NCBI GenBank assembly: GCA_900545005.1
Contig: UQXO01000002.1
Coordinates: forward strand, 1,901 to 65,900
Length of the DNA: 64,000 nt
Source of the DNA: an uncultured Mycoplasmatota bacterium
GTDB taxonomy: Bacteria; Bacillota_I; Bacilli_A; RF39; UBA660
Direction of reading: 5' to 3'
Below are positions 1 to 64,000 of the stretch, piece after piece (the first letter of the stretch is position 1; every line of letters starts with the position of its first letter). Both the position numbers and the translations under genes were made by a program. The notes beneath the pieces are model-generated. The model did no database searches, had not been told where the DNA came from, and saw nothing but the letters and a program-made list of their open reading frames with translations.

Positions 1-1493
1 TCAGTGAAATTAATTAATTTGCCATTGGCACCACCATATGGTACAAACACGTAATCTAAACCTTCAATATATTTTCTAGTATTCAAATTCTTATCCTTTG
101 CATTTAAAAGTAATCTTATATACAAGGCATCATATTTGCCTTCTACCCAGATAATTTTATTGGCTATTTGAACACTACTGGGTTGAGCCCCTATTTCTTT
201 CAAAATTGATACCTTTTTACTATCAAAAGTAGAAATATTTATTTTATCATTTTCCTTTCTACATAAATAAACACTAAAATTATTAGTTATTTCACTACTA
301 ATATCAATAATATGATTAGAATGCGTTGTAAAAAAGAAATAACAGTTTTTAAAAGCATCATCAGTAGCTATTATTTGCATAAATAATCTTTGAAATCCAG
401 GATGGAAATTCAACTCTGGTTCTTCAATAAAATAAATACTATACCTTGTTTTATCTCTATTAAGAAATATGTCATATAATAATATTATTAGTGAAGATAT
501 ACCATCTCCCACTTCATATATGGGAAAGTCTTCTTCTTCACCTATACTAATCATTAGTTCATATCCACTTTCACTTGGTATTATTGATAACTGTTTTCCC
601 TCAAAAAAATAATTACTCAAAAAGCTTTCAAAATCGTCAACTAATTTTCTAGATTTTCTGTCTCCAAGCATTTTTTCTTTAAAATCATGGTAGATATTTA
701 AACCAGTTATAACATCAGATGTATTTAAATTATATTCATTCTTTATTCTAGTAGCAAAAATGTCATTTTCAACAGATTTTGTGCCTACTTCTTTCAAAGG
801 ATTTCTAATGCTTCGCATAATAGGAATATATTTTCTTTCTGGATTTCTAAAAATCCTTAATAATTTACTATCTTTAGCTGGCTCATCTATGATATTTCTT
901 ATGGCAATATCATTTTTAACAATATCATCAGCAGCCATATTATCTATTAATGTAATTACTTCTGACTTAAAATCACTAATTATTGATGCCTTAAGTTCAT
1001 TTGAATCTCTTATTATTTTGTTACTATAATCAACATAAGTAGATCTACTTTTTAAATTGGCATATTCACTAAATTCTTTACTTTCCACTTTTAGTTTATC
1101 GAAATTTTCAAAGTTATAAACTTTATAGTTTGTATTAAAACCTTGGCCAATACTTGTAAATATGGTTGCAGACTTTTCTATTTTTGCTTTTTCAAAATTC
1201 TTTATTTGCGTTATTATTTTTAAAAAATTTATGTTAGTGTTTTCAAAAAATTCAATAATTAAGAATTTTTCTATGTCTTCATAATCTGAAATTTTATTAA
1301 GATTTTCCTTTAGTAATTTTCTTATATTCTCAGTGGAAATTATGTAAGCAGTTTTATTTAGAATACTTCTCATAAAATAACTCTTACCGCTATTATTTCT
1401 GCCTATTAATATGTTTATCTTATTTAGCGGCATTAAAAATCTATATTCAATTCCAAATATTTCTGAAATATTTTCATCAAAATCAATCCACAT
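1..1493 (-). CDS. OLD-family-like nuclease (ABC/AAA-type ATPase followed by Toprim-like segment); 3' end lies outside the window
   Basis: Own minus-strand translation from ATG at 1493-1491: MWIDFDENISEIFGIEYRFLMPLNKINILIGRNNSGKSYF (Walker A), SIYFIEEPELNFHP (Walker B / EEPE..HP), TTHSNHII, then IIWVEGKYDALYI (Toprim-like). The frame is open to base 1. It is absent from the ORF track because no stop lies in the window. Confidence 0.7.
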   Translation of the reverse strand, partial: MWIDFDENISEIFGIEYRFLMPLNKINILIGRNNSGKSYFMRSILNKTAYIISTENIRKLLKENLNKISDYEDIEKFLIIEFFENTNINFLKIITQIKNFEKAKIEKSATIFTSIGQGFNTNYKVYNFENFDKLKVESKEFSEYANLKSRSTYVDYSNKIIRDSNELKASIISDFKSEVITLIDNMAADDIVKNDIAIRNIIDEPAKDSKLLRIFRNPERKYIPIMRSIRNPLKEVGTKSVENDIFATRIKNEYNLNTSDVITGLNIYHDFKEKMLGDRKSRKLVDDFESFLSNYFFEGKQLSIIPSESGYELMISIGEEEDFPIYEVGDGISSLIILLYDIFLNRDKTRYSIYFIEEPELNFHPGFQRLFMQIIATDDAFKNCYFFFTTHSNHIIDISSEITNNFSVYLCRKENDKINISTFDSKKVSILKEIGAQPSSVQIANKIIWVEGKYDALYIRLLLNAKDKNLNTRKYIEGLDYVFVPYGGANGKLINFT

Positions 1494-1496
1494 AAC

Positions 1497-2066
1497 CTAT
1501 ATTTTCCTTTCTAATATCTTAACTAATATTTTACCACAAGTCATAGCATCACTGTAAGCTCTATGTTCTTCTTCATTAATAATACCTAAATACTTAGCTA
1601 TAGCACTTTGACAATGACTATTAATAGGTAATCTATAAGAAACTTTCAAAGTATCTAGATACCTAATATATCCACTATATCCTAGTCTTTCTAAAGTATT
1701 CTTTAGAAAACGAATATCAAATGTAGCATTATGTGCTATTAAGATGATATTACCATTTAATACTTCTTCTAAGAAATTTAGCAACTCAATATAAATATCT
1801 TTTTCTAGAGGAGCATCTTCTAACATTTCTTCACTTATTTTATTAACTTGATAAGCATGATAAGAATTCTTAACATCAGTTTTAACTAAAGAATTAAAAA
1901 TCTTAGTATTTTTACCATCAATAAACTCTACTGCTCCTAGCTCTATTATTCTATCTTTATAAGGACTAAACCCAGTTGTTTCAGTATCAAAGGCTATAAA
2001 CTCAGTATTTAACTTTTTTATAATGTCTTTTGTTAGTTCCACTTCTTCTATTATTACTTCATTCAT
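1497..2066 (-). CDS. DEDDh 3'-5' exonuclease (DnaQ / PolC-exonuclease-like)
   Basis: Motifs FIAFDTETTG (Exo I), LIAHNATFDIRFL (Exo II) and HRAYSDAMTCG (Exo III, H-x4-D). I prefer the internal ATG at 2066 (MNEV...) because AAAGG lies 9 nt upstream; the track ORF runs to 2099 with no SD. Confidence 0.8.
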   Translation of the reverse strand: MNEVIIEEVELTKDIIKKLNTEFIAFDTETTGFSPYKDRIIELGAVEFIDGKNTKIFNSLVKTDVKNSYHAYQVNKISEEMLEDAPLEKDIYIELLNFLEEVLNGNIILIAHNATFDIRFLKNTLERLGYSGYIRYLDTLKVSYRLPINSHCQSAIAKYLGIINEEEHRAYSDAMTCGKILVKILERKI

Positions 2067-2217
2067 AAATAAACCTTTTCTAATTGCTATTATAATCACT
2101 ATAGTAATTTAGTCAAAAAATTATAATTTTCCATAAAAAGGATATACCCAAGATATTATTTCTATGGTACAATTATTGTGCTTTAAGTTTATTAGTTGTA
2201 GTTTTGGGAGTGTTAGT

Positions 2218-2886
2218 ATGAATAGTGAAGCAAATACTTTAGAAAAAGTAAGTCCTATATCAATAAGAAAGACTTTATATTTTGGAATAAAAAGATTATT
2301 TGATATCTTTTGTTCTTTAATAGGATGTATCTTTTTATTACCAATAGCACTTATTGTTAAGATATCTTACTTATTAAGTGGGGATAAAAAGACAATCTTC
2401 TATAAACAAAAAAGAGTTGGTAAAAATGGTAAACCAATATATATTTATAAGTTTAGAAGTATGGTAGTTAATGCTGACGAAGTTCTAAAAGAGTTATTAA
2501 AGAATCCTAAATATAAGAAAGAATGGGATGAGAATCAAAAGTTTGAAGATGATCCTAGAATTACAAAGATGGGTAAAATCCTTAGAAAAACTTCTTTAGA
2601 TGAAATGCCACAGTTTATTAATGTTTTAAAGGGTGATTTAAGTCTAATTGGGCCTAGACCTTTAGTTGAAGGTGAGCTTGATGCTCATAATGGTAATCAT
2701 GAAATATATGAAGCTGTTAAACCTGGTATTACTGGTTGGTGGGCTGCTAATGGTAGATCTGCTACTACTTATAAGAAAAGATTAGAACTTGAATATTATT
2801 ATGTTAAAAATTGTAGTATTCTTCTAGATATTAAATGTATATTTAGAACTGTTAAAGCGGTAGTGTTTAAAACGGGAGCTAAATAG
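2218..2886 (+). CDS. small monotopic bacterial sugar transferase (polyprenyl-phosphate sugar-1-phosphate transferase family)
   Basis: One N-terminal hydrophobic helix, then KQKRVGKNGKPIYIYKFRSM, DPRITKMGKILRKTSLDEMPQFINVLKGDLSLIGPRP. The start at 2218 (MNSE) is preceded by GGGAG at 7-nt spacing. Confidence 0.85.
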   Translation: MNSEANTLEKVSPISIRKTLYFGIKRLFDIFCSLIGCIFLLPIALIVKISYLLSGDKKTIFYKQKRVGKNGKPIYIYKFRSMVVNADEVLKELLKNPKYKKEWDENQKFEDDPRITKMGKILRKTSLDEMPQFINVLKGDLSLIGPRPLVEGELDAHNGNHEIYEAVKPGITGWWAANGRSATTYKKRLELEYYYVKNCSILLDIKCIFRTVKAVVFKTGAK

Positions 2887-2892
2887 AAAATA
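2875..2892 (+). repeat. 18-nt direct repeat copy 1 (GGAGCTAAATAGAAAATA), spanning the sugar transferase stop codon
   Basis: Identical 18-mer recurs at 6069-6086. Confidence 0.8.
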
Positions 2893-2925
2893 ACGCAAAT
2901 GTTTAATGACTTGCGTTATTTTTCT
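2888..2925. terminator. bidirectional rho-independent terminator between convergent genes
   Basis: AAATAACGCAA / TTGCGTTATTT stem with a 12-nt loop; A-run on the left and T-run on the right. Confidence 0.7.
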
Positions 2926-2927
2926 TA

Positions 2928-3857
2928 TCAATCTAACTCTGATAAAATCATATACTCTTTCATTTTTAAGTACTTATTAATTTCCTCAGTTAAATTTTTT
3001 ATTAACATTGGAATATCATTGTTATATTTTTCTAAACTTTCATTTAACTTTTTATAGTCATCCTGTAAGGTTTCTTTTGATATTATATTTTTTCTATTTT
3101 CTATTAAATCATTTTTATATTTTCCCATTAATTCATTAACTAATCTCTGATCAGGCATATCTTGTAGCCTTTCTAATTCAACATCTATTTGATTATTAAT
3201 CTGCAGACAATTACTATTATTTAATAGCTTATAGATATATTCACGATACTTTATAATTATTTCTAAATTTAGTTGTTCTAATTTGTTAATCAAATTATTA
3301 ATGTTTTCTTTGATTGTAACATAGTCGTCATATAATTTAATATTTTTGGTAGGAATATTGTTATTTAATTCTTTTAAATCACTAAAAATATATAACTTAT
3401 CTCTATAACCTAAAATATCATTATTTGTTTTATCTAATTCAAATAATGCATCATTGTATTGTTTAGCATTAGTCATTAATTGAACTTTTCTAAAAATATC
3501 ATCTGTTCTAAATGAATTTAATAACGCTATAACTATACCTTTTAAGACATTTAATTCATCAATTTTCTTTTGATAATTATTATTTTTCTTATTTTCTTCG
3601 TGTTGAGTTCTAATTTGCTCTCTTGTCATTTTTCCGGAGTAAATAATTGCTGCTGTCGCTATTATCGTTTGCAAAATCACTCCCATTAAATTTAACCAAT
3701 TAGATGCACCAATATGTAAAATATTTGGATTAATAGTTCTAATAAAATTGGCTATCAAACTTATTACAGTGGGGAAAAATAAACACAGCAAAGTAATAAC
3801 AATTCCGAAAATTATATTTTTCATTTTCTTTATATCCTCTCTTTTATTTTTTTTCAT
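2928..3857 (-). CDS. membrane-anchored (2 predicted N-terminal TM helices) coiled-coil protein, function unknown
   Basis: IIFGIVITLLCLFFPTVISLIANFI and GVILQTIIATAAIIYSG, then about 220 aa of K/E/N/L-rich heptad-like sequence. Overlaps the upstream AAA+ gene by 14 nt. Confidence 0.6.
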   Translation of the reverse strand: MKKNKREDIKKMKNIIFGIVITLLCLFFPTVISLIANFIRTINPNILHIGASNWLNLMGVILQTIIATAAIIYSGKMTREQIRTQHEENKKNNNYQKKIDELNVLKGIVIALLNSFRTDDIFRKVQLMTNAKQYNDALFELDKTNNDILGYRDKLYIFSDLKELNNNIPTKNIKLYDDYVTIKENINNLINKLEQLNLEIIIKYREYIYKLLNNSNCLQINNQIDVELERLQDMPDQRLVNELMGKYKNDLIENRKNIISKETLQDDYKKLNESLEKYNNDIPMLIKNLTEEINKYLKMKEYMILSELD

Positions 3858-4932
3858 TAATTATGCTTGCTATCCTATTTCTTATAAAATTTTCCGTTTG
3901 TCTAACATTAGAAAGTCTATTGGCATTGGCAATAAAGTATTCTTTTATATTGCTATCTCTAATTAATTTTTTTTCATATTTATCAAGAGTGTCTAAATAC
4001 TTTGAAAAGTACTTATCAATCAACTTTTCTTCTGTCTCTACTGATAATTTTTTATATTCAATAAATCCATTTATTCTGAAAAATATTGGCGCTCCTAGTG
4101 CTTTAAAAATTTCGTCTTGATTTTTATAATTAGATGTACAAACAATCATTGTATTTTTTAAATTTACTGTGTAATTTTTATCTTTAAAAACACCAGTATC
4201 AAACAATTCATAAAGTGCTGAATACATAATTGGGGCACATTTATCAAATTCATCGAATAATATGATATTAGATTTTCGTTCTAATAATTCTTTTGCTAAA
4301 GAATTTTCTTGAATTTTTCCACCATATAGAAAATCAGCATAATGTCCCGACTGAAACATTGAAAATTGATGATAATAAATTTCTTCTCCCAAAAGACTAG
4401 CTAAAAGTTTGCAAGTTTCAGTTTTTCCAACTCCACTAGGACCATAAAGCATTATAACAATTGGTTTTTGTTCTAAATTTAATTTGTTATTAATGTATAA
4501 GAAGTTACTAAATAATTGTAATGCTTCAGCTTGGCCCCAAATCTTTTCAGATGCTTCAGTTTTAAATTTGTTTATAACTTCTAAATCCATTGATTTGTAT
4601 TCAAAATATTTGAAGTGTATTATTTCTTGTGAATAGCGATTTTGTAAGTTTTTAACAATAATATCCGGAGGATTCTGTAAATAAATTTCCTCAATATCTG
4701 CATATTTTATAAAACTTACAAAATCTTGTAGAGTATTATCAGTTACACTAGAATAATCAGATGAATGTACTATTAAAACCGATGATTCATATTGAATATT
4801 TGCCGGATATCTATTTTTTTCTACATCTAAAGCTAATGATAACAATGTGTAATAATCATTTGCTAATATACACTTTTTTGATAGATAATCATCAAAATTT
4901 TTAGTTGGACCATAAAATACTTCTATTCTCAT
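3844..4932 (-). CDS. AAA+ ATPase with ClpA/ClpB-D2-like (AAA_2-type) module and an unknown ~130-aa N-terminal domain
   Basis: IWGQAEALQLF..., PIVIMLYGPSGVGKTETCKLLASLL (Walker A), SNIILFDEFDKC (Walker B), NTMIVCTSNY (sensor 1). The order matches the Clp D2 module. Confidence 0.75.
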   Translation of the reverse strand: MRIEVFYGPTKNFDDYLSKKCILANDYYTLLSLALDVEKNRYPANIQYESSVLIVHSSDYSSVTDNTLQDFVSFIKYADIEEIYLQNPPDIIVKNLQNRYSQEIIHFKYFEYKSMDLEVINKFKTEASEKIWGQAEALQLFSNFLYINNKLNLEQKPIVIMLYGPSGVGKTETCKLLASLLGEEIYYHQFSMFQSGHYADFLYGGKIQENSLAKELLERKSNIILFDEFDKCAPIMYSALYELFDTGVFKDKNYTVNLKNTMIVCTSNYKNQDEIFKALGAPIFFRINGFIEYKKLSVETEEKLIDKYFSKYLDTLDKYEKKLIRDSNIKEYFIANANRLSNVRQTENFIRNRIASIINEKK

Positions 4933-4933
4933 A

Positions 4934-5761
4934 TTACATCCTTAATATACCTGCTAAAATAACATCATAAATTTCTAATTCACCACTTTTATTGCCTTTA
5001 TTATTCATAAAGTCATTTTCATAGCACGGATTTTCAGCGTTATTATTTGACGAATTATTTTTTAATTTTGTCTCTAAATTTAAACATTCTACGTTGCCCG
5101 TTCCAACTTTAATTCCAAAATATGTCAAATTCATATCTAACAAGTCTGTTAGTTTATAGTTGTTTTTTAGACAATTTATATTAAATCTTAATATACATTC
5201 ACGATATTCAGTATTATCTTCAAGTTTTCTTGCTAAAAAACCATAATAACCATTAGTAATAGTTAATACCTCATCTAATTTAAAAATGTCAACATCTTTT
5301 AATTCTTCAATAGTATTTAACATTTCTGAATTTTCAAAAATTTTTAAGTAAGGTAAGTAAGCTTTAAAATATGTTGCTGATTTATCAGGCAGTTCCAATT
5401 TATAATCTCTAAATACTTTTACATCCGTATTTTCATTGCTTAGCTTTATAAATTCAACCATTGTATTTGTCTTGATAGTTGACTTCATGATGCCATTATT
5501 TTTAAAATCGCCTTTAGTTTCTAAATTTAAAGCAGCACCAAAATTCAATAATTTGAATAATGGCGATTTCACTTCTACTTTAGTTTTTAAACTACCATTA
5601 CCTTGAATTGTATTTGCGATTTCTTTTAATTCTTCTGTAGTAATTTCTCCTCCATAATTTAAGACCACATAATCTATCGCTGATTCTTCATCATAATATA
5701 TTATTTTCACTAAATCATTTGAATATTCATTATCTTTATTATTGTTTTCTTCTTTTTTCAT
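4934..5761 (-). CDS. hypothetical protein (275 aa), first gene of the three-gene cassette
   Basis: Complete ORF, with its stop 1 nt before the AAA+ start. I recognise no motif. The central part (SLKTKVEVKSPLFKLLNFGAALNLETKGDFKNNGIMKSTIKTNTM) looks like alternating beta-strand sequence. Confidence 0.6.
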   Translation of the reverse strand: MKKEENNNKDNEYSNDLVKIIYYDEESAIDYVVLNYGGEITTEELKEIANTIQGNGSLKTKVEVKSPLFKLLNFGAALNLETKGDFKNNGIMKSTIKTNTMVEFIKLSNENTDVKVFRDYKLELPDKSATYFKAYLPYLKIFENSEMLNTIEELKDVDIFKLDEVLTITNGYYGFLARKLEDNTEYRECILRFNINCLKNNYKLTDLLDMNLTYFGIKVGTGNVECLNLETKLKNNSSNNNAENPCYENDFMNNKGNKSGELEIYDVILAGILRM

Positions 5762-6068
5762 ACTTTTCTATCACTACTAAAACTCATATGCCTATACTTT
5801 ATCACATTATTAAAAAGATTTGTTAATAATTTACCATAAGTATATCAATTAAAGTATTATAAAACACCACTACACCAAGCGATGTTTAAAACAGGCTTGC
5901 AATAATATTTTTATCATTTTATATCAATTTTTTTCATATTCTGTGCATTTTTTCTCATTAAATTATGAATTTGAGTAATTTACATTCGTATGTTGATCAG
6001 ATTTAGAAGGCTTTAGTAAGTTTGTTAATGCTTGGTGAATATAAAAAGAACATTAAAATTTTTTTATC

Positions 6069-6086
6069 GGAGCTAAATAGAAAATA
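6069..6086 (+). repeat. 18-nt direct repeat copy 2 (GGAGCTAAATAGAAAATA) in non-coding DNA
   Basis: Perfect match to 2875-2892. Confidence 0.8.
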
Positions 6087-6140
6087 TGCCTATTCACGTT
6101 TTTTATTTAGATAATAATTATAATGTAGTGTTTAACATAA

Positions 6141-6166
6141 AAATAAAGAGTTTCTTTATTTTTTGG
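6141..6166. terminator. hairpin plus T-run overlapping the histidine kinase stop codon
   Basis: AAATAAAGAG ttt CTTTATTTTTT; AT-rich stem, so only moderate support. Confidence 0.45.
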
Positions 6167-7160
6167 CAACAGGAAATTTAATATGAAATTCAAAGAAATT
6201 AGTATAATTGTCATTTTTCTTTATTTCACAACCATATTCATAATTAAGTGAAGTTAAAATTTCTTTTACCAAACTTAGTCCAACTCCTGTACCTTTTGAA
6301 ATACAACTTTTTCCTCTATACCCTCTTTCAAAAATTTTTTCCGTTTCATCAACACTTACAGAATTAGTTATATTACTAATGCTCACTTCTGTATATTCCG
6401 AAGTTTCTAAAAAATTAATATTTATGCAATCTTTTGAAATTGAATGTTTTATAGCATTTTCCAAAAGAATAAACATAACAAGATAAACATTATTTGTCAA
6501 AATAAGAATATTATCTTGATTTGGTGAAAGATTAATTTTTATTTTGCGTTTACTTGCCTGATATCTCAATGTTAATTTTAGCTTCATTAATTGTGGATAT
6601 ATTTTTGAATATATTCTGCGATTATTTGCTGGCATAGGGCCATCTAGAACGTTTAATCTGTAATTTATTAAATCGTATAATGAAGTTATGGCTTTAAGAT
6701 TATCGTCATTTTCCATTAAGTCATGATAACGAGCATCTATTGACTCAGTCATACTATTAAAGTATGAACCTATATTTCTTAGATCGTGTATACAATCTCT
6801 AAACTCAATATTGTTCATAATTAGTTGTTCAATGTCGGTAATTAAACTTATAATTTGAGTTCTTGTATAGATGTCAAAATCTTTTATTTTTTGAGATTGA
6901 CTTTCAATATTTTTTCTAACTTTTTGATCATAATCTTTTGTTATTATACAAGTATAAATTGTATTTCTATTATAAAAAGAATAAAATCCATATGGACATT
7001 TATGAATGCCTTTTAACTGATTTTCGAAAATTTCATCGTAGTACTTTTTACATTTTCTATTTTTGTTTTTAAGACATTCTTTACAAAATTTTGGTATTTT
7101 TTCTTCTGTATCACATAATAACTCGTGTGATGATTTATCATAAATTACTAACGATTTCAT
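6156..7160 (-). CDS. cytoplasmic histidine-kinase-like protein with Cys-rich N-terminal domain
   Basis: No TM segment. N-terminus has C16, CxxC (FCKEC), C37, C55 and C71. H-box-like CIHDLRNIG; N-box LLENAIKHS; G2-like GTGVGLSLVKEI. The DxGxG G1 box is not evident (SNITNS in its place). Confidence 0.7.
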   Translation of the reverse strand: MKSLVIYDKSSHELLCDTEEKIPKFCKECLKNKNRKCKKYYDEIFENQLKGIHKCPYGFYSFYNRNTIYTCIITKDYDQKVRKNIESQSQKIKDFDIYTRTQIISLITDIEQLIMNNIEFRDCIHDLRNIGSYFNSMTESIDARYHDLMENDDNLKAITSLYDLINYRLNVLDGPMPANNRRIYSKIYPQLMKLKLTLRYQASKRKIKINLSPNQDNILILTNNVYLVMFILLENAIKHSISKDCININFLETSEYTEVSISNITNSVSVDETEKIFERGYRGKSCISKGTGVGLSLVKEILTSLNYEYGCEIKKNDNYTNFFEFHIKFPVAKK

Positions 7161-7861
7161 TATTTACTCTCCAAATATAAATTAATTGCTTTAATAATTA
7201 AATTTATTATATCAACTACAGGTTGTAAATTTTCATATTTTTCTAATTCTTTATATAAATTCTTAGTGGTGTTTTCACCTTTCAATATGCTTCTAACATA
7301 GCAGTCTTCTAACACAGCTATACTTGTTATTGAGGCACCATTTTTTAACAAATTATCACGATTTGTTATCCAAAATTTTATAGGATCATTAATTTTTGAA
7401 ATATTTTCATCTATTATTTCAGCCAATTCTATACTTTTTAAGTTTTTTGTTATTATTCCGTCTACACATTCAGAATATCTGCTAATTTCAACGCTTTGAG
7501 GTTTATTGCTAAATATATAAACAATTTTTTCTGGGTAAGTGCTTTTAATAAGTTTAGCTAAGGCAGCACCTTGATATTTTTCACTTAAATTTGTTGCTAT
7601 GCCATTTATATCGCAAAATATAAAATCATAGGGTTCTATATCTGATATTTTAACAAACTTTTCCATTATCGTTATATCTAAATATCCAATACTCTTCAAA
7701 CCATTTTCATCGAATCCCTCATCATCGATAAATAATAGTCTTATATTTTTCTTATCTTTTATTGAGACGTTGTTTAACTTTACTTGAGATTTTTTTAAGT
7801 CTTCTATTGTTAAGAACTTCTTCATTACTTTAGATCTAAATAACATTTCTAAACATTCCAT
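7160..7861 (-). CDS. receiver (REC) domain protein with unknown ~100-aa C-terminal helical domain
   Basis: LLFIDDEG (acidic pocket), FIFCDINGI (phospho-Asp position), VYIFSNKP (S/T and K). No recognisable DNA-binding output domain. TAATG stop/start overlap with the kinase gene. Confidence 0.65.
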   Translation of the reverse strand: MECLEMLFRSKVMKKFLTIEDLKKSQVKLNNVSIKDKKNIRLLFIDDEGFDENGLKSIGYLDITIMEKFVKISDIEPYDFIFCDINGIATNLSEKYQGAALAKLIKSTYPEKIVYIFSNKPQSVEISRYSECVDGIITKNLKSIELAEIIDENISKINDPIKFWITNRDNLLKNGASITSIAVLEDCYVRSILKGENTTKNLYKELEKYENLQPVVDIINLIIKAINLYLESK

Positions 7862-7877
7862 AATAATTTCATCCCCC

Positions 7878-9176
7878 CTATATAAAATTATCTATATATT
7901 CTACTAAATATAAAGGAATATTAATAATCTTCCCGTCTTTCTTTAAGTTATTAAGAGATAGTCTTATAGAAATTTCATTATTATTTTCTTTATTAAACCT
8001 AGTTAAACTATTGTTATTGGTACTATTCCCTGCTTTTACTTCAATAGGAATAACATTGTTCTTATACTGAATCACAAAATCTATTTCATTTCTATCAAAT
8101 GTATAATAATGTAAATCAGTATTAAATTTATTGCTTAGCATACTACATACGAAATTTTCTGTAAATGAGCCTTTAAACTCTTCAAATAAACGATCACCTT
8201 CAATTATGATATTACTATCTAAATCAGTCATTCTTCTAAGCAAGCCAACATCTAAAAGATATATTTTAAACGCTGATAAATCGTTATATGATGTCAATGG
8301 AAAAGCACATTTATTCAAGTTATAACATTTATAGACTAAATTAGCATCATTAAGCCAATTGAGAGCGCCTTCATATTCTCTTGCCCGAGCCCCTTCTTTA
8401 ATCGTCTGATAAACAAACTTCTTATTATCCTTGGCTAGTTGTGACGGAATGCCATCCCAGACGATAGCAACTTTAATTGCTTCATTGGCCGTTAAATGTT
8501 TAGAAAAATCATCTTTATAGGCTAATAAAATATTTTTTTGTAAATAATTTACTCTCTCAATATCTTTATCATTAACCCAACTATTAACGACTTCTGGCAT
8601 TCCACCGATAATATAATATTTCTTTAGTTGTTCAATTAATTGTTCTTCAAATATTTTAGGTATTTCCTTAATCTCCTTTAAAGATTTCATATATTCTACT
8701 AAATTTTCTTTACCGTCTGCTAACAAAAATTCACTAAAAGTCATCGGATATAAAGTTAAATAATCTATTTTACCAACAGGAAAAGAGGTATGAGACAATT
8801 TTATTCCCAATAAAGAACCCGCTGCTACTATATGATACTCTGGAGTTTCTTCCTCAAAATATTTTAAAGAATTTAAAGCATTTGGGCATTCTTGAACTTC
8901 ATCAAATATTATTAAAGTAGCTCCTGGTTTTATTTTCTTACCAACAACAAATGATAACTGTTCAATTATTCTCTTAGGATCTTTAGTATTTAAGAATAGT
9001 TCTCTTAAAGCTTCATCATGATCAAAGTTAAAATAAGCCATATCTTCATAATAATCTCTAGCAAATTCTTTTAGAAGATAAGTCTTTCCTACCTGTCTTG
9101 CTCCTCTTAAAATCAAAGGCTTACGATACTTACTATCTCTCCATTCTATCAATTTATTCATTAATAATCTTTTCAA
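7878..9176 (-). CDS. AAA ATPase (AAA_14-like) with DUF4143-type C-terminal PD-(D/E)xK-like region
   Basis: LILRGARQVGKTYLLKEF (Walker A), LIIFDEVQ (Walker B), C-terminal NEIDFVIQYKNNVIPIEVKAG. The stop lies 16 nt before the REC gene start. Confidence 0.8.
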   Translation of the reverse strand: MKRLLMNKLIEWRDSKYRKPLILRGARQVGKTYLLKEFARDYYEDMAYFNFDHDEALRELFLNTKDPKRIIEQLSFVVGKKIKPGATLIIFDEVQECPNALNSLKYFEEETPEYHIVAAGSLLGIKLSHTSFPVGKIDYLTLYPMTFSEFLLADGKENLVEYMKSLKEIKEIPKIFEEQLIEQLKKYYIIGGMPEVVNSWVNDKDIERVNYLQKNILLAYKDDFSKHLTANEAIKVAIVWDGIPSQLAKDNKKFVYQTIKEGARAREYEGALNWLNDANLVYKCYNLNKCAFPLTSYNDLSAFKIYLLDVGLLRRMTDLDSNIIIEGDRLFEEFKGSFTENFVCSMLSNKFNTDLHYYTFDRNEIDFVIQYKNNVIPIEVKAGNSTNNNSLTRFNKENNNEISIRLSLNNLKKDGKIINIPLYLVEYIDNFI

Positions 9177-9199
9177 AATTCATCACCTAAAATAATAAT

Positions 9200-9277
9200 A
9201 TCACACTTTTGCACGTATTTTAACCCTTTTCATCACACTTTTGCATACTTTTTTGACTAATTTATCACATTTTTGTA
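9200..9277. repeat. three direct repeats ATCACA(C/T)TTTTG(C/T)A spaced exactly 32 bp apart
   Basis: Copies at 9200-9213 and 9232-9245 are identical; the copy at 9264-9277 has 2 mismatches. They lie just upstream of the ATPase start at 9176. Confidence 0.75.
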
Positions 9278-9336
9278 AAAAATACTCAATTATACTTAAA
9301 AAACAACACCCATAGGTGATGCCTCTATCATAATTA

Positions 9337-10827
9337 TTATAATTTATAAACTTTAGGAAATTCTTCTGCTTCTTTTAAAAGATTCATCTTCATATTAATA
9401 CCTAGATTAATTCTAATAGCCCCTAGAATTCCATCATAGACAATACAACCTTTGAAAGGAATTAAACTAGTTTCTACTGGATAAGGTAAATCTTTATAAT
9501 CAATTATTTCATCAATTGGACACCTTAATCCTTTAACCATATAAATAGTATTATTATTACTAAACAAAGTATATTCTAAGTCATATTTATATATAAAGAA
9601 ATTACCTCTAATAGTTCTTTTAAAGTCTTTTAAATATTCTAATTCTACTTTACTAAATTTATAAGGATTTTCTTTAACTACTCTATCTACTATTGTCTCT
9701 TTATTTTCAAAGAACTTATTAATAACAGGATATAAGTCAGCAGGATTTAAATACTTACTCTTATATATTTTAAGAGTCTCATTAATCTTATATTCTTGAT
9801 TAGTATATTCTAAAAGAGCAAAATATAATTTATAAAATAAATCACAGTCTTTAGGATGTAAGCTAGCATTTACTTGCTTTTGGTAAGTGTAATCCCTTTC
9901 TTCTTCAAACTTATTATGTTTTAAGATATCTTTAGCATATTCTTCTTTAGTTAATAATTGATATTTACTAGAAGGCATTTTATCCATTACTTCATCTAAT
10001 TTAGCTGTACTAAGGCCAAAGCTATTAAGTAGTTCTTTAAGACTACTTCTATCATCATCAAATAAAACATAATGAGTAACAAATTCTTGTAAAATTGGTG
10101 ATTTTAATTTCTCCATAAAAGTATTAACCTCTTTATTTTTCTTATCATAGCCATAATAGAAAACGTTAATAAACATTTCATCATCAATAACTTTGATACC
10201 CATTTTCTTAGTTTCATATAACGAAATTAATTCATCAGTAAAATCCATATAAGAATGATATACTAACAAATAATCATAGGCTTTATGATAAGTAATAAAA
10301 GTATAATATTTAAATAATAGACTATCTAACAATAATTTATTATATTCTTCACTGGATATCTCATAAATACTACTAAAAATCATAACCATGTTATCATAAC
10401 GTTCAAGTCCTAATAGTCTCATAGCGCCAAGAAGTGGGATAATTAAGTCTTCTTCATGTTGTTTAGCTTTTAAATCTAACTTAGTTATTGCTTCTTTAAT
10501 ACTGTTTTCTAAACCATCCATAAGAGTTACTTCATCACTAGTTAATTTAATTAATAATTTAGATGATAAATTACTAAGGATAAAGTCTTGTAGTTCATTA
10601 ATATTTTGGATCTTTATTTTCTTTTTGGCTACTAGTTCCTTTAAAAATGTTAATTCTTTTAAGGTGCAAATACTAATGATATTATGATAATCTTCATACT
10701 CGCTTTCAATTACTTCAAGCATTTTATTTCTTGTTATCTTATCATAGTTCTTAATCCTAACGTTAAGGACTCGATAAATGTCATAAATATCTTCCTTCGT
10801 AAATTTTTTTAAATATTCTTTATTCAT
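9337..10827 (-). CDS. hypothetical protein (496 aa)
   Basis: Long complete ORF with no recognised motif. Confidence 0.6.
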   Translation of the reverse strand: MNKEYLKKFTKEDIYDIYRVLNVRIKNYDKITRNKMLEVIESEYEDYHNIISICTLKELTFLKELVAKKKIKIQNINELQDFILSNLSSKLLIKLTSDEVTLMDGLENSIKEAITKLDLKAKQHEEDLIIPLLGAMRLLGLERYDNMVMIFSSIYEISSEEYNKLLLDSLLFKYYTFITYHKAYDYLLVYHSYMDFTDELISLYETKKMGIKVIDDEMFINVFYYGYDKKNKEVNTFMEKLKSPILQEFVTHYVLFDDDRSSLKELLNSFGLSTAKLDEVMDKMPSSKYQLLTKEEYAKDILKHNKFEEERDYTYQKQVNASLHPKDCDLFYKLYFALLEYTNQEYKINETLKIYKSKYLNPADLYPVINKFFENKETIVDRVVKENPYKFSKVELEYLKDFKRTIRGNFFIYKYDLEYTLFSNNNTIYMVKGLRCPIDEIIDYKDLPYPVETSLIPFKGCIVYDGILGAIRINLGINMKMNLLKEAEEFPKVYKL

Positions 10828-11001
10828 AAGTTATCTTTATAATCAACGTTATAGAAATATTAATTTCTGTTGATTAATTACTCCTTTGTCCTTATTATAA
10901 AGAAAAAAATTAGTAACGTAAACTATTTTTATAACTAGGATAAATTTCTCTTAATAAGTTTTCAAATTCAATTTATCAAGATATTTAGAAGTATTAAAAA
11001 A

Positions 11002-11544
11002 CTAATCTTGTTTTAAGACTAGTCTTCTCTTTACTCTTGGTAGTTCTTGTTTGATAATTTCATCATAAGTCGTAGCTTTTTCTAAATAACAAGTTTCTCC
11101 ACTTAAAGAATAATTACCATCTTTAACATAGAAAGCAGGTATAATAGTATATTTATGATAGCCACTTTCTTCATAGTAGTTATAATCATCAAAATAGGGA
11201 TTTACTTGATAAGCTAGAGTAATACCTTTATAATTATAAAGTGCTATATATTCATTATAACCATTAAATCTCGTATATTTATAGTCTTTATCACCATCTA
11301 TATCAATGATAGGTTTAGTTCTTTGAAATTGATATCCTAATGGTATAGATTCTTTTAAATAATCTTCTAGACTAATAAAGTCTTTGGTTAATTCTTCTTC
11401 ATTAGAATAAATTCTTTTCGTATCAAGACAAGTTAGTTCTAAAGATGAACCACTTCTTAGATGCCAAAAGTCATTAGTATGCTCTAAGGATATAGATTTA
11501 TTTATAATATCAATATCTCTTTTTATATATAAGTTACTTTTCAT
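11002..11544 (-). CDS. hypothetical protein (about 180 aa)
   Basis: The ORF's internal ATG at 11544 (MKSNLY) is preceded by GGGGGA at 5-nt spacing. No recognised motif. Confidence 0.55.
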   Translation of the reverse strand: MKSNLYIKRDIDIINKSISLEHTNDFWHLRSGSSLELTCLDTKRIYSNEEELTKDFISLEDYLKESIPLGYQFQRTKPIIDIDGDKDYKYTRFNGYNEYIALYNYKGITLAYQVNPYFDDYNYYEESGYHKYTIIPAFYVKDGNYSLSGETCYLEKATTYDEIIKQELPRVKRRLVLKQD

Positions 11545-11596
11545 AAGTTCCCCCAGACACAATATTCACTATACTATAAAATTCTTCTTTTGACAA

Positions 11597-11620
11597 TGAA
11601 AAAAGAACTTAATAGTTCTT
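11597..11620 (-). terminator. rho-independent terminator overlapping the DUF805 gene stop
   Basis: Minus strand AGAACT atta AGTTCT followed by TTTTT. Confidence 0.6.
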
Positions 11621-11993
11621 AAAGTTTAGTACCATAGTTATTATTAACATCAACACTAGGACTACATTCTTGGACTAAGACAATAATCCACCCTACTATA
11701 GGAATTAGACTCATTAAAAGATACCAACCAGATTTATTAACATCATGCATTCTTCTAACACTTTGAGCAAGTCCTGGGATTAAAATTAAAATAAAATAAA
11801 TATAAGATATTAAATCCATTATATTTAGTTTACCAATAATGGGAAAATTTGTAAAAAGACCAGATAAGAATCCTAAGACGATACCAATCAAAAAATTAAT
11901 TAAGACACTCATCCAATAATCTTTTCTCGTAGTACGATCTTGAAAGTTAAAATAATTTTTCCACATCTTTATGTAAGAATCCATATAAAACAC
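11619..11993 (-). CDS. DUF805 family inner-membrane protein
   Basis: RTTRKDYWMSVLINFLIG, several TM helices, and the hallmark VRRMHDVNKSGWYLL. Confidence 0.8.
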   Translation of the reverse strand: MFYMDSYIKMWKNYFNFQDRTTRKDYWMSVLINFLIGIVLGFLSGLFTNFPIIGKLNIMDLISYIYFILILIPGLAQSVRRMHDVNKSGWYLLMSLIPIVGWIIVLVQECSPSVDVNNNYGTKL

Positions 11994-12052
11994 ACTACCT
12001 TTCTATATTAATTATATAATAAATAATCCTAATTAGAAAGATAAAAATAGTC

Positions 12053-12090
12053 AAAAAAAAAATAGTCCTAGCGTTCAGCTTTAAGACTAT
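12053..12090 (-). terminator. imperfect hairpin plus 10-nt T-run after the nucleotidyltransferase gene
   Basis: Minus strand ATAGTCTTAAAGC...GCTAGGACTAT followed by TTTTTTTTTT. Confidence 0.55.
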
Positions 12091-12104
12091 CTATTTAAAG
12101 ATAT

Positions 12105-12998
12105 TTAATTCCACAAGTTATTTGGATATTCTCCCGCTTTTACTAATTCTTTTAGGGAATCTCTAACTAACTTAGCATCTTCTTTATAAGTTACCCCATA
12201 CCAAACACTAGAAGTATTTAAGACTTTAACCGTAATATCTTTCTTGTTTAAATGTTTAGTAATAACATCTGGTATTAAGAATTCTCCCTCTAACAAGTTA
12301 TCTTCATGGTTCTTAAAGTATTCTAAGATATCTTGATCTAAAATATTAAAAATATCTTTGGTAAATAAGAACATATTCATTGATACTAAGGTATCAGTAG
12401 TAACGGTAAATGATGGGGCCCCATCTAGAGGACTAGCCGTAATAATACCATCAACACTTTCTACTTTAGACTCAACTAGGTTGGTTAGTAAACCATTTAG
12501 AGAGGTACAAACGCCTCTTTTAACAGAGCCATTACTAGTTAAGGTATTTTTTACTTGATACCCAACCATGCCAAAGTTATGACCATTTGCTCCATTTTTT
12601 AAGAACTCAGCGGCTTTTTGATAAGCATCAGCGCCATAAAAATCATCGGCATTGATAATGGCAAAATTTTCTTTGACAACATCACGACAGCAATAGATTG
12701 CATGGGCTGTTCCCCAAGGTTTAATGCGATTGCTACCTAGATATTTTGGAGGAATATTATCCATATCCTGGTAGACATATGAAACCTCAATTTTACCTTC
12801 TACTCTTTTGCCAATAGTTTCTTTAAAAACTTCAGCATTTTCTCTTTTAATAATAAAGATTACTTTTGAAAAACCAGCTTTAATAGCATCATAGATTGAA
12901 TAATCGATGATGAATTCACCATTTGGTCCCATTGGTTCAATTTGTTTTAAACCACCGAATCTTGAACCCATTCCGGCAGCCATAATTACTAATTCCAT
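12105..12998 (-). CDS. sugar-phosphate nucleotidyltransferase family protein
   Basis: N-terminal MAAGMGSRFGGLKQ (GxGxRxxxxK) and NADDFYG. The start lies 1 nt after the pcrA stop. Confidence 0.75.
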   Translation of the reverse strand: MELVIMAAGMGSRFGGLKQIEPMGPNGEFIIDYSIYDAIKAGFSKVIFIIKRENAEVFKETIGKRVEGKIEVSYVYQDMDNIPPKYLGSNRIKPWGTAHAIYCCRDVVKENFAIINADDFYGADAYQKAAEFLKNGANGHNFGMVGYQVKNTLTSNGSVKRGVCTSLNGLLTNLVESKVESVDGIITASPLDGAPSFTVTTDTLVSMNMFLFTKDIFNILDQDILEYFKNHEDNLLEGEFLIPDVITKHLNKKDITVKVLNTSSVWYGVTYKEDAKLVRDSLKELVKAGEYPNNLWN

Positions 12999-12999
12999 A

Positions 13000-15108
13000 T
13001 TAATTTACCTTTCTAATCCCCTTAAAACTCTTTCTAACCTTTTTTACTCCGAATCTGGCACTAAAAGCAATAGTATAATAAGTATCATCGAGAGCAACAA
13101 TAATTCCTCGTCCGAAGAGGCTATGCATTAGATGATCTCCTACTTTTAAAGGCACAGTATCTGATGTATTATAAAATACACTCTTATCGTGATGCATACC
13201 ATTATGAATTTCAGAAGCATAAGTCGGTATCTTTTTTTCAATGTCTAAAAGATTCTTATCAATCTCTCCAATAAATCTGGAAGGAGGATTAACTTGCTCA
13301 CGACCATATAAAATTCTTCTTTTGGCATTTGTTAAGAACAAACGTTTACGGGCTCTGGTAATTCCCACATAACAAAGACGACGTTCCTCTTCAATTTCAG
13401 TCTCACTCCCAAATGCATTTTGATGAGGAAAAATTCCTTCTTCTAAACCACAGATAAAGACACAATCAAACTCTAAGCCTTTAGCACTATGAAGAGTCAT
13501 CAAAGTAACAGCATCTTTTTCTTCTTTATGTTCAGACATATCGGCTACTAAAGATATCTCTTCTAAAAAATCACTTAAGTTTACAGAACCAGTTCTCTCT
13601 TCAAAGGAAGCAGTCACTGACTTAAACTCTTCTAAGTTATCCAAACGAAGATCATTTTCTAAAGACTTTTCACTTTCTAAAGATGCCCGCATCCCACTTT
13701 TATCAATAACATAATCCACAAATTCTGTTAAAGACAATTCTTCCTGAGCCTTAATCATATCATTAATTAAGTCTTTAAATACTAATTCTTTACCTTTCGT
13801 AATAGATGCAAACATACTGGTATTATTTTCCCTAGCTATAGCACTTAAATTCTCAACAGCCTTCTCCCCAATTCCTCTTTTCGGTTCATTAATTACTCTT
13901 CTAAGGGCAATATCATCATCTTGATTACAAATAAGTTTCAAATAACTTAATAAATCTTTGATTTCTTTTCGTTGATAGAAGTAATAAGCACCGACAACAT
14001 TATAAGGAATATTTTCTTTTAAGAAGACTTCTTCTAATAAACGTGATTGACCATTAGTGCGATAAAGAATCCCAATATCTTTATAATCATACCCCTCATT
14101 ATAAAGCTTCTTAATCTTCTCAATAATAGTTAAAGCTTCATCTTTACCATTTTCACAAACTATATACTGAGTTTTAAGACCATCGCCAATCGTTCCTTTT
14201 AGATTAAGCTCTTTTCGCTCTTTATTATTTCTAATAACACAGTTAGCACATTCTAGGATGTTATTGGTACTACGATAATTATTTTCTAAAGTAACAACTA
14301 AACAGTTTTTATAGTCTTTTTCGAAGTTTAAAATATTTCGGAAATTAGCATTTCTAAAACCATAAATTGATTGATTAGCATCCCCAACAACAAATAGATT
14401 TTGGTATTTATGCGCTAATAGTTTATTAAATTGATACTGAACTTCATTAGTATCTTGATACTCATCAACTAAAATATACTTAAATTTCTCTTGATAATGC
14501 TCGAGAACTTCTTGATGTTCTTTGAAAAGCTTAACTGGTAAGACTAATAAGTCATCAAAATCAACAGAATTATTCTTATGAATTAACTCTTCATAAGTCT
14601 CATAAATATTTAAGACTTGTTGTTCCATAGCCGTATTAAAAAGATTAGTAATTTCTCTTGGACTTAAATTTTCATTTTTAATAAAACTAATTCTATTTCG
14701 AACATAAGAAGGAGCCAGCATCTTGGGATCAATCCCTTTATCCTTCATAATTCTTTTAATAAGACTTAAGACATCATCACTATCTAAGATAGTAAAAGTA
14801 GAAGTTAAGTTACAAAGAGAACAATTTTCTCTTATAATTCTTACTCCTAAGGAATGAAATGTTCCTACAAAAGCCTTATTATCAGGAACCAAAGACTCAA
14901 GACGTTCCTTCATTTCTTTAGCAGCTTTATTAGTAAATGTTATAGCTAAAATATTATAAGAAGGTATTCCTTGGTCAATTAGATAAGCAATTCTGGTGGT
15001 TAAGACTCTTGTTTTCCCCGAACCAGCCCCCGCTAAAACAAGACAAGGTCCTTCTAAATGAGTAACAGCTTTATATTGTTCTTCGTTCAAGTTTTTTAAA
15101 TAATCCAT
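13000..15108 (-). CDS. pcrA: ATP-dependent DNA helicase PcrA (UvrD family)
   Basis: LAGAGSGKTRVLTTRIAYL, ILVDEYQDTN, YRSTNNIL, TLHSAKGLEF, VGITRARKRL. Confidence 0.9.
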   Translation of the reverse strand: MDYLKNLNEEQYKAVTHLEGPCLVLAGAGSGKTRVLTTRIAYLIDQGIPSYNILAITFTNKAAKEMKERLESLVPDNKAFVGTFHSLGVRIIRENCSLCNLTSTFTILDSDDVLSLIKRIMKDKGIDPKMLAPSYVRNRISFIKNENLSPREITNLFNTAMEQQVLNIYETYEELIHKNNSVDFDDLLVLPVKLFKEHQEVLEHYQEKFKYILVDEYQDTNEVQYQFNKLLAHKYQNLFVVGDANQSIYGFRNANFRNILNFEKDYKNCLVVTLENNYRSTNNILECANCVIRNNKERKELNLKGTIGDGLKTQYIVCENGKDEALTIIEKIKKLYNEGYDYKDIGILYRTNGQSRLLEEVFLKENIPYNVVGAYYFYQRKEIKDLLSYLKLICNQDDDIALRRVINEPKRGIGEKAVENLSAIARENNTSMFASITKGKELVFKDLINDMIKAQEELSLTEFVDYVIDKSGMRASLESEKSLENDLRLDNLEEFKSVTASFEERTGSVNLSDFLEEISLVADMSEHKEEKDAVTLMTLHSAKGLEFDCVFICGLEEGIFPHQNAFGSETEIEEERRLCYVGITRARKRLFLTNAKRRILYGREQVNPPSRFIGEIDKNLLDIEKKIPTYASEIHNGMHHDKSVFYNTSDTVPLKVGDHLMHSLFGRGIIVALDDTYYTIAFSARFGVKKVRKSFKGIRKVN

Positions 15109-15176
15109 AGTATCACTCTTTTCATCAGGTAATTAAATTATACCAAAGGTTATAATTAAAGGAAAGAAAAAGCGAC

Positions 15177-15464
15177 TTAGAGATATTCTATAATCGCTAT
15201 ATTCTTTTGCAATTTATCTATCAAGTCTGTTTCTTCATATTTATTAAATATTTCCATAAAATTACTATTGTCCATTAAGAACATATCATAATATTCTTTA
15301 AAGATATTAAAGATATTAGTAACTCCTAAATCACTTAAGTATTTTAAATTAGCTTCTACTAATCTTTTATTAGTAAGTAAGGATTTTTTAATTATTCCAG
15401 GAATATCTTCTTCTAATTCTTTAATTTGTTTATTCGTAAAATTACAATTTTCTAAAAAATTCAT
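15177..15464 (-). CDS. hypothetical small protein (95 aa)
   Basis: Complete ORF 5 nt downstream of the 689-aa gene; no motif recognised. Confidence 0.5.
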   Translation of the reverse strand: MNFLENCNFTNKQIKELEEDIPGIIKKSLLTNKRLVEANLKYLSDLGVTNIFNIFKEYYDMFLMDNSNFMEIFNKYEETDLIDKLQKNIAIIEYL

Positions 15465-15469
15465 ATCTC

Positions 15470-17539
15470 TTAAAGCTCCTTTTCTACTTCTTTAAAGTCT
15501 TCTATTGTCTTATGAGAGTTATAGAATAAACCGGTTAAAATAGTCTTTTCGTCAATAGTATCTAAATGATTAACTAAGGTAATTAGGTTTCTTTTAGTAT
15601 TTTCTACTGAGAAGGCTAAGTTATTAATGATATAGGCTTTTTCTTTAAAAACAGTTAAGCTTTCTAATCTATTTAAGACTTTAGAATATTCATCAAACTT
15701 TTTAGCACCACTTAAGACTTCATCACTAGCCTTATTCTTTAAAGCCTCATATGCTTCTTTAGAGATTTCACTTTCTAATTCATCAGTTAATTTTTTACTA
15801 GGCTTAGGTAGTTCTACTTCTTTTTCGACTAATTCTTCTAGAACACTTTGACTAAAGATATAACTATTATAAGAGAAACTATTATTCTTTTCTTCCGTAT
15901 AAGGGATATTATATTCTTTACAGAAGTTAATTCTTGCGATAACTAAAGGAACATTTTGACTTAAGACTTTAACATTATAAGTTAAGAGATTAGTTTCTCT
16001 GGCTTCAATAATTAAATCGATATTATCTCTTAAAGTCTTAGGTTCTTGACATAGCACTTTAAAGACAATCTTTCCATTAGGATTCTTTAAACTAATTTTA
16101 TATTCTTCTAAGATTTTTAAATTTTCTTCTAGTTTTTCATTATCAACAAGACTTAAAGTAGTCCCAAATTTTTGAAGTTCCATTGCTGTAGGATTATAAC
16201 CTTTATTCTTTAGACTTTTTAAATTCTTAAGATAATTTTCAAGACCATTTTGGTAAGTTACAAGACTTACATCTTGAGGATTTATCTCTTCTTCTTTTAA
16301 AGTATCTAAAATTTCTTTAGGATTTAGATTACTTGTATCAAAGTGGTCTACTAAGTCAATATCTTGAGATTTTTTTTCTAAGGCAATTAATTTATCTTTA
16401 GAAAAATCAATCGCACTAGATGTTTCTTCTTTTTCAAAAGTTATTTCTTCTTTAGGTTCTTCTTCTTTTACTTCCAAAGCTGGTTCTTCTGAAGTTATAG
16501 AATTATTGGTAACCGCATCTAACTCATCTAAAGAAATAGGCTCAATAGCAGGTTCTTCTTCTTTGATTTCAGCTGGAGTATCTTGTTTATCTTCTTCAAA
16601 AAGGCTCTTTAATTCTTCAAAAGATATGGGGGTTTCATCTTCTAGGCGACTTTCAAAAGAAATAATATCATCATTTTCTTTTGGATTTTCCTTTTCTTCT
16701 TTAGTAGTATCTTCAGGAGTTACTGGTTTTCTAACTTCTTTAGCATCTTCTTCTTTTTCTTCTTTAATATTACTAGTAGGTTCTTCATTTAATAAAGATA
16801 CAATCTTATCTAAGTCAACAAAAGTATCATCATCCTTAGAGAAAATATCTTCATTATTTTCTTCTTTTAAAGGTTCTTCCTTAACAGGCTCTTCTACTTT
16901 AATAGTAGGTTTAACAAATTTATAATCCTTAAAGAAAGGAATTAACTCATCTTCAGGGAAAAGAATTAATTTAGCAGTCTTATAAGCATCTTTATCATTA
17001 AATTTAACCTTCTTTAAGATATTAATAACATCATCACGCGTAATTTCTACTTCCCCTTGACTTGAAGCCTCTAATAAATCAATTAATTTACTTTGGTTCT
17101 TTAAAGCTTCTTTTATAGAAATTTCTACTTCTTCAATAGTAGTATTCGCATCATTTAGAGTTTCTTCTTCTTTCTTGATAGCAGTTTCTAAGTCTGTAAT
17201 ATCATTTTCTCTAATAGTAATCTGTAAAGGTAATTGATTAGTTAATTTATCTAAATCTTCTTTAACATTAATTTTTAATTTCAAGACATTAGTAATCAAA
17301 CCTAAGTCAGTATCTTTAAGATGAGAAAAAGCCTCTACTAAAGTTTTATTTTGCGACTCTAGAGCATTGATATCATTCTTAATATGCGTAATTGTCTCAT
17401 TCTTAGCAGCGATATTCCTAGTCGCTTTAGCTACTATATCTTCATTTTTATTCTTCTTATTATGTAATTCTGTAAGAATACTTGATTCTGGTTCGATTAA
17501 ATTTTTTAGTTTTTCTAATATACTTTGGTTATTATTCAT
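15470..17539 (-). CDS. acidic coiled-coil / low-complexity protein (689 aa)
   Basis: N-terminal heptad-like region and a central E/K/P-rich tract (EEPVKEEPLKEE, KEEEPAIEP, VKEEEPKEE). AGGAGAG SD upstream. Confidence 0.6.
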   Translation of the reverse strand: MNNNQSILEKLKNLIEPESSILTELHNKKNKNEDIVAKATRNIAAKNETITHIKNDINALESQNKTLVEAFSHLKDTDLGLITNVLKLKINVKEDLDKLTNQLPLQITIRENDITDLETAIKKEEETLNDANTTIEEVEISIKEALKNQSKLIDLLEASSQGEVEITRDDVINILKKVKFNDKDAYKTAKLILFPEDELIPFFKDYKFVKPTIKVEEPVKEEPLKEENNEDIFSKDDDTFVDLDKIVSLLNEEPTSNIKEEKEEDAKEVRKPVTPEDTTKEEKENPKENDDIISFESRLEDETPISFEELKSLFEEDKQDTPAEIKEEEPAIEPISLDELDAVTNNSITSEEPALEVKEEEPKEEITFEKEETSSAIDFSKDKLIALEKKSQDIDLVDHFDTSNLNPKEILDTLKEEEINPQDVSLVTYQNGLENYLKNLKSLKNKGYNPTAMELQKFGTTLSLVDNEKLEENLKILEEYKISLKNPNGKIVFKVLCQEPKTLRDNIDLIIEARETNLLTYNVKVLSQNVPLVIARINFCKEYNIPYTEEKNNSFSYNSYIFSQSVLEELVEKEVELPKPSKKLTDELESEISKEAYEALKNKASDEVLSGAKKFDEYSKVLNRLESLTVFKEKAYIINNLAFSVENTKRNLITLVNHLDTIDEKTILTGLFYNSHKTIEDFKEVEKEL

Positions 17540-17568
17540 ATCACACTAACTCTCCTATTTTCATATTG

Positions 17569-17597
17569 ATTATATCAAAATCAATACTTAAAGTAAA
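17569..17597 (-). promoter_or_regulatory. candidate sigma-A promoter for the 689-aa gene
   Basis: Minus strand TTTACT - 17 nt - TATAAT, with TG at -15/-14. Confidence 0.4.
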
Positions 17598-17628
17598 TTA
17601 TTTTACTTTATTTTCGACCAAATATCCC

Positions 17629-18624
17629 CTATTTTTTATTCATTTCGATATGAAGATGATTATAAGCTTTTGAAGTTGCTACGCGACCACGCTGAGTTCT
17701 TTTAATGAAACCTTCTTGTAAGAGGAAAGGTTCCACCACATCTTCAATGGTAGTTGTCTCTTCCCCAATTGAGGTGGCAATGGTCCCTGCTCCCACTGGG
17801 CCACCATTAAATTTGGTAATTAAAGCATCTAGGTATTCTAAGTCAATAGAATCTAATCCTGATTCATCAACTTTTAACCGATTTAAAGCTCTTTTCGTTA
17901 ACTCAACATCAATCTTAGCATAATTTTCCACCAAGGCAAAGTCGCGAACCCTTTTAAATAAACGGTTAGCAATACGAGGAGTCTTACGACTTCTTTTAGC
18001 TAGCTCATAGGCAGCCTCTGTACTTATTGGCATATTTAAGACTTTAGAAGTTCTTAAAATAATGTCTTTTAATTCTTCATCAGTATAATAGTTTAGTTTT
18101 TCTACTATTCCAAAACGATCTCTTAAAGGACTGGAGATATCCCCCGCTCTAGTTGTCGCCCCAACTAAAGTAAATGGTGGCAATGGTAACTTAATATTTC
18201 GGGTATTCCCATCTTGTCCAACAACAATATCTAACTCAAAATCTTCCATTGCCGGATATAAAATTTCTTCAATAAATCTTGGCATTCGATGAATTTCATC
18301 GATAAATAAGACATCCCCTTCTTCTAAATCCGAAAGGATAGCGGCCAAATCTCCGGGCTTTTCAATCGAAGGACCAGAAGCGGTCTTAATATTTACTCCT
18401 AGCTCATGAGCAATAATATAAGCAAGAGTAGTTTTTCCTAATCCGGGAGGCCCATAAAGTAAGACATGATCTAAGACTTCATCACGCATCATACAGGCTT
18501 TAATAAACACTTTTAAATTAGCCTTTATCTCTTCTTGCCCAACATATTCACTAAGAGTCTCGGGTCTAATATTCTTATCAAAATCATTATCTTTTATATT
18601 AGCATTGTAAATATCTTCCTGCAT
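17629..18624 (-). CDS. ruvB: Holliday junction branch migration helicase RuvB
   Basis: [33 protein letters not shown], full length (331 aa). Confidence 0.95.
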
Positions 18625-18626
18625 AC

Positions 18627-19196
18627 TTATTCTCCTTTAATTATATTGTATACTTCTTGAAATCCAGAAGCTCTTACCCCTTTATACTCCTTATTATACC
18701 ATGTATCAATTAATATTGTTTTTACCCCATATTTAGATACATCTTCTATCTGAATAATTGCATCATCAATAAAATAATCAATTCCTATTTCTTCGCACTT
18801 CTTTCCTTTTTGCGATAAGTTTATAAAACAATCCGTAAACTTAAAACCTTTCGTTGTTAAATCGTTTTTAGTAAGACTTAAAACATCAATGGCTTCATCA
18901 GCACTTCTTCTTGTCAAAAAATATATTTCATACCCTTCTTCATAGAGTTTATCTAAGTAATATAAAGCATCGCCTTTAGGAGTAGCTTTTAAATAAAGCT
19001 TATTCTTCCGAAAAAATTCAAAAAAGGCTTTTTTAATCTCACCAGTCCAATAAAACCTTTCTTTAAAATCATACTTATCCTTATCTTGGAATCCCTTATT
19101 TTCAACATATACTTTATCATAATAAAGAGCAGCCTTATCTATAACATCTAAGGTATTCATTACTGTATCATCTATATCAATCCCTATTTTTTTCAT
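18627..19196 (-). CDS. HAD-superfamily phosphatase, 5'(3')-deoxyribonucleotidase-like
   Basis: N-terminal IGIDIDDTV (DxDxT) and C-terminal YFIDDA. Sits between ruvA and ruvB with 2-3 nt gaps. Confidence 0.65.
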
Positions 19197-19199
19197 CTC

Positions 19200-19757
19200 T
19201 TACCTACTCATTAATAATTTTAATGCTTCCTTTATTTGACTTTCTAATTCTTTAGTCGCATCTACTTTAGGTAATATCGCCTTAATATCATTCTTTTTAT
19301 ACCCTAAAGATTCTAAGACACTAACTAATTCATCTAAGTCTTTAACAGCAAATAAGTCTTGATGATCAGCAAGTTTTCCTTTTAAATCTAAGATAATCTG
19401 TCTTGCTAGTTTATCCCCAACTTTAGGAAATTTTGTTAAGTAAACTAAGTTTTCTCTTTCAATTGCCTCAATTACATCAGCCGTATTACCTGTTGATACC
19501 ATCGGTAAAGCCATTTTAGGCCCTAAGCCTTTAACATTAATTAGTCTTAAAAATAAGTTCTTCTCTTCTTTTTTCTTAAAACCATATAGAGTATATTCAT
19601 CTTCTCTAATGTAGTTATATAAGTAGATAGTGTACTCTAAATTTTCTCTATAAACATAAGGGTTACCAACATAGATTTGATAGCCAATATTATTATTTTC
19701 AATGACAACAAAATTTGTCCCAATTTCTTTTATTATTCCTGTTATATAGTTATACAT
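19200..19757 (-). CDS. ruvA: Holliday junction DNA helicase subunit RuvA
   Basis: MYNYITGIIKEI..., LINVKGLGPKMAL, FPKVGDKLARQIILDLKGK (HhH motifs). Confidence 0.9.
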   Translation of the reverse strand: MYNYITGIIKEIGTNFVVIENNNIGYQIYVGNPYVYRENLEYTIYLYNYIREDEYTLYGFKKKEEKNLFLRLINVKGLGPKMALPMVSTGNTADVIEAIERENLVYLTKFPKVGDKLARQIILDLKGKLADHQDLFAVKDLDELVSVLESLGYKKNDIKAILPKVDATKELESQIKEALKLLMSR

Positions 19758-19781
19758 TTTTAAAACTTCCTTTTCTTTCCC

Positions 19782-19810
19782 ATAGTACCAACCTCCCCTC
19801 TCTTTGTCAA
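19782..19810 (-). promoter_or_regulatory. candidate sigma-A promoter of the ruvA operon
   Basis: Minus strand TTGACA - 17 nt - TACTAT, about 25 nt upstream of the ruvA ATG. Confidence 0.55.
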
Positions 19811-20380
19811 GATGGGATTGGTCTTTTTTGGTTTTTACTTTGCTAATACTGGTATTAATTTACCCCTCTATATATAATATATTAGGAGTCCACCTCGATT
19901 TTAATTCAAAAATGCTAAACTTTTCAAAAAAAATGGTTAGTTTCGCTTAAATTCCACCATATGCTAACTTTAAAGTTAAAAAAGAACTACAGATAACCAT
20001 AAATTTTTTTTATCTTTAGAACCCCTAGACCTCGAATCGGTAAAATATATTTCCAAAATAAAACATTCTAAACAAGAAAAAACAATATAAGTGAATATTA
20101 TCTATTTCTTAAACTTTACTTTTCATATTCCAACCACTTATATGGTTATAAACTCTATAAAAGAAAATGTAAATCAAATGTCAATATGAATACCTTGGAA
20201 AGTCAGTATTTATGGGACATCTACCAATTTTGCCACAGCTATGGCAAAATTCATTATCCCTACTTTTTATATAAAATTCAGCAAAAAATAATTGTAATTT
20301 TACGAACTTTAAGGTAGTATACTATATACTTTAGATGATACCCATTCAAGGAATATTTTCATTATTTATATAAGGGTATC

Positions 20381-20405
20381 AAAAAAAGAACTCTTTATGA
20401 GTTCT
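20381..20405 (-). terminator. rho-independent terminator of the Tad-like operon
   Basis: Minus strand AGAACTC ataaa GAGTTCT followed by TTTTTTT; overlaps the TAG stop at 20404-20406. Confidence 0.7.
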
Positions 20406-21192
20406 AACCATTCATCATCTGCATTACGGCAAGTACCAAAAGAATCATAACTCCAAGACCAGTGGAAATAAGCATACTCATAGTCTTATTTTCCATCTTA
20501 TCTAATCTTTCTTTATACTTTGTATCACGAGCTTTTTGTTGAAGATTAGAAATCGATCTAGAGAAATTTAATAATTGTTCTTGTTTTCTATCTTGACGAC
20601 CTAAACCTAAACGATAAAGTAAACGCATCATACGCATAGAATCTCTTACTGGATAAGTTCTTGCAAACTCCATATAAGGTTCAATGGAACTATCACCAGA
20701 ATTAATCTTGGCAATCATTTCAAGTAAGCCCTTCTTAAAGATTTCAGGAGCCGTATCCACGCTTTTACCAATCGCAACAGGTACCGTATAATGTTGAATT
20801 AAGATTTCTAAACCTTTTAAGTAATGAGGTAACATCGCATCAATAGTATGTAAGTTATTTTTATAATAACTCTTTAGATTACTATAACTAGATTTAAAAA
20901 TTAAAATTCCAGCGACAATTGCCACTATCACATAGATATAGCTAAACTTATTAATAAAGAAACAAATGACTAATAAAGCGGTTACTAACCCGGTGGTGAT
21001 TCTTTTCCCAAATAAGTAGTCAGGATCAACACCTTCACCATACTTAGTACGGACTAAAAAGTCATAATCACTTTCTTTAAATCTTAAGAAGTAACCGACA
21101 TTATCATTAATACACTTTTTAATATCAATTACCTTGGTCTTATTTAGAACAAAAATATATAAAGCAGATAACCCTAATATTTCAAAATACAT
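20404..21192 (-). CDS. TadC-like polytopic membrane protein (type II secretion system F-like)
   Basis: Called from its position after the CpaF/TadB-like genes, N- and C-terminal TM helices with a central cytoplasmic helical domain, and its size. Not called from a specific motif. Confidence 0.5.
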   Translation of the reverse strand: MYFEILGLSALYIFVLNKTKVIDIKKCINDNVGYFLRFKESDYDFLVRTKYGEGVDPDYLFGKRITTGLVTALLVICFFINKFSYIYVIVAIVAGILIFKSSYSNLKSYYKNNLHTIDAMLPHYLKGLEILIQHYTVPVAIGKSVDTAPEIFKKGLLEMIAKINSGDSSIEPYMEFARTYPVRDSMRMMRLLYRLGLGRQDRKQEQLLNFSRSISNLQQKARDTKYKERLDKMENKTMSMLISTGLGVMILLVLAVMQMMNG

Positions 21193-21194
21193 AT

Positions 21195-22097
21195 CTACTC
21201 AACCCCCACATCTTCATTGTAATATTTTTCTCCTGTTAACAAGAAGTAACAGTTGATAATAATAATTAGGTGTAAGATTAATTTAACATACCACATATCC
21301 AGTAATTTAATATATGAGTCTTTTCCTAAAAGAAATTGCATTACAGCGGCTAGTAAGAACAAAGCCATACCAAAGGTTAAGAATTTCTTATGGAAGTTTG
21401 CTCTATCCATTCTGTCACGATAGACACTTTCTACTAAAGCATCGATATCTAAAGACATATTTTCTAAAGACTCACCAGCATCGCGGGAACCTTCCTTAGT
21501 TATCTGGTAGAACAATTGGTGCATGTTTTTAACCATATAATAAGGATACTTTTCATTGAAATAAGCAATCGATTGATCAATGGTACCATTAGCATAAGCC
21601 ATATTTATCATCATCTGAACATCATCTACTACAGGTTTTTCTAAGATACCAGATTCTACAACACCTTCTAGAGACTTAACAAAACTCTGAGTCGTATTAA
21701 ATTCCATGATAACGTTAGTCGTATAAGTCTGAATCTGTTCGAAGATATATTCTGAATAGATTCTTTGCGTACGTAAATAAGATAAGTATGGGATAAAAGC
21801 AATAGCAATCGCAGCATATATAATAGTTATAAATAGATTATAGAAGTAAAGATAAGCAATACCGCCCGCAACAACTCCAAATAAAACAACTTGACTAATA
21901 TATTGTTTAACAGTATATTCCTCGCCTAGCTCTTTGGTTTTCTCTCGGACTTGTTTAAAACTATAAGGAGCATATTTATCATAAAGACTAGTAACACCAT
22001 CTTGAATAAATTTAAAAGCTCCTTTAGCGCCGTCTGTCGCATTCATACGATAAGAGTAAGCAAAGAGTGCTAAAGCAATTAAGATTATTAATTCCAT
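21195..22097 (-). CDS. TadB-like polytopic membrane protein (type II secretion system F-like)
   Basis: Same topology logic: a TM helix at the N-terminus, a pair mid-protein (VVLFGVVAGGIAYLYFYNLFITIIYAAIAIAFIPYL) and TM helices at the C-terminus. Lies directly after the CpaF-like ATPase. Confidence 0.5.
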   Translation of the reverse strand: MELIILIALALFAYSYRMNATDGAKGAFKFIQDGVTSLYDKYAPYSFKQVREKTKELGEEYTVKQYISQVVLFGVVAGGIAYLYFYNLFITIIYAAIAIAFIPYLSYLRTQRIYSEYIFEQIQTYTTNVIMEFNTTQSFVKSLEGVVESGILEKPVVDDVQMMINMAYANGTIDQSIAYFNEKYPYYMVKNMHQLFYQITKEGSRDAGESLENMSLDIDALVESVYRDRMDRANFHKKFLTFGMALFLLAAVMQFLLGKDSYIKLLDMWYVKLILHLIIIINCYFLLTGEKYYNEDVGVE

Positions 22098-22107
22098 ATT
22101 ATTCCTC

Positions 22108-23424
22108 CTATAAGACTTCTTCTGGGATAGTGCTTGTTGGATTTTCTTTATTTAGGGTATTTAAGGCTGTATTATTAAGATTTTCAGGGATTCCATTAGC
22201 AATACTAGTATTTCCTCTACTTGGATTTACTCCGACATTAGGTTGATTATTCAAAGGAGTTTGATCATTACCTGGACTAGGAGTACTAACTTTATTAGTT
22301 CCTCCACTTTCTTCTTCTTTATACTTTTCTAAATCAGCTTCTATATCACCATCATACTCCGTATTAGTTCCTAGATGGAAAGTATCTTTATCTAACATAA
22401 CATTTTGAATACTTAAGTAATCTAGTAAGTGTTGAGTAGGATTTTTTAAGATATAATGTCCATCTAGAGCTTTTTTATAGATTTCATTAGTCTGAGGTTT
22501 ATTATTTTCATCGACATAGAATTCACATATTTCAATAATCTCTCTTTGGAAACGATTAAATTTCTTACTGAAATAACCTTTAACATAAATACCTACTTGG
22601 ACATAACGATGAATAGTATTTAAGAATTGTTCAACGTCTTGACTAGATTCCATCAAGGAATACATACGTAGGGGAATGGATGAGGCTTTATCAGCATGAA
22701 TAGTAGAAAGAATATTATGTCCTGAGGAAATAGCATTTCTTACTGACATAACGGCCTCGCCAGAACGTACCTCGGATAGTAATATCCAAATAGGGTTCTG
22801 ACGCATACAAGCTACTAGAACATCAGTATAACTACAGATATTATTAGTCTTCATAGCGACAATATCACGATGGGGGAAAATACGGTCTAAGTGTAATTCT
22901 AAAGTATCTTCAATCGTAATAATTTTTTCATTTTCCTTAATATTAGAAGCCAAGTATTTTAAAAGTTCAGTTTTACCAGAACCGGTTTCACCAGCGACAA
23001 TAATATTAGCATGACCTGCTACACACTTCATTAAGAAGTCATGTAAGGTTTCCGTGATATATTCTTCATTAATTAATTTTTGTTTATTAAGACGGATTTT
23101 AGCGGGAGTCTTACGGATAAGACAAGCAATACCGTTCGTAGCAATTGATTCATGGATGAAATTCATACGAAGTTCAGCAGATTCAGCATCTAATAAGGGG
23201 TGCGCCATATTGAAGGTTTTCCCCATAACATTAGAACACTGGAAGGCAAGCTTTTCCATAAAAGTATTATTAATATCGGGACGTTCTACTTGATAAACGC
23301 CTTTGGATAAGGTTTTTAACCAAACTTGACCATTATTAGAATAAGAAATATCGGTAATATCATCATCAGCTAAGAATTCGGCCAAGGGACCGAAGTCCAT
23401 TTGTTCAAAGATTGCTTCATTCAT
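22108..23424 (-). CDS. CpaF/TadA/VirB11-family secretion ATPase with a disordered C-terminal tail
   Basis: IIVAGETGSGKTELLKYL (Walker A), ITIEDTLEL, PIWILLSEVRSGEA, GHNILSTIHA. The last ~70 aa are N/P/S/T-rich. Confidence 0.85.
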   Translation of the reverse strand: MNEAIFEQMDFGPLAEFLADDDITDISYSNNGQVWLKTLSKGVYQVERPDINNTFMEKLAFQCSNVMGKTFNMAHPLLDAESAELRMNFIHESIATNGIACLIRKTPAKIRLNKQKLINEEYITETLHDFLMKCVAGHANIIVAGETGSGKTELLKYLASNIKENEKIITIEDTLELHLDRIFPHRDIVAMKTNNICSYTDVLVACMRQNPIWILLSEVRSGEAVMSVRNAISSGHNILSTIHADKASSIPLRMYSLMESSQDVEQFLNTIHRYVQVGIYVKGYFSKKFNRFQREIIEICEFYVDENNKPQTNEIYKKALDGHYILKNPTQHLLDYLSIQNVMLDKDTFHLGTNTEYDGDIEADLEKYKEEESGGTNKVSTPSPGNDQTPLNNQPNVGVNPSRGNTSIANGIPENLNNTALNTLNKENPTSTIPEEVL

Positions 23425-23438
23425 AATATTCCTTCTTT

Positions 23439-24212
23439 CTAATTAGTTATGGTTTCTGTTTTATTATATATATAATTAGTAATTTCTTCAGTTGAGACGG
23501 TAGTAGAACCTTCTTCTTTAGTATAGTTAGAGTTTCTTGGTACGGGAATAATTTCCACATTAGTAACATATTCACTCTTCTTTAGAAGGTCAAATAACTT
23601 ATCTTCAACTTCGAATAGTAAAGCGGCTGGTGTTCCTCCTGATAGAGTATTTTCTAAAAGAGAATTACCACTAGAGTCTTTAATTGCTTTAATCTTAATT
23701 GATTTTACTAAGATAGCCATCATAACTTTACCATTGTCTTTAGCTTCCATATAAAGGTCAATATAATCTCCGGGACGGAAACGATTCGAATAGGTTGATT
23801 TATTATTAACTTTTAAAGAATAAACCGTATAACCATCTTGCATATTCATAAAAGCATAATCAGGCATTTCTTCTTCTTTTAAGACGGATTCGGTATAGAA
23901 TAAACTTTTAGCGGGAATATCACTAGAATAACTAGAATAATAATTAATTAGTTCTTTATCCGTAGTTATTATATTCTTAGCATTTTTAACAAGGGTACGA
24001 GGGACTTTAACGTGTCCTATCATCTCCTTAGTAATTTGGGTTTTTCTAGGAATTTCTTTTAGAGCATAAGGAATGCTAACAAGGTCGATAGCCTTATTAA
24101 CTCGGTAGTTATAACCGATTACTAAGACTAAAATTCCGGCTAGAATACATAAAATTGTTACGGTGTTTTTATTTTGAATAAATCTTTTTATTGGTGCTAG
24201 GGCATTTTTCAT
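23439..24212 (-). CDS. CpaB/RcpC-like (SAF domain) pilus-assembly protein, paralog 2
   Basis: N-terminal TM, then VSIPYALKEIPRKTQITKEMIGHVKVP (SAF-like), ...GDYIDLYMEA..., IKIKAIKDSSGN, TPAALLFEVEDKLFDLLKKSEY. Clearly paralogous to the next gene. Confidence 0.7.
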   Translation of the reverse strand: MKNALAPIKRFIQNKNTVTILCILAGILVLVIGYNYRVNKAIDLVSIPYALKEIPRKTQITKEMIGHVKVPRTLVKNAKNIITTDKELINYYSSYSSDIPAKSLFYTESVLKEEEMPDYAFMNMQDGYTVYSLKVNNKSTYSNRFRPGDYIDLYMEAKDNGKVMMAILVKSIKIKAIKDSSGNSLLENTLSGGTPAALLFEVEDKLFDLLKKSEYVTNVEIIPVPRNSNYTKEEGSTTVSTEEITNYIYNKTETITN

Positions 24213-25027
24213 TAGTTAGTCGCCTCATTTCCATTAGTATTAGGGGTATTAAAATTCTGACTGACACTAATTGATTTTGATAAAATAAAGTTTTGGATAT
24301 ATTGAGAATCAATTGTAGCATCTCTATCGGTTGATGAATAGCTAGCATTTCTTGGAATTGGCATAACACTTATACCACCAATGTACTCGGTTTTCTTTAA
24401 AAGAGTATATAATTCATCAGGAACTGCAAACCACATCTGAGCAGGAGTTCTAGTATCACTGGATGATTCAAAGACATCATTTCCACTAGAGTCTAGGACT
24501 GCTAAGACTTTTATTCCTTGAATTAAACGACCAAAGATAACTTTATTCGTACTAGATGTTGCTTTAACAAATAAATCAACATAATTTCCTGTATAGATAG
24601 AATTTCCATAAGTCGAGTTGATATCAACTGCTAGGTTATAAGCAGTATACCCATCTGGAATATTAGAAAATTCATTAGTAGTAGCTTCTTCAAAAGAGAC
24701 AATATAGTCTTTATAGAAGAAACTATTAGCGGGAATAGTTTCTCCATACTTAACATAATTACTAGTTATGTTAGCACTAGAAGTTACTATTCCTAGACTT
24801 TTAGCTATTCTTTTTGGTAATTCGGTATAGCCAATAGCATCTGCCGTAATTTGACTACGACTAGTTAATTCTTTTTTCGCATAAGGGACTCTAATAGTGG
24901 TTACGGCTTGATTGACACGGTAGTTATAGATAGCATAAAGACCAATGATACCAAGGATAACAATGATTATTGTTAGAGTGTTCTTATTCGATAAGACTTT
25001 TTTTATTTCTTGTTTTACTTTATCCAT
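24212..25027 (-). CDS. CpaB/RcpC-like (SAF domain) pilus-assembly protein, paralog 1
   Basis: N-terminal TM, IRVPYAKKELTSRSQITADAIGYTELP, GNYVDLFVKA, IKVLAVLDSSGN, TPAQMWFAVPDELYTLLKKTEY. TAATG-type 1-nt overlap with paralog 2. Confidence 0.7.
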   Translation of the reverse strand: MDKVKQEIKKVLSNKNTLTIIIVILGIIGLYAIYNYRVNQAVTTIRVPYAKKELTSRSQITADAIGYTELPKRIAKSLGIVTSSANITSNYVKYGETIPANSFFYKDYIVSFEEATTNEFSNIPDGYTAYNLAVDINSTYGNSIYTGNYVDLFVKATSSTNKVIFGRLIQGIKVLAVLDSSGNDVFESSSDTRTPAQMWFAVPDELYTLLKKTEYIGGISVMPIPRNASYSSTDRDATIDSQYIQNFILSKSISVSQNFNTPNTNGNEATN

Positions 25028-25043
25028 TTTTATTCTCCCTTAT

Positions 25044-25856
25044 TTAATCTATTTTATTTAGCCAGCCCCTAGAAATAGCATAACCAATAATGCCACTTGT
25101 TGTGTTAGAAGCGGCCGCACCAGTTTCTCTAGTTGGATCGTTGTTAATAAATTCATTTAGAGAATCACTACCAAAAGAACGGCTAAAGTCTAAAATCATC
25201 GCTTTAATAAATTCTGACCAATAAGTACCAACATTATTATCAACTTTACTAGCATCGCCATTCTGGCTAGCCCATTTTCTTAAATTTGGTAAGTTAGCAC
25301 TCAAAATACGATTTCTTAAGTCTTGATTTAAACCATCAGTACCAGTTTCATTTAAGACCTTTTGTAAGGTGATAGCAAGTTCTGGAGTTGGATTATAAGT
25401 TAAACATTTTTGAACGCTATCGCCACCGGTTGTACTCGAAGTAGTTCCCTCAGAACCGCCAACTAAAACCATATCAATTTTATTAACTAAATCAAAGCTA
25501 TTGTTAGTTGTACCAGCAATATTTACAGAATTACTAACACTAGATATTTTAACACTTACTTTTGGAGGTACTTCATGAATATCATAAAATGATATATTAT
25601 ATTCTTTTGTCATTGTTGCTGACTCAGAGAAACGGCGAATGAAGTTTTCAATAAACTTTTCTTTAGAAATTTTTAAATCACCATATAAACGATAATATGA
25701 GTAGTCAACAGCATCAACCATCGATGCCGATGCTGTTTCCTTTAACTCGTAATAGTCTTGGGTAGTTCCCGTTGTGGTACTACTAATTAGAAGCATAACG
25801 CCTATAACTAGGATACCTAGCATTACTAACCAGTAGCCCCAGTAAGATTCTTTCAT
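25044..25856 (-). CDS. N-terminally membrane-anchored protein (270 aa), unknown function
   Basis: WGYWLVMLGILVIGVMLLISS hydrophobic N-terminus and T/S-rich linkers. Lies between the giant gene and the CpaB-like genes. Confidence 0.6.
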   Translation of the reverse strand: MKESYWGYWLVMLGILVIGVMLLISSTTTGTTQDYYELKETASASMVDAVDYSYYRLYGDLKISKEKFIENFIRRFSESATMTKEYNISFYDIHEVPPKVSVKISSVSNSVNIAGTTNNSFDLVNKIDMVLVGGSEGTTSSTTGGDSVQKCLTYNPTPELAITLQKVLNETGTDGLNQDLRNRILSANLPNLRKWASQNGDASKVDNNVGTYWSEFIKAMILDFSRSFGSDSLNEFINNDPTRETGAAASNTTSGIIGYAISRGWLNKID

Positions 25857-25873
25857 ATTCTTCTACCTCTTTT

Positions 25874-28800
25874 CTATTTTAAATAACTATCGATTTTACA
25901 AGATGAGTATTCACTATTAGATTGAATATCAGCAAGGAATTGTGATTTATATTCACGAGATTCTTTACTAATTGAACTTGCACTATAGTCGCCAAATCCT
26001 AAATCGATTATTTCTTGATTTTTATTATAAGTCTTAATAGCATTCATACAAGCAGAATTCATAGTAATAGAGTATTCTAAGTATTTTTCATCATCTGCAT
26101 AAATACCATCGCCAACGTCTTCAATTTGTTTAATGATATCACTAAGTTTTTGACCTTTTCTGTCAGTAGTATTTTCAACACCAGAAGTTTCACCACTCCA
26201 GTTATATCCCTTAGATGAATTACCATTAGGGAATAAATCATAGTTAGATACAACCTTAGTATAGAATTGTAATGTACCATTATTACCAATTAAAGCCGAA
26301 CTATTATTAGTAGTTATAGTGGTTTGAAGAGCGCTATCTTCACCATATAATTTAATACCTTGGCAATGATTGTTACATACATTGTTATAAATTTCATTGC
26401 TGGCTGGGACTTTAGTTGCTTCTACATAGCTACAACAAGTATCACCATCTGCTAGTAGTTTATTAATACAAGCATTAGCTTTATTTTCGTATTCTTCATA
26501 TAACTTGTCGTCTTTATTAGTATGAAGGAATAAGTCTAAGTAAGATTTTTCATCATCATTTTGACAATCAGATGATTTCAAGATATCTTCACAGCTTGGA
26601 ATAACAGTATCTGGTTCTGCTTTAACTTCGTAGTTGCATACATATTGGTTAGCAAGAAGTCCACTAACATAACCATTATCATCAACAATACGACCTAAAG
26701 AATAAGTATTGTTATAGTATTGACCTAAATTATTAATTTTAATTTGATAACTATATTTACCTGGCATTGTTGATAGAGCTATTGGATATACTAAACCTTC
26801 AGCTTTTTTCTCTGAGCCATCAGTCGTTACGATGTCAGTATTTTTAATAGCTTCATCACCAGCATCAACTAAGATTGGAGCTTCGGTTGTATCATTAAAG
26901 TTATTAGGATTGGTTACATAGATACCTTTATTAGAATATGTCCAGTATGGCTGACTTGATTTATAATAGATAAATTTCTGTGAGCCTTGACCATTAATAC
27001 TTGAGGCAATATCATTTACTTTATTTAAGAATCCTGATGTAGTACCGCCAACTTTATTAGTAGCCCAAGTTGCTATATTAGATAATAAACTTTGTAGATT
27101 GAAACCAGCAATTGAGACACCTGGATTACCATATCTTGAAATAGTGGCAACACGTTTAACGTTACGGTATTTAACATTTTGTCCCTCTTGAACATGAGCA
27201 ATTAATTTTGTAACAATTGAAGTTTCTAGTCCTTTGAAATTTGCACTTGCAATTGATGATGTTGCTTCTTTAAAGACATTAGAGGTTCCCTTATAACTTA
27301 AATCATAGGCAATTGAACCTGGTATATAAGTATTTACTGAACCAGCTACATCTTCATCAGAAGATAAACCAAACAAATTACATAATTTTTCATTACCTTT
27401 ACAGATATTATTAGTAAATTCTTGAACTTGAGGTATTTCTTTAAGATTACTAAATAATTGTCCGATAACTTCCTTATTTTCATTAAAGAATTTAGCTACA
27501 TCATTAGAGTTATTACCATTTAATAATGCAGCAGCAATGCTACCTAACATTCCATCAGATGTTACACAAGTACCATCCATAATATTATTCCAATCTTGGA
27601 TTTTATTTATATCAACATCTTTATAACAATAATAGGTTGAAACATCAGGAGTTTCATTTTTATTAATAGCTTGTAAAGTAATACTATTAGTTGTTTTATT
27701 ATTCTTATTAGCCATAAATTCTAATAAGTTATTATTTTTATAACCATAAGTAAATGTTATCTCTGGGTCCATTTGATATTCTTGATCCCAAATTGTGCAA
27801 GCATTCATATTTGAAGCTTTACTAAGAAGATCCGTACGGTAATTTTCATATTCATCTTTATATTTACGCATTTGTTCTCTTAGACTGGCTATATAAGCAT
27901 AATATGGACTAAATGTTCCTCTTAAGTAATAATAGCCATCAAAAGCATAATCTAAAACTTCAGATATATCCTTTTCAGTTAAAGATAATATATCTTTGGC
28001 ATCACCAACAGCTTGAAAAATTTCATTTATTGTTGAAAGTACTCCACTTACATCACCAAGACTACCAAAGCTTGAAGAATTTAGTTTCTTTATGCTTCTC
28101 TTGGTTGGATTTTTCAAGATATTACTTGCATTAGAAATAGCATTAAATGTTACTTGAACATTACCAATAGCTTTAGTTGTCGTATTAGTTGCCTTTTGGA
28201 ATGATTCTACACTCTTTCCTAAGTTTCTAAAATTAAAGTAAACACCAAAATGCATTGATTTCATAATATAGCTGCTAGGATCCATTATCCAAACTTCGAT
28301 TTCATTTCCGGTTGTTTCTTTACTAATAGTTTTAGTTGTATCCTGGACAAATTTTGAACTTAGTTTAGTTTCATTAGAAGTAGAATTCTCTAATTTAAAG
28401 ACATCAGTTGTATAAGTATATGGTTGAGCTTTTTGAATATTAAAAATTTTAAGTGTACCTTGAGTACTTGAATTAGTATTAGTTACGACATTTTTAACAG
28501 CAGTTGAACCTTGGGCATAAATTTGGCAAACGTCAGCACCAAGAAATCGTCCTACATTACATAAGAATGTTATAAAGCCTTTACCAATAGCATCTAAAGC
28601 CACACTGCCAAGACTCTTTAAACCAGTTTTGGCTAAATTACCAACCTCATTAGCTATTGTGTCTTTAACACCATCAATTGAAGTATTAATTTTATCTTTA
28701 TATTGTTCAAAAGTATCACCAAATGCAGTTTCAGCAGATTCTTTAAAGGCGTTAGTAATTGTATCAGAATTTAAATCACCACTAAGAAATTCTCCGGCAA

Positions 28801-31800
28801 TATAAATAGCAAAGTTTTCCATACTATTTGAGAAGTTACCTTGAATACGCCAGAATTCTTCACCCGTTGAAACACCTAGAGCTTCACTAATAATTTTATC
28901 TCTAATGGTTGCTAAAGATGAATTTAACTGAACTTTAAAGTCATTTATTGCACTAGTAGTATCAATCATTGTAGCATCATTTTTAACTGGACTTTCTACT
29001 GGCTCGGTAACAATAGCCTGTCTAAATGAAGAATACTGATTAATATAGTTATTATAGGCATCTAACATTTTTTGCTTTGTATTAGCAGCTTCATTTAAAT
29101 ATTTAGTATTATCTACAGAAGTAGTAACACAAGTTCTTTGACCAGCAACACCAACAGTTGCATGATATATATTATCTAAGTTAGTAGAAATATATCTTCC
29201 TGCATAAGTAGTTCCAAGATTACCTGGCATCTTAAAGGCATAATCTTCTTTACAAACTATTTTACAATAATCATTAGCAGTTTGAACAGTATATGAGTTA
29301 CCATTTGGGTCAGTAGCTTCTACCCCATTCTCACCAATTATACATTTCTCCCAGTTAACAGTAAACGAACTAGTAAGGGAATCCACTAGACCAGAAACAG
29401 AACCTAGATTAGTAGCATTCATAACTTGGTCTTTAATGGAGCCTAAGTAATTTAGAACACCATTTAAGCCATCACCGGTTGAAGAAACTACAGTTTGAAT
29501 AGTACTTGAGAATGATAAAATATTGTTCATTACTTGATCCATACCAGTGGCTTGAGCTAAATAATCAACTAAGTAAGAAGACGCTTTAGCAATATCTTTT
29601 AAACTAGAAGCAGAAGAGGCACTGTCAACGGAATTTTTAAGAGCTTCTAATAAGTTTTTAGTATCGGTAGATATCTTAGTATTACTAGCAGCTTCATAAA
29701 TTTCAGCCCACTCCTTTTTTACATTATCATAGCCATTATCCGCAACGTTAACCATTGTTTCTAAGAATAGTTTTGATAATACTTTGAAGTTATCTTGAGC
29801 GGTCCCATTAAAGTTAACATTGTTAAGGGCTTGACTTAAAAATCTAGCGGTCTGGTTTTGATTATTAGTATATAACGAATCTAAAAATTTCAATTCATTT
29901 TTGATATTCTTAGTAATATTTACTTTATCAGCAAAGTTATAAAGTAAAGCACTTGAGTTCTTTAATCCACTTATAGATAAGCCATTTAAGCCAATGTCCT
30001 TAAGTAATTGAACCATAGAAGTAGCATTGCCAATTAAAGTTCTTAAATCTCCAATATTATTAATACCACTCATAAGAGAATTAAATAATGTTCCTGATTG
30101 GGTTCCTTCAATTAAATAGAAAACCGTTTCTGAATTAGTACAAGGAAGAGCGAAAGTTGCACGACAAGTATTTTCCTTTTTCTTACCCATATCAATTGGA
30201 ATTTCTTCCATTTTTTCAGCTTCACCATTATTAAAAGCAATAAATTTCTGATAAGTTTTAATAACATGTTTAGTTTGTTTTTTAGCAGTTGTAGTTAAAA
30301 CTAAAATATTAGTAATTGATTTTTTAGAAACGTAACTAGTAGTAACTCTAAGTTTAATAGAATCGCTTTCTCCCAATGATTGATATACATTTTTTTTAGT
30401 TACTTTAAATTTAGCAACAGTGTAGCCGCTAGAATCTCTAGTCCAGTCGCTAATAGTTGTGATATCTGAGTCATTAATTGTTATAGTTGTACCACCATCA
30501 GTAACAGCAGTAATCTTAAAATTTTCTTTACTAGTTGCTTCCGTTATTAAGCGGTCATCGTCACTTTTTAATTTGACGGTAAATGTTACTTCAAAACCGG
30601 TATTTGACTCAATCGTCTTTGGAGTTTCATACTCTACTTTGAATTCTACTTCGTTCTCAGCTTTAGTAATAGATTCATTGCCAGTAGCAAACGTTGTTAC
30701 ATCATTATAAACTTTCGTTAACATAGCATCCGCATTAGTAAAATGTTTTTTATTGTAACCATCATAAGCCGTTACCAAGTCTCGCGAGGTGTTAATTGTT
30801 GCTATTATATGTGGGTTATATACTGAAAATTCACTTCCGCCATAATTAAAAATAAGCATTCTGGCAACGTTATTTAAAACGTAATCAGCATAATATTCAG
30901 CTCTAGTACCACTTGTTCCTGAAGCATTTTTAATTTCATTTAAATTATTTTCGTCAGCATACCAATTAGAATATAAGCGATATAATCCTCGCCAAAGTAC
31001 AGAATTTTCCTTAATGATTGTTTGAGGCTGAGAATGATATTTTACTCCATCTGACTCAGGACCTGTGGCACCAGGATCAACGCAAAAGGCCGTAATTGGT
31101 GTTGTCGTATCTTGACCATCGCAAGCATAATATGTTTTATAAACATTATAATAGTTATGAGCTCCTACTGGTGATTTGAATAAAGGGTCATTTTTATAAC
31201 TTTCTACTTCTTTAACAATAAAGTCGGTACAAGCATTTTTACCATAAGTACTGCTATTATTAGCTTGACTAACAACTTCTCCGGTTTCAGTATCCACTGT
31301 CGTCGCTGGTAAAGACTCATTTAGCTTTTCACAAGCATTTCTAGTAGTTGCTGATTTAGAAGTATCAGTTTGACGATACTTGCCTGATTCTGCTGCTTCG
31401 CTAGCTTTCATCCATTTATAAGTAGTAACATTAGAAATTTTTACTTGATAACACGCTTCTGTATCATCTTTTGTTTGCTTAGTATCACCACATTTGCTAG
31501 TATCAGATTGAATGTTACTAGTGTTGCAACTGTTTTTAGAAGTTGTTTTATAACCACCAGGTACCCTACAACAAACATTATCATTAGATACATCAGCTAC
31601 TATCGTTATATTTACCCTTCTGGTAACTTCACTTGCAGTTCCAGCATTAATCTTGTATTTGAATGTTAAAGTATTGCTAGCACCATTTTGAATACTGTTC
31701 TTTTTTGTCTGGTCAAAAATTATTTTATAATCATTTCCATTTTTTCTAGCAACAGCAAAGGCAGTGTTATATGCTCCTCTTGAGTATGTTGGGGCTCCAT

Positions 31801-32041
31801 CAAGAGTGATTTTACTTTTTTCTACTTTCGTTCTATTAGAAATCATACCTATTACAGTGCTGACTAATTCAGACATATTCATATCAGCTTTGGTTATTTT
31901 TTTGGTTATTGAAATGCTTGATAAGGAGCCAGCTACATCACCAGTTTCGTCTTCTGCATAAACTACATTGCAGTCGATAAATCCAAATCCTATAATTAGA
32001 AATAAGCAAATGATAATTACTTTTTTAATACTACTTTTCAT
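25874..32041 (-). CDS. giant secreted Cys-rich protein (2,055 aa), unknown function
   Basis: Signal peptide MKSSIKKVIIICLFLIIGFGFIDCNVVYA/EDE. Many Cys throughout, no LPXTG or C-terminal TM. Beta-rich Ig-like stretch (EVEFKVEYETPK..FEVTFTVKLK) and long A/S/N/L-rich helical stretches. Confidence 0.8.
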   Translation of the reverse strand: MKSSIKKVIIICLFLIIGFGFIDCNVVYAEDETGDVAGSLSSISITKKITKADMNMSELVSTVIGMISNRTKVEKSKITLDGAPTYSRGAYNTAFAVARKNGNDYKIIFDQTKKNSIQNGASNTLTFKYKINAGTASEVTRRVNITIVADVSNDNVCCRVPGGYKTTSKNSCNTSNIQSDTSKCGDTKQTKDDTEACYQVKISNVTTYKWMKASEAAESGKYRQTDTSKSATTRNACEKLNESLPATTVDTETGEVVSQANNSSTYGKNACTDFIVKEVESYKNDPLFKSPVGAHNYYNVYKTYYACDGQDTTTPITAFCVDPGATGPESDGVKYHSQPQTIIKENSVLWRGLYRLYSNWYADENNLNEIKNASGTSGTRAEYYADYVLNNVARMLIFNYGGSEFSVYNPHIIATINTSRDLVTAYDGYNKKHFTNADAMLTKVYNDVTTFATGNESITKAENEVEFKVEYETPKTIESNTGFEVTFTVKLKSDDDRLITEATSKENFKITAVTDGGTTITINDSDITTISDWTRDSSGYTVAKFKVTKKNVYQSLGESDSIKLRVTTSYVSKKSITNILVLTTTAKKQTKHVIKTYQKFIAFNNGEAEKMEEIPIDMGKKKENTCRATFALPCTNSETVFYLIEGTQSGTLFNSLMSGINNIGDLRTLIGNATSMVQLLKDIGLNGLSISGLKNSSALLYNFADKVNITKNIKNELKFLDSLYTNNQNQTARFLSQALNNVNFNGTAQDNFKVLSKLFLETMVNVADNGYDNVKKEWAEIYEAASNTKISTDTKNLLEALKNSVDSASSASSLKDIAKASSYLVDYLAQATGMDQVMNNILSFSSTIQTVVSSTGDGLNGVLNYLGSIKDQVMNATNLGSVSGLVDSLTSSFTVNWEKCIIGENGVEATDPNGNSYTVQTANDYCKIVCKEDYAFKMPGNLGTTYAGRYISTNLDNIYHATVGVAGQRTCVTTSVDNTKYLNEAANTKQKMLDAYNNYINQYSSFRQAIVTEPVESPVKNDATMIDTTSAINDFKVQLNSSLATIRDKIISEALGVSTGEEFWRIQGNFSNSMENFAIYIAGEFLSGDLNSDTITNAFKESAETAFGDTFEQYKDKINTSIDGVKDTIANEVGNLAKTGLKSLGSVALDAIGKGFITFLCNVGRFLGADVCQIYAQGSTAVKNVVTNTNSSTQGTLKIFNIQKAQPYTYTTDVFKLENSTSNETKLSSKFVQDTTKTISKETTGNEIEVWIMDPSSYIMKSMHFGVYFNFRNLGKSVESFQKATNTTTKAIGNVQVTFNAISNASNILKNPTKRSIKKLNSSSFGSLGDVSGVLSTINEIFQAVGDAKDILSLTEKDISEVLDYAFDGYYYLRGTFSPYYAYIASLREQMRKYKDEYENYRTDLLSKASNMNACTIWDQEYQMDPEITFTYGYKNNNLLEFMANKNNKTTNSITLQAINKNETPDVSTYYCYKDVDINKIQDWNNIMDGTCVTSDGMLGSIAAALLNGNNSNDVAKFFNENKEVIGQLFSNLKEIPQVQEFTNNICKGNEKLCNLFGLSSDEDVAGSVNTYIPGSIAYDLSYKGTSNVFKEATSSIASANFKGLETSIVTKLIAHVQEGQNVKYRNVKRVATISRYGNPGVSIAGFNLQSLLSNIATWATNKVGGTTSGFLNKVNDIASSINGQGSQKFIYYKSSQPYWTYSNKGIYVTNPNNFNDTTEAPILVDAGDEAIKNTDIVTTDGSEKKAEGLVYPIALSTMPGKYSYQIKINNLGQYYNNTYSLGRIVDDNGYVSGLLANQYVCNYEVKAEPDTVIPSCEDILKSSDCQNDDEKSYLDLFLHTNKDDKLYEEYENKANACINKLLADGDTCCSYVEATKVPASNEIYNNVCNNHCQGIKLYGEDSALQTTITTNNSSALIGNNGTLQFYTKVVSNYDLFPNGNSSKGYNWSGETSGVENTTDRKGQKLSDIIKQIEDVGDGIYADDEKYLEYSITMNSACMNAIKTYNKNQEIIDLGFGDYSASSISKESREYKSQFLADIQSNSEYSSCKIDSYLK

Positions 32042-32757
32042 TAAACAATTTCCTCCTTTCTCTTTTTATTTCGTAGATATATAAAGGTACCAGTACCACC
32101 AATTATTATCAAGATAACAATAGTAACTATAACCCAGTGTTTCTTAACAAAATTAGTAGTTTCTTCTAAGATACCTTCTTTTCTAGTTTCATCATTAACA
32201 CTTTTATGAGTCTTAGCATATTCATTAATACCATTAACAAAGTCAATATAAGCTATATCATCAGCAGTCATAAACTCTTGACAATAAAAATAATCAGGAT
32301 AATCACTACAAATTGATTCATTATAGTACTGGTTAGCTCTTGGTACCGTAACATTTATCTGTCTAATAGCCTTTTTCCCACATTCAGTATCAACCGGATA
32401 AATTGAAATAGTATATTGTTTAACTTTTCCCATACCACCAGTAGAATAAGATACTTCCCCATCAGTTTCTGGGTCATAATCAAGACGATATTTAGAACTA
32501 TCATATTCTAAGATAGCATAAATATCACTGGTTAAATTGTAAACGTCAATCATGCCTAAGTATGAAGTTCCGGTTATCTCTTCACCACTATCTGGGTCCG
32601 TACTCGTATAATTATAAGAATAAGGATAGCCCTTAGCAGTTACGGCCCCAGCCGCATTATTAAGTTCAGCTTGGCGTTCTAAAGTACAATATTCTGCTTT
32701 TACTTTAGGAATAAAAAGTAAACTTAAGAGAAAAAATAGTAAATATTTTCTTTTCAT
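32041..32757 (-). CDS. secreted protein with C-terminal TM anchor (238 aa)
   Basis: Signal peptide MKRKYLLFFLLSLLFIPKVKA/EY; C-terminal HWVIVTIVILIIIGGTGTFIYL followed by RNKKRKEE. 1-nt overlap with the giant gene start. Confidence 0.65.
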   Translation of the reverse strand: MKRKYLLFFLLSLLFIPKVKAEYCTLERQAELNNAAGAVTAKGYPYSYNYTSTDPDSGEEITGTSYLGMIDVYNLTSDIYAILEYDSSKYRLDYDPETDGEVSYSTGGMGKVKQYTISIYPVDTECGKKAIRQINVTVPRANQYYNESICSDYPDYFYCQEFMTADDIAYIDFVNGINEYAKTHKSVNDETRKEGILEETTNFVKKHWVIVTIVILIIIGGTGTFIYLRNKKRKEEIV

Positions 32758-32767
32758 GTTAACCTCC

Positions 32768-33643
32768 TTAGACGTTTTCCGATTTTATAAATCGATAATT
32801 TTTATCGAATGTATATTTGATAGATGGCATACCTTCAGTATTTTTACAATCTTCTAAAGCACGACCATTAGATATATAAATTTCTGGTAAAGTAGTTTCA
32901 CAATAAACTTTTTCTTTAAAGGCACTATCGTAAACTCCATACTTCATCTCACCATCAAATTGCATGACATTAAAATAATACTTAGCAGATATTTCATAGC
33001 CGCTAGAAGTCTTTTCTAAAGAACCTTTTTCACTTTCATAAGTGCCATCAGCATTTTCATCATCAGAATCTTCTTCATCAGTATAATCAACCATACTTAT
33101 TGGTATCATACATTCAGTATCATCGCAGATAACAGCATTTACTCCTCTAAAGAAGCCATCGGTTATAATTGTTTCTGGTTCCATTTTCAAATCTTTAAAC
33201 TTAGCCGCTAAGGCTTTATTAATAAATTTTATGGATAATTTTACTGTACCTAACTCTGTATCCTTATCAAACATATTAGCACCAGCCATATATTTAATTA
33301 GATCTGAGTCATTAAAGAACATCCTACTTAAAGTATAAAGAATTTTTACATTAGTATTGATATCATCAGAGTATGTAGCTCCCCAATAAATCTCATCAAC
33401 TGTACCAGTGCTATCAGTACTACTTATAAAGTCTTTAATACTATCCTCATCAAAAGGTTTAATAGCATCCTTAAGATAATTTTCAAATTCATTAGTAGTT
33501 GGATTATCTGGGGTTAATTCTTTATCCTTATGAAATATCTTCGAACAAATAAATATTATTAGCCCTATTAAAATCAGCCCTATTAATATGGATATAATTA
33601 TAGTTTTCTTATCTTTAAAATTAGGTTTTAACTTATTTTTCAT
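32768..33643 (-). CDS. N-terminally anchored protein (291 aa), first gene of the Tad-like operon
   Basis: TIIISILIGLILIGLIIFICS TM helix and acidic patch DYTDEEDSDDENADG. AGAAGGA SD upstream. Confidence 0.65.
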   Translation of the reverse strand: MKNKLKPNFKDKKTIIISILIGLILIGLIIFICSKIFHKDKELTPDNPTTNEFENYLKDAIKPFDEDSIKDFISSTDSTGTVDEIYWGATYSDDINTNVKILYTLSRMFFNDSDLIKYMAGANMFDKDTELGTVKLSIKFINKALAAKFKDLKMEPETIITDGFFRGVNAVICDDTECMIPISMVDYTDEEDSDDENADGTYESEKGSLEKTSSGYEISAKYYFNVMQFDGEMKYGVYDSAFKEKVYCETTLPEIYISNGRALEDCKNTEGMPSIKYTFDKNYRFIKSENV

Positions 33644-33748
33644 ACTTACACTTGTCCTTCTCTATCATAACTAATATAAGGATAACATTTTTTTCGTAAA
33701 AAAACAATTTATTCTTACAAAAATGGCTATTTTTTTTAAGGAAGCCAA

Positions 33749-33777
33749 TTGACTTTAGAAAGGGAATATGGTAAATT
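33749..33777 (+). promoter_or_regulatory. candidate sigma-A promoter of rpsD
   Basis: TTGACT - 17 nt - TAAATT, with TG at the extended -10 position. Confidence 0.55.
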
Positions 33778-33941
33778 ATTCTTGCATTTAATTGGCAGTG
33801 CCTAAAGTTTAGAGAAGTGTCTATCACGGTTTTGGTTATAAGTATCTTATGACTGCCTAAAGAGAAAATATCTGGATAGACTCCCCTAGAAACGGAAGGT
33901 ATACTAAGTAAAAGCAAAATTATTAGAAAGGAGAATATTTT
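33778..33941 (+). promoter_or_regulatory. ~165-nt rpsD 5' leader (possible S4 autoregulatory leader)
   Basis: Long untranslated leader containing TGCCTAAAG twice (33799 and 33854). rpsD leaders bound by S4 are known in Bacillota. Confidence 0.35.
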
Positions 33942-34544
33942 ATGGCAAGATATACTGGTGCACAATATAAGAAGTCACGTCATCTTGGTTTCTCTACTTT
34001 AGAAAATGGTAAAGAACTTGCAAGAAGACCTTATGCTCCTGGTATTCACGGACAAGATCGTAAGAGAAAGTTAAGTGAATATGGTGTTCAGTTACAAGAA
34101 AAACAAAAGGTAAGATTTATGTATGGTTTAAATGAAAAGCAATTTGCTAAAACATTTAAACGTGCTACTAAAATGGCTGGTATTACTGGTGAAAACTTAC
34201 TTCAACTTCTTGAGACTAGACTTGACAATGTAGTTTACCGTATGGGTATGGCTACTACTCGTCGTGGGGCTCGTCAAATCGTTAACCATGGTCATATTAC
34301 TGTTAATGGTATCAAAGTTGATATTCCTTCTTATACAGTAAAACCTGGTGATGTTGTTGCAGTTAAAGAACAATCTTTAGATCATCCTGCAATTAAAGCC
34401 GCTGTTGAAGCTACTTTAAATAGACCTGCTTATGTTGAATTTGATGCTAATAAGTTAACAGGAAAATATCTTCGTTATCCAGAAAGAAGCGAATTAAATC
34501 CTGATATTAATGAAGCATTAATAGTTGAATACTACAATAGATAG
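33942..34544 (+). CDS. rpsD: 30S ribosomal protein S4
   Basis: [17 protein letters not shown]..., [27 protein letters not shown]; 200 aa. Confidence 0.95.
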
Positions 34545-34553
34545 TAGATAAAG

Positions 34554-34582
34554 ACTCCAATCGAATTGATTGGAGTTTTTTA
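34554..34582. terminator. rho-independent terminator after rpsD
   Basis: ACTCCAATC gaatt GATTGGAGT followed by TTTTT. Confidence 0.8.
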
Positions 34583-34598
34583 GCACTTAAAAGCAACC

Positions 34599-35888
34599 CT
34601 ACTCTTGGGGTTGCTCTTCTAAAGGATTCATAATAACAGTACAAACGGAATATGCTTTTAAGTCTTCAATAACTTTACTAGCAGTATCCATATTAAGACT
34701 TTTAATTATATCATAAGTATTAGTAATAAATTTATTATGTGTCATAATATTATCTTGAATCATATTATTTAAGTATTCTATGTCATCTAAACCATAGATA
34801 AAATCTGCAATATTACAACGGATTCTTCTTTCTAAACGTTTAGGGGTTAAATCCATATGATCATAATTTTCTTTTAATCTCTTCTCTATTTCATTTGGAT
34901 ACTTAGTCTCCGCATTAATATTAATTATTAGAAAATCATCTACTAAATAAGCATTAGTACTTAATTTGCTAATCAAATTACTCTCTAATAGTCTTTCTTT
35001 GATATCACTAGTTGTTCCGAAGTTAGCATTCAAGATAATTCTGGTATAGACAAGTTTTTCCATATCACTAATGTTACCTAAACTACTCTTTTTAATCTTA
35101 TAAGCTATTCTTAGTTTAGGAGTAGTAACATTTCCATTAACCGTAACTTTTTCTTCATTAACTGTTTCTTTTTCTTTAGGTTTAATCTTTAGGGGATTTA
35201 AATACTTAGGAAACTCTTTAGAATTTTGATTTTCTCTAATAATAACATCTAAGTAATCAGGATCAAAATTACCTGTTACGGTTAAAAACATATTACTAGG
35301 ATGATAAAAGGTATCATAGACTAAATTAATTTCTTCTAAAGTAATATTCTTAACATCTTCTTCATCCCCAGTAACATAATACTTTCTTTGATTATTATGG
35401 AAAAGAGCGTTATTTAAATGATAATATAATACTTGATAAGGATTATTCTTTCCCATTTTAACTTCATTAAGAATAATCTTACGCTCTTTTTCAATTAATT
35501 CTTTTGTAAAATAAGGAGTCTCTACATAATCTAGTAAATGCGTGATATTTTCTTTTAGATTAGCACTAGCTAAAACTTCATAAGCTGTATAATCAAAAGT
35601 CGTAAAAGCGTTTATAGATGATCCTAACTTATTATAGTAATCATGAGCAGTCTTATTGGGACCTTCATTAAACTTAACATGTTCTAAGAAGTGAGCAATT
35701 CCTTTAGAGACTTTTTGAGTTTCATTACCTATTTTAAACTCGGTATCAATGCTTCCATATTTAACAGATAATGTTGCATAGAAGTTAGAAACATTTGTTT
35801 GCGGCCACATAAAGACTTCTAAACCGTTATCTAGTTTATCATAGTAGATGGTTTCATTATATTTATTAATTGTTAGTTTTTTTAGCAT
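34599..35888 (-). CDS. M16 (pitrilysin/insulinase) family zinc peptidase, active-type
   Basis: GIAHFLEHVKF (HxxEH zinc motif); about 430 aa; paired with an M16 partner upstream. Confidence 0.85.
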   Translation of the reverse strand: MLKKLTINKYNETIYYDKLDNGLEVFMWPQTNVSNFYATLSVKYGSIDTEFKIGNETQKVSKGIAHFLEHVKFNEGPNKTAHDYYNKLGSSINAFTTFDYTAYEVLASANLKENITHLLDYVETPYFTKELIEKERKIILNEVKMGKNNPYQVLYYHLNNALFHNNQRKYYVTGDEEDVKNITLEEINLVYDTFYHPSNMFLTVTGNFDPDYLDVIIRENQNSKEFPKYLNPLKIKPKEKETVNEEKVTVNGNVTTPKLRIAYKIKKSSLGNISDMEKLVYTRIILNANFGTTSDIKERLLESNLISKLSTNAYLVDDFLIININAETKYPNEIEKRLKENYDHMDLTPKRLERRIRCNIADFIYGLDDIEYLNNMIQDNIMTHNKFITNTYDIIKSLNMDTASKVIEDLKAYSVCTVIMNPLEEQPQE

Positions 35889-37143
35889 TGGAACCTCCTA
35901 ATAAATAGATGGTATTTAGTTTAATCTTTTTTGATAAGGCCACTATTTCTTCTTTTGTTACGGTCGTAATTTCTTTTAATCTTTCATTTAAGAGCGGGGC
36001 TCCGGTTAGATTATGGAATAAATAGTTATCAAGAATACTAGTCTCGGTGTCCATACTACTCTTTATTTGATTTACTAAGGTATTCTTAGTAGCGGCTATC
36101 TCTTCCTCAGTAAATAAACCTTGTTGCATTTCTTTAAGAGCTTTATTTACTAATTTTACACAATAATCTTTATTCTCATAATCAATTCCTGCATACACAA
36201 TTAAAAGATTATCATGTTTCTGAAAGAGACTATAAGTCTGATAACACATACCATTATCTTCTCTTAGATACTGACATAGTTTATTACTTAAGGAACCATT
36301 TCCAAAGATAGAGTTAAAGTATCCCATTACATAATTTTTCTCTCTTATAGTTAAAGCATCTGTTTGATATAACATAATTAAACTAGATTGTTCATAAGGA
36401 CCAATCTCTTCTTTATCAATTATCTTTTTAACTGGTTTATTCTTTAGAAAATACTCTTCTTCAAGATGAGGAAGATAATTATTATGATAATTTTCTCTTA
36501 CTAAGGATGCTACCTTATCCATATCGGTATTTCCTATAAAATAGATATCACAAGCAAAGTCTTTTAAAAACTCTTGGTAATAATTATATAAATCCTCCGG
36601 AGTTATTCTATCTAGGGCTTCTATAGTCCCGGGATAATCAAAACTAGCAGGGTTATCCTTATCTAGAGTCTTAAAAGCTTGTCTAAAAGCATAAGTCGTA
36701 GGATTATCCTTATTATTTAGAATAGAAGTACGAAATAAATTCTTAATAACTTCAAAGTCTTTTAAATTAGCCTCTCCATTACTAAAATTGGGATTAAAGA
36801 TAAATTCAAAAGGAAATTTAATTACTTCTTCTAAGTACTTCTTATCAGTATATTTAGGATCTAAGAAATCTAAAATAAAATCTATAAAAAACATCTGTCC
36901 TACTCTAGTACTAGCTTCATAAAAGGAAGCATCATATAAGTCTTCTAGTTTTTCAATAACTTTCTTTCGTTTATTATATTTCTTTGAAGTATAGTTAAGA
37001 TAATCTCCTAAGAAGTTATTAATCGTTATCTCTTCATTATTTATTCTTTTCTTAAAGATGATCTCTAAATGACAAGTTTTAAATTTATCAGTCTTAATTG
37101 TATATAAGTTATAGGTATCATTTTTGTATACTTTGTATTCCAT
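35866..37143 (-). CDS. M16 family peptidase-like protein lacking the HxxEH motif (non-catalytic partner)
   Basis: Same size and architecture with a 23-nt overlap to the active partner. No HxxEH seen in the translation. Confidence 0.7.
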   Translation of the reverse strand: MEYKVYKNDTYNLYTIKTDKFKTCHLEIIFKKRINNEEITINNFLGDYLNYTSKKYNKRKKVIEKLEDLYDASFYEASTRVGQMFFIDFILDFLDPKYTDKKYLEEVIKFPFEFIFNPNFSNGEANLKDFEVIKNLFRTSILNNKDNPTTYAFRQAFKTLDKDNPASFDYPGTIEALDRITPEDLYNYYQEFLKDFACDIYFIGNTDMDKVASLVRENYHNNYLPHLEEEYFLKNKPVKKIIDKEEIGPYEQSSLIMLYQTDALTIREKNYVMGYFNSIFGNGSLSNKLCQYLREDNGMCYQTYSLFQKHDNLLIVYAGIDYENKDYCVKLVNKALKEMQQGLFTEEEIAATKNTLVNQIKSSMDTETSILDNYLFHNLTGAPLLNERLKEITTVTKEEIVALSKKIKLNTIYLLGGSNAKKTNN

Positions 37144-37187
37144 AATCTATTTGTCTCCTAAATATAGTATGTCTTATGTTTTTATTT

Positions 37188-38957
37188 TTATTCTTCGATT
37201 TCTTTGGATAATTCTGGTTCATTTTCATTATTTTTTTCGACCGGATTATACCATTTACTTACTCCCTTATAAACAAGGTTAAGTTTACTTCCATTGATAC
37301 GGTATAAGTCTTGGGTTTTACTCTCTTCATCATAGTTTTTAGTCGCATACATTAAGTCATCGTTGATATAAATAAACGAATTAACATCATCGGCTAGTTT
37401 ACTATTAATAATACCATTATAAATAATAAGTTTTCCCGCATTATTAGCATAGTCTTTTAAATAGTATAAGGAGTTTTCTGATTCTGAGATTGTTAAATAT
37501 TCAGGATAAACATTGGTACTTACAACGCTACTCTTCCCATTATTAGCTATCTTTAAGGTATTAGATTCTCCATCTTTAACTAAGTAAACAAGACCCATAT
37601 CACTTCCCATTTTCTTAATACTAAGACTTAAATTTTCATCAAGAATTTTATATTCACTAGCATGTCTATTACTTACTTTACTATAATAAAGGGTATTATC
37701 TTCAGTAAAATAGATGCCATCACTCTTTAGATAGGTTACAACCGTATTATCGCTAACAGCTTCTTTAACTAAAGAAGTATCTATATCACTTTGATAATAA
37801 AGTCCATTTTCTTTTGTTGTCTCAATATCTTTTTTAAATTCTTCTAGAGAAGTATAATCAGCCAAATCAAAATTATTATTCCAGTTCATCTTGGTATAAA
37901 TAAGCATACGACTGGCAAGATCGTAAGTATAAACTTTATTAACTGAACTAGCAAGCAAAGTCGTAGTCTGATTATTTTGATAATACACATCAAAAGCACT
38001 TACGGTATAGTTTTTAGCATATTCACGCATCTTATTACGTTCATTTACTAAGGTCTCTTCAGCTTTTAATTTGGCTTTTTCTTCTTTTGATAATGATTCA
38101 TCATTAGATGCGACAAACTTTTTATCACTACTAGCTAGACTATCTTTAATATTATTATAGATATTTATGGTATCCTTAGTCTTCGCCGTATAAATAAACT
38201 TCGTAAAGTTAGCATTATAAGTTAATAAAGTATCTATATTTGTTAAGACTCTTTCATTATTAAAGTTGGTAAAATTATATAAATAGTAACTTAATGACTC
38301 ATCAGTATTAATAGTCGAATAAAGCATCTTCTTCCCATCTTTACTTAGAATAATATCTTCATAAGACTTAGCCACGGTATCAATAGTCTGATTATCAATA
38401 TCTTTAACTAAAAGAGAATTATCTTTCTCATAAATAACATAATCTAGAGAAACATCTAGAAGTTTCGTAACATTAGAATCTACTAAGTAACTAGAATTAT
38501 TCTTCCGATTATAGATATATAAGTCTTTGTTAGTCTCAATATAATAAACATACTTATCATCACTACTAAACCCATAACTAGAAGCTTTACTACTAAGAAG
38601 TTTCTTATCTTCGGTACTCGTGGTATCTAAAAGATACAAGTTATTAGAGTCAGTATACAAGATATGACGGATATCACTATTAGCATAGACAATATCAGTT
38701 TCTTTAATATCAGTAATATTATTAACATCATTATTACGAGTAATTACTCTTAGATGATTATCAGAGCCCATAAAGACAAAGGGATAATCAGGAGTAATAT
38801 TCGTACGGAATAAGCTACCTACTAAGAGTAAAAAAATAGATAAGAACATAATGCTAAAAACGATTAAGTAAGACTTAGACGATTTGACTATGTGATTAGT
38901 TCTTATTTCTTCTTCAGTTATTGTTAAATTTTTTTCTTTATTTTTTTTCTTTTGCAC
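37188..38957 (-). CDS. N-terminally anchored extracytoplasmic protein with beta-propeller-like Y/D/N-rich repeats (589 aa)
   Basis: TM helix YLIVFSIMFLSIFLLLVGSLF, then recurring ...LYY/IYY/VYY... strand-like segments. Confidence 0.55.
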   Translation of the reverse strand: MQKKKNKEKNLTITEEEIRTNHIVKSSKSYLIVFSIMFLSIFLLLVGSLFRTNITPDYPFVFMGSDNHLRVITRNNDVNNITDIKETDIVYANSDIRHILYTDSNNLYLLDTTSTEDKKLLSSKASSYGFSSDDKYVYYIETNKDLYIYNRKNNSSYLVDSNVTKLLDVSLDYVIYEKDNSLLVKDIDNQTIDTVAKSYEDIILSKDGKKMLYSTINTDESLSYYLYNFTNFNNERVLTNIDTLLTYNANFTKFIYTAKTKDTINIYNNIKDSLASSDKKFVASNDESLSKEEKAKLKAEETLVNERNKMREYAKNYTVSAFDVYYQNNQTTTLLASSVNKVYTYDLASRMLIYTKMNWNNNFDLADYTSLEEFKKDIETTKENGLYYQSDIDTSLVKEAVSDNTVVTYLKSDGIYFTEDNTLYYSKVSNRHASEYKILDENLSLSIKKMGSDMGLVYLVKDGESNTLKIANNGKSSVVSTNVYPEYLTISESENSLYYLKDYANNAGKLIIYNGIINSKLADDVNSFIYINDDLMYATKNYDEESKTQDLYRINGSKLNLVYKGVSKWYNPVEKNNENEPELSKEIEE

Positions 38958-39002
38958 AATAAAACACCTCTACTTATATTATCATATTAAACTAATAAAA
39001 AG

Positions 39003-40130
39003 TCAATTTAACTTTTCATACTCACTCTTTAAGAAACGATCAGTCATTCCGGCTATATAGTCAATTACTACGCGCTCCAGGCTAGTATTTTTCTTATAAT
39101 CTTCATTCATATATTTATAAAAATAGATATAGATATGACTAGTCTCGTTGTGCGTCTTTAAGTCAGATAGACTACTTTTAAAGACTTTATTAAACATTTC
39201 TTCCCATTTATCTAAAGTTTTGGAAGAATTTACTTTACTATAAATGTGTTCATAATTGAATTTCTTAAGATTAGATAGACATCTAAAAGCTTCAGGACTC
39301 ATTGCAATATAATCTTTATTAATACTGTTTTTTATGATGTCATTAATAAAGTAGTTAACAATCTCTTTATTAGTAAGTCCTGTAATCTGGATGATATCTT
39401 TGGGAAGCTCACTTCGTTTTAGAAAATTTAAGCGAATAGCATCTTCAATATCCCGACCTAAGTAGCTTATAATATCACTAATCCTAACGACACATCCTTC
39501 TAGAGTCATCGGAATAAGTGAGGTATTAGCATCTTTATCTTGATAAGTTCTATAATATTCTTGGAAGACTTCTTCTTTAGTCTTAGGAACAGGTTTATAA
39601 CAAGATAGTTCGAGCTCACCATTATGACACATAATAGCATCAATTACTTGGACGGTTAAGTTAAGACCAGAACCTTTATTTTCTAGAAATTCTAATTTGC
39701 GGACACTTTGGATATTATGATTAAAATAGCCTTCCCCTACTCTTAGGGAGATTCTATTCAAAATGGCTTCCCCAGCATGGCCAAAAGGCGTATGACCAAT
39801 ATCATGACCTAAGGAGGCCGCTTCGATTAAGTCTTCATTAAGTCTTAGGGCTCGCCCAATTGTCCTAGCAATCTTGCTAACAAGTTGGACATGAGTACTA
39901 CGACGAGTAATATTATCATTTAAGGTATCACTAAATACTTGAGTTTTATTAATATAACGCGTATAGGCTAAAGAATAAATAATTCGGTCGATATCATGAA
40001 AATATGGTGGGCGGATGTCTTCAGGCTCTGGTTTTACACGGTAAGCATCTTTATTCTTAGTGGCTAGAGGGCCTAAAAAGGTATCGTGATTCATATTTTC
40101 TTTAATCATTTCTATAGTCTTTGTATCCAT
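39003..40130 (-). CDS. HD-domain dGTP triphosphohydrolase-like protein
   Basis: RSTHVQLVSKIARTIG, ASLGHDIGHTPFGHAGE, DRFL at the C-terminus. Start taken at 40130 (MDTK) behind GGTGA; the track ORF extends to 40169. Confidence 0.8.
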   Translation of the reverse strand: MDTKTIEMIKENMNHDTFLGPLATKNKDAYRVKPEPEDIRPPYFHDIDRIIYSLAYTRYINKTQVFSDTLNDNITRRSTHVQLVSKIARTIGRALRLNEDLIEAASLGHDIGHTPFGHAGEAILNRISLRVGEGYFNHNIQSVRKLEFLENKGSGLNLTVQVIDAIMCHNGELELSCYKPVPKTKEEVFQEYYRTYQDKDANTSLIPMTLEGCVVRISDIISYLGRDIEDAIRLNFLKRSELPKDIIQITGLTNKEIVNYFINDIIKNSINKDYIAMSPEAFRCLSNLKKFNYEHIYSKVNSSKTLDKWEEMFNKVFKSSLSDLKTHNETSHIYIYFYKYMNEDYKKNTSLERVVIDYIAGMTDRFLKSEYEKLN

Positions 40131-40208
40131 TTTCATCACCGAGATTATTGTAACAAAAAAAGATTGCAAATACTAGGATTTATGTTAAAATAACCCCAGG
40201 TGGTTTTG

Positions 40209-40784
40209 ATGGATTTTGGAAATAATGTTGTTGTAGTTAATGGGATTTTAAGAACTAAGGATGAGGCTAGAAAACTATATTATGATGCTTTTGATTATAA
40301 TATGGTAACACTTTTAATTCCCGATAATCAAGAAGGCTTTATATTTTACCCTCAGCTTAATCTTGGGTATAAAGGCGATAAAGATTATTATACTTCTTTA
40401 GGACATGCAAAGTGTTTTGAAAAAATTAATAATTTATTATTAAGAGATAAGATGAATAATTATGCAATTAAAGATTTTGGTAAAATTCAGTCTCGCACTT
40501 TCATCGCTAGTAAATTTGTCGAAAAAGGAGCCGGCGTTATTATGCGTACTAGTAAAGATAATTTTGTACTTATTTTCCCTGGTTTAAATGATAATCGGGA
40601 AAAAAATATTCTGATGTGTGATAATGCTTTAAAGTTAATTGATTTATTAAAGGTTGATTTAACGAAGGGATGTTTTCAAATCAATGGGCAAATAATTTTT
40701 AATATTGAAGATTTCAAGGAATATTATAATCTTTTAAAAACATATGATCATCCTAAAAAAAGATATCGTAGAATAAGTAAGTAA
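40209..40784 (+). CDS. hypothetical protein (about 191 aa)
   Basis: ATG at 40209 preceded by AGGTGG; no motif recognised. Confidence 0.55.
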   Translation: MDFGNNVVVVNGILRTKDEARKLYYDAFDYNMVTLLIPDNQEGFIFYPQLNLGYKGDKDYYTSLGHAKCFEKINNLLLRDKMNNYAIKDFGKIQSRTFIASKFVEKGAGVIMRTSKDNFVLIFPGLNDNREKNILMCDNALKLIDLLKVDLTKGCFQINGQIIFNIEDFKEYYNLLKTYDHPKKRYRRISK

Positions 40785-40821
40785 AGATAGTTGTGATATG
40801 GCGTGAAGTTGTAAGATAAAA

Positions 40822-40851
40822 GTAGACACAAAAAAGATGTGTTTACTTTTT
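40822..40851 (+). terminator. rho-independent terminator
   Basis: GTAGACACA aaaaaga TGTGTTTAC (one G-U pair) followed by TTTTT. It contains the first ATG of the track ORF 40839. Confidence 0.75.
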
Positions 40852-40937
40852 CTTTTATTATTCTAATAATTGTAGTAAAATATTTACTTGGTATTAGCTT
40901 TAGAAAAATATATTATTTTTTAAAGAAAGAGAGAGTA

Positions 40938-41678
40938 ATGATGAAAAATAATATCAAAAAGCTGCAAACAGAAATTTATAAAATCCAATGTAAAAATTGG
41001 ATTAAAAATACGGCAAAAGGCACCAGTTCAGCCGGAAAAATCTTAGAAAATTTATTATCCAAAGAGGATGATAATCTAATTATAGCAGACTATTATGGCA
41101 TAGAATTAAAAACCAAGTTAATAAATAGTGAACCTTATATCAGTTTATTTTCAATGGTTCCTGATAATAGACCATTAATAATTAAAGAAATCCTAGATAA
41201 ATATGGTTGGCCTAGCCGCAAAGACCGAAGGTATAAAGTGTTTTTTGGTAAAATTACTGGAGATAAATTCTCTAAAATTGGTTTATTTAACGAATTCAAA
41301 TTAGAAATTGACCGAGACCACCAAGTAGTTTGGTTGCTAGTAAGAAATATATATTTAGGGAAAATTAATAAAACTATCTCGTGGTCTTTTGAGCAATTAG
41401 AAAATCGGTTAAAAATGAAATTATCTTATTTAGCAATAATCCCCGTTAAAAAAAGACTTTATAACAATGAAATTTATTATAAATATCACAATCCTAAAAT
41501 ATATAAATTTAAAGATTTTTATACTTTTTTAGAATTATTGCGTACGGGGGTAATTAGAATTAATATGAAAATAAGTTTCTATACTTCGGAAGAAAAGTAT
41601 GGAAAAATTCAGGATAAAGGTACTGCCTTTGAAATTCAAGACAAAGACATTGAAAAATTGTTTACGATAATCTCTTAA
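40938..41678 (+). CDS. MvaI/BcnI-like (MutH/Sau3AI-related) PD-(D/E)xK restriction endonuclease family protein
   Basis: SSAGKILENLL..., ADYYGIELKTK (D...ExK core), SLFSMVP. Size and order resemble the monomeric BcnI/MvaI family. Start moved to 40938 (MMKNN), past the terminator. Confidence 0.55.
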   Translation: MMKNNIKKLQTEIYKIQCKNWIKNTAKGTSSAGKILENLLSKEDDNLIIADYYGIELKTKLINSEPYISLFSMVPDNRPLIIKEILDKYGWPSRKDRRYKVFFGKITGDKFSKIGLFNEFKLEIDRDHQVVWLLVRNIYLGKINKTISWSFEQLENRLKMKLSYLAIIPVKKRLYNNEIYYKYHNPKIYKFKDFYTFLELLRTGVIRINMKISFYTSEEKYGKIQDKGTAFEIQDKDIEKLFTIIS

Positions 41679-41723
41679 TTAGCAATCATAGATTTCATCC
41701 TAAAACGATGAAATTATGACTTT

Positions 41724-42332
41724 TTATTTAATATATTTATTAACTATTTCATTTAGATGCATCATTTGTTTATCTAATTCTTTAATAATTAGAGAGTTTT
41801 CATACATCTTATCATAAACTTCTAAGGGAATTTTATCAGCATTATTAAATTTATATTCGATTTTATGATCAAGACTAGCCCAGAAGTCCATAGCAACTAT
41901 TCGTACTTGAATTTCTCCTTCAATGTATTTAGTCTTACCATCAAGATAAACTGGTATTAAGACATTAATATGATAAGAGATATAGCCAGTATCTTTAGGT
42001 TCTTTTATATAGTCTTGTTGACAGACAATTATTAAGTCTTGACTATTTCTTAAGATGCTTACGATATCATAGACATCGCTTAAGAAAGATACTACTATTC
42101 TAATACCAACAACATCATGGATGTTCTTCTTAATATTAGAAGCCGTATAAGAATAGCCCTTACTCTTTAGTTTTTTCTTAATACTATCTTCACTTTTTAT
42201 TCTAGACTTAATATGTTCAACAGGATTATAACCGTGTTTTAAAACAAACTCATCCATTAAAATATTTATTTCAGTTTCTAACATCTGAAGAGCATATTTG
42301 TAATAAGAAAATAATTTTTCTTTATCGTTCAT
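41724..42332 (-). CDS. small alarmone synthetase (RelA/SpoT-domain GTP pyrophosphokinase, RelQ/RelP type)
   Basis: HIKSRIKSEDSIKKKL, IHDVVGIRIVV, TGYISYHINV, GEIQVRIVAMDFWASLDHKIEYK; 202 aa. Confidence 0.85.
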   Translation of the reverse strand: MNDKEKLFSYYKYALQMLETEINILMDEFVLKHGYNPVEHIKSRIKSEDSIKKKLKSKGYSYTASNIKKNIHDVVGIRIVVSFLSDVYDIVSILRNSQDLIIVCQQDYIKEPKDTGYISYHINVLIPVYLDGKTKYIEGEIQVRIVAMDFWASLDHKIEYKFNNADKIPLEVYDKMYENSLIIKELDKQMMHLNEIVNKYIK

Positions 42333-42455
42333 TTAGATACTCCTTTCTACTCTATACAATTATTCTATAAACTCATATTCTTCCTTAGAACCTGTTTGGG
42401 ACTAAGGGGGGAAAAAAAATACCGTATATGTAATACGATATTAATAAACAATAAA

Positions 42456-42532
42456 TGGTCGGGAAGACAGGATTCGAACCTGCGACCCCCTGGTCCCAAA
42501 CCAGGTGCACTACCAAGCTGTGCTACTTCCCG
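42456..42532 (-). tRNA. tRNA-Pro (UGG)
   Basis: Reverse complement CGGGAAGTAGCACAGCTTGGTAGTGCACCTGGTTTGGGACCAGGGGGTCGCAGGTTCGAATCCTGTCTTCCCGACCA. Perfect 7-bp acceptor stem, anticodon loop TTTGGGA, CCA encoded. Confidence 0.9.
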
Positions 42533-42538
42533 AAACGA

Positions 42539-42615
42539 TGGTGCGCCCAAAGGGAGTCGAACCCCTAACCTTTAGATCCGTAGTCTAACGCTCTATCCAA
42601 TTGCGCTATGGGTGC
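42539..42615 (-). tRNA. tRNA-Arg (ACG)
   Basis: Reverse complement GCACCCATAGCGCAATTGGATAGAGCGTTAGACTACGGATCTAAAGGTTAGGGGTTCGACTCCCTTTGGGCGCACCA. Anticodon loop CTACGGA, CCA encoded. A3-C70 and G12-A23 are mispaired. Confidence 0.8.
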
Positions 42616-42655
42616 ATAAACTTTCAACGCAATATAATTGTATAATTAATCAACG

Positions 42656-42683
42656 AAAAAAGCAAGTTTTTTCTTGCTTTTTT
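42656..42683. terminator. symmetric hairpin terminator after the methyltransferase gene
   Basis: AAAAAGCAAG tttttt CTTGCTTTTT. Confidence 0.7.
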
Positions 42684-42695
42684 AATACTTTTTTA

Positions 42696-43466
42696 TTAAT
42701 TTTCGAAATTTAGATGCGTTTCTAAGGCTTCATCAAGGACTTTTAAGTCTTCATTACTTAAAGTCTTAAAGGTATTTTCTAAAATATTTGGGGGTAATTC
42801 TAAAGAATTAACATACTCTTTAGCAGTTCTTTTTGTTAATTTATCTAATTTAATAAGAGTTTCCATTAAACTATTGTGAATTTTCTTTTCATCGAGATAA
42901 AATAATTCTTTATAAATTTTATATTTTTTCGAAAATGGTTTATTAATTTTTACCATCTTTACGATAAAAGAATTAGTGCGAGGTGGTATATCAAATGATG
43001 AGGGAGGAACTTCTAGTAAAATATCTGTCTTAAAGAAAGAGTTAGTTATAACACTTAGTTTAGTAATTTTTTGATTAACAACATTTAAGATATAGCGTGA
43101 TCCCATTAACATATATAATTCTTGGAAATCAGTATCTATCATCTTATAGATAAATGGTTCGATGATACTATAAGGTAGTGAAGTTATAATCTTATCGACT
43201 TTGGGAATTTTAACATCTAAGACACTTCCCCAGATAATTTCTAAGTTAGGAATAGATTCTAAGAAAGGTCTTAAGCGGGTATCTAGTTCAATGGCATAGA
43301 GTTTCTTTACCTGAGGTGCAATAAGTTTAGTTAAAGTTCCTTTACCAGGTCCAATTTCTAGAACGGTATCCTCTTTAGAAAATTTAGGATAAGAAAGATA
43401 CTTTTCAATAATATCATTATCAATTAAGAAATGTTGGTCTAAATAATTAGAATCATTTGTAAACAT
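42696..43466 (-). CDS. rRNA adenine N6-dimethyltransferase family protein (Erm/KsgA-like)
   Basis: LDQHFLID, VLEIGPGKGTLTKLI (SAM motif I), LYAIELD, ITSLPYSI (N/S-LPY motif). About 256 aa from M at 43466. Confidence 0.7.
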   Translation of the reverse strand: MFTNDSNYLDQHFLIDNDIIEKYLSYPKFSKEDTVLEIGPGKGTLTKLIAPQVKKLYAIELDTRLRPFLESIPNLEIIWGSVLDVKIPKVDKIITSLPYSIIEPFIYKMIDTDFQELYMLMGSRYILNVVNQKITKLSVITNSFFKTDILLEVPPSSFDIPPRTNSFIVKMVKINKPFSKKYKIYKELFYLDEKKIHNSLMETLIKLDKLTKRTAKEYVNSLELPPNILENTFKTLSNEDLKVLDEALETHLNFEN

Positions 43467-43529
43467 ATTATCGCCTTCTTCTTCCCTTATTATAAAAGAA
43501 AAGAACCATTTAGACAATGATTCTTGTAA

Positions 43530-45692
43530 TTATTTTTTAAATTGCGAATTATAAAGATCAGCATAAAAACCATTTTTAGCCATCAATTCTTCATGAGTAC
43601 CTTGTTCAATGATGTTACCTTCGTTCATAACTAGGATAAGATTAGCATTTTTAATCGTGGATAGACGGTGGGCAATAATAAATGATGTACGCCCTTCCAT
43701 TAATTTATCCATAGCCTTTTGAACTAATTCTTCCGTTCTAGTATCAACATTAGAAGTAGCTTCATCTAGGATTAGGAAAGGAGCATTTTCAATCATACCA
43801 CGAGCAATAGTTAGTAACTGCTTTTGACCACCACTAATGGAATCATTCTCCCCTATTACACAATCTAAGCCTCCTGGTAAAGTTTTAATGAAGTGATCAA
43901 CACCAACGGTTTTACAAGCAGCCCAGATTTCTTCATCAGTAACGTTTTCTTGATTAAATTTAATGTTATCACGAATAGTACCATCAAAAAGCCATGTATC
44001 TTGTAAGACCATAACAAATAAATTATGGATATTTTCTCTGGTTAAATCTTTAGTTGAAACACCATCAATTAGAATATCCCCAGAATTAATTTCATAGAAT
44101 TTCATCAGTAAGTTAACCATTGTAGTCTTCCCGGCTCCCGTAGGTCCTACAATAGCAACCTTTTCCCCAGGATGAGCAGTAGCAGAGAAATCCTTAATGA
44201 TTAATCTCGTATCATCATAACCAAATTTAACATGTTTAAACTCGATATTACCTTTAACTTTAGCTTTGTCTAAAACTTTTGTCTTATCACTTTCGGTAGT
44301 CATTTCCTCTTCATCTAAGAATTCAAAGACACGTTCGGAAGCAGCAGCTGTAGTCTGTAAGGAAGTCATTGCTTGGGCAATTTGCGAAAGCGGATTTGTA
44401 AACAAACGAACATAAATCATGAAAGCGACAATAACTCCAAAAGTAATATATCCTTTCATAGCTAGTAGAGCCCCAACAATACAAACCATAACGTAACCGA
44501 AATTACCGATAAAGCCCATCATTGGTTGCATAAGGCCAGATAAGAATTGGCTCTTCTTGTTACATTCACGTAAGCGCCCATTTAGTTCATCAAAAGTTTT
44601 TGTAACTTCTGCTTTAGCATTGTAACATTCAACAACATTATGACCACTGTAAATTTCTTCAATATGGCCGTTAATGTTTCCTAACTCTTCTTGACGAGCA
44701 ATAAAATACTTTTGCGATTTTTTTAAGATTGAAATCATAAAGGTAAAACCAAATAAAGTAGAAAGAATGGCCGTAATTGCCATTACCCAGTTAGTGGTAA
44801 ACATCATAATAACAGAACCAATAAACAAGGTTACCGAACTAATTAGGGTTGCCAAACTTTGATTTAGGTTTTGAGCAATCATATCAACATCGTTAGTAAC
44901 ACGACTTAAAATATCACCGATTTCATGAGAATCAAAGAACTTTAATGGTAATTTATTTATTTTAACGGAAATACGAGTACGTAAGTCTTTTGCAAAACCA
45001 TTGGAAACGGTAGTCATTGAATAACTTTGAATATAACCAAAAATGGCACTTAATAAGTATAGGCAAACTAAGGTAATAATAATTTTCTTAGCAGCATCTA
45101 AATCCATTCTGGGTTTAATCAAATCATAAATAGAAGTTGGTAGATTATCCACAACTTTTAGGGTCTCATCAGTTACCATACTAGAATCAATATCTACTAC
45201 TTCATTTAGAAAAGTTATCTCATCTTCTCTACTAATAGTAGTTCCATTAACATTAATATCATCGATTAAGATATTTAAAATGTCATCTGGTAACGCTAGA
45301 ATATTCTTTAAAATAGTTTTTTGATCTTTAGCAGTATTAGCTTGCATACCAGCTAAAAATTCTTGGTAAGTAGCTTTATCTTCGAAACTAATATTTTCAC
45401 TAGTTAAGATAAGCATTGATTTTTCTTGGAGACTAGCCTCATTAAAATTATTAGTTATTTCCGTGATAACACTTTGTAAAACCTCAGTATTAGGTTTAAT
45501 TCCGTTAGTTACAACATCAGTTAGACTAGATAATTTATTAGGAGCCGTAAGAGAAAGAATGGCCGATAGAAAGGCAAGCGTTATAGCTAAGCCCATTAGA
45601 ATTTTCCATGGTTTTAAGTTGGCTAATAATCTTTTAATTGAACCAACAAAGTCTTTAGACTTTTCATTATTTCCGTGCATAGGTCTAGGCAT
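43530..45692 (-). CDS. ABC exporter, fused permease/ATPase (heterodimer subunit) with a large extracytoplasmic insert
   Basis: GPTGAGKTT, ISGGQKQLL, LILDEATSNVD. About 150 aa lie between TM1 and TM2. Confidence 0.9.
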   Translation of the reverse strand: MPRPMHGNNEKSKDFVGSIKRLLANLKPWKILMGLAITLAFLSAILSLTAPNKLSSLTDVVTNGIKPNTEVLQSVITEITNNFNEASLQEKSMLILTSENISFEDKATYQEFLAGMQANTAKDQKTILKNILALPDDILNILIDDINVNGTTISREDEITFLNEVVDIDSSMVTDETLKVVDNLPTSIYDLIKPRMDLDAAKKIIITLVCLYLLSAIFGYIQSYSMTTVSNGFAKDLRTRISVKINKLPLKFFDSHEIGDILSRVTNDVDMIAQNLNQSLATLISSVTLFIGSVIMMFTTNWVMAITAILSTLFGFTFMISILKKSQKYFIARQEELGNINGHIEEIYSGHNVVECYNAKAEVTKTFDELNGRLRECNKKSQFLSGLMQPMMGFIGNFGYVMVCIVGALLAMKGYITFGVIVAFMIYVRLFTNPLSQIAQAMTSLQTTAAASERVFEFLDEEEMTTESDKTKVLDKAKVKGNIEFKHVKFGYDDTRLIIKDFSATAHPGEKVAIVGPTGAGKTTMVNLLMKFYEINSGDILIDGVSTKDLTRENIHNLFVMVLQDTWLFDGTIRDNIKFNQENVTDEEIWAACKTVGVDHFIKTLPGGLDCVIGENDSISGGQKQLLTIARGMIENAPFLILDEATSNVDTRTEELVQKAMDKLMEGRTSFIIAHRLSTIKNANLILVMNEGNIIEQGTHEELMAKNGFYADLYNSQFKK

Positions 45693-47445
45693 TTTCTAAC
45701 TCCTCCTTTGACAATTGTGATAAGGCTATTTCCTTATAGACCTCACAATTTTTTAATAGTTCTTGATGCGTACCAATACCCACACAAGTTCCTTTATCTA
45801 AAACAACAATCTTATCGGCATTGATAATAGTTCCAATTCTTTGAGCCACTATCATACTAGTAGCTTCTTTAGTATATTTTTTTAATTCACTTCTTAAAGT
45901 AGCATCAGTTTTATAGTCTAGGGCTGAGAAGGAATCATCAAAAATATAAATTTCAGGGTCTCTAGCAATACTTCTAGCAATGGCTAGTCTTTGTTTTTGA
46001 CCGCCGGAAACATTAGTGCCACCTCTGGCGATATGAGAAGCAATTCCATCTTCCATCTTCGAAACAAAGTCTTGGGCTTGGGCAATTTTAATAGCTTCTT
46101 TAACTTTGGCATCACTTGGCTTCTTACCGTTCTTAGATCCATAAGCCACATTACTCTTTACAGTTCCTGTAAACATAACAGCTTTTTGTGGAATATATCC
46201 TAATTTATTATGTAATTCTTCCAAAGAATAATTTTTTACATTAACACCATCAACTAAAACTTCGCCATCAGTCGCATCATAAAATCTGGGAACAAGATTG
46301 ATAAGACTACTCTTTCCGGAACCAGTCGACCCAATAAAAGCAATAGTCTCACCTTTATTAACTTTAAAGGAAATATTACGTAATAAGTATTCATCAGCAT
46401 CAGGATACTTAAATGATACATTCTTAAATTCGACAGTACCGACTTCAGTTGGTTTAATATCATTATGACCATCTTCGATACTAATATCACAACCTAAAAT
46501 CTCATTAATACGGCGGGCCGAAATTTGAGCACGTGGCCACATCATAAAGATCATCGCTAACATTAAGAAAGACATAATAACTTGCATTCCATAACTAGAG
46601 AAAATAACCATATCACTAAAGAGGGTAATTTTAACACTGATAACGGCATTATTGATTAAGTAAGTTCCAATCGCATAAATACCTAAAGTTAAACCATTCA
46701 TAACTAGCATCATGACTGGATTTAAAATGGCAAAGCACTTTTGATTAAATAATTGCATATTGGTTAAATCGTTATTTACGTTTTCAAAGCGATTTTCTTG
46801 ATACTTTTCCGCATTGAAAGCTCTAATAACACGGATACCGGTTATTGATTCTCGCGTAACATTATTAATCTTATCGATTAATTTTTGGACTTTCTCAAAT
46901 CTTGGTAAAACGATTAACATAAGTCCCGTAACAACAGCTAATAAAATAACAACACATCCTGCCGTTAACATACTCCATTCTAAGGACTTATTTAAAATTT
47001 TCGTAATCGCCCACACCGCCATAATTGGAGCCTTAATAAGTAATTGTAAACCAATTGAAATAAGCATCTCTAACTGGGTAATATCATTGGTAGTACGAGT
47101 AATTAAACTACTGGTTTGAAATTGTTTTATTTCAGCAGTACTTAAATCTAAAACTTTATTATAAACTTTACTTCTCAAATTATAAGAAAAATTAGCTGAC
47201 AAGTTACTAGCTAAGAAACCTACGATACAAGCTGATACTAAAGAGCCAAAGGCACAAAGTAACATGTATCCACCTTGACGTAAGATATCCCCCATCGCAG
47301 AGCCATCTGTTTGAACAAGTCTAGTAATAGCGGACATATAATCCGGTAGTTTTAAATCCAACCATACTTGAAAAACAATCAAAATTATGCTTATAACTAT
47401 TATACCTATATCTTTTTTAGTAAAGTTTTTAAATAATTTAAACAT
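45685..47445 (-). CDS. ABC exporter, fused permease/ATPase (heterodimer subunit)
   Basis: GSTGSGKSS, VSGGQKQRL, YIFDDSFSALD. 8-nt overlaps on both sides. Confidence 0.9.
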   Translation of the reverse strand: MFKLFKNFTKKDIGIIVISIILIVFQVWLDLKLPDYMSAITRLVQTDGSAMGDILRQGGYMLLCAFGSLVSACIVGFLASNLSANFSYNLRSKVYNKVLDLSTAEIKQFQTSSLITRTTNDITQLEMLISIGLQLLIKAPIMAVWAITKILNKSLEWSMLTAGCVVILLAVVTGLMLIVLPRFEKVQKLIDKINNVTRESITGIRVIRAFNAEKYQENRFENVNNDLTNMQLFNQKCFAILNPVMMLVMNGLTLGIYAIGTYLINNAVISVKITLFSDMVIFSSYGMQVIMSFLMLAMIFMMWPRAQISARRINEILGCDISIEDGHNDIKPTEVGTVEFKNVSFKYPDADEYLLRNISFKVNKGETIAFIGSTGSGKSSLINLVPRFYDATDGEVLVDGVNVKNYSLEELHNKLGYIPQKAVMFTGTVKSNVAYGSKNGKKPSDAKVKEAIKIAQAQDFVSKMEDGIASHIARGGTNVSGGQKQRLAIARSIARDPEIYIFDDSFSALDYKTDATLRSELKKYTKEATSMIVAQRIGTIINADKIVVLDKGTCVGIGTHQELLKNCEVYKEIALSQLSKEELENA

Positions 47446-47896
47446 CTTTTTTCCTCTCTTCTTCTATTAAATTTCCTGCCAATTTCTTTAGCAATCTAAT
47501 CAATTCAGACTTTTCTTCTAGAGTAAAATCCTGCTCTAAAATACTTTCTAAATTCATTAGTTCAGCAGATACTTTTTTGGTATTATTTACAAATGTTTTC
47601 GTGAGTTTAATCTCATTTTTTCGAGGATCTTCACTTGCTACTTTTCTTATAATAATAGTATTTTTTTCCATCGTAGTAAGAATACCACTTACGGTTGAAC
47701 GCCTTAAATTAAACGTATCACAAATATCTTGCTGAAATATTTTCTTATTTTGATTTTTAAGTAAATACTTCATAATCATAACTTGCATAGGACTTATTCG
47801 ACATTTGGACTTTTTTTCAAAAGTTTTGATGACATAACGTCCTATCAATTTGTTGGTATTCATAATATAATACCCAATTGAATTATTATCTTGCAT
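47438..47896 (-). CDS. MarR-family transcriptional regulator
   Basis: Winged-HTH region QQDICDTFNLRRSTVSGILTTMEKNTIIIRKVASEDPRKNEIKLT; 152 aa; first gene of the ABC operon. Confidence 0.8.
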   Translation of the reverse strand: MQDNNSIGYYIMNTNKLIGRYVIKTFEKKSKCRISPMQVMIMKYLLKNQNKKIFQQDICDTFNLRRSTVSGILTTMEKNTIIIRKVASEDPRKNEIKLTKTFVNNTKKVSAELMNLESILEQDFTLEEKSELIRLLKKLAGNLIEEERKKDV

Positions 47897-47909
47897 ATTT
47901 TTACCACCA

Positions 47910-47960
47910 TTGTTAGGAAACTAACAAAATAATTCTAGCATTCTTAAAAAGATTAGTCAA
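47910..47960 (-). promoter_or_regulatory. candidate promoter plus palindromic operator of the marR-ABC operon
   Basis: Minus strand TTGACT - 17 nt - TAGAAT, then the perfect inverted repeat TTGTTAG tttc CTAACAA (47910-47927) between the -10 and the GGTGG SD. Confidence 0.55.
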
Positions 47961-47997
47961 TAAATTTTCTAATCTTCACATACTTTTCATGTCCTAT

Positions 47998-48771
47998 TTA
48001 ATATTCACTGATTAATTCACTTAAATAGATAATTTTTAAGTCTTTAGATTTTATGTATTCTAAAAGACAGTCTAAATAAGTTATATCCTTTAAATAGATG
48101 ATACTACCACTAGTGAGTTTTTCTTTTACTGCGATAATATTAGATTCATCTAAAGTAAGAGTGGGTTTTACTAAATACTTTTTCTTCCTTTGACAGAGTT
48201 TTAAAAAAGAATTATTATCATTTACAAGACAAATATTAGTATTTAATTTAGATTTCTTTAGAAGTTTATCTAATTCTTGATAGTTATCATAGTCATTATT
48301 AATTTGTTCAAAATAACTATCTTTAGAAAAATCGTTCTTATTAATTAGAAGAGAAGCTTTAAGATTATGTTTTACTAAGTAGTCTTTAATCTCTTCTTCT
48401 TTATAATCGGTTATAAGACTTACTCCCTGTTTCTTACTATTACCTTGAATAATTATTTTATCTAAGTTATTACTTAAAGAAACCTCTGGTTTAATCGGTT
48501 TACTTACGAGATAAAGACTATTAAAGACATCTTGTTCTTTCATTTTCGATAGACTTTTTAATTCATCAATGATACTACCATACATCCCCGGAATAATATA
48601 ATCATCAGTAACAGTGGCATTGACATAATCAGTTTTTCTTTCGATACTAGCCGTCTTTATTTCTTTTAGAATAGGATCTTGGTCTCTAACCAGAGAGGCT
48701 GTTTTATTAGTTGTATAAAAACTTAAGAGAACTAAAATACTAAATATTAGGTATTTACCATACTTTTTCAT
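47998..48771 (-). CDS. N-terminally anchored/secreted hypothetical protein (257 aa); possibly polysaccharide-deacetylase-like
   Basis: Hydrophobic N-terminus YLIFSILVLLSFY. The segment YVNATVTDDYIIPGMYGSIID weakly recalls PdaB/YlxY-type proteins, so the function call is tentative. Confidence 0.45.
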   Translation of the reverse strand: MKKYGKYLIFSILVLLSFYTTNKTASLVRDQDPILKEIKTASIERKTDYVNATVTDDYIIPGMYGSIIDELKSLSKMKEQDVFNSLYLVSKPIKPEVSLSNNLDKIIIQGNSKKQGVSLITDYKEEEIKDYLVKHNLKASLLINKNDFSKDSYFEQINNDYDNYQELDKLLKKSKLNTNICLVNDNNSFLKLCQRKKKYLVKPTLTLDESNIIAVKEKLTSGSIIYLKDITYLDCLLEYIKSKDLKIIYLSELISEY

Positions 48772-48830
48772 TAAATCACCTAATAAATTATATTCTTCTA
48801 AAAAGAAAAAAATCTAGTTTCCTAGATTCT

Positions 48831-49190
48831 TTAGCATATCTTTGATTTAATTAGATCAATTCCTCTTTTAGGATCACTAATTAGCATACTATAAGCACTT
48901 TGATTCTTACGAAGCTCGACCATAAAATAAACTTCATCTTTAGTCATAGCTACTACTTCATCTTTCTTATCTGCATCACTAACACTTACTAAAGTATCAC
49001 TGCCAATTAAGTAATCAGCATCGACATTAAAAATTTCACATAATTTGATAATACTTTCTAAAGTTGGATTACGAAGTTCTCTTTCATATAGACAAATTAC
49101 AGATTTTTTAACGCCAATTAACTGCCCTAACTCACTTTGGGTAAGCCCTTTTGCTTTTCTTAAGTTTTTTAGTCTTTCACCTTTTACCAT
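48831..49190 (-). CDS. XRE-family HTH transcriptional regulator
   Basis: LKNLRKAKGLTQSELGQLIGVKKSVICLYERELRNPTLESIIKLCEIFNVDADYL. Confidence 0.85.
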   Translation of the reverse strand: MVKGERLKNLRKAKGLTQSELGQLIGVKKSVICLYERELRNPTLESIIKLCEIFNVDADYLIGSDTLVSVSDADKKDEVVAMTKDEVYFMVELRKNQSAYSMLISDPKRGIDLIKSKIC

Positions 49191-49222
49191 AAACCCACCT
49201 GTTCTTCCTTTCGATAGTGACT

Positions 49223-49250
49223 AGTTTAACATCTTTTTACTATTTGTCAA
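49223..49250 (-). promoter_or_regulatory. candidate promoter of the XRE regulator gene
   Basis: Minus strand TTGACA - 16 nt - TAAACT; AGGTGG SD before the ATG at 49190. Confidence 0.45.
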
Positions 49251-49498
49251 GGGAAAGTTTACACAGAATAAAAAGAATTTAGTCCCGGGTTTGCAATACA
49301 TATTTATAAAACATTTTGTACTCACTTTAGTAATATTATCTTATCAAAACTTTTTCCAAAAGTAAACTAGGTGTTTAAACTACTACCTCTTCTTTAGGAT
49401 TAATCGTTTAGCCTCCCCTATATAAATAAGGAAAATATTCTTAGATGTTTATATTCTTATAGATATATATAGTAAGACTACATTTACTTTTTAGCAAG

Positions 49499-49522
49499 AA
49501 AAAAAGTGACCAATTAGTCACT
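49499..49522 (-). terminator. rho-independent terminator containing the stop codon of the DinJ-like gene
   Basis: Minus strand AGTGAC taattg GTCACT followed by TTTTTTT. Confidence 0.7.
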
Positions 49523-49786
49523 ATCTTCACAATGAGAATCACATTTTTCACAATCGCATTCACATTCTTCACAATTGCACTTGCAATTGCAATCACAATC
49601 ACAATCACAATCGCAATCACATTCACAATCATCGAAACCGATATGAAAAGGAATACCCATATGATGTAATGATGCGGTTAAGAAAATGTTGATAGCAGTT
49701 TCTGTGTCTAAGCCTAGGCTATCAAATAATTCATCACAATTACTTTTTAAATCTTTGTCTACTTTGACATTAACTAGTTCTTTCAC
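49514..49786 (-). CDS. RelB/DinJ-like antitoxin domain fused to a Cys-rich (CxC)n acidic tail
   Basis: N-terminus VNVKVDKDLKSNCDELFDSLGLDTETAINIFLTASLHHMGIPF parallels DinJ (ARIDEDLK...GLT...LPF). C-terminus CECDCDCDCDCDCNCKCNCEECECDCEKCDSHC has 15 Cys in 38 aa. Confidence 0.75.
   Translation of the reverse strand: MKELVNVKVDKDLKSNCDELFDSLGLDTETAINIFLTASLHHMGIPFHIGFDDCECDCDCDCDCDCNCKCNCEECECDCEKCDSHCEDSD
49517..49630 (-). repeat. in-frame TGY-GAY (Cys-Asp) hexanucleotide-type coding repeat
   Basis: Minus strand TGTGAATGTGATTGCGATTGTGATTGTGATTGTGATTGCAATTGCAAGTGCAATTGT..., with three perfect TGTGAT units in a row. Confidence 0.8.
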
Positions 49787-49896
49787 TTGGACCTCCTAAG
49801 GATATTATATCCAAATAATGATAAAAATACTATTAAATTTTCGCAAAAGATGGTATTAATGTGCTATACTAAAACAAATTTAAGAAAGGGATATTT

Positions 49897-50592
49897 ATGG
49901 AAAAAATTGTAAATGAATGTGAAAAAGGTAATTTGATTGTCTTAAGTGGGCCATCGGGAGCCGGAAAAGATAGTATTATTAGAGAGCTTAAAAATTATTA
50001 TCATAATTTTTGGGTATCGGTATCCATGACTAGTCGAGCTCCCCGAGGAGAAGAAGTCGATGGAATTGATTATTTCTTTGTAAGTAAGGAAGAGTTTGAA
50101 AAACATATCAAGAATAATGATTTCTTAGAGTATGCAATGTATAATGATAATTATTATGGAACTCCGAAGTCTAAGATTAATGATTTTTTAGACCAAGGAA
50201 AAGATGTTATCTTAGAAATTGAAATTCAAGGGGCTTTAAAGATTAAAGAAGAGTTTCCAGAGGCTATATTCATCTTTATTATGCCGCCTTCAATGGGGGA
50301 ATTAGTAAGAAGATTAAAGAAACGTAATACGGAAGATACAGAGAAAATTATTAAGCGTTTTAAGAAGGCTTATCAAGAGATAAACTATTATAATAATTAT
50401 AACTATGTAGTTATTAATGATGATTTAGATACAGCGGTTAGAAAAGTAGAAGCTATTTTAGTATCGGAAAGACTTAGAGTATCTAGAATTGAAAATGTTT
50501 ATGTTGGGAATATGGAAGAAGAGTTACATGAGGCTTTAAGAGATGATATGGAGTTTGTTAATCATGTAATGGTAGATTCTAAGGATGAATAA
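49897..50592 (+). CDS. gmk: guanylate kinase
   Basis: LSGPSGAGKDSI (P-loop), SMTSRAPRGEEVDGIDYFFVS, LEYAMYNDNYYGTP. Confidence 0.9.
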   Translation: MEKIVNECEKGNLIVLSGPSGAGKDSIIRELKNYYHNFWVSVSMTSRAPRGEEVDGIDYFFVSKEEFEKHIKNNDFLEYAMYNDNYYGTPKSKINDFLDQGKDVILEIEIQGALKIKEEFPEAIFIFIMPPSMGELVRRLKKRNTEDTEKIIKRFKKAYQEINYYNNYNYVVINDDLDTAVRKVEAILVSERLRVSRIENVYVGNMEEELHEALRDDMEFVNHVMVDSKDE

Positions 50593-51358
50593 GCTTTTAG
50601 ATACTTATTATAATAAGTTTAATGAAGATAAGAGGCTTTTAAGAAGACATGGTCTGGTGGAATATTATACGACTATTAAGTATTTAGATGAGGTTTTAAA
50701 TGGTTATAAAAATCCTAAAGTACTTGATGTCGGAGCGGGTACGGGAGTCTATAGCAAATATTTAAGTGACCAGGATTATGATGTGACAGCGGTTGAGTTA
50801 GTTAAACATAATTTAAGAGTCTTAAATAGTAAAATTCCAGGGATTAAGAGTTATCTTGGGAATGCTTTAGATTTAAGTTTCTTAAAGAATAATAAGTATG
50901 ATGTTATTTTGTTATTTGGCCCTATTTATCATCTTTTTGGAAATGATAAGTCTTTAGCACTTAAAGAGGCTTTAAAGTATCTAAATACCAATGGTACTTT
51001 GATGATTATTTATTGTCTTAATGATTATGCTATTTTAAAGCATGGGTTTATAGATGGGAATATTATTAGAGAAAAGGATAATCTTAATGATTGTTATCTT
51101 ATTAAAGATAAGGAAGATAATTTATATAGTTTTGATACTTTAGAGTCTATAGATAAACTTAATAAGGAGTGTCATTTAAAGAGAATAAAGATTATTAGTC
51201 AAGAAGGAATGAGTGAATATATAAGACCTATTCTTAATAAGATGAGTGAAGAAGAATTTAAGATGTATATAGATTTTCATTTAAAAAGATGTGAAAATTA
51301 TGAATATTTAGGATTATCTAGACATGTCTTAGATATTGTAAAAACCACAAGAAATTAA
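50585..51358 (+). CDS. class I SAM-dependent methyltransferase
   Basis: VLDVGAGTGVYSKYL (motif I), DVTAVEL, YDVILLFGPIYHL. 8-nt overlap with gmk. Confidence 0.8.
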   Translation: MNKLLDTYYNKFNEDKRLLRRHGLVEYYTTIKYLDEVLNGYKNPKVLDVGAGTGVYSKYLSDQDYDVTAVELVKHNLRVLNSKIPGIKSYLGNALDLSFLKNNKYDVILLFGPIYHLFGNDKSLALKEALKYLNTNGTLMIIYCLNDYAILKHGFIDGNIIREKDNLNDCYLIKDKEDNLYSFDTLESIDKLNKECHLKRIKIISQEGMSEYIRPILNKMSEEEFKMYIDFHLKRCENYEYLGLSRHVLDIVKTTRN

Positions 51359-51374
51359 TCTTGTGGTGTTTTTT
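51341..51374. terminator. bidirectional terminator hairpin that encodes both convergent C-termini
   Basis: AAAA CCACAAGA aattaa TCTTGTGG tg TTTTTT. The plus-strand stop (51356-51358) and minus-strand stop (51355-51357) lie in the loop. Confidence 0.7.
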
Positions 51375-53625
51375 GTTCTAATTTAACTAAGACTTCCCGT
51401 GGTTTAGAACCGTTAGCTGGTCCAATAATACCGCGTTCTTCTAAGAGATCAATACAACGAGCGGCACGATTATAGCCAAGGCGAAATCTTCTTTGAAGAA
51501 GTGAGGCGGAAATTTTACCGGTATTGATGGCAAATTCAACGATTTCATTATATAACGGATCTTCATAGTCTTCTTTTTCACCAGATACTGGATTATGGTC
51601 ATCTTCTTTAGGAGCCGTAATATGAGTATCATAGTTAGCTTGTTGTTGAGAACAAACATATTCAATTAATCTTCTAATCTCATCATCAGAAATAAAACAA
51701 CCTTGGATACGGATAGGAGCATTTTCTCCCATTGGTAGATATAACATATCCCCTTTTCCTAATAGTTTTTCCGCTCCCGAACAATCTAAAATAGTACGGG
51801 AATCAATTTGACTGGATACAGCAAAGGAAATACGAGATGGAATATTAGCTTTAACAACACCAGTAATAACATCAGTCGAAGGGCGCTGTGTAGCAACGAT
51901 TAAATGGATACCAGCCGCACGAGCCATCTGAGTAATACGCATAATAGAGTCTTCAACTTCTTTAGAAGCCACCATCATAAGATCAGCTAACTCATCGATA
52001 ATAACTACTATATAAGTCATTTTTTTCTTTTTACAATCAGGATTATCTTCATTATATTTATCAATCATCTCATTGTAACCAGAAATATTTTTAACACCAT
52101 TTTCTTCGAATAAGTCATAACGATGTTCCATTTCTTCAACAATTCTTTGAAGTGCTAAAGATGCTTTCTTAGGATCTGTAACAACAGGACATAATAGATG
52201 AGGGACACCATTGTAGTTAGAAAGTTCAACCTTCTTAGGATCAACCATCATCAGTTTTACTTCATCAGGACGATAACGCATCAAAATACTAGCAATAAAC
52301 GAATTAATACAAACGGATTTACCAGAACCGGTTGATCCTGCTACTAAAAGATGAGGCATTTTAGAAATATCGGCAGTCTGAACGCGACCCATAATATCTT
52401 TTCCTAAAGAAACTAAAATCTTAGCTTTTAATTGATTAGGTGGAATATTAGCCATAACTTCTTTGATTTGAACAGAAGAAATAACGGGATTAGGTATTTC
52501 AATGCCAACTGTATTCTTACCAGGAATAGGAGCTTCTATCTTAACAGACTTAGCAGCCATCCCAAGAGCAATTTCTTTATCTAAAGAGACAATACGACTT
52601 AATTTAGTTCCGGCAGGAATATGGACTTCATACTGAGTAACAGCGGGTCCCATATGAATTTCTACAACTTTTCCATCAATACCAAATTCTTTTAAGACTC
52701 TTTCTAGGATATTTTTATTACTACGAATAAATTCCGTTGAATTAGTCTTATTATCTTTCTTTATAGGGTCTAAGATTTTATTAATATCTGGAAGACGATA
52801 ATTATCATTAACAAATACTAGTTTATCTTCTTGAGGTTCACTAATTTGCGTAGTTTCACCGGTCGTAACAGGAATTTCTCGAGGTGGCTCCGGTACAGGA
52901 TGATTTTTTAACTCCTCTACACTAGTAATAACTACTTTGTTATCATTTTCATGATTAGGTGTTGCTGTTGTAATTGGAACTTCTTCATTAGAATTTTCTT
53001 CCTCATCTTCCTCATCATCACTATCAAAGAAAGTATCAACAATAAGTTCTTTGATTTTCGAATAGATTTCAGCAGGATTAATATCAAAGAAAAGTATAAT
53101 ACCAAAGATAGCACTAATGATAATAACAATCATCGTTCCTGGATAGCCAAAGAATTGGACAAGTCCCCCGGAAAGTATAGCTCCAATTAAACCACCCCCA
53201 ACAGTAATAGAAGTATCCCCACTAGAAAGAATGGGACCAGTACCATTAATACTAGCAACTCTCCCCATATAATTATCTTTAGTAGCATTAATAACACTAA
53301 TAAAGTTAGGATTATTTTTAATGAAGTTAGAGTGAGCAAGGATTAAGATTACTCCTAGGAGAATGAAAACTCCAATAAATTTAGCAGATTTAAAGTCTGG
53401 TAAATGACGACGAAATAACATCAAAAAACCAATAATTATCAAAAGGATTAGTAAAAGATACCAAAATTCTCCAACTAAAAAGATGGAAAACTTCTTAAAC
53501 AAAGCCCCAACAAGACCAAATCCAAAGCCAATGATGCCAATTAAAACAATAATAAGTCCTGTCAATTCTACACTATATCCCAGTTTTTTCTCATCACTAT
53601 TTTTACGTTTTTTCTTCTTTGCCAT
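51355..53625 (-). CDS. ftsK: DNA translocase FtsK/SpoIIIE
   Basis: N-terminal TM helices, acidic linker, LLVAGSTGSGKSVCIN, IVVIIDELADLMM, HLIVATQRPS, and a C-terminal gamma wHTH (LLQRRFRLGYNRAARCIDLLE). The track ORF starts at 53655; M at 53625 (MAKKKKRK) is equally possible. Confidence 0.9.
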   Translation of the reverse strand: MAKKKKRKNSDEKKLGYSVELTGLIIVLIGIIGFGFGLVGALFKKFSIFLVGEFWYLLLILLIIIGFLMLFRRHLPDFKSAKFIGVFILLGVILILAHSNFIKNNPNFISVINATKDNYMGRVASINGTGPILSSGDTSITVGGGLIGAILSGGLVQFFGYPGTMIVIIISAIFGIILFFDINPAEIYSKIKELIVDTFFDSDDEEDEEENSNEEVPITTATPNHENDNKVVITSVEELKNHPVPEPPREIPVTTGETTQISEPQEDKLVFVNDNYRLPDINKILDPIKKDNKTNSTEFIRSNKNILERVLKEFGIDGKVVEIHMGPAVTQYEVHIPAGTKLSRIVSLDKEIALGMAAKSVKIEAPIPGKNTVGIEIPNPVISSVQIKEVMANIPPNQLKAKILVSLGKDIMGRVQTADISKMPHLLVAGSTGSGKSVCINSFIASILMRYRPDEVKLMMVDPKKVELSNYNGVPHLLCPVVTDPKKASLALQRIVEEMEHRYDLFEENGVKNISGYNEMIDKYNEDNPDCKKKKMTYIVVIIDELADLMMVASKEVEDSIMRITQMARAAGIHLIVATQRPSTDVITGVVKANIPSRISFAVSSQIDSRTILDCSGAEKLLGKGDMLYLPMGENAPIRIQGCFISDDEIRRLIEYVCSQQQANYDTHITAPKEDDHNPVSGEKEDYEDPLYNEIVEFAINTGKISASLLQRRFRLGYNRAARCIDLLEERGIIGPANGSKPREVLVKLEQKTPQD

Positions 53626-53685
53626 AACACGCCCTACTTTCTTATGCACTTCCATTATAATATAAATCTAAGAAAAAAGCATTAG

Positions 53686-53708
53686 AAAAAAAGGGATTTC
53701 CCCTTTTA
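53686..53708 (-). terminator. weak hairpin plus T-run after the small-ORF pair
   Basis: Minus strand AAAGGG gaaat CCCTTT followed by TTTTC. Confidence 0.4.
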
Positions 53709-53822
53709 ATAAAAGATAAAACTAGATAGTATAATAGCAAGTAAGATATAAAGTACTATTATAAATAAGTAGTTTTGGTTGGTTTGATTAGAACATTTGT
53801 CTTTTTTTACACACTTTTCCAT
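53706..53822 (-). CDS. 38-aa single-TM micro-protein
   Basis: Own translation MEKCVKKDKCSNQTNQNYLFIIVLYILLAIILSSFIFY. AAGGTGAT SD lies 3 nt before the ATG. Below the ORF-track size cutoff. Confidence 0.5.
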   Translation of the reverse strand: MEKCVKKDKCSNQTNQNYLFIIVLYILLAIILSSFIFY

Positions 53823-53831
53823 AGTATCACC

Positions 53832-53924
53832 TTAAATAAATGCTCCAACTATGATAATTAATAATATAAATAAAACTAAGATAATAGCAGGTCCCATGCT
53901 GTTGCATCCACATCCGTTATTCAT
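53832..53924 (-). CDS. 30-aa tiny TM protein resembling the YjcZ / tiny_TM_bacill family
   Basis: Own translation MNNGCGCNSMGPAIILVLFILLIIIVGAFI. GGAGGGA SD upstream. The VLFILLIIVGA core is typical of that family. Confidence 0.6.
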   Translation of the reverse strand: MNNGCGCNSMGPAIILVLFILLIIIVGAFI

Positions 53925-54162
53925 AAATTTCCCTCCTTTTATAAGTCTCATTATATCTTATGGTAAGTCTAAATTTTTGTGTATGATATTTTTCTTATCT
54001 TTTATTTGTACTGGTTATGATTATTACCAAAGATTTTATTTACTTAAAGAAAATACTTGAGATAAATTTATAATCTTAAAAGGAAAATCTAAGAAAAAAG
54101 ACTTAATTACTAGTACCAAATCCCGTATTTATGCTATAATGTCCTAGAAGGAGATAGAAAAA

Positions 54163-55233
54163 ATGAAGAAAAAAGTGCAAAAATTAGCAGTGTTAAGCTT
54201 AGCTAGTATGACTTTACTTAGTGGTTGTGGCACCAAAAAAATCCCAACTCTAGAAAATGGAGAACAAGCTATTGTCTCATTTAAGGATGATGTGAAAATT
54301 AGTATTAATGATTTTTATAATCAAATGAAGGATAAATATGGTACAGAAGTTCTTCTTAATATGATTGATAAATTAGTATTAGAGAAGAAATACAGCGATT
54401 ATACAGAGGAAGCTAAAAAGAATGCTGAATCGGTAATGACTCAATTAAAGGCTAGTTATAAAGATAATCTGCTTTCGGCTATTCAGACTTATACTGGGTA
54501 TCAAACTTTAGAGGAATATCAAGACTATGTTTATTTAAGTAATCTTCAAAGTAAAGCCGCTGAGGACTATGCAAAGAAGAATATTTCGGAAAAAGAGATC
54601 AAGAAATATTATAAAGATGAAATTAAGCCGGATATTAAAGTATCGCAAATATTATTTAGTGTAAACTATGCTAAGGATGCTTCCGATGATGATAAGACTA
54701 AGGCTAAAGATGAAGCTAAAGCTAAAGCTCAAGAAGCTCTTGATAAGTTAAAAGCTGCTGATCAAAGTAAGATTAGTGAAGCATTTAGCAATTTAGCTAA
54801 AGAATATTCTAATGATGATTCATCTAAAGATAATGGTGGAGATTTAGGATACATTAATACGGATACTCTAGGTTCTAACTATGATAATTTAGTAACAGAA
54901 GCATATAAGCTAAAAGATGGTGAATATTCTACTAATATTGTGGAAACTGAATTAGGATATCATTTAGTACTTCGTACAGAAACTAAAGAAAAAGCTGATT
55001 TAGAATCTGTTCGTGATAAGATTGTTGATGCTTTAGTTAGTGAATATCTAAATAATAATAAAGATGCCTACATTAAATCTATGCAAGAAGTTCGAAAAGA
55101 ATATGGTATGGATATTGTTGATGATGATTTAAGTAAGAATTATACTAATTATATTCAAAATTCTTTATTAAAGATTCAAGAAAATAAAAATTCTAGTTCA
55201 TCGAACACTAGTTCATCAAACAGTAAAAAATAA
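54163..55233 (+). CDS. prsA: foldase lipoprotein PrsA (parvulin-type peptidyl-prolyl isomerase)
   Basis: Lipobox LLSGCG, SurA-N-like region, DNGGDLGYI and GYHLV parvulin motifs, and a Ser-rich tail. Confidence 0.85.
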   Translation: MKKKVQKLAVLSLASMTLLSGCGTKKIPTLENGEQAIVSFKDDVKISINDFYNQMKDKYGTEVLLNMIDKLVLEKKYSDYTEEAKKNAESVMTQLKASYKDNLLSAIQTYTGYQTLEEYQDYVYLSNLQSKAAEDYAKKNISEKEIKKYYKDEIKPDIKVSQILFSVNYAKDASDDDKTKAKDEAKAKAQEALDKLKAADQSKISEAFSNLAKEYSNDDSSKDNGGDLGYINTDTLGSNYDNLVTEAYKLKDGEYSTNIVETELGYHLVLRTETKEKADLESVRDKIVDALVSEYLNNNKDAYIKSMQEVRKEYGMDIVDDDLSKNYTNYIQNSLLKIQENKNSSSSNTSSSNSKK

Positions 55234-55276
55234 AAAATCTATCTATGGGATATAATCCTATAGATAGATTTTTTTC
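55234..55276 (+). terminator. rho-independent terminator of prsA
   Basis: 14-bp stem ATCTATCTATGGGA tataa TCCTATAGATAGAT followed by TTTTTTT. Confidence 0.85.
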
Positions 55277-55426
55277 AAGTTTTAAAAGGAGAAAAGTTCA
55301 TCATAATAACAAGATGAACCCTTCATTTTGCATTTCGCACAGTAAAAACTATCAATTCAAAAGCATAAAAAGGCTTTTGCATTTGGCAATCTTCACCCAA
55401 CTAAAATGCACGCGACAAATTAACAC

Positions 55427-55450
55427 TCAGAGAACAAGACTGTTCTCTGA
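55427..55450 (-). terminator. strong hairpin about 40 nt downstream of the ProA-like gene (possible operon terminator)
   Basis: Perfect 10-bp stem TCAGAGAACA / TGTTCTCTGA with a 4-nt loop; only a partial U-tract follows on the minus strand. Confidence 0.45.
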
Positions 55451-55491
55451 TAAAAGTATAACATAAATCATTTAGAAAATACAACATCTTT

Positions 55492-56451
55492 TTATCTTGG
55501 GTAACAAATTGTTTTTTCAAGACTTAAATCACTAACTTTAATATCCATTAGTTCTTCAATATTAGGACTTGCATTAACACTAATCATTTTAGATTTAACA
55601 TTTCTAATGAACTGGGAAGCTTTTTTAGAATCACTAGTAAAGATACTACTAGCATATAAGGAGCCATTATAATTAATCATTTTGATTGCTTCTTCTAAGC
55701 CACTTACTTTAATAGCATCGATATCCATATTTATATCTTCCTTAAGGTAAATAGTTAAATTTAATCCGAGACTAAGAATTTTTTTAATAAACTCTGCATT
55801 TATTATTTCATCTATATAAATATCATAGTTTAAATAGCCACTTGTAAGTACGGGTACTTTAGATTTTTCTATAATAGACCTTTGATAATCACGGGGACCA
55901 ATTACAATATTCAAATCAATATTAGCGTATTCTTCTAATACCTTAGAGGAATCATCGGTCACAAACAAGTTTAAGTAATCTGGACTTAAGTCATTAGACT
56001 TTAATACTTCTTTTATTATAGTTACTAAAAGATTATTAGAGCCATACATATAACCATTGCTAACGATAATAGAGGTATTACCAACTAGAAAATTCTTTAA
56101 GAATATTTCTAATAGACAATAGAAGTTACCTTCATTAAAGATTAAAACATTACCACGATTTAGATATTCTTTTCCATAGATTTTAGTCTCGTCTTTACTA
56201 GAAGTTATTACTTTTCCATAGATAATATTCTCTTTTTGAAGATTTTTAAATATATTAGTTATTATATTCTTATCAAGGGGAAAGCCGTTATGATTCTTTA
56301 GATCAATTTTATTTGCTTCCCTAAATTTTTCATAATTAATTAAAATACTATTTTCAATATCTTTTAAGACTTTTAAAATTATTTTAGCATTAAGATTATT
56401 ATTTATTAGAATAACTTGATTTATTATATTACTTATATTCTTATCTTCCAT
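55492..56451 (-). CDS. gamma-glutamyl-phosphate reductase (ProA)-like protein lacking the catalytic-Cys segment
   Basis: Colinear with ProA blocks: REANKIDLKN, VGNTSIIVSNG (GNAxxLRG block), IDLNIVIGPRDYQRSI (DxxIPRGG block), VPVLTSGYLNYDIYIDE, SSIFTSDSKKASQFIRNV..VNAS. It is 319 aa versus about 415, and the xxVCNAxE region is absent. Confidence 0.6.
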   Translation of the reverse strand: MEDKNISNIINQVILINNNLNAKIILKVLKDIENSILINYEKFREANKIDLKNHNGFPLDKNIITNIFKNLQKENIIYGKVITSSKDETKIYGKEYLNRGNVLIFNEGNFYCLLEIFLKNFLVGNTSIIVSNGYMYGSNNLLVTIIKEVLKSNDLSPDYLNLFVTDDSSKVLEEYANIDLNIVIGPRDYQRSIIEKSKVPVLTSGYLNYDIYIDEIINAEFIKKILSLGLNLTIYLKEDINMDIDAIKVSGLEEAIKMINYNGSLYASSIFTSDSKKASQFIRNVKSKMISVNASPNIEELMDIKVSDLSLEKTICYPR

Positions 56452-59400
56452 ATTTACTACCTCCTATCTCTTTTATATCCATACTAGTATTATAGATTTC
56501 TAATTGTTCCTTACTTAATCTTGAAGAATCGATTATTCTTGTCTTTGCTATTTGCTTTAGAGCTAAATAAACTTGTAAACAAATAACATCAGTTATATCA
56601 ATTTCTTTATTTAGACCAATATTTTTATTATAAAGAATATCTCCTAGTCTTATAGTTGTATCATCATAGTCATAGATAATAGCTATATTAGCATTAAGAA
56701 TAACTCTTATCGTACTAGGATTTAAATTATAATGTCTAGCTAAACTGGTCATTATATCAGATTCTTCATATGATGTTAACCGCGTTAAAAGATGATTTTT
56801 ATCTTGTTTAGTTAATAATTCTAAACGTTCTAAATGATAAAGAATATCTTTCGTAAAAGTAGTACTATCATAGACTTGATACTCATCATTATGAACTGGT
56901 AAAGCTTCTTTAGAAGTCTCATCTTTAGATATTTTTCCTTCTAGAATATATTGGGTAATAGAGTCATTAGTATAAAGACCTCTTTTTAATTTAACAGGAG
57001 GAATATAATCTAAGGGTTTTGCTATTCTTCCTGTATCTAAGATAGCATTATTCTTAATAGAAGATGCTATATCATTATATCCTAATCCTACGGTTACTTT
57101 AGATAGTTTTAAAGAGTTATATTCTTCTAGAGTTATTTCTTTATTTGCTAACATCTTTTGATAAACTTCTTCATCTTTCTTAATTAATTCTTTAGAAGCC
57201 ATCTTATAGATTTGATAAACTTCATCAGTAAATTCTTCCCTAGGTATTTCGGCTCTTTGGAAAGCTTTATCGGGAATTTCAATATTATCAAAACATAATG
57301 TATTACCGCGACGCCATACCCAAGACTGAGCCACAACATTTCCTAAGTGGTCTTTAATAACAAAGATGCGACCATCAGGACTAGTCATCGAGTGTTCCAT
57401 ACATACTTCAGCCGCATTACCAATCTCTTGACAGCAATCAGTCAAAGTACCAATAGCAAGCGCTAAAGGATCATCTAATCTTAAAATCTCATAATGATAT
57501 TTGGTGTTGTCCCCTTCTACTCTAGGGATACTGCTTTTAGTTCTTTGTTTGCCATAATTATATATTTGTTGGAGAATATTAAAATCTTGTTCACTATAAC
57601 CAGCTAAAGAAGCAACGGAGGCCATTTCTTCATTACCAACTTCAACATTCTCATAACTATATTTTTTAGCAAAATTAAGAGCTAAATCCCAAGTTAAATG
57701 ACGATTGCTATTAATGATTTTAATTTCTTTAAATTGTTTTTGCACTGATGCTAAGTATTTTTTATTTTCATCATCTTGGAAAATAGATTCCAAATTAGTG
57801 AGGAAAAACTCGCGAAAATCGGGGTCATATTCAAGTTTAAAGCCTCCAAATAATTGATGTGCTAGTTTACTACTCATAATATTTAGTTCAGGAAATTTAC
57901 CTAGAGTTTCTTTTAGAAGGGCTATACTCTTGGGATATTTTTGCTGATCGATAGTTAAAACATAGGTATTATCTTCACTCTTCCTATAAAGACTTTGAAA
58001 AATATGGTCTTTATCTAAAGGTGTATCTTCTGCATTAATGGCTTGATAAAGACTTGGAATATCTCCTCTTTGAAAAAACGTATTACTATCAATTTTACCC
58101 GCTATAGCCATATCTAACCGTTCTAGGGCATAACCAATATCTTTATTTATCTTCGTAGGTAACTTAGTTAATAAATCAATACATTCTTTAAATCCGCGGG
58201 TATCATTATCAAATGCTCCAAAAGAATAAGCTATTTTTAGCATAGCTTCCCGACCTTCGGCTTCTTGGGCAAATTCACCAATCTTCATGAGCTTGCTCCA
58301 CTTAACTCCTGCGGTTAAAAATTTATCAATTTCTCTTTCGGGAAAATTTTGCATAACTACATAATCAGGAATAAAGGTTTGACCGGTTTTAGCATACCAA
58401 TTTTTCATAACTAAGACTTGACGATCTTTAAGCATTTTAGAAACGGTCTGGGTCTTTTTAATTCCTAATAACAAGGCTTTTTCCCTGCCAAAATTATGAA
58501 AATATTCAATCAAGCTTTCTTTTGGATACTCTTGGGAACGAATTAAAGAACTTAATATATCTTTTCCTTCTAAGAAAGGCAACCAATCTTTAGCATAAAC
58601 TGATAATATCTCAAAGTCTAACCCTCCATAAAAGTAGATTTTTAAATGTTCCGGAGCTTCATTACTTAGGAATAATTCAGGATGTTGTTCTTTTAAGAAG
58701 ATGGGAGCTTCTTCAGGTTCAAATTTATAACCTTGATTTTTAACTTCATCAAGAATGATAGATTCTAAGGATTTAGTTAAAGTATCATAAGAAGTTAGAG
58801 CATCTTTAGGAAGCAATCCGATCGTTTGGGATAAAAATTTACCATAAGTAGTACAAAGTCTTAAGAAATCTTTAGTACCTAACTTATCTAAATAAATTTG
58901 TTCTTCAGGTTTACCACTGAAATTATAATTCTTTTTTCGAAAAGCAACATAAAGATTCTTATGTTCTAAGACTTTAGAAATCTCAGGATTTAAGAAGATA
59001 TCATTATACTCTAGTTTACCGGCATAGAAGGCTTTAATTATGCTTTTTTTAGTATTATCGTATAAGAAAGGTAATTCTTCTGGACTTAAAAAGATATCAG
59101 GATGTTCTAAGAAGAAAGTTTTATCTTGACTTAAATATGCATAAGAATAATAATTCTTTCCCGTTAAAATTTCATAATAGATATAATTTCTAATGATTCT
59201 ATCGACATCGTTTTTAGAAGTACTCATCGTAAAGGGTTGATAGTTAATAGTTTTAGGAAGATATTCGCCATAGGCTTTCATTAAATCTAAAAGAGCTTTA
59301 CGACCAAAAGAATTAGTATAATAAGTACAAAAGGACATATTAAGATTTTGTAATATAAAGTCATCAGGAAATAAATTTCCTAAATCCATATCTAAAAGAT

Positions 59401-61048
59401 AACTTATATACTGAGGATGAGTTCGAACATAAGAAAAATCAATCTTATTATGATAAAAGGCTTTTATTAATTCTTGAGGGCAAGTTTCCTTAATAAATAT
59501 ATCTTTAAAGTCTTTTCGAAAAGAACCATTAATAAAGCTATAATCGGCATAATCAGTAAAATAATTATATTTACGCATTTCATTGAGACATTTAGCCAAG
59601 AATTCTCTAAACTCGGAATAAGTCATCTTGGGGATGGTTTTCTCTTCCCAATTATTCTTGAGATAAGAGGAAAAAGCTTCAAAGAATTCAAAAGGACGAT
59701 GATTATCTTCTTGATGAGTAAAAATACCCGTTTCTTTTTCTAACAGGAAGAGATTATTTAAGCCAACTTGATTAATTAAGTGATTTTGATAATAGTCTAA
59801 AAGACAAGTTTTGTCATCTAAATTTTTTAAATCGGTAAATGAATGAAGAGAACCAACTACTTTGGTAAACATTTCAGTTAACCACTCCGGCACTTTAGTT
59901 TCTGGAGAAAAACTCTTATTTCTTAAGTAAATACTCATAGCTTCTTTAAAACCGGCAACTGGTTCTTTCGAGGCTGTTAAACGGAGATTAACATTAAAGT
60001 CTTCTCCACTAAGATGTCTAATGACATGAGGATAAGCTTTGTAAATCTCTTGAAAAGCATATTTGCCAAAGAAATTATTTAATTTAACAACTAAACTTTC
60101 TGGTTTAGCAAAACTACTAAGAGGTAAATCTTTAAAAAGGGAATAATTATCAATTATATCTAAAGTAGTTAATTTTCTTTCATAATATCTAGTTCTTAAA
60201 CTCTCTTCCATCTCTATCTTCATCTTAAAGATATCCTCATTAGCAAGAATAAACTTTTCGGGAAACTGAGTCTTAGTAGTTATACTTAAAGAAATAGGAT
60301 TATACATATTAGTAGGATATAACAATTCTTCACGGACCACTTGATAAATATTACTAATTAACTTTTCGGGACTACTATCGATAGTATTAATTTTTTTAAT
60401 AGCATCCGTCATCTTGATTAGATTTAAAAGTTTCTTAATATCTTCATAATCACTAGGAAAATTCTTATAAAGATTGACAACATTCTTAAGTCCTAAAACT
60501 TTAATAGGCGTCTCATCACCTATAATATGACTATAAAGGTCTTTATTTGTCTCTAATTCTTCTAAAGAATCTGGGGCTAGATTGACTAAATCGGCTAGAG
60601 TAATATCATCTTGATACCATTTATCTTGAAATTCTTTAGGAATTTTTTTACTCAAAAAATAATCTTTATGGGTACGTACTACCTCCTCATCTAAGTAATC
60701 AGGACTTACCTCTCCTTTTGAACTCGTAATATTTTTAAGATTACATCCTTTAAAATTAACATTTCCATAGACTTCAACCATCTTAAAATCAATATTAGCC
60801 TTGCTTTTAGATAAGTCTAAAACTTTACCATCTGGCGCTAATAAGCTTATTCCCTCATATAGATTAAAAGGAATAGAGCTTAAATCATAAGAAAATAATT
60901 CTTCTTCTACCTTTAAATACTTTGCAATACTTGCTTTTTGGAAAGCTAATTTTTCTTCAGATGATAAATTAGCAATTTTTTGGGAAAAGCTAGTTATAAT
61001 CGCCGCTAATTGTTGTTTATAGGCTTTAAATTCTTCAATAGTTAACAT
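56441..61048 (-). CDS. 1,535-aa cytoplasmic modular protein, unknown function
   Basis: No signal peptide or TM helix. About five internal modules sharing hP(D/E)xF(L/I)..P.ELK..FY..KL...DI and FG+kALLdLmkaYG.yL motifs. Cys/His cluster LTDCCQEIGNAAEVCMEHS near residue 1204. Confidence 0.75.
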   Translation of the reverse strand: MLTIEEFKAYKQQLAAIITSFSQKIANLSSEEKLAFQKASIAKYLKVEEELFSYDLSSIPFNLYEGISLLAPDGKVLDLSKSKANIDFKMVEVYGNVNFKGCNLKNITSSKGEVSPDYLDEEVVRTHKDYFLSKKIPKEFQDKWYQDDITLADLVNLAPDSLEELETNKDLYSHIIGDETPIKVLGLKNVVNLYKNFPSDYEDIKKLLNLIKMTDAIKKINTIDSSPEKLISNIYQVVREELLYPTNMYNPISLSITTKTQFPEKFILANEDIFKMKIEMEESLRTRYYERKLTTLDIIDNYSLFKDLPLSSFAKPESLVVKLNNFFGKYAFQEIYKAYPHVIRHLSGEDFNVNLRLTASKEPVAGFKEAMSIYLRNKSFSPETKVPEWLTEMFTKVVGSLHSFTDLKNLDDKTCLLDYYQNHLINQVGLNNLFLLEKETGIFTHQEDNHRPFEFFEAFSSYLKNNWEEKTIPKMTYSEFREFLAKCLNEMRKYNYFTDYADYSFINGSFRKDFKDIFIKETCPQELIKAFYHNKIDFSYVRTHPQYISYLLDMDLGNLFPDDFILQNLNMSFCTYYTNSFGRKALLDLMKAYGEYLPKTINYQPFTMSTSKNDVDRIIRNYIYYEILTGKNYYSYAYLSQDKTFFLEHPDIFLSPEELPFLYDNTKKSIIKAFYAGKLEYNDIFLNPEISKVLEHKNLYVAFRKKNYNFSGKPEEQIYLDKLGTKDFLRLCTTYGKFLSQTIGLLPKDALTSYDTLTKSLESIILDEVKNQGYKFEPEEAPIFLKEQHPELFLSNEAPEHLKIYFYGGLDFEILSVYAKDWLPFLEGKDILSSLIRSQEYPKESLIEYFHNFGREKALLLGIKKTQTVSKMLKDRQVLVMKNWYAKTGQTFIPDYVVMQNFPEREIDKFLTAGVKWSKLMKIGEFAQEAEGREAMLKIAYSFGAFDNDTRGFKECIDLLTKLPTKINKDIGYALERLDMAIAGKIDSNTFFQRGDIPSLYQAINAEDTPLDKDHIFQSLYRKSEDNTYVLTIDQQKYPKSIALLKETLGKFPELNIMSSKLAHQLFGGFKLEYDPDFREFFLTNLESIFQDDENKKYLASVQKQFKEIKIINSNRHLTWDLALNFAKKYSYENVEVGNEEMASVASLAGYSEQDFNILQQIYNYGKQRTKSSIPRVEGDNTKYHYEILRLDDPLALAIGTLTDCCQEIGNAAEVCMEHSMTSPDGRIFVIKDHLGNVVAQSWVWRRGNTLCFDNIEIPDKAFQRAEIPREEFTDEVYQIYKMASKELIKKDEEVYQKMLANKEITLEEYNSLKLSKVTVGLGYNDIASSIKNNAILDTGRIAKPLDYIPPVKLKRGLYTNDSITQYILEGKISKDETSKEALPVHNDEYQVYDSTTFTKDILYHLERLELLTKQDKNHLLTRLTSYEESDIMTSLARHYNLNPSTIRVILNANIAIIYDYDDTTIRLGDILYNKNIGLNKEIDITDVICLQVYLALKQIAKTRIIDSSRLSKEQLEIYNTSMDIKEIGGSKYGR

Positions 61049-61077
61049 ACATACTCCTTTATTATAAGTTTATCTTA

Positions 61078-61851
61078 TCACAAATCACTTGCTCCGACTA
61101 GAGTTTTTACTTTCTCTAAATTATATCCTTTCTTTAAAAGTTTACCCACTAAAATATAGTTTAACTTTCTAGAATCATACTTATTCTTATACTTATTATA
61201 TAACTTAGTATATTCCTTCTTTAGATTAGCTTCTTCTTTAGAGTTATCTACCTTAATCGTTATTAACACCTGATTAATAAGATAATCCGGGTACCCAAGA
61301 TTTTTTAAATAATTTTTTAATTTCATAATTACCATATTCTTACTATCTTTAGAATTAGTCTTTAACTTCGTATTTACTATTCTTTTTATCTTTTCTAACC
61401 AGGTATCATCAGTAATTAAGTCTAGTTCTTCTTTAATACTTATCTTATCTAAGTCTTTATTCTGAAGATAATTATAAATCTTATAGTACCCATCATTACT
61501 TAAAAGAACCTTAGTATTTATATAAGATTTAATGTAGTTATTATCATCTAAATATCTTTCTTTTTTAAGTCTATCAATTACATAATTACTTAAGGAAGAA
61601 TCATAGGCTTTTAGATACTCTTTAACATCTTTAGTACATTTTATACTCTTTAAATACTTTAAAGTCTTATAATAAAGCTCTAACTTTAGATTATCTTTTT
61701 TTATTGCTTCTAAAGTATTCTTATCTATTTCTTTTAGAATTAATAAATTGTATTTTAAAATTAAATCACTATATAGGGAAATACTTTCTTGATTTTCTAA
61801 GAGAATATTATATTTATTAGCACTCTTCTTCGTATATTTTATTATTTTCAT
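61078..61851 (-). CDS. recX: RecX-like regulatory protein
   Basis: Three-helix-repeat pattern: ALKYLKSIKCTKDVKEYL, VIDRLKKERYLDDNNYIKSYI, YKIYNYLQNKDLDK. Call based on overall resemblance only. Confidence 0.55.
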   Translation of the reverse strand: MKIIKYTKKSANKYNILLENQESISLYSDLILKYNLLILKEIDKNTLEAIKKDNLKLELYYKTLKYLKSIKCTKDVKEYLKAYDSSLSNYVIDRLKKERYLDDNNYIKSYINTKVLLSNDGYYKIYNYLQNKDLDKISIKEELDLITDDTWLEKIKRIVNTKLKTNSKDSKNMVIMKLKNYLKNLGYPDYLINQVLITIKVDNSKEEANLKKEYTKLYNKYKNKYDSRKLNYILVGKLLKKGYNLEKVKTLVGASDL

Positions 61852-62065
61852 AAGTCACCTCTTATTCTAAAGTACCACACTCTTTTGGAAATTTAAAGAT
61901 TTTTAATATCCTAAGTATTGTTATAGTATGCTTTTCATGTGTAGTCACATAATAACTCAATTCTAATCATTTGTCCAGCCCTAAATAGGATTTTTTTAAA
62001 GTTTTTTCAAAGTTATCTAAAAGCAATTTTTAAAAAAAGAAAAAGCCCTAGTATAAGGCTTAATC

Positions 62066-64000
62066 CTACTTATTTAATATAGCATCTACAGGTTGCATAT
62101 CATTTATCTTATTTGAACATATGATGCTAATAACACTCGATAAGACTACACTTAGTAGCAGTGTTGCCAAAGGTGCTAGGAAGTTTATTTCAATTCCGCC
62201 TACATATAAGATGTCTTCAAAGATTAGTTTATTAGCTAGATTACAAGTTATAGTCCATAGAGGAATAGCTATTAGAAAAGATACTCCAGCTATAATTAAA
62301 GACTCATAAGTAAATATCTTATAGATGTCTTTATTCTTTGCCCCTAAACTCTTTAAAATGCCAATATTTTTCTTAGCATAACTAATAGTAACACTAATAA
62401 AATTAAAGATTAAAAGACTAGCAAATAAAACAAAGACTAAGGCAATAATTACTAAATAAGTATGTAAATGTTCATAAAACATTATAACCGTACTAATAGC
62501 AGTCCCTAAATCACTAGCAAGACCATAAGAAATTCCTGTATCTTTAAGATTAGAAACATAACTATACTTAGTTAAAATATTCTTTAACTCTTCTTTGGAC
62601 TCATAATTCATATAGACTTTTTCAATAATCTTTTTATTATGATCATAATCTTGATACATACTTTTACTTACATAGGTATTATCATCAAAAGAGATACCTA
62701 CAATTTTCATATTCTGATAGTTATCTAATCTTTTATGAGCAGAAACACTATTATAAGTTCTAATAAATAAATCATCTTTATACTCTAAGAATTTACTCTT
62801 TACAAAGTTAAATACGGCTTCTTTATAAGAAAGAGTGCTATTATTTTTTTGATATTCATTAAATTCTTTAGTCATATTTCCTTTTACATAACTATTAAAA
62901 TTTAAGAAGTCACTGGCTCCTATTATAATCTCATTAGAAGCAAGTTCTTTAGTCGTTAAGTTAAAATCAAGATCATAATATTCTTCATTATTATAATAAG
63001 TAATACGTTCATTATATACAGGACTGCCAATAGTCATAGCATCTTTTCTATCTCTTAACATAAAAATAATTTTTGGGAGTAATTCATCTTCGGTATAATT
63101 TAATTCTTTATTATCAAGAAAACCTTTCACATAGATATTACTATCTTCTGTAAAAGCATTAAAATAAGTATCTAAATACTTAGTAACCTTCTTTCCTTGG
63201 CGATATTCTGTAAACTTATCATCGCTATTAAATTCATTAATACCAACTATAGTAACAGGATATTCTCCTAGATTAATATTAAGTCCTAGAATATCTTGAA
63301 AGTTTTCTGGTTTAATAAGCTTGTTATCGGTATTATAAATTCCTTGGTTAAGAATAGTATAAGCAATATTCTTATCTATTACAATCTCATTATCAGTTAA
63401 AGGAAGGTGTCCTATCAAAAGATTTAATAACTTATCATCTTTCATCTCTACTATCGAATAAGCTTCTTTTTCTGGAACTTCCACTTCACTGGGTTTTTGG
63501 GCTCCTAAAGATACAGAAAGCTCATAAATCTTATAGGCTGGATTACCTAATTTAAGATTTTCATCGTTATCTTCATAATATAAGGGTTCACAATCCAAGA
63601 AAGTTCCATAATCCAGCTTACAATAAGACCTTTCTAAGGCCACTTTCGTCACATTCTCATTCGTTAATTTTTCCAAAGAAAAAGCATATTTATTAAAGAA
63701 AACAAAAGTAAACATAAGACAAACACACACTAAAGAAAAAGCTGTCAATATCGTCGTCAACACAAATTTCAACGGTTTCATCTTAATATTATGAAGAGTA
63801 AATTTTAAGGCATACTTACTCTTAAAATCCGCACTACGTAAATTAATATCTTTGGTATCATTCTTTAACATAACGATTGTATCATTAATGACTTTCCCAT
63901 CTTGCATGGTAATAAGACCACTACCAAACTCACTAGCTAAAGCCTTATCATGGGTAACAACAATCACACATTTCTTGGTACTAATAGCTTTTAAAAGTAG
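62066..64000 (-). CDS. MacB-type fused ABC ATPase / FtsX-family permease (5' end outside the window)
   Basis: The frame is open to base 64000 (LLLKAISTKKCVIVVTHDKALA = end of the ABC ATPase domain). Then a TM helix, a large extracytoplasmic domain, and an FtsX-like C-terminus (LKSLGAKNKDIYKIFTYESLIIAG). Confidence 0.8.
   Translation of the reverse strand, partial: LLLKAISTKKCVIVVTHDKALASEFGSGLITMQDGKVINDTIVMLKNDTKDINLRSADFKSKYALKFTLHNIKMKPLKFVLTTILTAFSLVCVCLMFTFVFFNKYAFSLEKLTNENVTKVALERSYCKLDYGTFLDCEPLYYEDNDENLKLGNPAYKIYELSVSLGAQKPSEVEVPEKEAYSIVEMKDDKLLNLLIGHLPLTDNEIVIDKNIAYTILNQGIYNTDNKLIKPENFQDILGLNINLGEYPVTIVGINEFNSDDKFTEYRQGKKVTKYLDTYFNAFTEDSNIYVKGFLDNKELNYTEDELLPKIIFMLRDRKDAMTIGSPVYNERITYYNNEEYYDLDFNLTTKELASNEIIIGASDFLNFNSYVKGNMTKEFNEYQKNNSTLSYKEAVFNFVKSKFLEYKDDLFIRTYNSVSAHKRLDNYQNMKIVGISFDDNTYVSKSMYQDYDHNKKIIEKVYMNYESKEELKNILTKYSYVSNLKDTGISYGLASDLGTAISTVIMFYEHLHTYLVIIALVFVLFASLLIFNFISVTISYAKKNIGILKSLGAKNKDIYKIFTYESLIIAGVSFLIAIPLWTITCNLANKLIFEDILYVGGIEINFLAPLATLLLSVVLSSVISIICSNKINDMQPVDAILNK

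What the first reader, a model, noticed from the sequence alone, without database searches (positions are those of the whole stretch)
2928..5761. Compact three-gene cassette (unknown 275-aa protein, ClpB-D2-like AAA+ ATPase, 2-TM coiled-coil protein): candidate novel defence or abortive-infection module
Seen in sequence: three minus-strand genes separated by 1 nt and by a 14-nt overlap. They sit alone between a bidirectional terminator (2888-2925) and a ~390-bp non-coding stretch, inside a region full of defence-type genes. The ATPase has the Clp D2-type signature (GPSGVGKTE, FDEFDKC, VCTSNY) but no Clp N-domain, no second AAA module and no protease partner. The downstream protein has two TM helices and about 220 aa of coiled coil, an effector- or sensor-like architecture. 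The first protein has no motif I recognise.

Inference: the layout of an ATPase, a membrane protein and an unknown protein resembles many phage-defence operons. I cannot match this combination to a named system.
Basis: partly seen in the sequence, partly recalled or inferred. Interest (0 to 1): 0.8.

Follow-up and report, generated by a model that had tools for sequence, protein, structure and literature searches.

The report
Dodola defence system plus orphan gene
The first two genes are an ordinary copy of Dodola, a published two-gene anti-phage system, and the third is a rare uncharacterised membrane protein that sits next to it only in this lineage, so this is not a new three-gene system.

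Summary
There are three minus-strand ORFs of 275, 362 and 309 aa, with a 1-nt gap, a 14-nt overlap, a terminator hairpin downstream and a 394-nt spacer upstream.

The interpretation as a novel module is not supported. The 275-aa protein is DolA (PADLOC 5.7e-60; Pfam DUF6414). The 362-aa ATPase is DolB (PADLOC 6.6e-108; Clp D2-type AAA+). Together they form Dodola, a two-gene system validated in B. subtilis and S. thermophilus, with unknown mechanism.

The third gene (two TM helices plus a helical domain) belongs to a tiny family: 32 clusters among 5.8 billion proteins, with no Pfam, PADLOC, PDB or fold match. It follows dolB only in this species and one ~75-78% relative.
- It is absent from 80/80 diverse Dodola loci.
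- It is absent from the closest two-gene relatives (53-55%). One of these lies beside a similarly placed, diverged Bac_transf gene.
- Its own homologues (23-44% identity) lie without dolAB among other defence or mobile genes in all five informative loci.
- One sub-lineage carries a frameshifted copy beside intact dolAB.

Verdict: a new member of a known system plus a hitch-hiking orphan gene that is itself a weak candidate for a stand-alone defence or exclusion protein. Interest is low to moderate.

The parts
4934..5761 (-). dolA (275 aa), the DUF6414 protein of the Dodola system
   Evidence: PADLOC DolA E 5.7e-60, residues 15-272 against profile 3-257/258. Pfam DUF6414 at 56.9 bits against a cut-off of 25. 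No sequence relative in the PDB.
3844..4932 (-). dolB (362 aa): a non-Clp N-terminal region of about 120 aa plus a single Clp/Hsp100 D2-type AAA+ module
   Evidence: PADLOC DolB E 6.6e-108, residues 1-360 against profile 2-369/375. Pfam AAA_2. Profile against PDB matches ClpC/ClpB/ClpA D2 at E 5.6e-28 with catalytic motifs aligned. Walker A at 164, Walker B at 224, sensor-1 at 264-269.
2928..3857 (-). Gene 3 (309 aa; possible true start at Met12, ATG at 3824). An orphan-family protein with a 2-TM hairpin and a helical domain of about 230 aa. Probably co-transcribed with dolAB here (inferred, not measured), but not a conserved Dodola component.
   Evidence: No significant Pfam, PADLOC, PHROG or NCBIfam match; only sub-threshold DUF6427 (18.7 bits, cut-off 25) and phrog_21436 (E 0.0064). 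Only 9 clusters among 1.84e9 representatives and 32 among 5.8e9. AlphaFold2 model all-helical, pLDDT 70. Foldseek best E is about 0.1 in PDB and BFVD. Family motifs are listed.
2885..2925 (.). Bidirectional terminator-like hairpin between gene 3 and the convergent Bac_transf gene
   Evidence: Folds at -14.8 and -14.0 kcal/mol, z -5.3 and -4.7. The same hairpin follows dolB directly in the two-gene loci L006-L008.
5762..5902 (-). Upstream regulatory region of dolA. It holds a hairpin at about 5862-5887 and a promoter-like TTAACA-17-TGtGATAAA at about 5826-5798 (my reading only).
   Evidence: Alignable between the window and the two-gene Dodola loci L006/L007. The upstream 125 nt are 73% identical over 111 aligned columns, against 64-66% for the CDS. 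The promoter assignment is my reading and was not listed by the scan.
6069..6086 (+). Upstream copy of an exact 18-nt direct repeat, GGAGCTAAATAGAAAATA
   Evidence: two exact copies in the window, with 0.06 matches expected by chance when up to 2 mismatches are allowed.
2875..2892 (+). Downstream copy of the 18-nt repeat. It covers the last codons and stop of the Bac_transf gene plus 6 nt. With 6069-6086 it brackets the whole cassette at a spacing of 3194 nt.
   Evidence: In other strains (L002-L004) only the upstream copy is exact, because their Bac_transf allele differs.

Best explanation
The cassette is two things placed side by side.

(1) Genes 5761-4934 and 4932-3844 are dolA and dolB, a canonical Dodola anti-phage system. 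What is shown: full-length HMM membership of both proteins, their tight coupling, and an accessory distribution inside a variable island between core genes (UvrD, NTP_transferase) and a polysaccharide locus (Bac_transf).

What is inferred: DolB assembles into a Clp/Hsp100-like hexameric AAA+ ring and uses ATP to unfold or remodel a protein. DolA (DUF6414) is its obligate partner, acting as the sensor or adaptor that selects a phage-derived target, or as an effector that DolB activates. The outcome is a block of phage multiplication. The mechanism of Dodola is unpublished in the literature I could search, so this step is conjecture.

(2) Gene 3857-2928 encodes a member of a very rare, uncharacterised family. 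The proteins have an N-in 2-TM hairpin, a conserved juxtamembrane Q-H-(E/K)-E-N motif and a cytoplasmic helical domain of about 230 aa. The gene is an independent cargo gene of defence islands and small integrative elements. In this lineage it has become attached to the 3' end of the dolAB operon and was probably carried in with it as one ~3.2-kb insertion flanked by an 18-nt direct repeat. I think its most likely role is a stand-alone membrane-acting abortive-infection or superinfection-exclusion protein. That rests only on architecture and on the company it keeps.
For: Dodola identity:
- PADLOC DolA 5.7e-60 and DolB 6.6e-108, both full length. Pfam DUF6414 and AAA_2. Clp D2 alignment.
- Dodola is defined as the two genes dolA and dolB. 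It is active against SPP1 in B. subtilis (PMC11514479) and broadly active in S. thermophilus and L. cremoris (10.1101/2024.10.22.618286).

Gene 3 is not a Dodola component:
- An HMM of the gene-3 family finds 0 hits at E<=1 in all ORFs of 80 diverse Dodola loci. 69 of those loci have DolA by phmmer and 80 have DolB.
- The closest two-gene relatives lack it. In L006-L008 (DolB 55%) dolB is followed by a ~90-nt spacer, then the same terminator hairpin and a Bac_transf gene. L009-L012 (DolB 53%) also lack it.
- Downstream neighbours of dolB elsewhere are heterogeneous, with no recurrent family. They are other defence modules even when overlapping: an AAA_15 ATPase at -4 nt and an N6_N4 methylase at -11 nt.
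- Gene-3 homologues occur without dolAB in all five informative loci. These are L013 (44% identity; AAA_21/Ppl-like plus PIN), L015 (R-M S subunit, PDC-S11, PDC-S10-like, AbiLi), L017 and L107 (directly after a large serine recombinase; PDC-S28 helicase next in L107), and L020 (NucS-like nuclease).
- A sub-lineage on at least 15 contigs has a 1-nt deletion that frameshifts gene 3 after about residue 98. DolA is 274/275 and DolB 361/362 identical to the window.

Accessory status and insertion:
- 90% clusters hold 13-18 members for DolA and DolB against 140-215 for flanking core genes.
- Exact 18-nt direct repeat brackets the cassette.
Against: - Gene 3 is tightly coupled to dolB (14-nt overlap or 19-nt gap, no terminator between). 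The same arrangement is kept in the one relative at about 75-78% identity (L005, 20-nt overlap). A lineage-specific functional recruitment therefore cannot be excluded.
- The frameshifted allele is recent, with only 5 differences in 930 nt. It shows that loss is tolerated, not that the gene is useless. dolB is also split in another strain (P0201/P0202).
- Nothing here tests defence activity of this particular Dodola copy or of gene 3.
- The neighbourhood evidence for gene 3 rests on only five independent loci, most on short contigs.
- The mechanistic roles proposed for DolA and DolB are inference. My DolA model was unusable (pLDDT 31.6).
Confidence: 0.78

Rival explanations
1. A true three-gene Dodola variant. 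In this lineage the 2-TM helical protein has been recruited as a membrane effector or anchor. DolA and DolB sense infection and activate it, or it tethers them to the membrane, giving an abortive-infection output that canonical Dodola lacks.
For: A 14-nt overlap or 19-nt gap with dolB and no intervening terminator. The arrangement is retained at about 75-78% identity in L005. The whole trio lies inside one pair of 18-nt direct repeats with a single upstream promoter region and a single terminator.
Against: Absent from 80/80 diverse Dodola loci and from the nearest two-gene relatives. Homologues occur without dolAB in 5/5 informative loci. Frameshifted beside intact dolAB on at least 15 contigs. 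Two-gene Dodola is sufficient for defence experimentally. Tight packing with unrelated genes is common after dolB.
Confidence: 0.14
2. Gene 3 has nothing to do with phage defence. It would be a lineage-specific membrane protein, for example one linked to the adjacent polysaccharide or cell-envelope locus, or selfish cargo of unknown role, that happens to lie between Dodola and Bac_transf.
For: No homology to any defence, toxin or pore-forming family. It borders a glycosyltransferase/Bac_transf locus. In L017 and L107 it lies near LysM and SecA genes.
Against: In 4 of 6 independent contexts its immediate neighbours are PADLOC-recognised defence or candidate genes: Dodola, Ppl-like AAA_21, PDC-S11/AbiLi and PDC-S28. 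Two of the six lie next to a serine recombinase. It is not linked to Bac_transf in any other locus. It shares strand and transcription unit with dolAB, and Bac_transf is convergent.
Confidence: 0.08

Closest known systems
Dodola (dolA + dolB), Millman et al. 2022 (attribution from my own knowledge and the 2026 review PMC12926258), as described in PMC11514479 and 10.1101/2024.10.22.618286
   Same: The same two protein families (DUF6414 and a ClpB-like single-module AAA+ ATPase), matched full length to the PADLOC models. Same gene order and strand. The same tight coupling seen in 69 other loci, with gaps of -41 to 0 nt. Located in a variable defence island.
   Different: Here a third, unrelated gene is fused to the 3' end of the operon. 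The host is an uncultured, low-GC (about 25-30%) bacterium recovered from human gut metagenomes, not Bacillus or Streptococcus. DolB is at most 55% identical to any homologue outside its own lineage (the ~78% relative in L005 carries the same trio).
Clp/Hsp100 unfoldases (ClpB, ClpC, ClpA, human CLPB/Skd3), D2 module
   Same: Walker A, Walker B, sensor-1, Arg finger and sensor-2 align with D2. The S. thermophilus homologue is predicted to form a hexamer (PMC11514479).
   Different: There is a single AAA+ module. There is no Clp N-domain, no D1, no middle domain and no ClpP-docking partner. The pore-loop region is about 5 residues shorter than the GYVG loop in the HMM alignment. Scores lie far below every NCBIfam Clp equivalog cut-off. 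DolB is therefore not a housekeeping chaperone.
Small membrane-anchored single-gene abortive-infection or superinfection-exclusion proteins of defence islands and prophages (a functional analogy for gene 3 only)
   Same: An N-terminal TM hairpin with a cytoplasmic helical domain. Free-standing gene. Cargo next to recombinases and other defence genes.
   Different: No sequence or fold similarity to any named Abi, Sie, Kiwa, Zorya or CBASS-TM protein in PADLOC, PHROGs, PDB or BFVD. No relative in viral contigs. No functional data.

Membership tests
Dodola | A DolA protein (DUF6414 family) is present | tested here: met
   PADLOC DolA 5.7e-60 with full-length coverage. Pfam DUF6414 at 56.9 bits against a gathering score of 25.
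Dodola | A DolB protein (ClpB-like single AAA+ ATPase) is present | tested here: met
   PADLOC DolB 6.6e-108, residues 1-360 of 362 against profile 2-369/375. Clp D2-type motifs are intact.
Dodola | dolA and dolB are adjacent, on the same strand, in the order dolA then dolB | tested here: met
   1-nt gap, both on the minus strand. The same order and coupling occur in the surveyed loci.
Dodola | A two-gene system with no further obligatory component | tested here: met
   The third gene is absent from 80/80 other loci and from the nearest relatives. The literature defines and validates the system as two genes.
Dodola | Confers resistance to phage | not testable with these tools
   This needs heterologous or native expression with phage challenge. 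Activity is shown only for Bacillus- and Streptococcus-derived homologues.
Housekeeping Clp/Hsp100 chaperone (ClpB, ClpA, ClpC) | Full domain set (N-domain, D1, D2) and a score above the NCBIfam equivalog cut-offs | tested here: not met
   Best NCBIfam scores are 42-62 bits against cut-offs of 885-1417, and only D2 aligns.
   The trio occurs only in this species and one ~75-78% relative. The components occur separately everywhere else.
Alpha-helical pore-forming toxins or gasdermin-like effectors (suggested check for gene 3) | Significant fold or sequence similarity | tested here: not met
   The Foldseek PDB hits to MakA, XaxB, PaxB and ClyA have E 0.1-0.5 and TM 0.12-0.25, no better than F-BAR or spectrin. 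PDB sequence and profile searches give nothing significant. The model is all-helical, so it is not gasdermin-like.

The most novel reading that the evidence does not exclude
The 309-aa protein founds a new, very rare family of membrane-anchored single-gene phage-defence or exclusion proteins. The family has a 2-TM hairpin, a Q-H-(E/K)-E-N juxtamembrane motif and a helical cytoplasmic domain, and it travels as cargo of defence islands and minimal serine-recombinase elements. A less likely version is that it has been captured as a membrane effector that turns Dodola into a three-component abortive-infection system in this lineage.
Probability: 0.3. Interest if true: 0.5.

Novelty: new member of a known kind. 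Interest (0 to 1): 0.25.

Why it matters
The main result is that the finding is largely already explained. PADLOC or DefenseFinder would have labelled two of the three genes as Dodola, a published system, so it should not be pursued as a new defence module.

Some modest value remains.
- Dodola's mechanism is still unknown. This is a diverged copy from an uncultured gut bacterium, with natural two-gene and three-gene alleles in the same island, and it could be useful comparative material.
- The orphan 2-TM helical family keeps consistent defence-island and recombinase company. It is a cheap candidate to test as a stand-alone defence gene.
- The locus illustrates that tight packing, and even overlap, of adjacent genes in defence islands is not evidence that they form one system.

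Tried and rejected
- Genome-contig scan with a single DolB sequence.
- Empty-site search through the exact product of the neighbouring HATPase_c gene. The protein is not on record.
- Fold search of the gene-3 model against PDB and BFVD. Only generic long-helix hits at E of about 0.1 or worse, so pore-forming toxin, F-BAR and similar readings are rejected as unsupported.
- PDB sequence and profile searches for DolA and gene 3. Nothing significant.
- Viral-contig scan for gene-3 relatives. None found.
- DolA structure with a 51-sequence alignment. The single-sequence model had pLDDT 31.6 and was discarded, so I have no independent view of the DolA fold.
- Rfam scan of 2700-6300. No RNA family in the 394-nt spacer.
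- Consensus promoter and terminator scan. Promoter-like sites are no more frequent than in shuffles (27 against 31 expected), and the terminator was missed because of its loop length. The promoter I propose is my own reading.
- Organism identification through cluster member names. No names were returned.
- Housekeeping Clp chaperone for the ATPase was considered and rejected.
- I considered that strong conservation of the dolA upstream region marks a regulatory element. It is only modestly better conserved than the CDS (73% against 64-66%), so I make no claim.
Full report
**1. The observation**

The window holds three consecutive minus-strand ORFs at 5761..4934 (275 aa), 4932..3844 (362 aa) and 3857..2928 (309 aa). 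A 1-nt gap separates the first two, and the last two overlap by 14 nt.

Downstream lies a hairpin at 2885-2925. It folds at -14.8 kcal/mol on the minus strand and -14.0 on the plus strand (z -5.3 and -4.7) and is followed by U-rich runs on both strands. It sits between gene 3 and the convergent Bac_transf gene at 2164-2886.

Upstream of the first gene there are 394 nt with no ORF of 50 aa or more and no Rfam match.

The ATPase carries GPSGVGKTE, ILFDEFDK and VCTSNY at residues 164, 224 and 264.

The third protein has two hydrophobic segments at about 14-40 and 54-75. Its AlphaFold2 model is entirely helical, with mean pLDDT 70 and 80-87 over the C-terminal half.

The description is therefore accurate. 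One refinement concerns the start of gene 3. The 298-299-aa versions in other strains begin at Met12, invariant alignment columns begin there, and a GAGAGG motif lies upstream. The real junction with dolB may be a 19-nt gap and not a 14-nt overlap.

**2. What genes 1 and 2 are**

Against PADLOC-DB, the 275-aa protein matches DolA at 5.7e-60 (residues 15-272 against profile 3-257/258). The 362-aa protein matches DolB at 6.6e-108 (residues 1-360 against 2-369/375). Pfam gives DUF6414 at 56.9 bits (cut-off 25) for the first and AAA_2 for the second.

A profile of 25 DolB homologues aligns to the D2 module of ClpC, ClpB and ClpA at up to 5.6e-28. Walker A, Walker B, sensor-1, the arginine finger and sensor-2 are in register. 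The region matching the GYVG pore loop is about five residues shorter. NCBIfam scores of 42-62 bits are far below the Clp equivalog cut-offs of 885-1417 bits, so this is not a housekeeping chaperone.

Dodola is described in the literature as a two-gene system, dolA (unknown function, DUF6414) and dolB (ClpB-like).
- It is active against phage SPP1 in B. subtilis (PMC11514479; 10.1101/2024.10.26.620412).
- It gives broad protection in S. thermophilus and L. cremoris when expressed at low copy or from the chromosome (10.1101/2024.10.22.618286).
- A 2026 review still lists its mechanism as unknown (PMC12926258).

All sequence-testable membership criteria for Dodola are met.

**3. What gene 3 is**

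Gene 3 has no significant match in PADLOC, Pfam, PHROGs or NCBIfam. The only hits are sub-threshold: DUF6427 at 18.7 bits against a cut-off of 25, and phrog_21436 at E 0.0064. It has no PDB relative by sequence or by profile. It has no significant fold match in PDB or BFVD. The best E is about 0.1 with TM at most 0.33, and the hits are generic long-helix proteins such as F-BAR, spectrin and MakA/XaxB.

An exhaustive phmmer search of 1.84 billion representatives found nine clusters. A profile search of 5.8 billion proteins found 32.

The family is nevertheless real. Full-length homologues at 23-44% identity share these features:
- an FSPTIIS-like motif in TM1;
- NWL before TM2;
- an invariant Q85 and E88 within a juxtamembrane Q-H-(E/K)-E-N motif;
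- invariant R123, Y156 and D160;
- a C-terminal K-x-Y-L-x-L-K.

From the basic N-terminus and the short inter-TM loop I infer an N-in/C-in hairpin with a cytoplasmic helical domain of about 230 aa. This topology is an inference.

**4. Is the trio a unit?**

Within the species the whole block is kept at 96-98% identity, which is uninformative. One relative at about 75-78% identity (L005) keeps dolA, dolB and gene 3 with a 20-nt overlap. Beyond that the association dissolves in both directions.

*Dodola without gene 3.*
- The next closest DolB (55%) is in L006-L008. There dolB is followed by a ~90-nt spacer, then the same terminator hairpin and a Bac_transf gene (about 70% nt identity to the window's). 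This looks like the same chromosomal site with two genes only.
- L009-L012 (53%) share the UvrD/NTP_transferase anchor and a PDC-S01-like gene with the window. They also have only dolAB.
- I fetched 80 further Dodola loci (32-48% identity), called all ORFs and searched them. DolB was found in 80 and DolA in 69. The gene-3 family HMM found nothing at E<=1.
- DolA-DolB gaps are -41 to 0 nt almost everywhere, while what follows dolB is heterogeneous and shows no recurrent family.
- Where a downstream gene is tightly packed or overlapping, it is another defence module. Examples are AAA_15/AAA_21 ATPases at +5 and -4 nt, N6_N4 DNA methylases at -11 and +13 nt, DUF4268 and AAA_13, or a MobA relaxase. 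Overlap with dolB is therefore not evidence of membership.

*Gene 3 without Dodola.* All five informative loci of diverged gene-3 homologues lack dolAB.
- L013 (44% identity): follows an AAA_21/Ppl-like ATPase, a PIN protein and an unknown gene, after a 100-nt gap.
- L015: lies between a type I R-M S subunit with PDC-S11 (DUF4268) on one side and a PDC-S10-like gene with AbiLi on the other.
- L017 and L107: follows a large serine recombinase directly. In L107 a full-length PDC-S28 helicase comes next.
- L020: lies near a NucS-like nuclease.

*Decay.* A sub-lineage seen on at least 15 contigs from different samples has a single-base deletion at nt 291 of gene 3. It frameshifts the protein just after the TM hairpin. 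DolA (274/275) and DolB (361/362) are intact. dolB is also split in another strain, so erosion is not specific to gene 3.

**5. Context**

The cassette lies in a variable island bounded by core genes on one side and a polysaccharide locus on the other. The core side holds RuvB, UvrD at 13000-15108 and NTP_transferase at 12105-12998. The other side starts with Bac_transf.

The island also holds PDC-S01 (7878-9176), a PDC-M43A/B-like pair (7160-7861 and 6156-7160), and, beyond Bac_transf, a DEDDh exonuclease (1497-2099).

The 90% clusters of DolA and DolB have 13-18 members, against 140-215 for the flanking core genes. This is consistent with an accessory element. The rest of the window is not defence-rich.

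An exact 18-nt direct repeat, GGAGCTAAATAGAAAATA, occurs at 2875-2892 (the Bac_transf stop region) and at 6069-6086. The two copies bracket the cassette, and 0.06 matches are expected by chance when up to 2 mismatches are allowed. This suggests that the ~3.2-kb unit, gene 3 included, arrived as one insertion at the 3' end of Bac_transf. In other strains only the upstream copy is exact, because their Bac_transf allele is about 30% diverged. No empty site could be retrieved.

**6. Mechanism**

*Shown.* The two Dodola families are present, intact and coupled. DolB has a complete set of Clp D2-type ATPase motifs.

*Inferred.* DolB forms a hexameric ring, as predicted for the S. thermophilus homologue (PMC11514479; that paper's AlphaFold paragraph appears to swap the DolA and DolB labels). 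It remodels or unfolds a protein substrate with ATP. DolA acts as sensor or adaptor, or as an effector activated by DolB.

For gene 3 the most likely role is an autonomous membrane-acting abortive-infection or exclusion protein. That rests on its architecture and on its repeated association with defence genes and recombinases, which is weak evidence.

**7. Verdict**

The finding is a correct observation of a known system (Dodola) plus a lineage-restricted neighbour. It is not a new three-gene defence module.

I rate novelty as a new member of a known kind and interest at about 0.25. The residual novel reading is that the orphan family is a new single-gene defence or exclusion protein, or a recruited Dodola effector. 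I give it about 0.3 probability and moderate interest if true.

Noticed in passing
window 2875-2892 and 6069-6086: An exact 18-nt direct repeat, GGAGCTAAATAGAAAATA, brackets the whole cassette at a spacing of 3194 nt. One copy is the stop-codon region of the Bac_transf gene. It looks like a target duplication or att-like scar of a ~3.2-kb insertion, yet no integrase lies inside. In strains L002-L004 only the upstream copy is exact.
   Followed up: partly
window 6156-7861 (minus strand): Two overlapping genes (233 aa, then 334 aa with HATPase_c) match the PADLOC candidate pair PDC-M43A and PDC-M43B at 1e-15 and 1e-13. They form an uncharacterised candidate defence pair directly upstream of Dodola and are conserved with it in all strains seen.
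   Followed up: no
window 7878-9176 (minus strand); also L009-L012: An AAA_14 + DUF4143 ATPase matches PDC-S01 at 1.8e-176. A homologue sits immediately upstream of dolA, with a 7-nt gap, in the 53% Dodola relative L009. It may therefore be a recurrent neighbour of Dodola in this group of organisms.
   Followed up: no
window 1497-2886 compared with L002, L003, L104-L106, L006: The far side of Bac_transf is a second variable spot. It carries a DEDDh/RNase_T exonuclease here and in L104, an AAA_13 ATPase plus a 218-aa gene in L002/L003, a 578-aa reverse transcriptase (RVT_1) in L105/L106, and DUF4145 in L006. The Bac_transf allele itself is about 30% diverged in nucleotide sequence between strains whose Dodola cassettes are 97-98% identical.
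   Followed up: partly
L017 and L107: In one clade the gene-3 homologue is the first gene after a large serine recombinase, and a LysM gene flanks both loci. L107 has an extra PDC-S28 helicase between them. This suggests a minimal integrative element whose cargo is this orphan gene, with or without a defence candidate.
   Followed up: partly
window 9337-10827, 11002-11562 and 15470-17539 (minus strand): Three sizeable ORFs (496, 186 and 689 aa) inside or next to the island have no Pfam or PADLOC match at all. The 496-aa and 186-aa genes are conserved with the island in other strains.
   Followed up: no
window 5762-5902 compared with L006/L007: About 140 nt upstream of dolA is alignable between the three-gene and two-gene Dodola alleles, whose proteins are only about 50% identical. 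It includes a hairpin and a TTAACA-17-TGtGATAAA promoter-like element. Conservation is only modestly above that of the CDS: 73% over the upstream 125 nt against 64-66%.
   Followed up: partly
PMC11514479, section on Dodola: The AlphaFold paragraph of that paper attributes the Clp-like hexamer to 'DolA' and the two-domain unknown protein to 'DolB'. This is the reverse of the PADLOC and Pfam naming used elsewhere in the same paper, so the labels were probably swapped.
   Followed up: no

Follow-up and report, generated by a model that had tools for sequence, protein, structure and literature searches.

The 64,000-nt stretch of DNA analysed here (hereafter the window) carries an operon in which the genes of a Tad-type motor adjoin a gene for a 2055-aa secreted protein, and this raises the question of whether such a motor has been recruited to the giant protein and works without any pilin, as the original prediction proposed. 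The host belongs to an RF39-like lineage of gut Bacilli with a small genome and a GC content of about 29%. The operon consists of nine co-directional ORFs on the minus strand, all of which were found exactly at the coordinates that the prediction had given, with junctions represented by 1-nt overlaps or gaps of 2–17 nt. Its neighbours are housekeeping genes, with rpsD at one flank and, at the opposite flank, ruvA, an NT5C-like gene and ruvB. The region between rpsD and the divergently oriented first gene of the operon (33644..33941, not assigned to a strand) is the presumed promoter region and contains promoter-like hexamers, 93 of them against 75 ± 10 by chance, which is no excess in such AT-rich DNA. 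At the other end a terminator-like hairpin (20387..20405, minus strand), with a 7-bp stem followed by seven T residues, is located directly on the stop codon of the last gene, a position that fits the end of the operon. The "clean terminator" claimed earlier corresponds to this hairpin and T-run; such motifs are no commoner than chance across the region (5 matches against 4.7 expected). The 645-bp gap downstream of the operon gave no Rfam match.

The operon encodes a motor that consists of an ATPase of the CpaF/VirB11 group, a TadB/TadC-type pair and two CpaB-type proteins. The ATPase (22108..23424, minus strand, 438 aa) belongs to the CpaF/FlaI/VirB11 group of the secretion superfamily, matching PF00437 (T2SSE) with an E-value of 2e-28, and has a low-complexity C-terminal tail of about 90 aa. 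Its closest PDB sequences are CpaF (70 bits), FlaI (67) and VirB11 (66), its scores against the NCBIfam equivalogs for VirB11, TadA and TrbB are all under the cut-offs (119 vs 250 bits for VirB11), and its top plasmid matches are Bacillaceae proteins of the "CpaF/VirB11 family". It is a T2SSE-family member approximately equidistant from CpaF, FlaI and VirB11 and not a clear CpaF orthologue. The two CpaB/RcpC-like proteins are paralogues with 38% identity: protein 1 (24212..25027, minus strand, 271 aa) contains an N-terminal TM segment followed by SAF and RcpC domains, and protein 2 (23439..24212, minus strand) contains 257 aa. They match RcpC just under the gathering score (E-values of 1.6e-6 for protein 1 and 1.2e-4 for protein 2), and RcpC is matched by 24 out of 26 family members and SAF by nine. 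In a phmmer comparison with an annotated CpaB from a B. cereus plasmid, the E-values are 9e-23 for protein 1 and 4e-21 for protein 2. Two assignments of the original prediction, the CpaB-like pair (at the family level) and the secretion ATPase, are supported by profiles.

The platform proteins are much more divergent. Protein g8 (21195..22097, minus strand, 300 aa) occupies the TadB position and g9 (20404..21192, minus strand, 262 aa) the TadC position, with four and three hydrophobic segments, respectively. The Pfam, NCBIfam and PDB-sequence profiles give no match for either, the AF2 model is of low confidence, and the Foldseek search returned nothing. The failure of Pfam and NCBIfam here goes halfway towards one of the outcomes that the prediction itself had named as refuting. 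It is only profile–profile comparison that rescues the TadB/TadC assignment where Pfam and NCBIfam fail, pointing to a divergent T2SSF-like fold in both proteins: the family alignment of g9 matches canonical TadB+TadC with an hhalign probability of 95% (E-value 3e-8) and a diversified alignment of g8 with 93% (E-value 3e-7), while TadB against TadC itself gives 96.6% and the negative controls do not exceed 0.3%. In addition, g8 matches the TadB-position protein of a B. cereus plasmid at 96%, and PF00482 is matched by 4 of the 61 distant g9 homologues. The homologues of g8 form at least 7995 clusters, none of them annotated. Natural g8–g9 fusions were also found, one of which is located behind a T2SSE ATPase amid Flp-like small ORFs. 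Thus, the two polytopic proteins represent a pair of separate single-domain platform proteins of the TadB/TadC type.

Upstream of the motor genes is the cargo, beginning with g1 (32768..33643, minus strand), an ORF whose 291-aa product is anchored in the membrane near its N-terminus (TM 15–33) and contains five cysteines. It has no family match in Pfam or NCBIfam, and its homologues (46–94% identity) were found in only 10 loci, all confined to the source organism's own clade. It is followed by g2 (32041..32757, minus strand), whose product of 238 aa starts with a signal peptide and ends in a TM anchor. This gene occurs in about 70 loci and always directly upstream of the giant; in its protein alignment C24, C126, C150 and C159 are invariant and the C-terminal TM segment is followed by a basic tail. 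The giant itself (25874..32041, minus strand) has a signal-peptide-like N-terminus of the ordinary Sec type, is not itself a pilin, and gave no Pfam or PDB sequence match. The segments at about 895–1010 and 1600–2040 are conserved in the family, whereas the N-terminal and central regions are variable. With 34 cysteines (1.65%), clustered at residues 157–320 and 1802–1893, it is "Cys-rich", as had been stated, only relative to typical Firmicute exoproteins. Peptidoglycan hydrolase domains of the M23 or M15 type are found in some giants, including Peptidase_M23 at about 520–660 in four alleles of the same clade.

The fourth gene, g4 (25044..25856, minus strand), codes for a modular pilin-like protein of 270 aa consisting of a DUF5411 N-domain (1–131) and a variable C-terminal domain. 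The former matches PF17424 with an E-value of 1.1e-52 and 177.9 bits at a cut-off of 30, over profile positions 1–130 of 134. In most relatives the motor genes are followed by two genes for pilin-like proteins of about 80 aa, two small DUF5411 paralogues, a 330-aa protein, VirB2-like genes and a type IV secretion system (T4SS). The small paralogues match g4 at an hhalign probability of 98%, and an N-terminal motif with a hydrophobic helix is common to g4, these paralogues and the ~80-aa proteins. The DUF5411 proteins, large and small, are found at the positions expected for minor pilins, with a hydrophobic helix at the N-terminus ahead of predicted strands. Neither they nor the ~80-aa proteins show significant similarity to the TadE, TadG and Flp references, and the AF2 model of the DUF5411 N-domain is of low confidence (pLDDT about 35–58) with nothing found by Foldseek. 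The ~80-aa proteins start with a conserved MKEATGELN followed by a hydrophobic helix and have no EY motif; this start (MKEATG/ELN) lacks the Flp G/XXXXEY signature, so that their processing is only putative.

The order g2–giant–DUF5411–CpaB–ATPase–g8–g9 is kept in about 65 of the 79 species loci, so that the giant, the 238-aa and the 270-aa proteins are constant partners of the motor, in support of the original prediction. Across the species loci the motor proteins are 60–100% identical and the cargo proteins 22–60%. Comparison of strains shows the cargo to be hypervariable, with replacement of cassettes between strains, which favours its exposure at the surface. The DUF5411 C-domain co-diverges with the giant while the motor stays identical. 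There are several g1–g2–giant–DUF5411 modules per genome, and giants reach up to about 2,450 aa. There are also cargo-only modules located away from any motor (L018-L020, L026, L049, L050). DUF5411 is kept in L018-L020, and L005 and L022 likewise keep it in their second modules; cargo-only modules share MAGs with a motor locus (L015/L020 and L016/L019). Accordingly, the first four genes, g1 to g4, constitute a cargo or tip module whose evolution and recombination are independent of the motor.

The prediction that no Flp, prepilin peptidase or TadZ is encoded at the locus was borne out: neither the operon nor the rest of the 64-kb window contains a canonical Flp ORF, an A24 peptidase, a TadZ or a prepilin gene with a G/XXXXEY motif. 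Three A24 references used as phmmer queries matched no prepilin peptidase, either in the window or among about 170 related loci. In the relatives a protein of 330–350 aa (F8) follows the minor-pilin-like genes and looks TadZ-like by eye, but hhalign comparisons with four TadZ proteins and the Pfam and PDB profiles were all non-significant. What is not supported is the idea of a motor working without pilins. The DUF5411 protein is pilin-like, and in about 40 of the 79 loci from related genomes, as in the majority of those from metagenomes, pilin-like genes lie directly 3′ of the TadC-like gene. The source lineage itself has its candidate filament subunits at a second site on the chromosome, beside a T4SS: two pilin-like proteins of about 80 aa and two DUF5411 paralogues of about 165 aa. 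This is seen in a near-identical strain, where the motor proteins are identical, the rpsD/ruvAB surroundings are unchanged and the pilin-like block is located on the same scaffold about 270 kb from the operon. Mycoplasma sp. CAG:956, from the same clade, also encodes the 348-aa marker protein of this block. Since the missing pilin genes are found elsewhere on the chromosome beside a T4SS, the locus should be seen as part of an unusual, split form of a known machine and not as a new pilin-less one. Of the proposed recruitment of a Tad motor for the giant, the genuine Tad-type parts and the constant genomic partners are retained, and the pilin-less mode of working is not supported.

On a slight balance of probability, the operon seems to represent the front half of a monoderm machine of the Tad-like (type IV filament) kind that has been split in two and presents the giant at the end of a pilus. 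The pilin block has been parted from the motor in several lineages, an observation that would also fit a looser functional coupling.

The closest known systems are monoderm Tad/Flp (type IVc) loci. The B. cereus plasmid locus (L089) contains DUF5411, DUF4320, a large surface protein, CpaB, a ParA-like ATPase, CpaF, two membrane proteins and three Flp genes, and a Streptomyces plasmid locus (L092) has the same layout; another such system is the Tad of Bifidobacterium breve. These loci share with the relatives CpaB/SAF, a CpaF-family ATPase, two platform proteins, small pilin-like proteins and putative TadE-like minor pilins in order, along with a large surface protein at the locus edge and the lack of a secretin. 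In contrast to them, Pfam and NCBIfam do not recognise the platform proteins, the candidate pilins or the possible analogue of TadZ here, all of them being too divergent, there is no A24 peptidase in the locus and no G/XXXXEY in the pilin N-terminus, the locus is split in two and the CpaB gene is duplicated; the giant, g1 and g2 have no counterpart there. In the type IVa pilus, the minor pilins of the priming complex carry a large Sec-exported adhesin, PilY1/PilC, to the tip, PilY1 being a protein of about 1,100 aa with a β-propeller. The similarity lies in a large Sec-exported non-pilin encoded beside minor pilins, although the pilus class, the ATPase and the platform are different and there is no sequence similarity to the giant.

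The arrangement, which the original prediction did not recognise, is not undescribed, for a related DUF5411/CpaF operon was flagged computationally by Miller et al. (2022, Nat Commun, PMC9523054), namely an 8–9-gene operon of gut Clostridia (Roseburia, Ruminococcus, Eubacterium), predicted to be "secretion-related", abundant in the human gut and uncharacterised. By the paper's description it resembles the operon studied here in its CpaF-type ATPase, its PilC/GspF-like membrane protein, its DUF5411 protein and its large surface protein. It differs in the internalin-like "cell invasion" domain, no internalin/LRR signal being detected by Pfam in the giant, and in its host, which is not of the RF39-like Bacilli; no split architecture, cargo cassettes or T4SS linkage are described in PMC9523054. 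The Kil Tad apparatus of Myxococcus xanthus possesses interchangeable disulfide-rich minor-pilin "Tip" complexes encoded at separate loci, and a functional tie links its pili to a second secretion apparatus, T3SS* (Herrou et al. 2025, PMC12075869). Likewise, we find one motor with several variable and presumably disulfide-rich candidate tip modules, a proposed role in cell–cell contact and a second secretion apparatus, here a T4SS beside the pilin genes. However, the Kil tips are heterotrimers of the TadE/F/G type with the variable domain fused to a large pilin, while in our case the variable part, the giant, is a Sec-exported protein of its own and pilin-like character is confined to DUF5411, and the diderm predator with its T3SS* is replaced by a reduced-genome monoderm with a T4SS.

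That T4SS gives rise to a different reading, in which the operon supplies one arm of a composite apparatus for cell contact or DNA transfer, the ATPase serves partly as a VirB11-type partner of the T4SS of the relatives, and the giant is an adhesin for mating pairs or target cells and a wall-cutting factor, used for conjugation-like transfer, DNA uptake or the exploitation of other bacteria. The full-length loci run from the Tad-like genes into VirB2-like genes (PF18895), genes for a ~740-aa polytopic and a ~109-aa two-TM protein, and then a TraC-like/VirB4 ATPase, a SpoIID+M23 hydrolase and a VirD4-type coupling protein, and matches to TraC-like, P-loop_TraG/DUF87 and T4SS-DNA_transf are located beside the pilin block of the relatives. 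The equally good scores of the ATPase against VirB11 and CpaF and the M23 or M15 domains of some giants also favour it. Monoderm T4SSs are normally without VirB11, which speaks against it, as does the fact that a T2SSF-type platform and CpaB are filament parts and not T4SS parts. In the source operon, Pfam and NCBIfam detect no VirB4, no VirB6/VirB3-like parts and no coupling protein. The adjacency is broken in the source clade, with about 270 kb between the two sites, so co-function is not enforced by the operon. A parallel is known from the genome-reduced Patescibacteria, with their relaxase-poor chromosomal T4SS and VirB2-like (PF18895) arrays (bioRxiv 10.1101/2025.01.22.634366), and the hosts are in both cases genome-reduced and uncultured with a chromosomal monoderm-type T4SS and tandem variable VirB2-like genes; here that T4SS lies outside the window, beside the trans-encoded pilin block of the relatives, and in the Patescibacteria report there is no direct fusion with a Tad-like locus. 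We consider this reading improbable, and it overlaps the preferred explanation rather than excluding it.

It is slightly less probable still that, in line with the original prediction, the machine is pilin-less or has only a pseudopilus, as in a T2SS, with DUF5411 on its own acting as a short piston or stalk and the motor exporting or anchoring the giant and its small partners without an extended pilus. This would agree with the lack of small pilin genes in cis in the source operon and several sister clades (loci L005, L021, L022 and L027), with the fact that among the pilin-like genes DUF5411 alone is a constant companion of the giant, and with the searches that found no prepilin peptidase or TadZ. 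Nevertheless, the pilin-like block adjoins the motor in most relatives and is kept in trans in the source clade, both on the scaffold of the near-identical strain and in Mycoplasma sp. CAG:956, which counts against dispensable pilins, as loss would be expected; moreover, the giant carries a Sec signal peptide anyway and a monoderm has no second membrane to cross. As to the notion that ordinary surface proteins, namely the giant and its small partners, just happen to adjoin a Tad-like operon to which they have no functional link, it agrees with nothing in the giant being pilin-like and with the existence of the cargo-only modules, but we regard it as very unlikely. The gene order is the same across about 65 species with overlapping or closely spaced genes, the cargo-only modules always include DUF5411 and are found in MAGs possessing a motor locus as well, and even distant relatives with a fused platform retain a large protein upstream of the ATPase.

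In a split Tad-like machine of the kind we prefer, the giant would be exported by Sec, with g1 and g2 keeping it at the membrane and its disulfides probably forming extracellularly. The variable C-domain of the DUF5411 protein would then capture it, and the pilin-like N-domain, together with the small paralogues, would form a priming or tip complex, beneath which the ATPase and the platform may polymerise the ~80-aa pilins. The giant would thereby end up at the end of a pilus crossing the wall, where its attachment to the filament is something we purely infer. Presented in this way, it may contact other cells or surfaces, and those alleles that carry an M23 domain may cut peptidoglycan.

The operon consists of nine open reading frames (ORFs) on the minus strand (20404-33643), exactly at the coordinates given in the original prediction, with adjacent genes either overlapping by 1 nt or lying 2-17 nt apart. 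In order, they code for g1 (291 aa), g2 (238 aa), the giant (2055 aa), a DUF5411 protein (270 aa), two CpaB-like proteins (g5 and g6, 271 and 257 aa), an ATPase (438 aa) and two proteins in the TadB and TadC positions (g8 and g9, 300 and 262 aa); the first four are hereafter referred to as the cargo module and the remaining five as the motor. The GC content of the window is about 29%, and the operon is flanked by rpsD on one side and ruvA/ruvB on the other, i.e. by housekeeping surroundings. The same placement, with identical motor proteins, is also found on long human-gut metagenome contigs. The related loci are deposited as "uncultured Bacilli", "Tenericutes", Mycoplasma sp. CAG:956, CAG:472 and Coprobacillus sp. 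CAG:605, which we take to be RF39-type, genome-reduced, uncultured gut Bacilli.

The last stop codon of the operon carries a short hairpin with a T-run, in agreement with the terminator predicted there. Motifs resembling terminators or promoters are, however, no more frequent in the AT-rich operon region than expected by chance. The 645-bp gap between the operon terminator and ruvA (19758-20403) contains no credible small ORF and no Rfam match, and the Rfam search over the whole window returned two tRNAs and nothing else. In two related loci, L010 and L198, the equivalent site is occupied by a gene coding for a 387-aa protein with a PF12810 match.

Elsewhere in the window, the region 2928-7861 is a run of non-housekeeping genes with a GC content of 24-25%, coding for a 309-aa protein with TM and coiled-coil segments, a 362-aa P-loop ATPase, a 275-aa protein, a 334-aa histidine-kinase-like ATPase and a 233-aa receiver-like protein; it possibly represents a defence or mobile island. 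A 90-aa ORF on the minus strand (49514-49786) has a tail consisting almost entirely of Cys alternating with Asp, Glu or Asn (CECDCDCDCDCDCDCNCKCNCEECECDCEKCDSHC), and a 1535-aa ORF (56441-61048, minus strand), located between recX-like and prsA-like genes, has no signal peptide and belongs to no family obvious by eye.

Of 79 species-level loci, about 65 retain the gene order g2, giant, DUF5411, CpaB-like protein (one or two copies), ATPase, g8, g9, and most of the others are truncated contigs; the expected co-occurrence of the giant, g2 and DUF5411 with the ATPase and platform genes is thereby borne out. Motor proteins are 60-100% identical to those of the window, whereas g1, g2 and the giant share only 22-60%. 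Upstream of g2, on the divergent strand, a conserved trio of genes is present in one locus (L007:3456-5443) and about 28-43 others, coding for a membrane Metallophos phosphoesterase, a CPBP/Rce1-like intramembrane protease, which is a putative candidate for leader processing, and a PedC/BrcD-like thioredoxin, which would suit disulfide formation in Cys-bearing exported proteins. None of the three was found anywhere in the window by tblastn or HMM searches.

The ATPase belongs to the T2SSE family (E 2e-28) but falls under every cut-off of the NCBIfam equivalogs, and among solved structures it is nearly equidistant from CpaF (70 bits), FlaI (67 bits) and VirB11 (66 bits). Its C-terminal 90 or so residues (22108-22400) form a tail of low complexity, dominated by N, P, S and T, the length of which is highly variable across strains and species, the whole protein ranging from 360 to 558 aa. 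Both CpaB-like proteins lie slightly below the Pfam RcpC threshold; within their family, however, RcpC is matched by 24 of 26 members and SAF by 9 of 26, and both match an annotated CpaB from a Bacillus cereus plasmid (E 1e-21 to 1e-22), which upholds their original assignment. The narrow CpaB family profile found no match among PDB sequences.

The assignment of g8 and g9 to TadB and TadC was more demanding. Neither protein has a T2SSF match in Pfam or NCBIfam, and an exhaustive search with g9, yielding 409 representative homologues, found T2SSF matches in only 4 of 61, all weak. Narrow profiles of both proteins and a wide g9 alignment had no match among PDB sequences, and a Foldseek search of PDB with the AF2 model of g8 (pLDDT 59) returned only noise. 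While the alignments were still narrow, hhalign likewise gave no significant match of g8 to g9 or to TadB. The alignments were then diversified by adding distant homologues and fusion proteins and compared, profile to profile, with reference TadB/TadC proteins from annotated Sinorhizobium, Ralstonia and Streptomyces loci. The g9 family matched the reference set with 95% probability (E 3e-8) and the diversified g8 alignment with 93% (E 3e-7), compared to 96.6% for TadB versus TadC and at most 0.3% for negative controls. Both also match, at 92-96%, unannotated proteins in the TadB and TadC positions of Bacillaceae plasmid Tad loci. Furthermore, natural g8-g9 fusions of 475-520 aa exist in distant relatives (P0327, P0386, P0337, P0339, P0338, P0351 and others); one of them (L202:4805-6265) is situated directly behind a 352-aa T2SSE ATPase and is flanked by ORFs of 45 and 65 aa which start with MIKQL(I/L)EEYG and are Flp-like in appearance. 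The sequences support g8 and g9 as a TadB/TadC-type platform, a relationship visible to sensitive methods only: the original call stands on profile-profile comparison and fusions, while the Pfam and NCBIfam HMMs fail to recognize it. The TadB-like family comprises at least 7,995 clusters, none of which is annotated.

In the cargo module, g2 combines a signal peptide with a C-terminal anchor, and four of its cysteines are invariant. The giants have two segments in common, corresponding to residues of about 895-1010 and 1600-2040 in the window protein, and are variable in the remainder. Four giants of the window's own clade (L010:2120-8986, L017:3027-9983, L018:1175-8431 and L020:2635-9981) contain a Peptidase_M23 domain at residues of about 520-660 (E 1e-9 to 2e-20), another giant contains M15/VanY and one contains collagen repeats. 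The window allele possesses none of these and has no Pfam domain or PDB sequence match. Nucleotide alignment with L010 and L198 revealed a replaced g1-g2-giant cassette (27151-33110) between conserved flanks: in L010, g5, g6, g8 and g9 are 100% identical to those of the window and the ATPase 94%, with g1-g3 only 41-61% identical. The first 200 or so residues of the giant are hypervariable even between strains otherwise 96-99% identical (31450-32000 compared to L001, L003 and L009).

Some MAGs (L018-L020) carry extra g1-g2-giant-DUF5411 modules lacking motor genes, and a second cargo module follows g9 in L005 (10001-15260) and L022. The gene order in the extra modules (L018-L020, L005, L022, L026) is either g1-g2-giant-DUF5411 or DUF5411-g2-giant, some being located at recX/prsA and others right behind the TadC-like gene. 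The recX-like (61078-61851) and prsA-like (54163-55233) genes of the window flank other genes and no cargo module.

The 270-aa protein is a clear PF17424 (DUF5411) member (E 1e-52). Across the window's clade (L009-L020) its N-domain is 81-99% identical, whereas the C-domain drops to 32-78%, in parallel with the C-terminal region of the giant and even in one strain with an identical motor; this co-divergence fits a specific contact between the two proteins. The N-domain is homologous to proteins of about 160 aa (hhalign 98%, E 1.5e-13) encoded in a pilin-like block. About 40 of the 79 genome loci, and the majority of the 80 metagenome loci, carry this block after g9. It codes for two proteins of about 80 aa (family F9), in which MKEATGELN is 98% conserved and which have a hydrophobic helix and end in a Cys-rich tail, two small DUF5411 paralogues of about 150-170 aa starting with MRESIGG, one 330-350-aa protein (F8), and between one and four proteins (F7) that match PF18895 T4SS_pilin weakly. 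F9, the small paralogues and DUF5411 share M-[KR]-E-[AS]-x-x-[GW] and, behind it, a stretch of about 22 hydrophobic residues. Given this common motif and the N-domain homology, the window DUF5411 protein can be regarded as a pilin-like module to which a variable C-domain has been added. Comparison with Flp, TadE and TadG references detected no similarity for F9 or the small paralogues; F8, TadZ-like by eye, was negative in hhalign against TadZ and in the Pfam and PDB profile searches; and neither A24 peptidase nor TadZ references found a match in any locus, including the window. The AF2 model of DUF5411 (pLDDT 61) also gave only noise with Foldseek against PDB; the low pLDDT values of this model and that of g8 are due to shallow alignments.

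The original prediction stated that the operon has no pilin, and indeed no pilin-like block adjoins g9 in the window's clade, nor was one found by tblastn and HMM searches through the whole 64-kb window, the weak match of F7 to the ORF at 2928-3857 (E 0.01) being judged a chance hit. Nevertheless, the block appears not to have been lost from the clade, since orphan blocks exist with at least 8 kb upstream free of motor genes, their F8 identities parallel the motor identities of clades without a block in cis, and CCY88946.1 from Mycoplasma sp. CAG:956 (L011, the window's clade) belongs to the F8 cluster. Moreover, both loci are located on the 479-kb scaffold_6 of ERZ28614723, where a window-type operon with rpsD and ruvAB flanks lies at 314-335 kb, with 90-95% nucleotide identity to the window in the flanks and identical motor proteins, and the series F9-F9-paralogue-paralogue-F8-F7-F7 lies at 34-55 kb. 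The absence of a pilin thus holds for the operon and the window, but a near-identical strain carries the block in trans.

Directly downstream of the block in relatives, outside the window, there is a chromosomal monoderm-type type IV secretion system (T4SS; L173:11108-21047, L179:10157-20010, L195:11108-21047), which in full-length loci is contiguous with the Tad-like genes. It includes VirB2-like (PF18895) genes and genes coding for a polytopic and a 2-TM protein (about 740 and 109 aa, respectively), a TraC-like and P-loop_TraG/DUF87 ATPase of the VirB4 type, a SpoIID+Peptidase_M23 hydrolase and, in some relatives only (L179-L181), a T4SS-DNA_transf/TrwB-type coupling protein.

A prophage, plasmid or ICE origin of the operon was rejected owing to the constant rpsD-ruvAB site in many strains, and so was a sporulation SpoIIIA-type channel, the gene set of which does not correspond. 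We propose that the operon would supply one part of a split Tad-like filament machine, namely the motor and one tip/cargo module, that the subunits of the filament would be delivered in trans, and that DUF5411 would bridge the giant and the priming complex. Among worked examples, the Myxococcus Kil Tad pilus comes closest; it has interchangeable, disulfide-rich tip complexes from separate loci and needs a second secretion apparatus (PMC12075869). The operon architecture matches that of annotated monoderm Tad loci, of which the one on the B. cereus plasmid includes DUF5411 and DUF4320 proteins. In the Bacillaceae plasmid loci L088 (Peribacillus plasmid pA) and L089 (B. cereus plasmid pN435-1.1), both with DUF5411 and DUF4320, the TadB- and TadC-position proteins, the Flp-like pilins and a protein of 181 aa carry no annotation beyond hypothetical; the last resembles an A24-type prepilin peptidase by eye and is not recognized by Pfam. 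The pA locus also contains a TrbC/VirB2-family gene. An operon of gut Clostridia with CpaF, GspF-like, DUF5411 and large surface proteins was computationally flagged earlier (PMC9523054), so the arrangement is not wholly undescribed. What is new here is the lineage, the separation of the motor/cargo locus from the pilin/T4SS locus, the cassette-like giants with optional peptidoglycan hydrolase domains, and the tie to a T4SS.

A further and, in our estimation, rather unlikely reading is that the composite Tad-like pilus and T4SS form a cell-contact organelle used by RF39-like gut Bacilli against other bacteria, with interchangeable giant modules, some bearing M23/M15, choosing partner cells and the T4SS moving DNA or proteins across. 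If true, it would be a Firmicute counterpart to the epibiotic/predatory lifestyles of Patescibacteria and to the Myxococcus Kil system.

Recognition of the Tad-like nature of these loci gives function-level names to six "hypothetical" families, namely TadB-like, TadC-like, DUF5411 and its paralogues, the pilin candidates of about 80 aa, and g2. Hypervariable giant cassettes on a constant motor offer a natural strain marker and are likely to determine partner or host specificity, and the link to a chromosomal T4SS in relatives opens the question of how genome-reduced Firmicutes get what they cannot make. Across public assemblies, 283 indexed blocks contain the exact 257-aa CpaB-like protein of the window, and the machine may be the main surface organelle of very common, uncultured human-gut bacteria that depend on other organisms.
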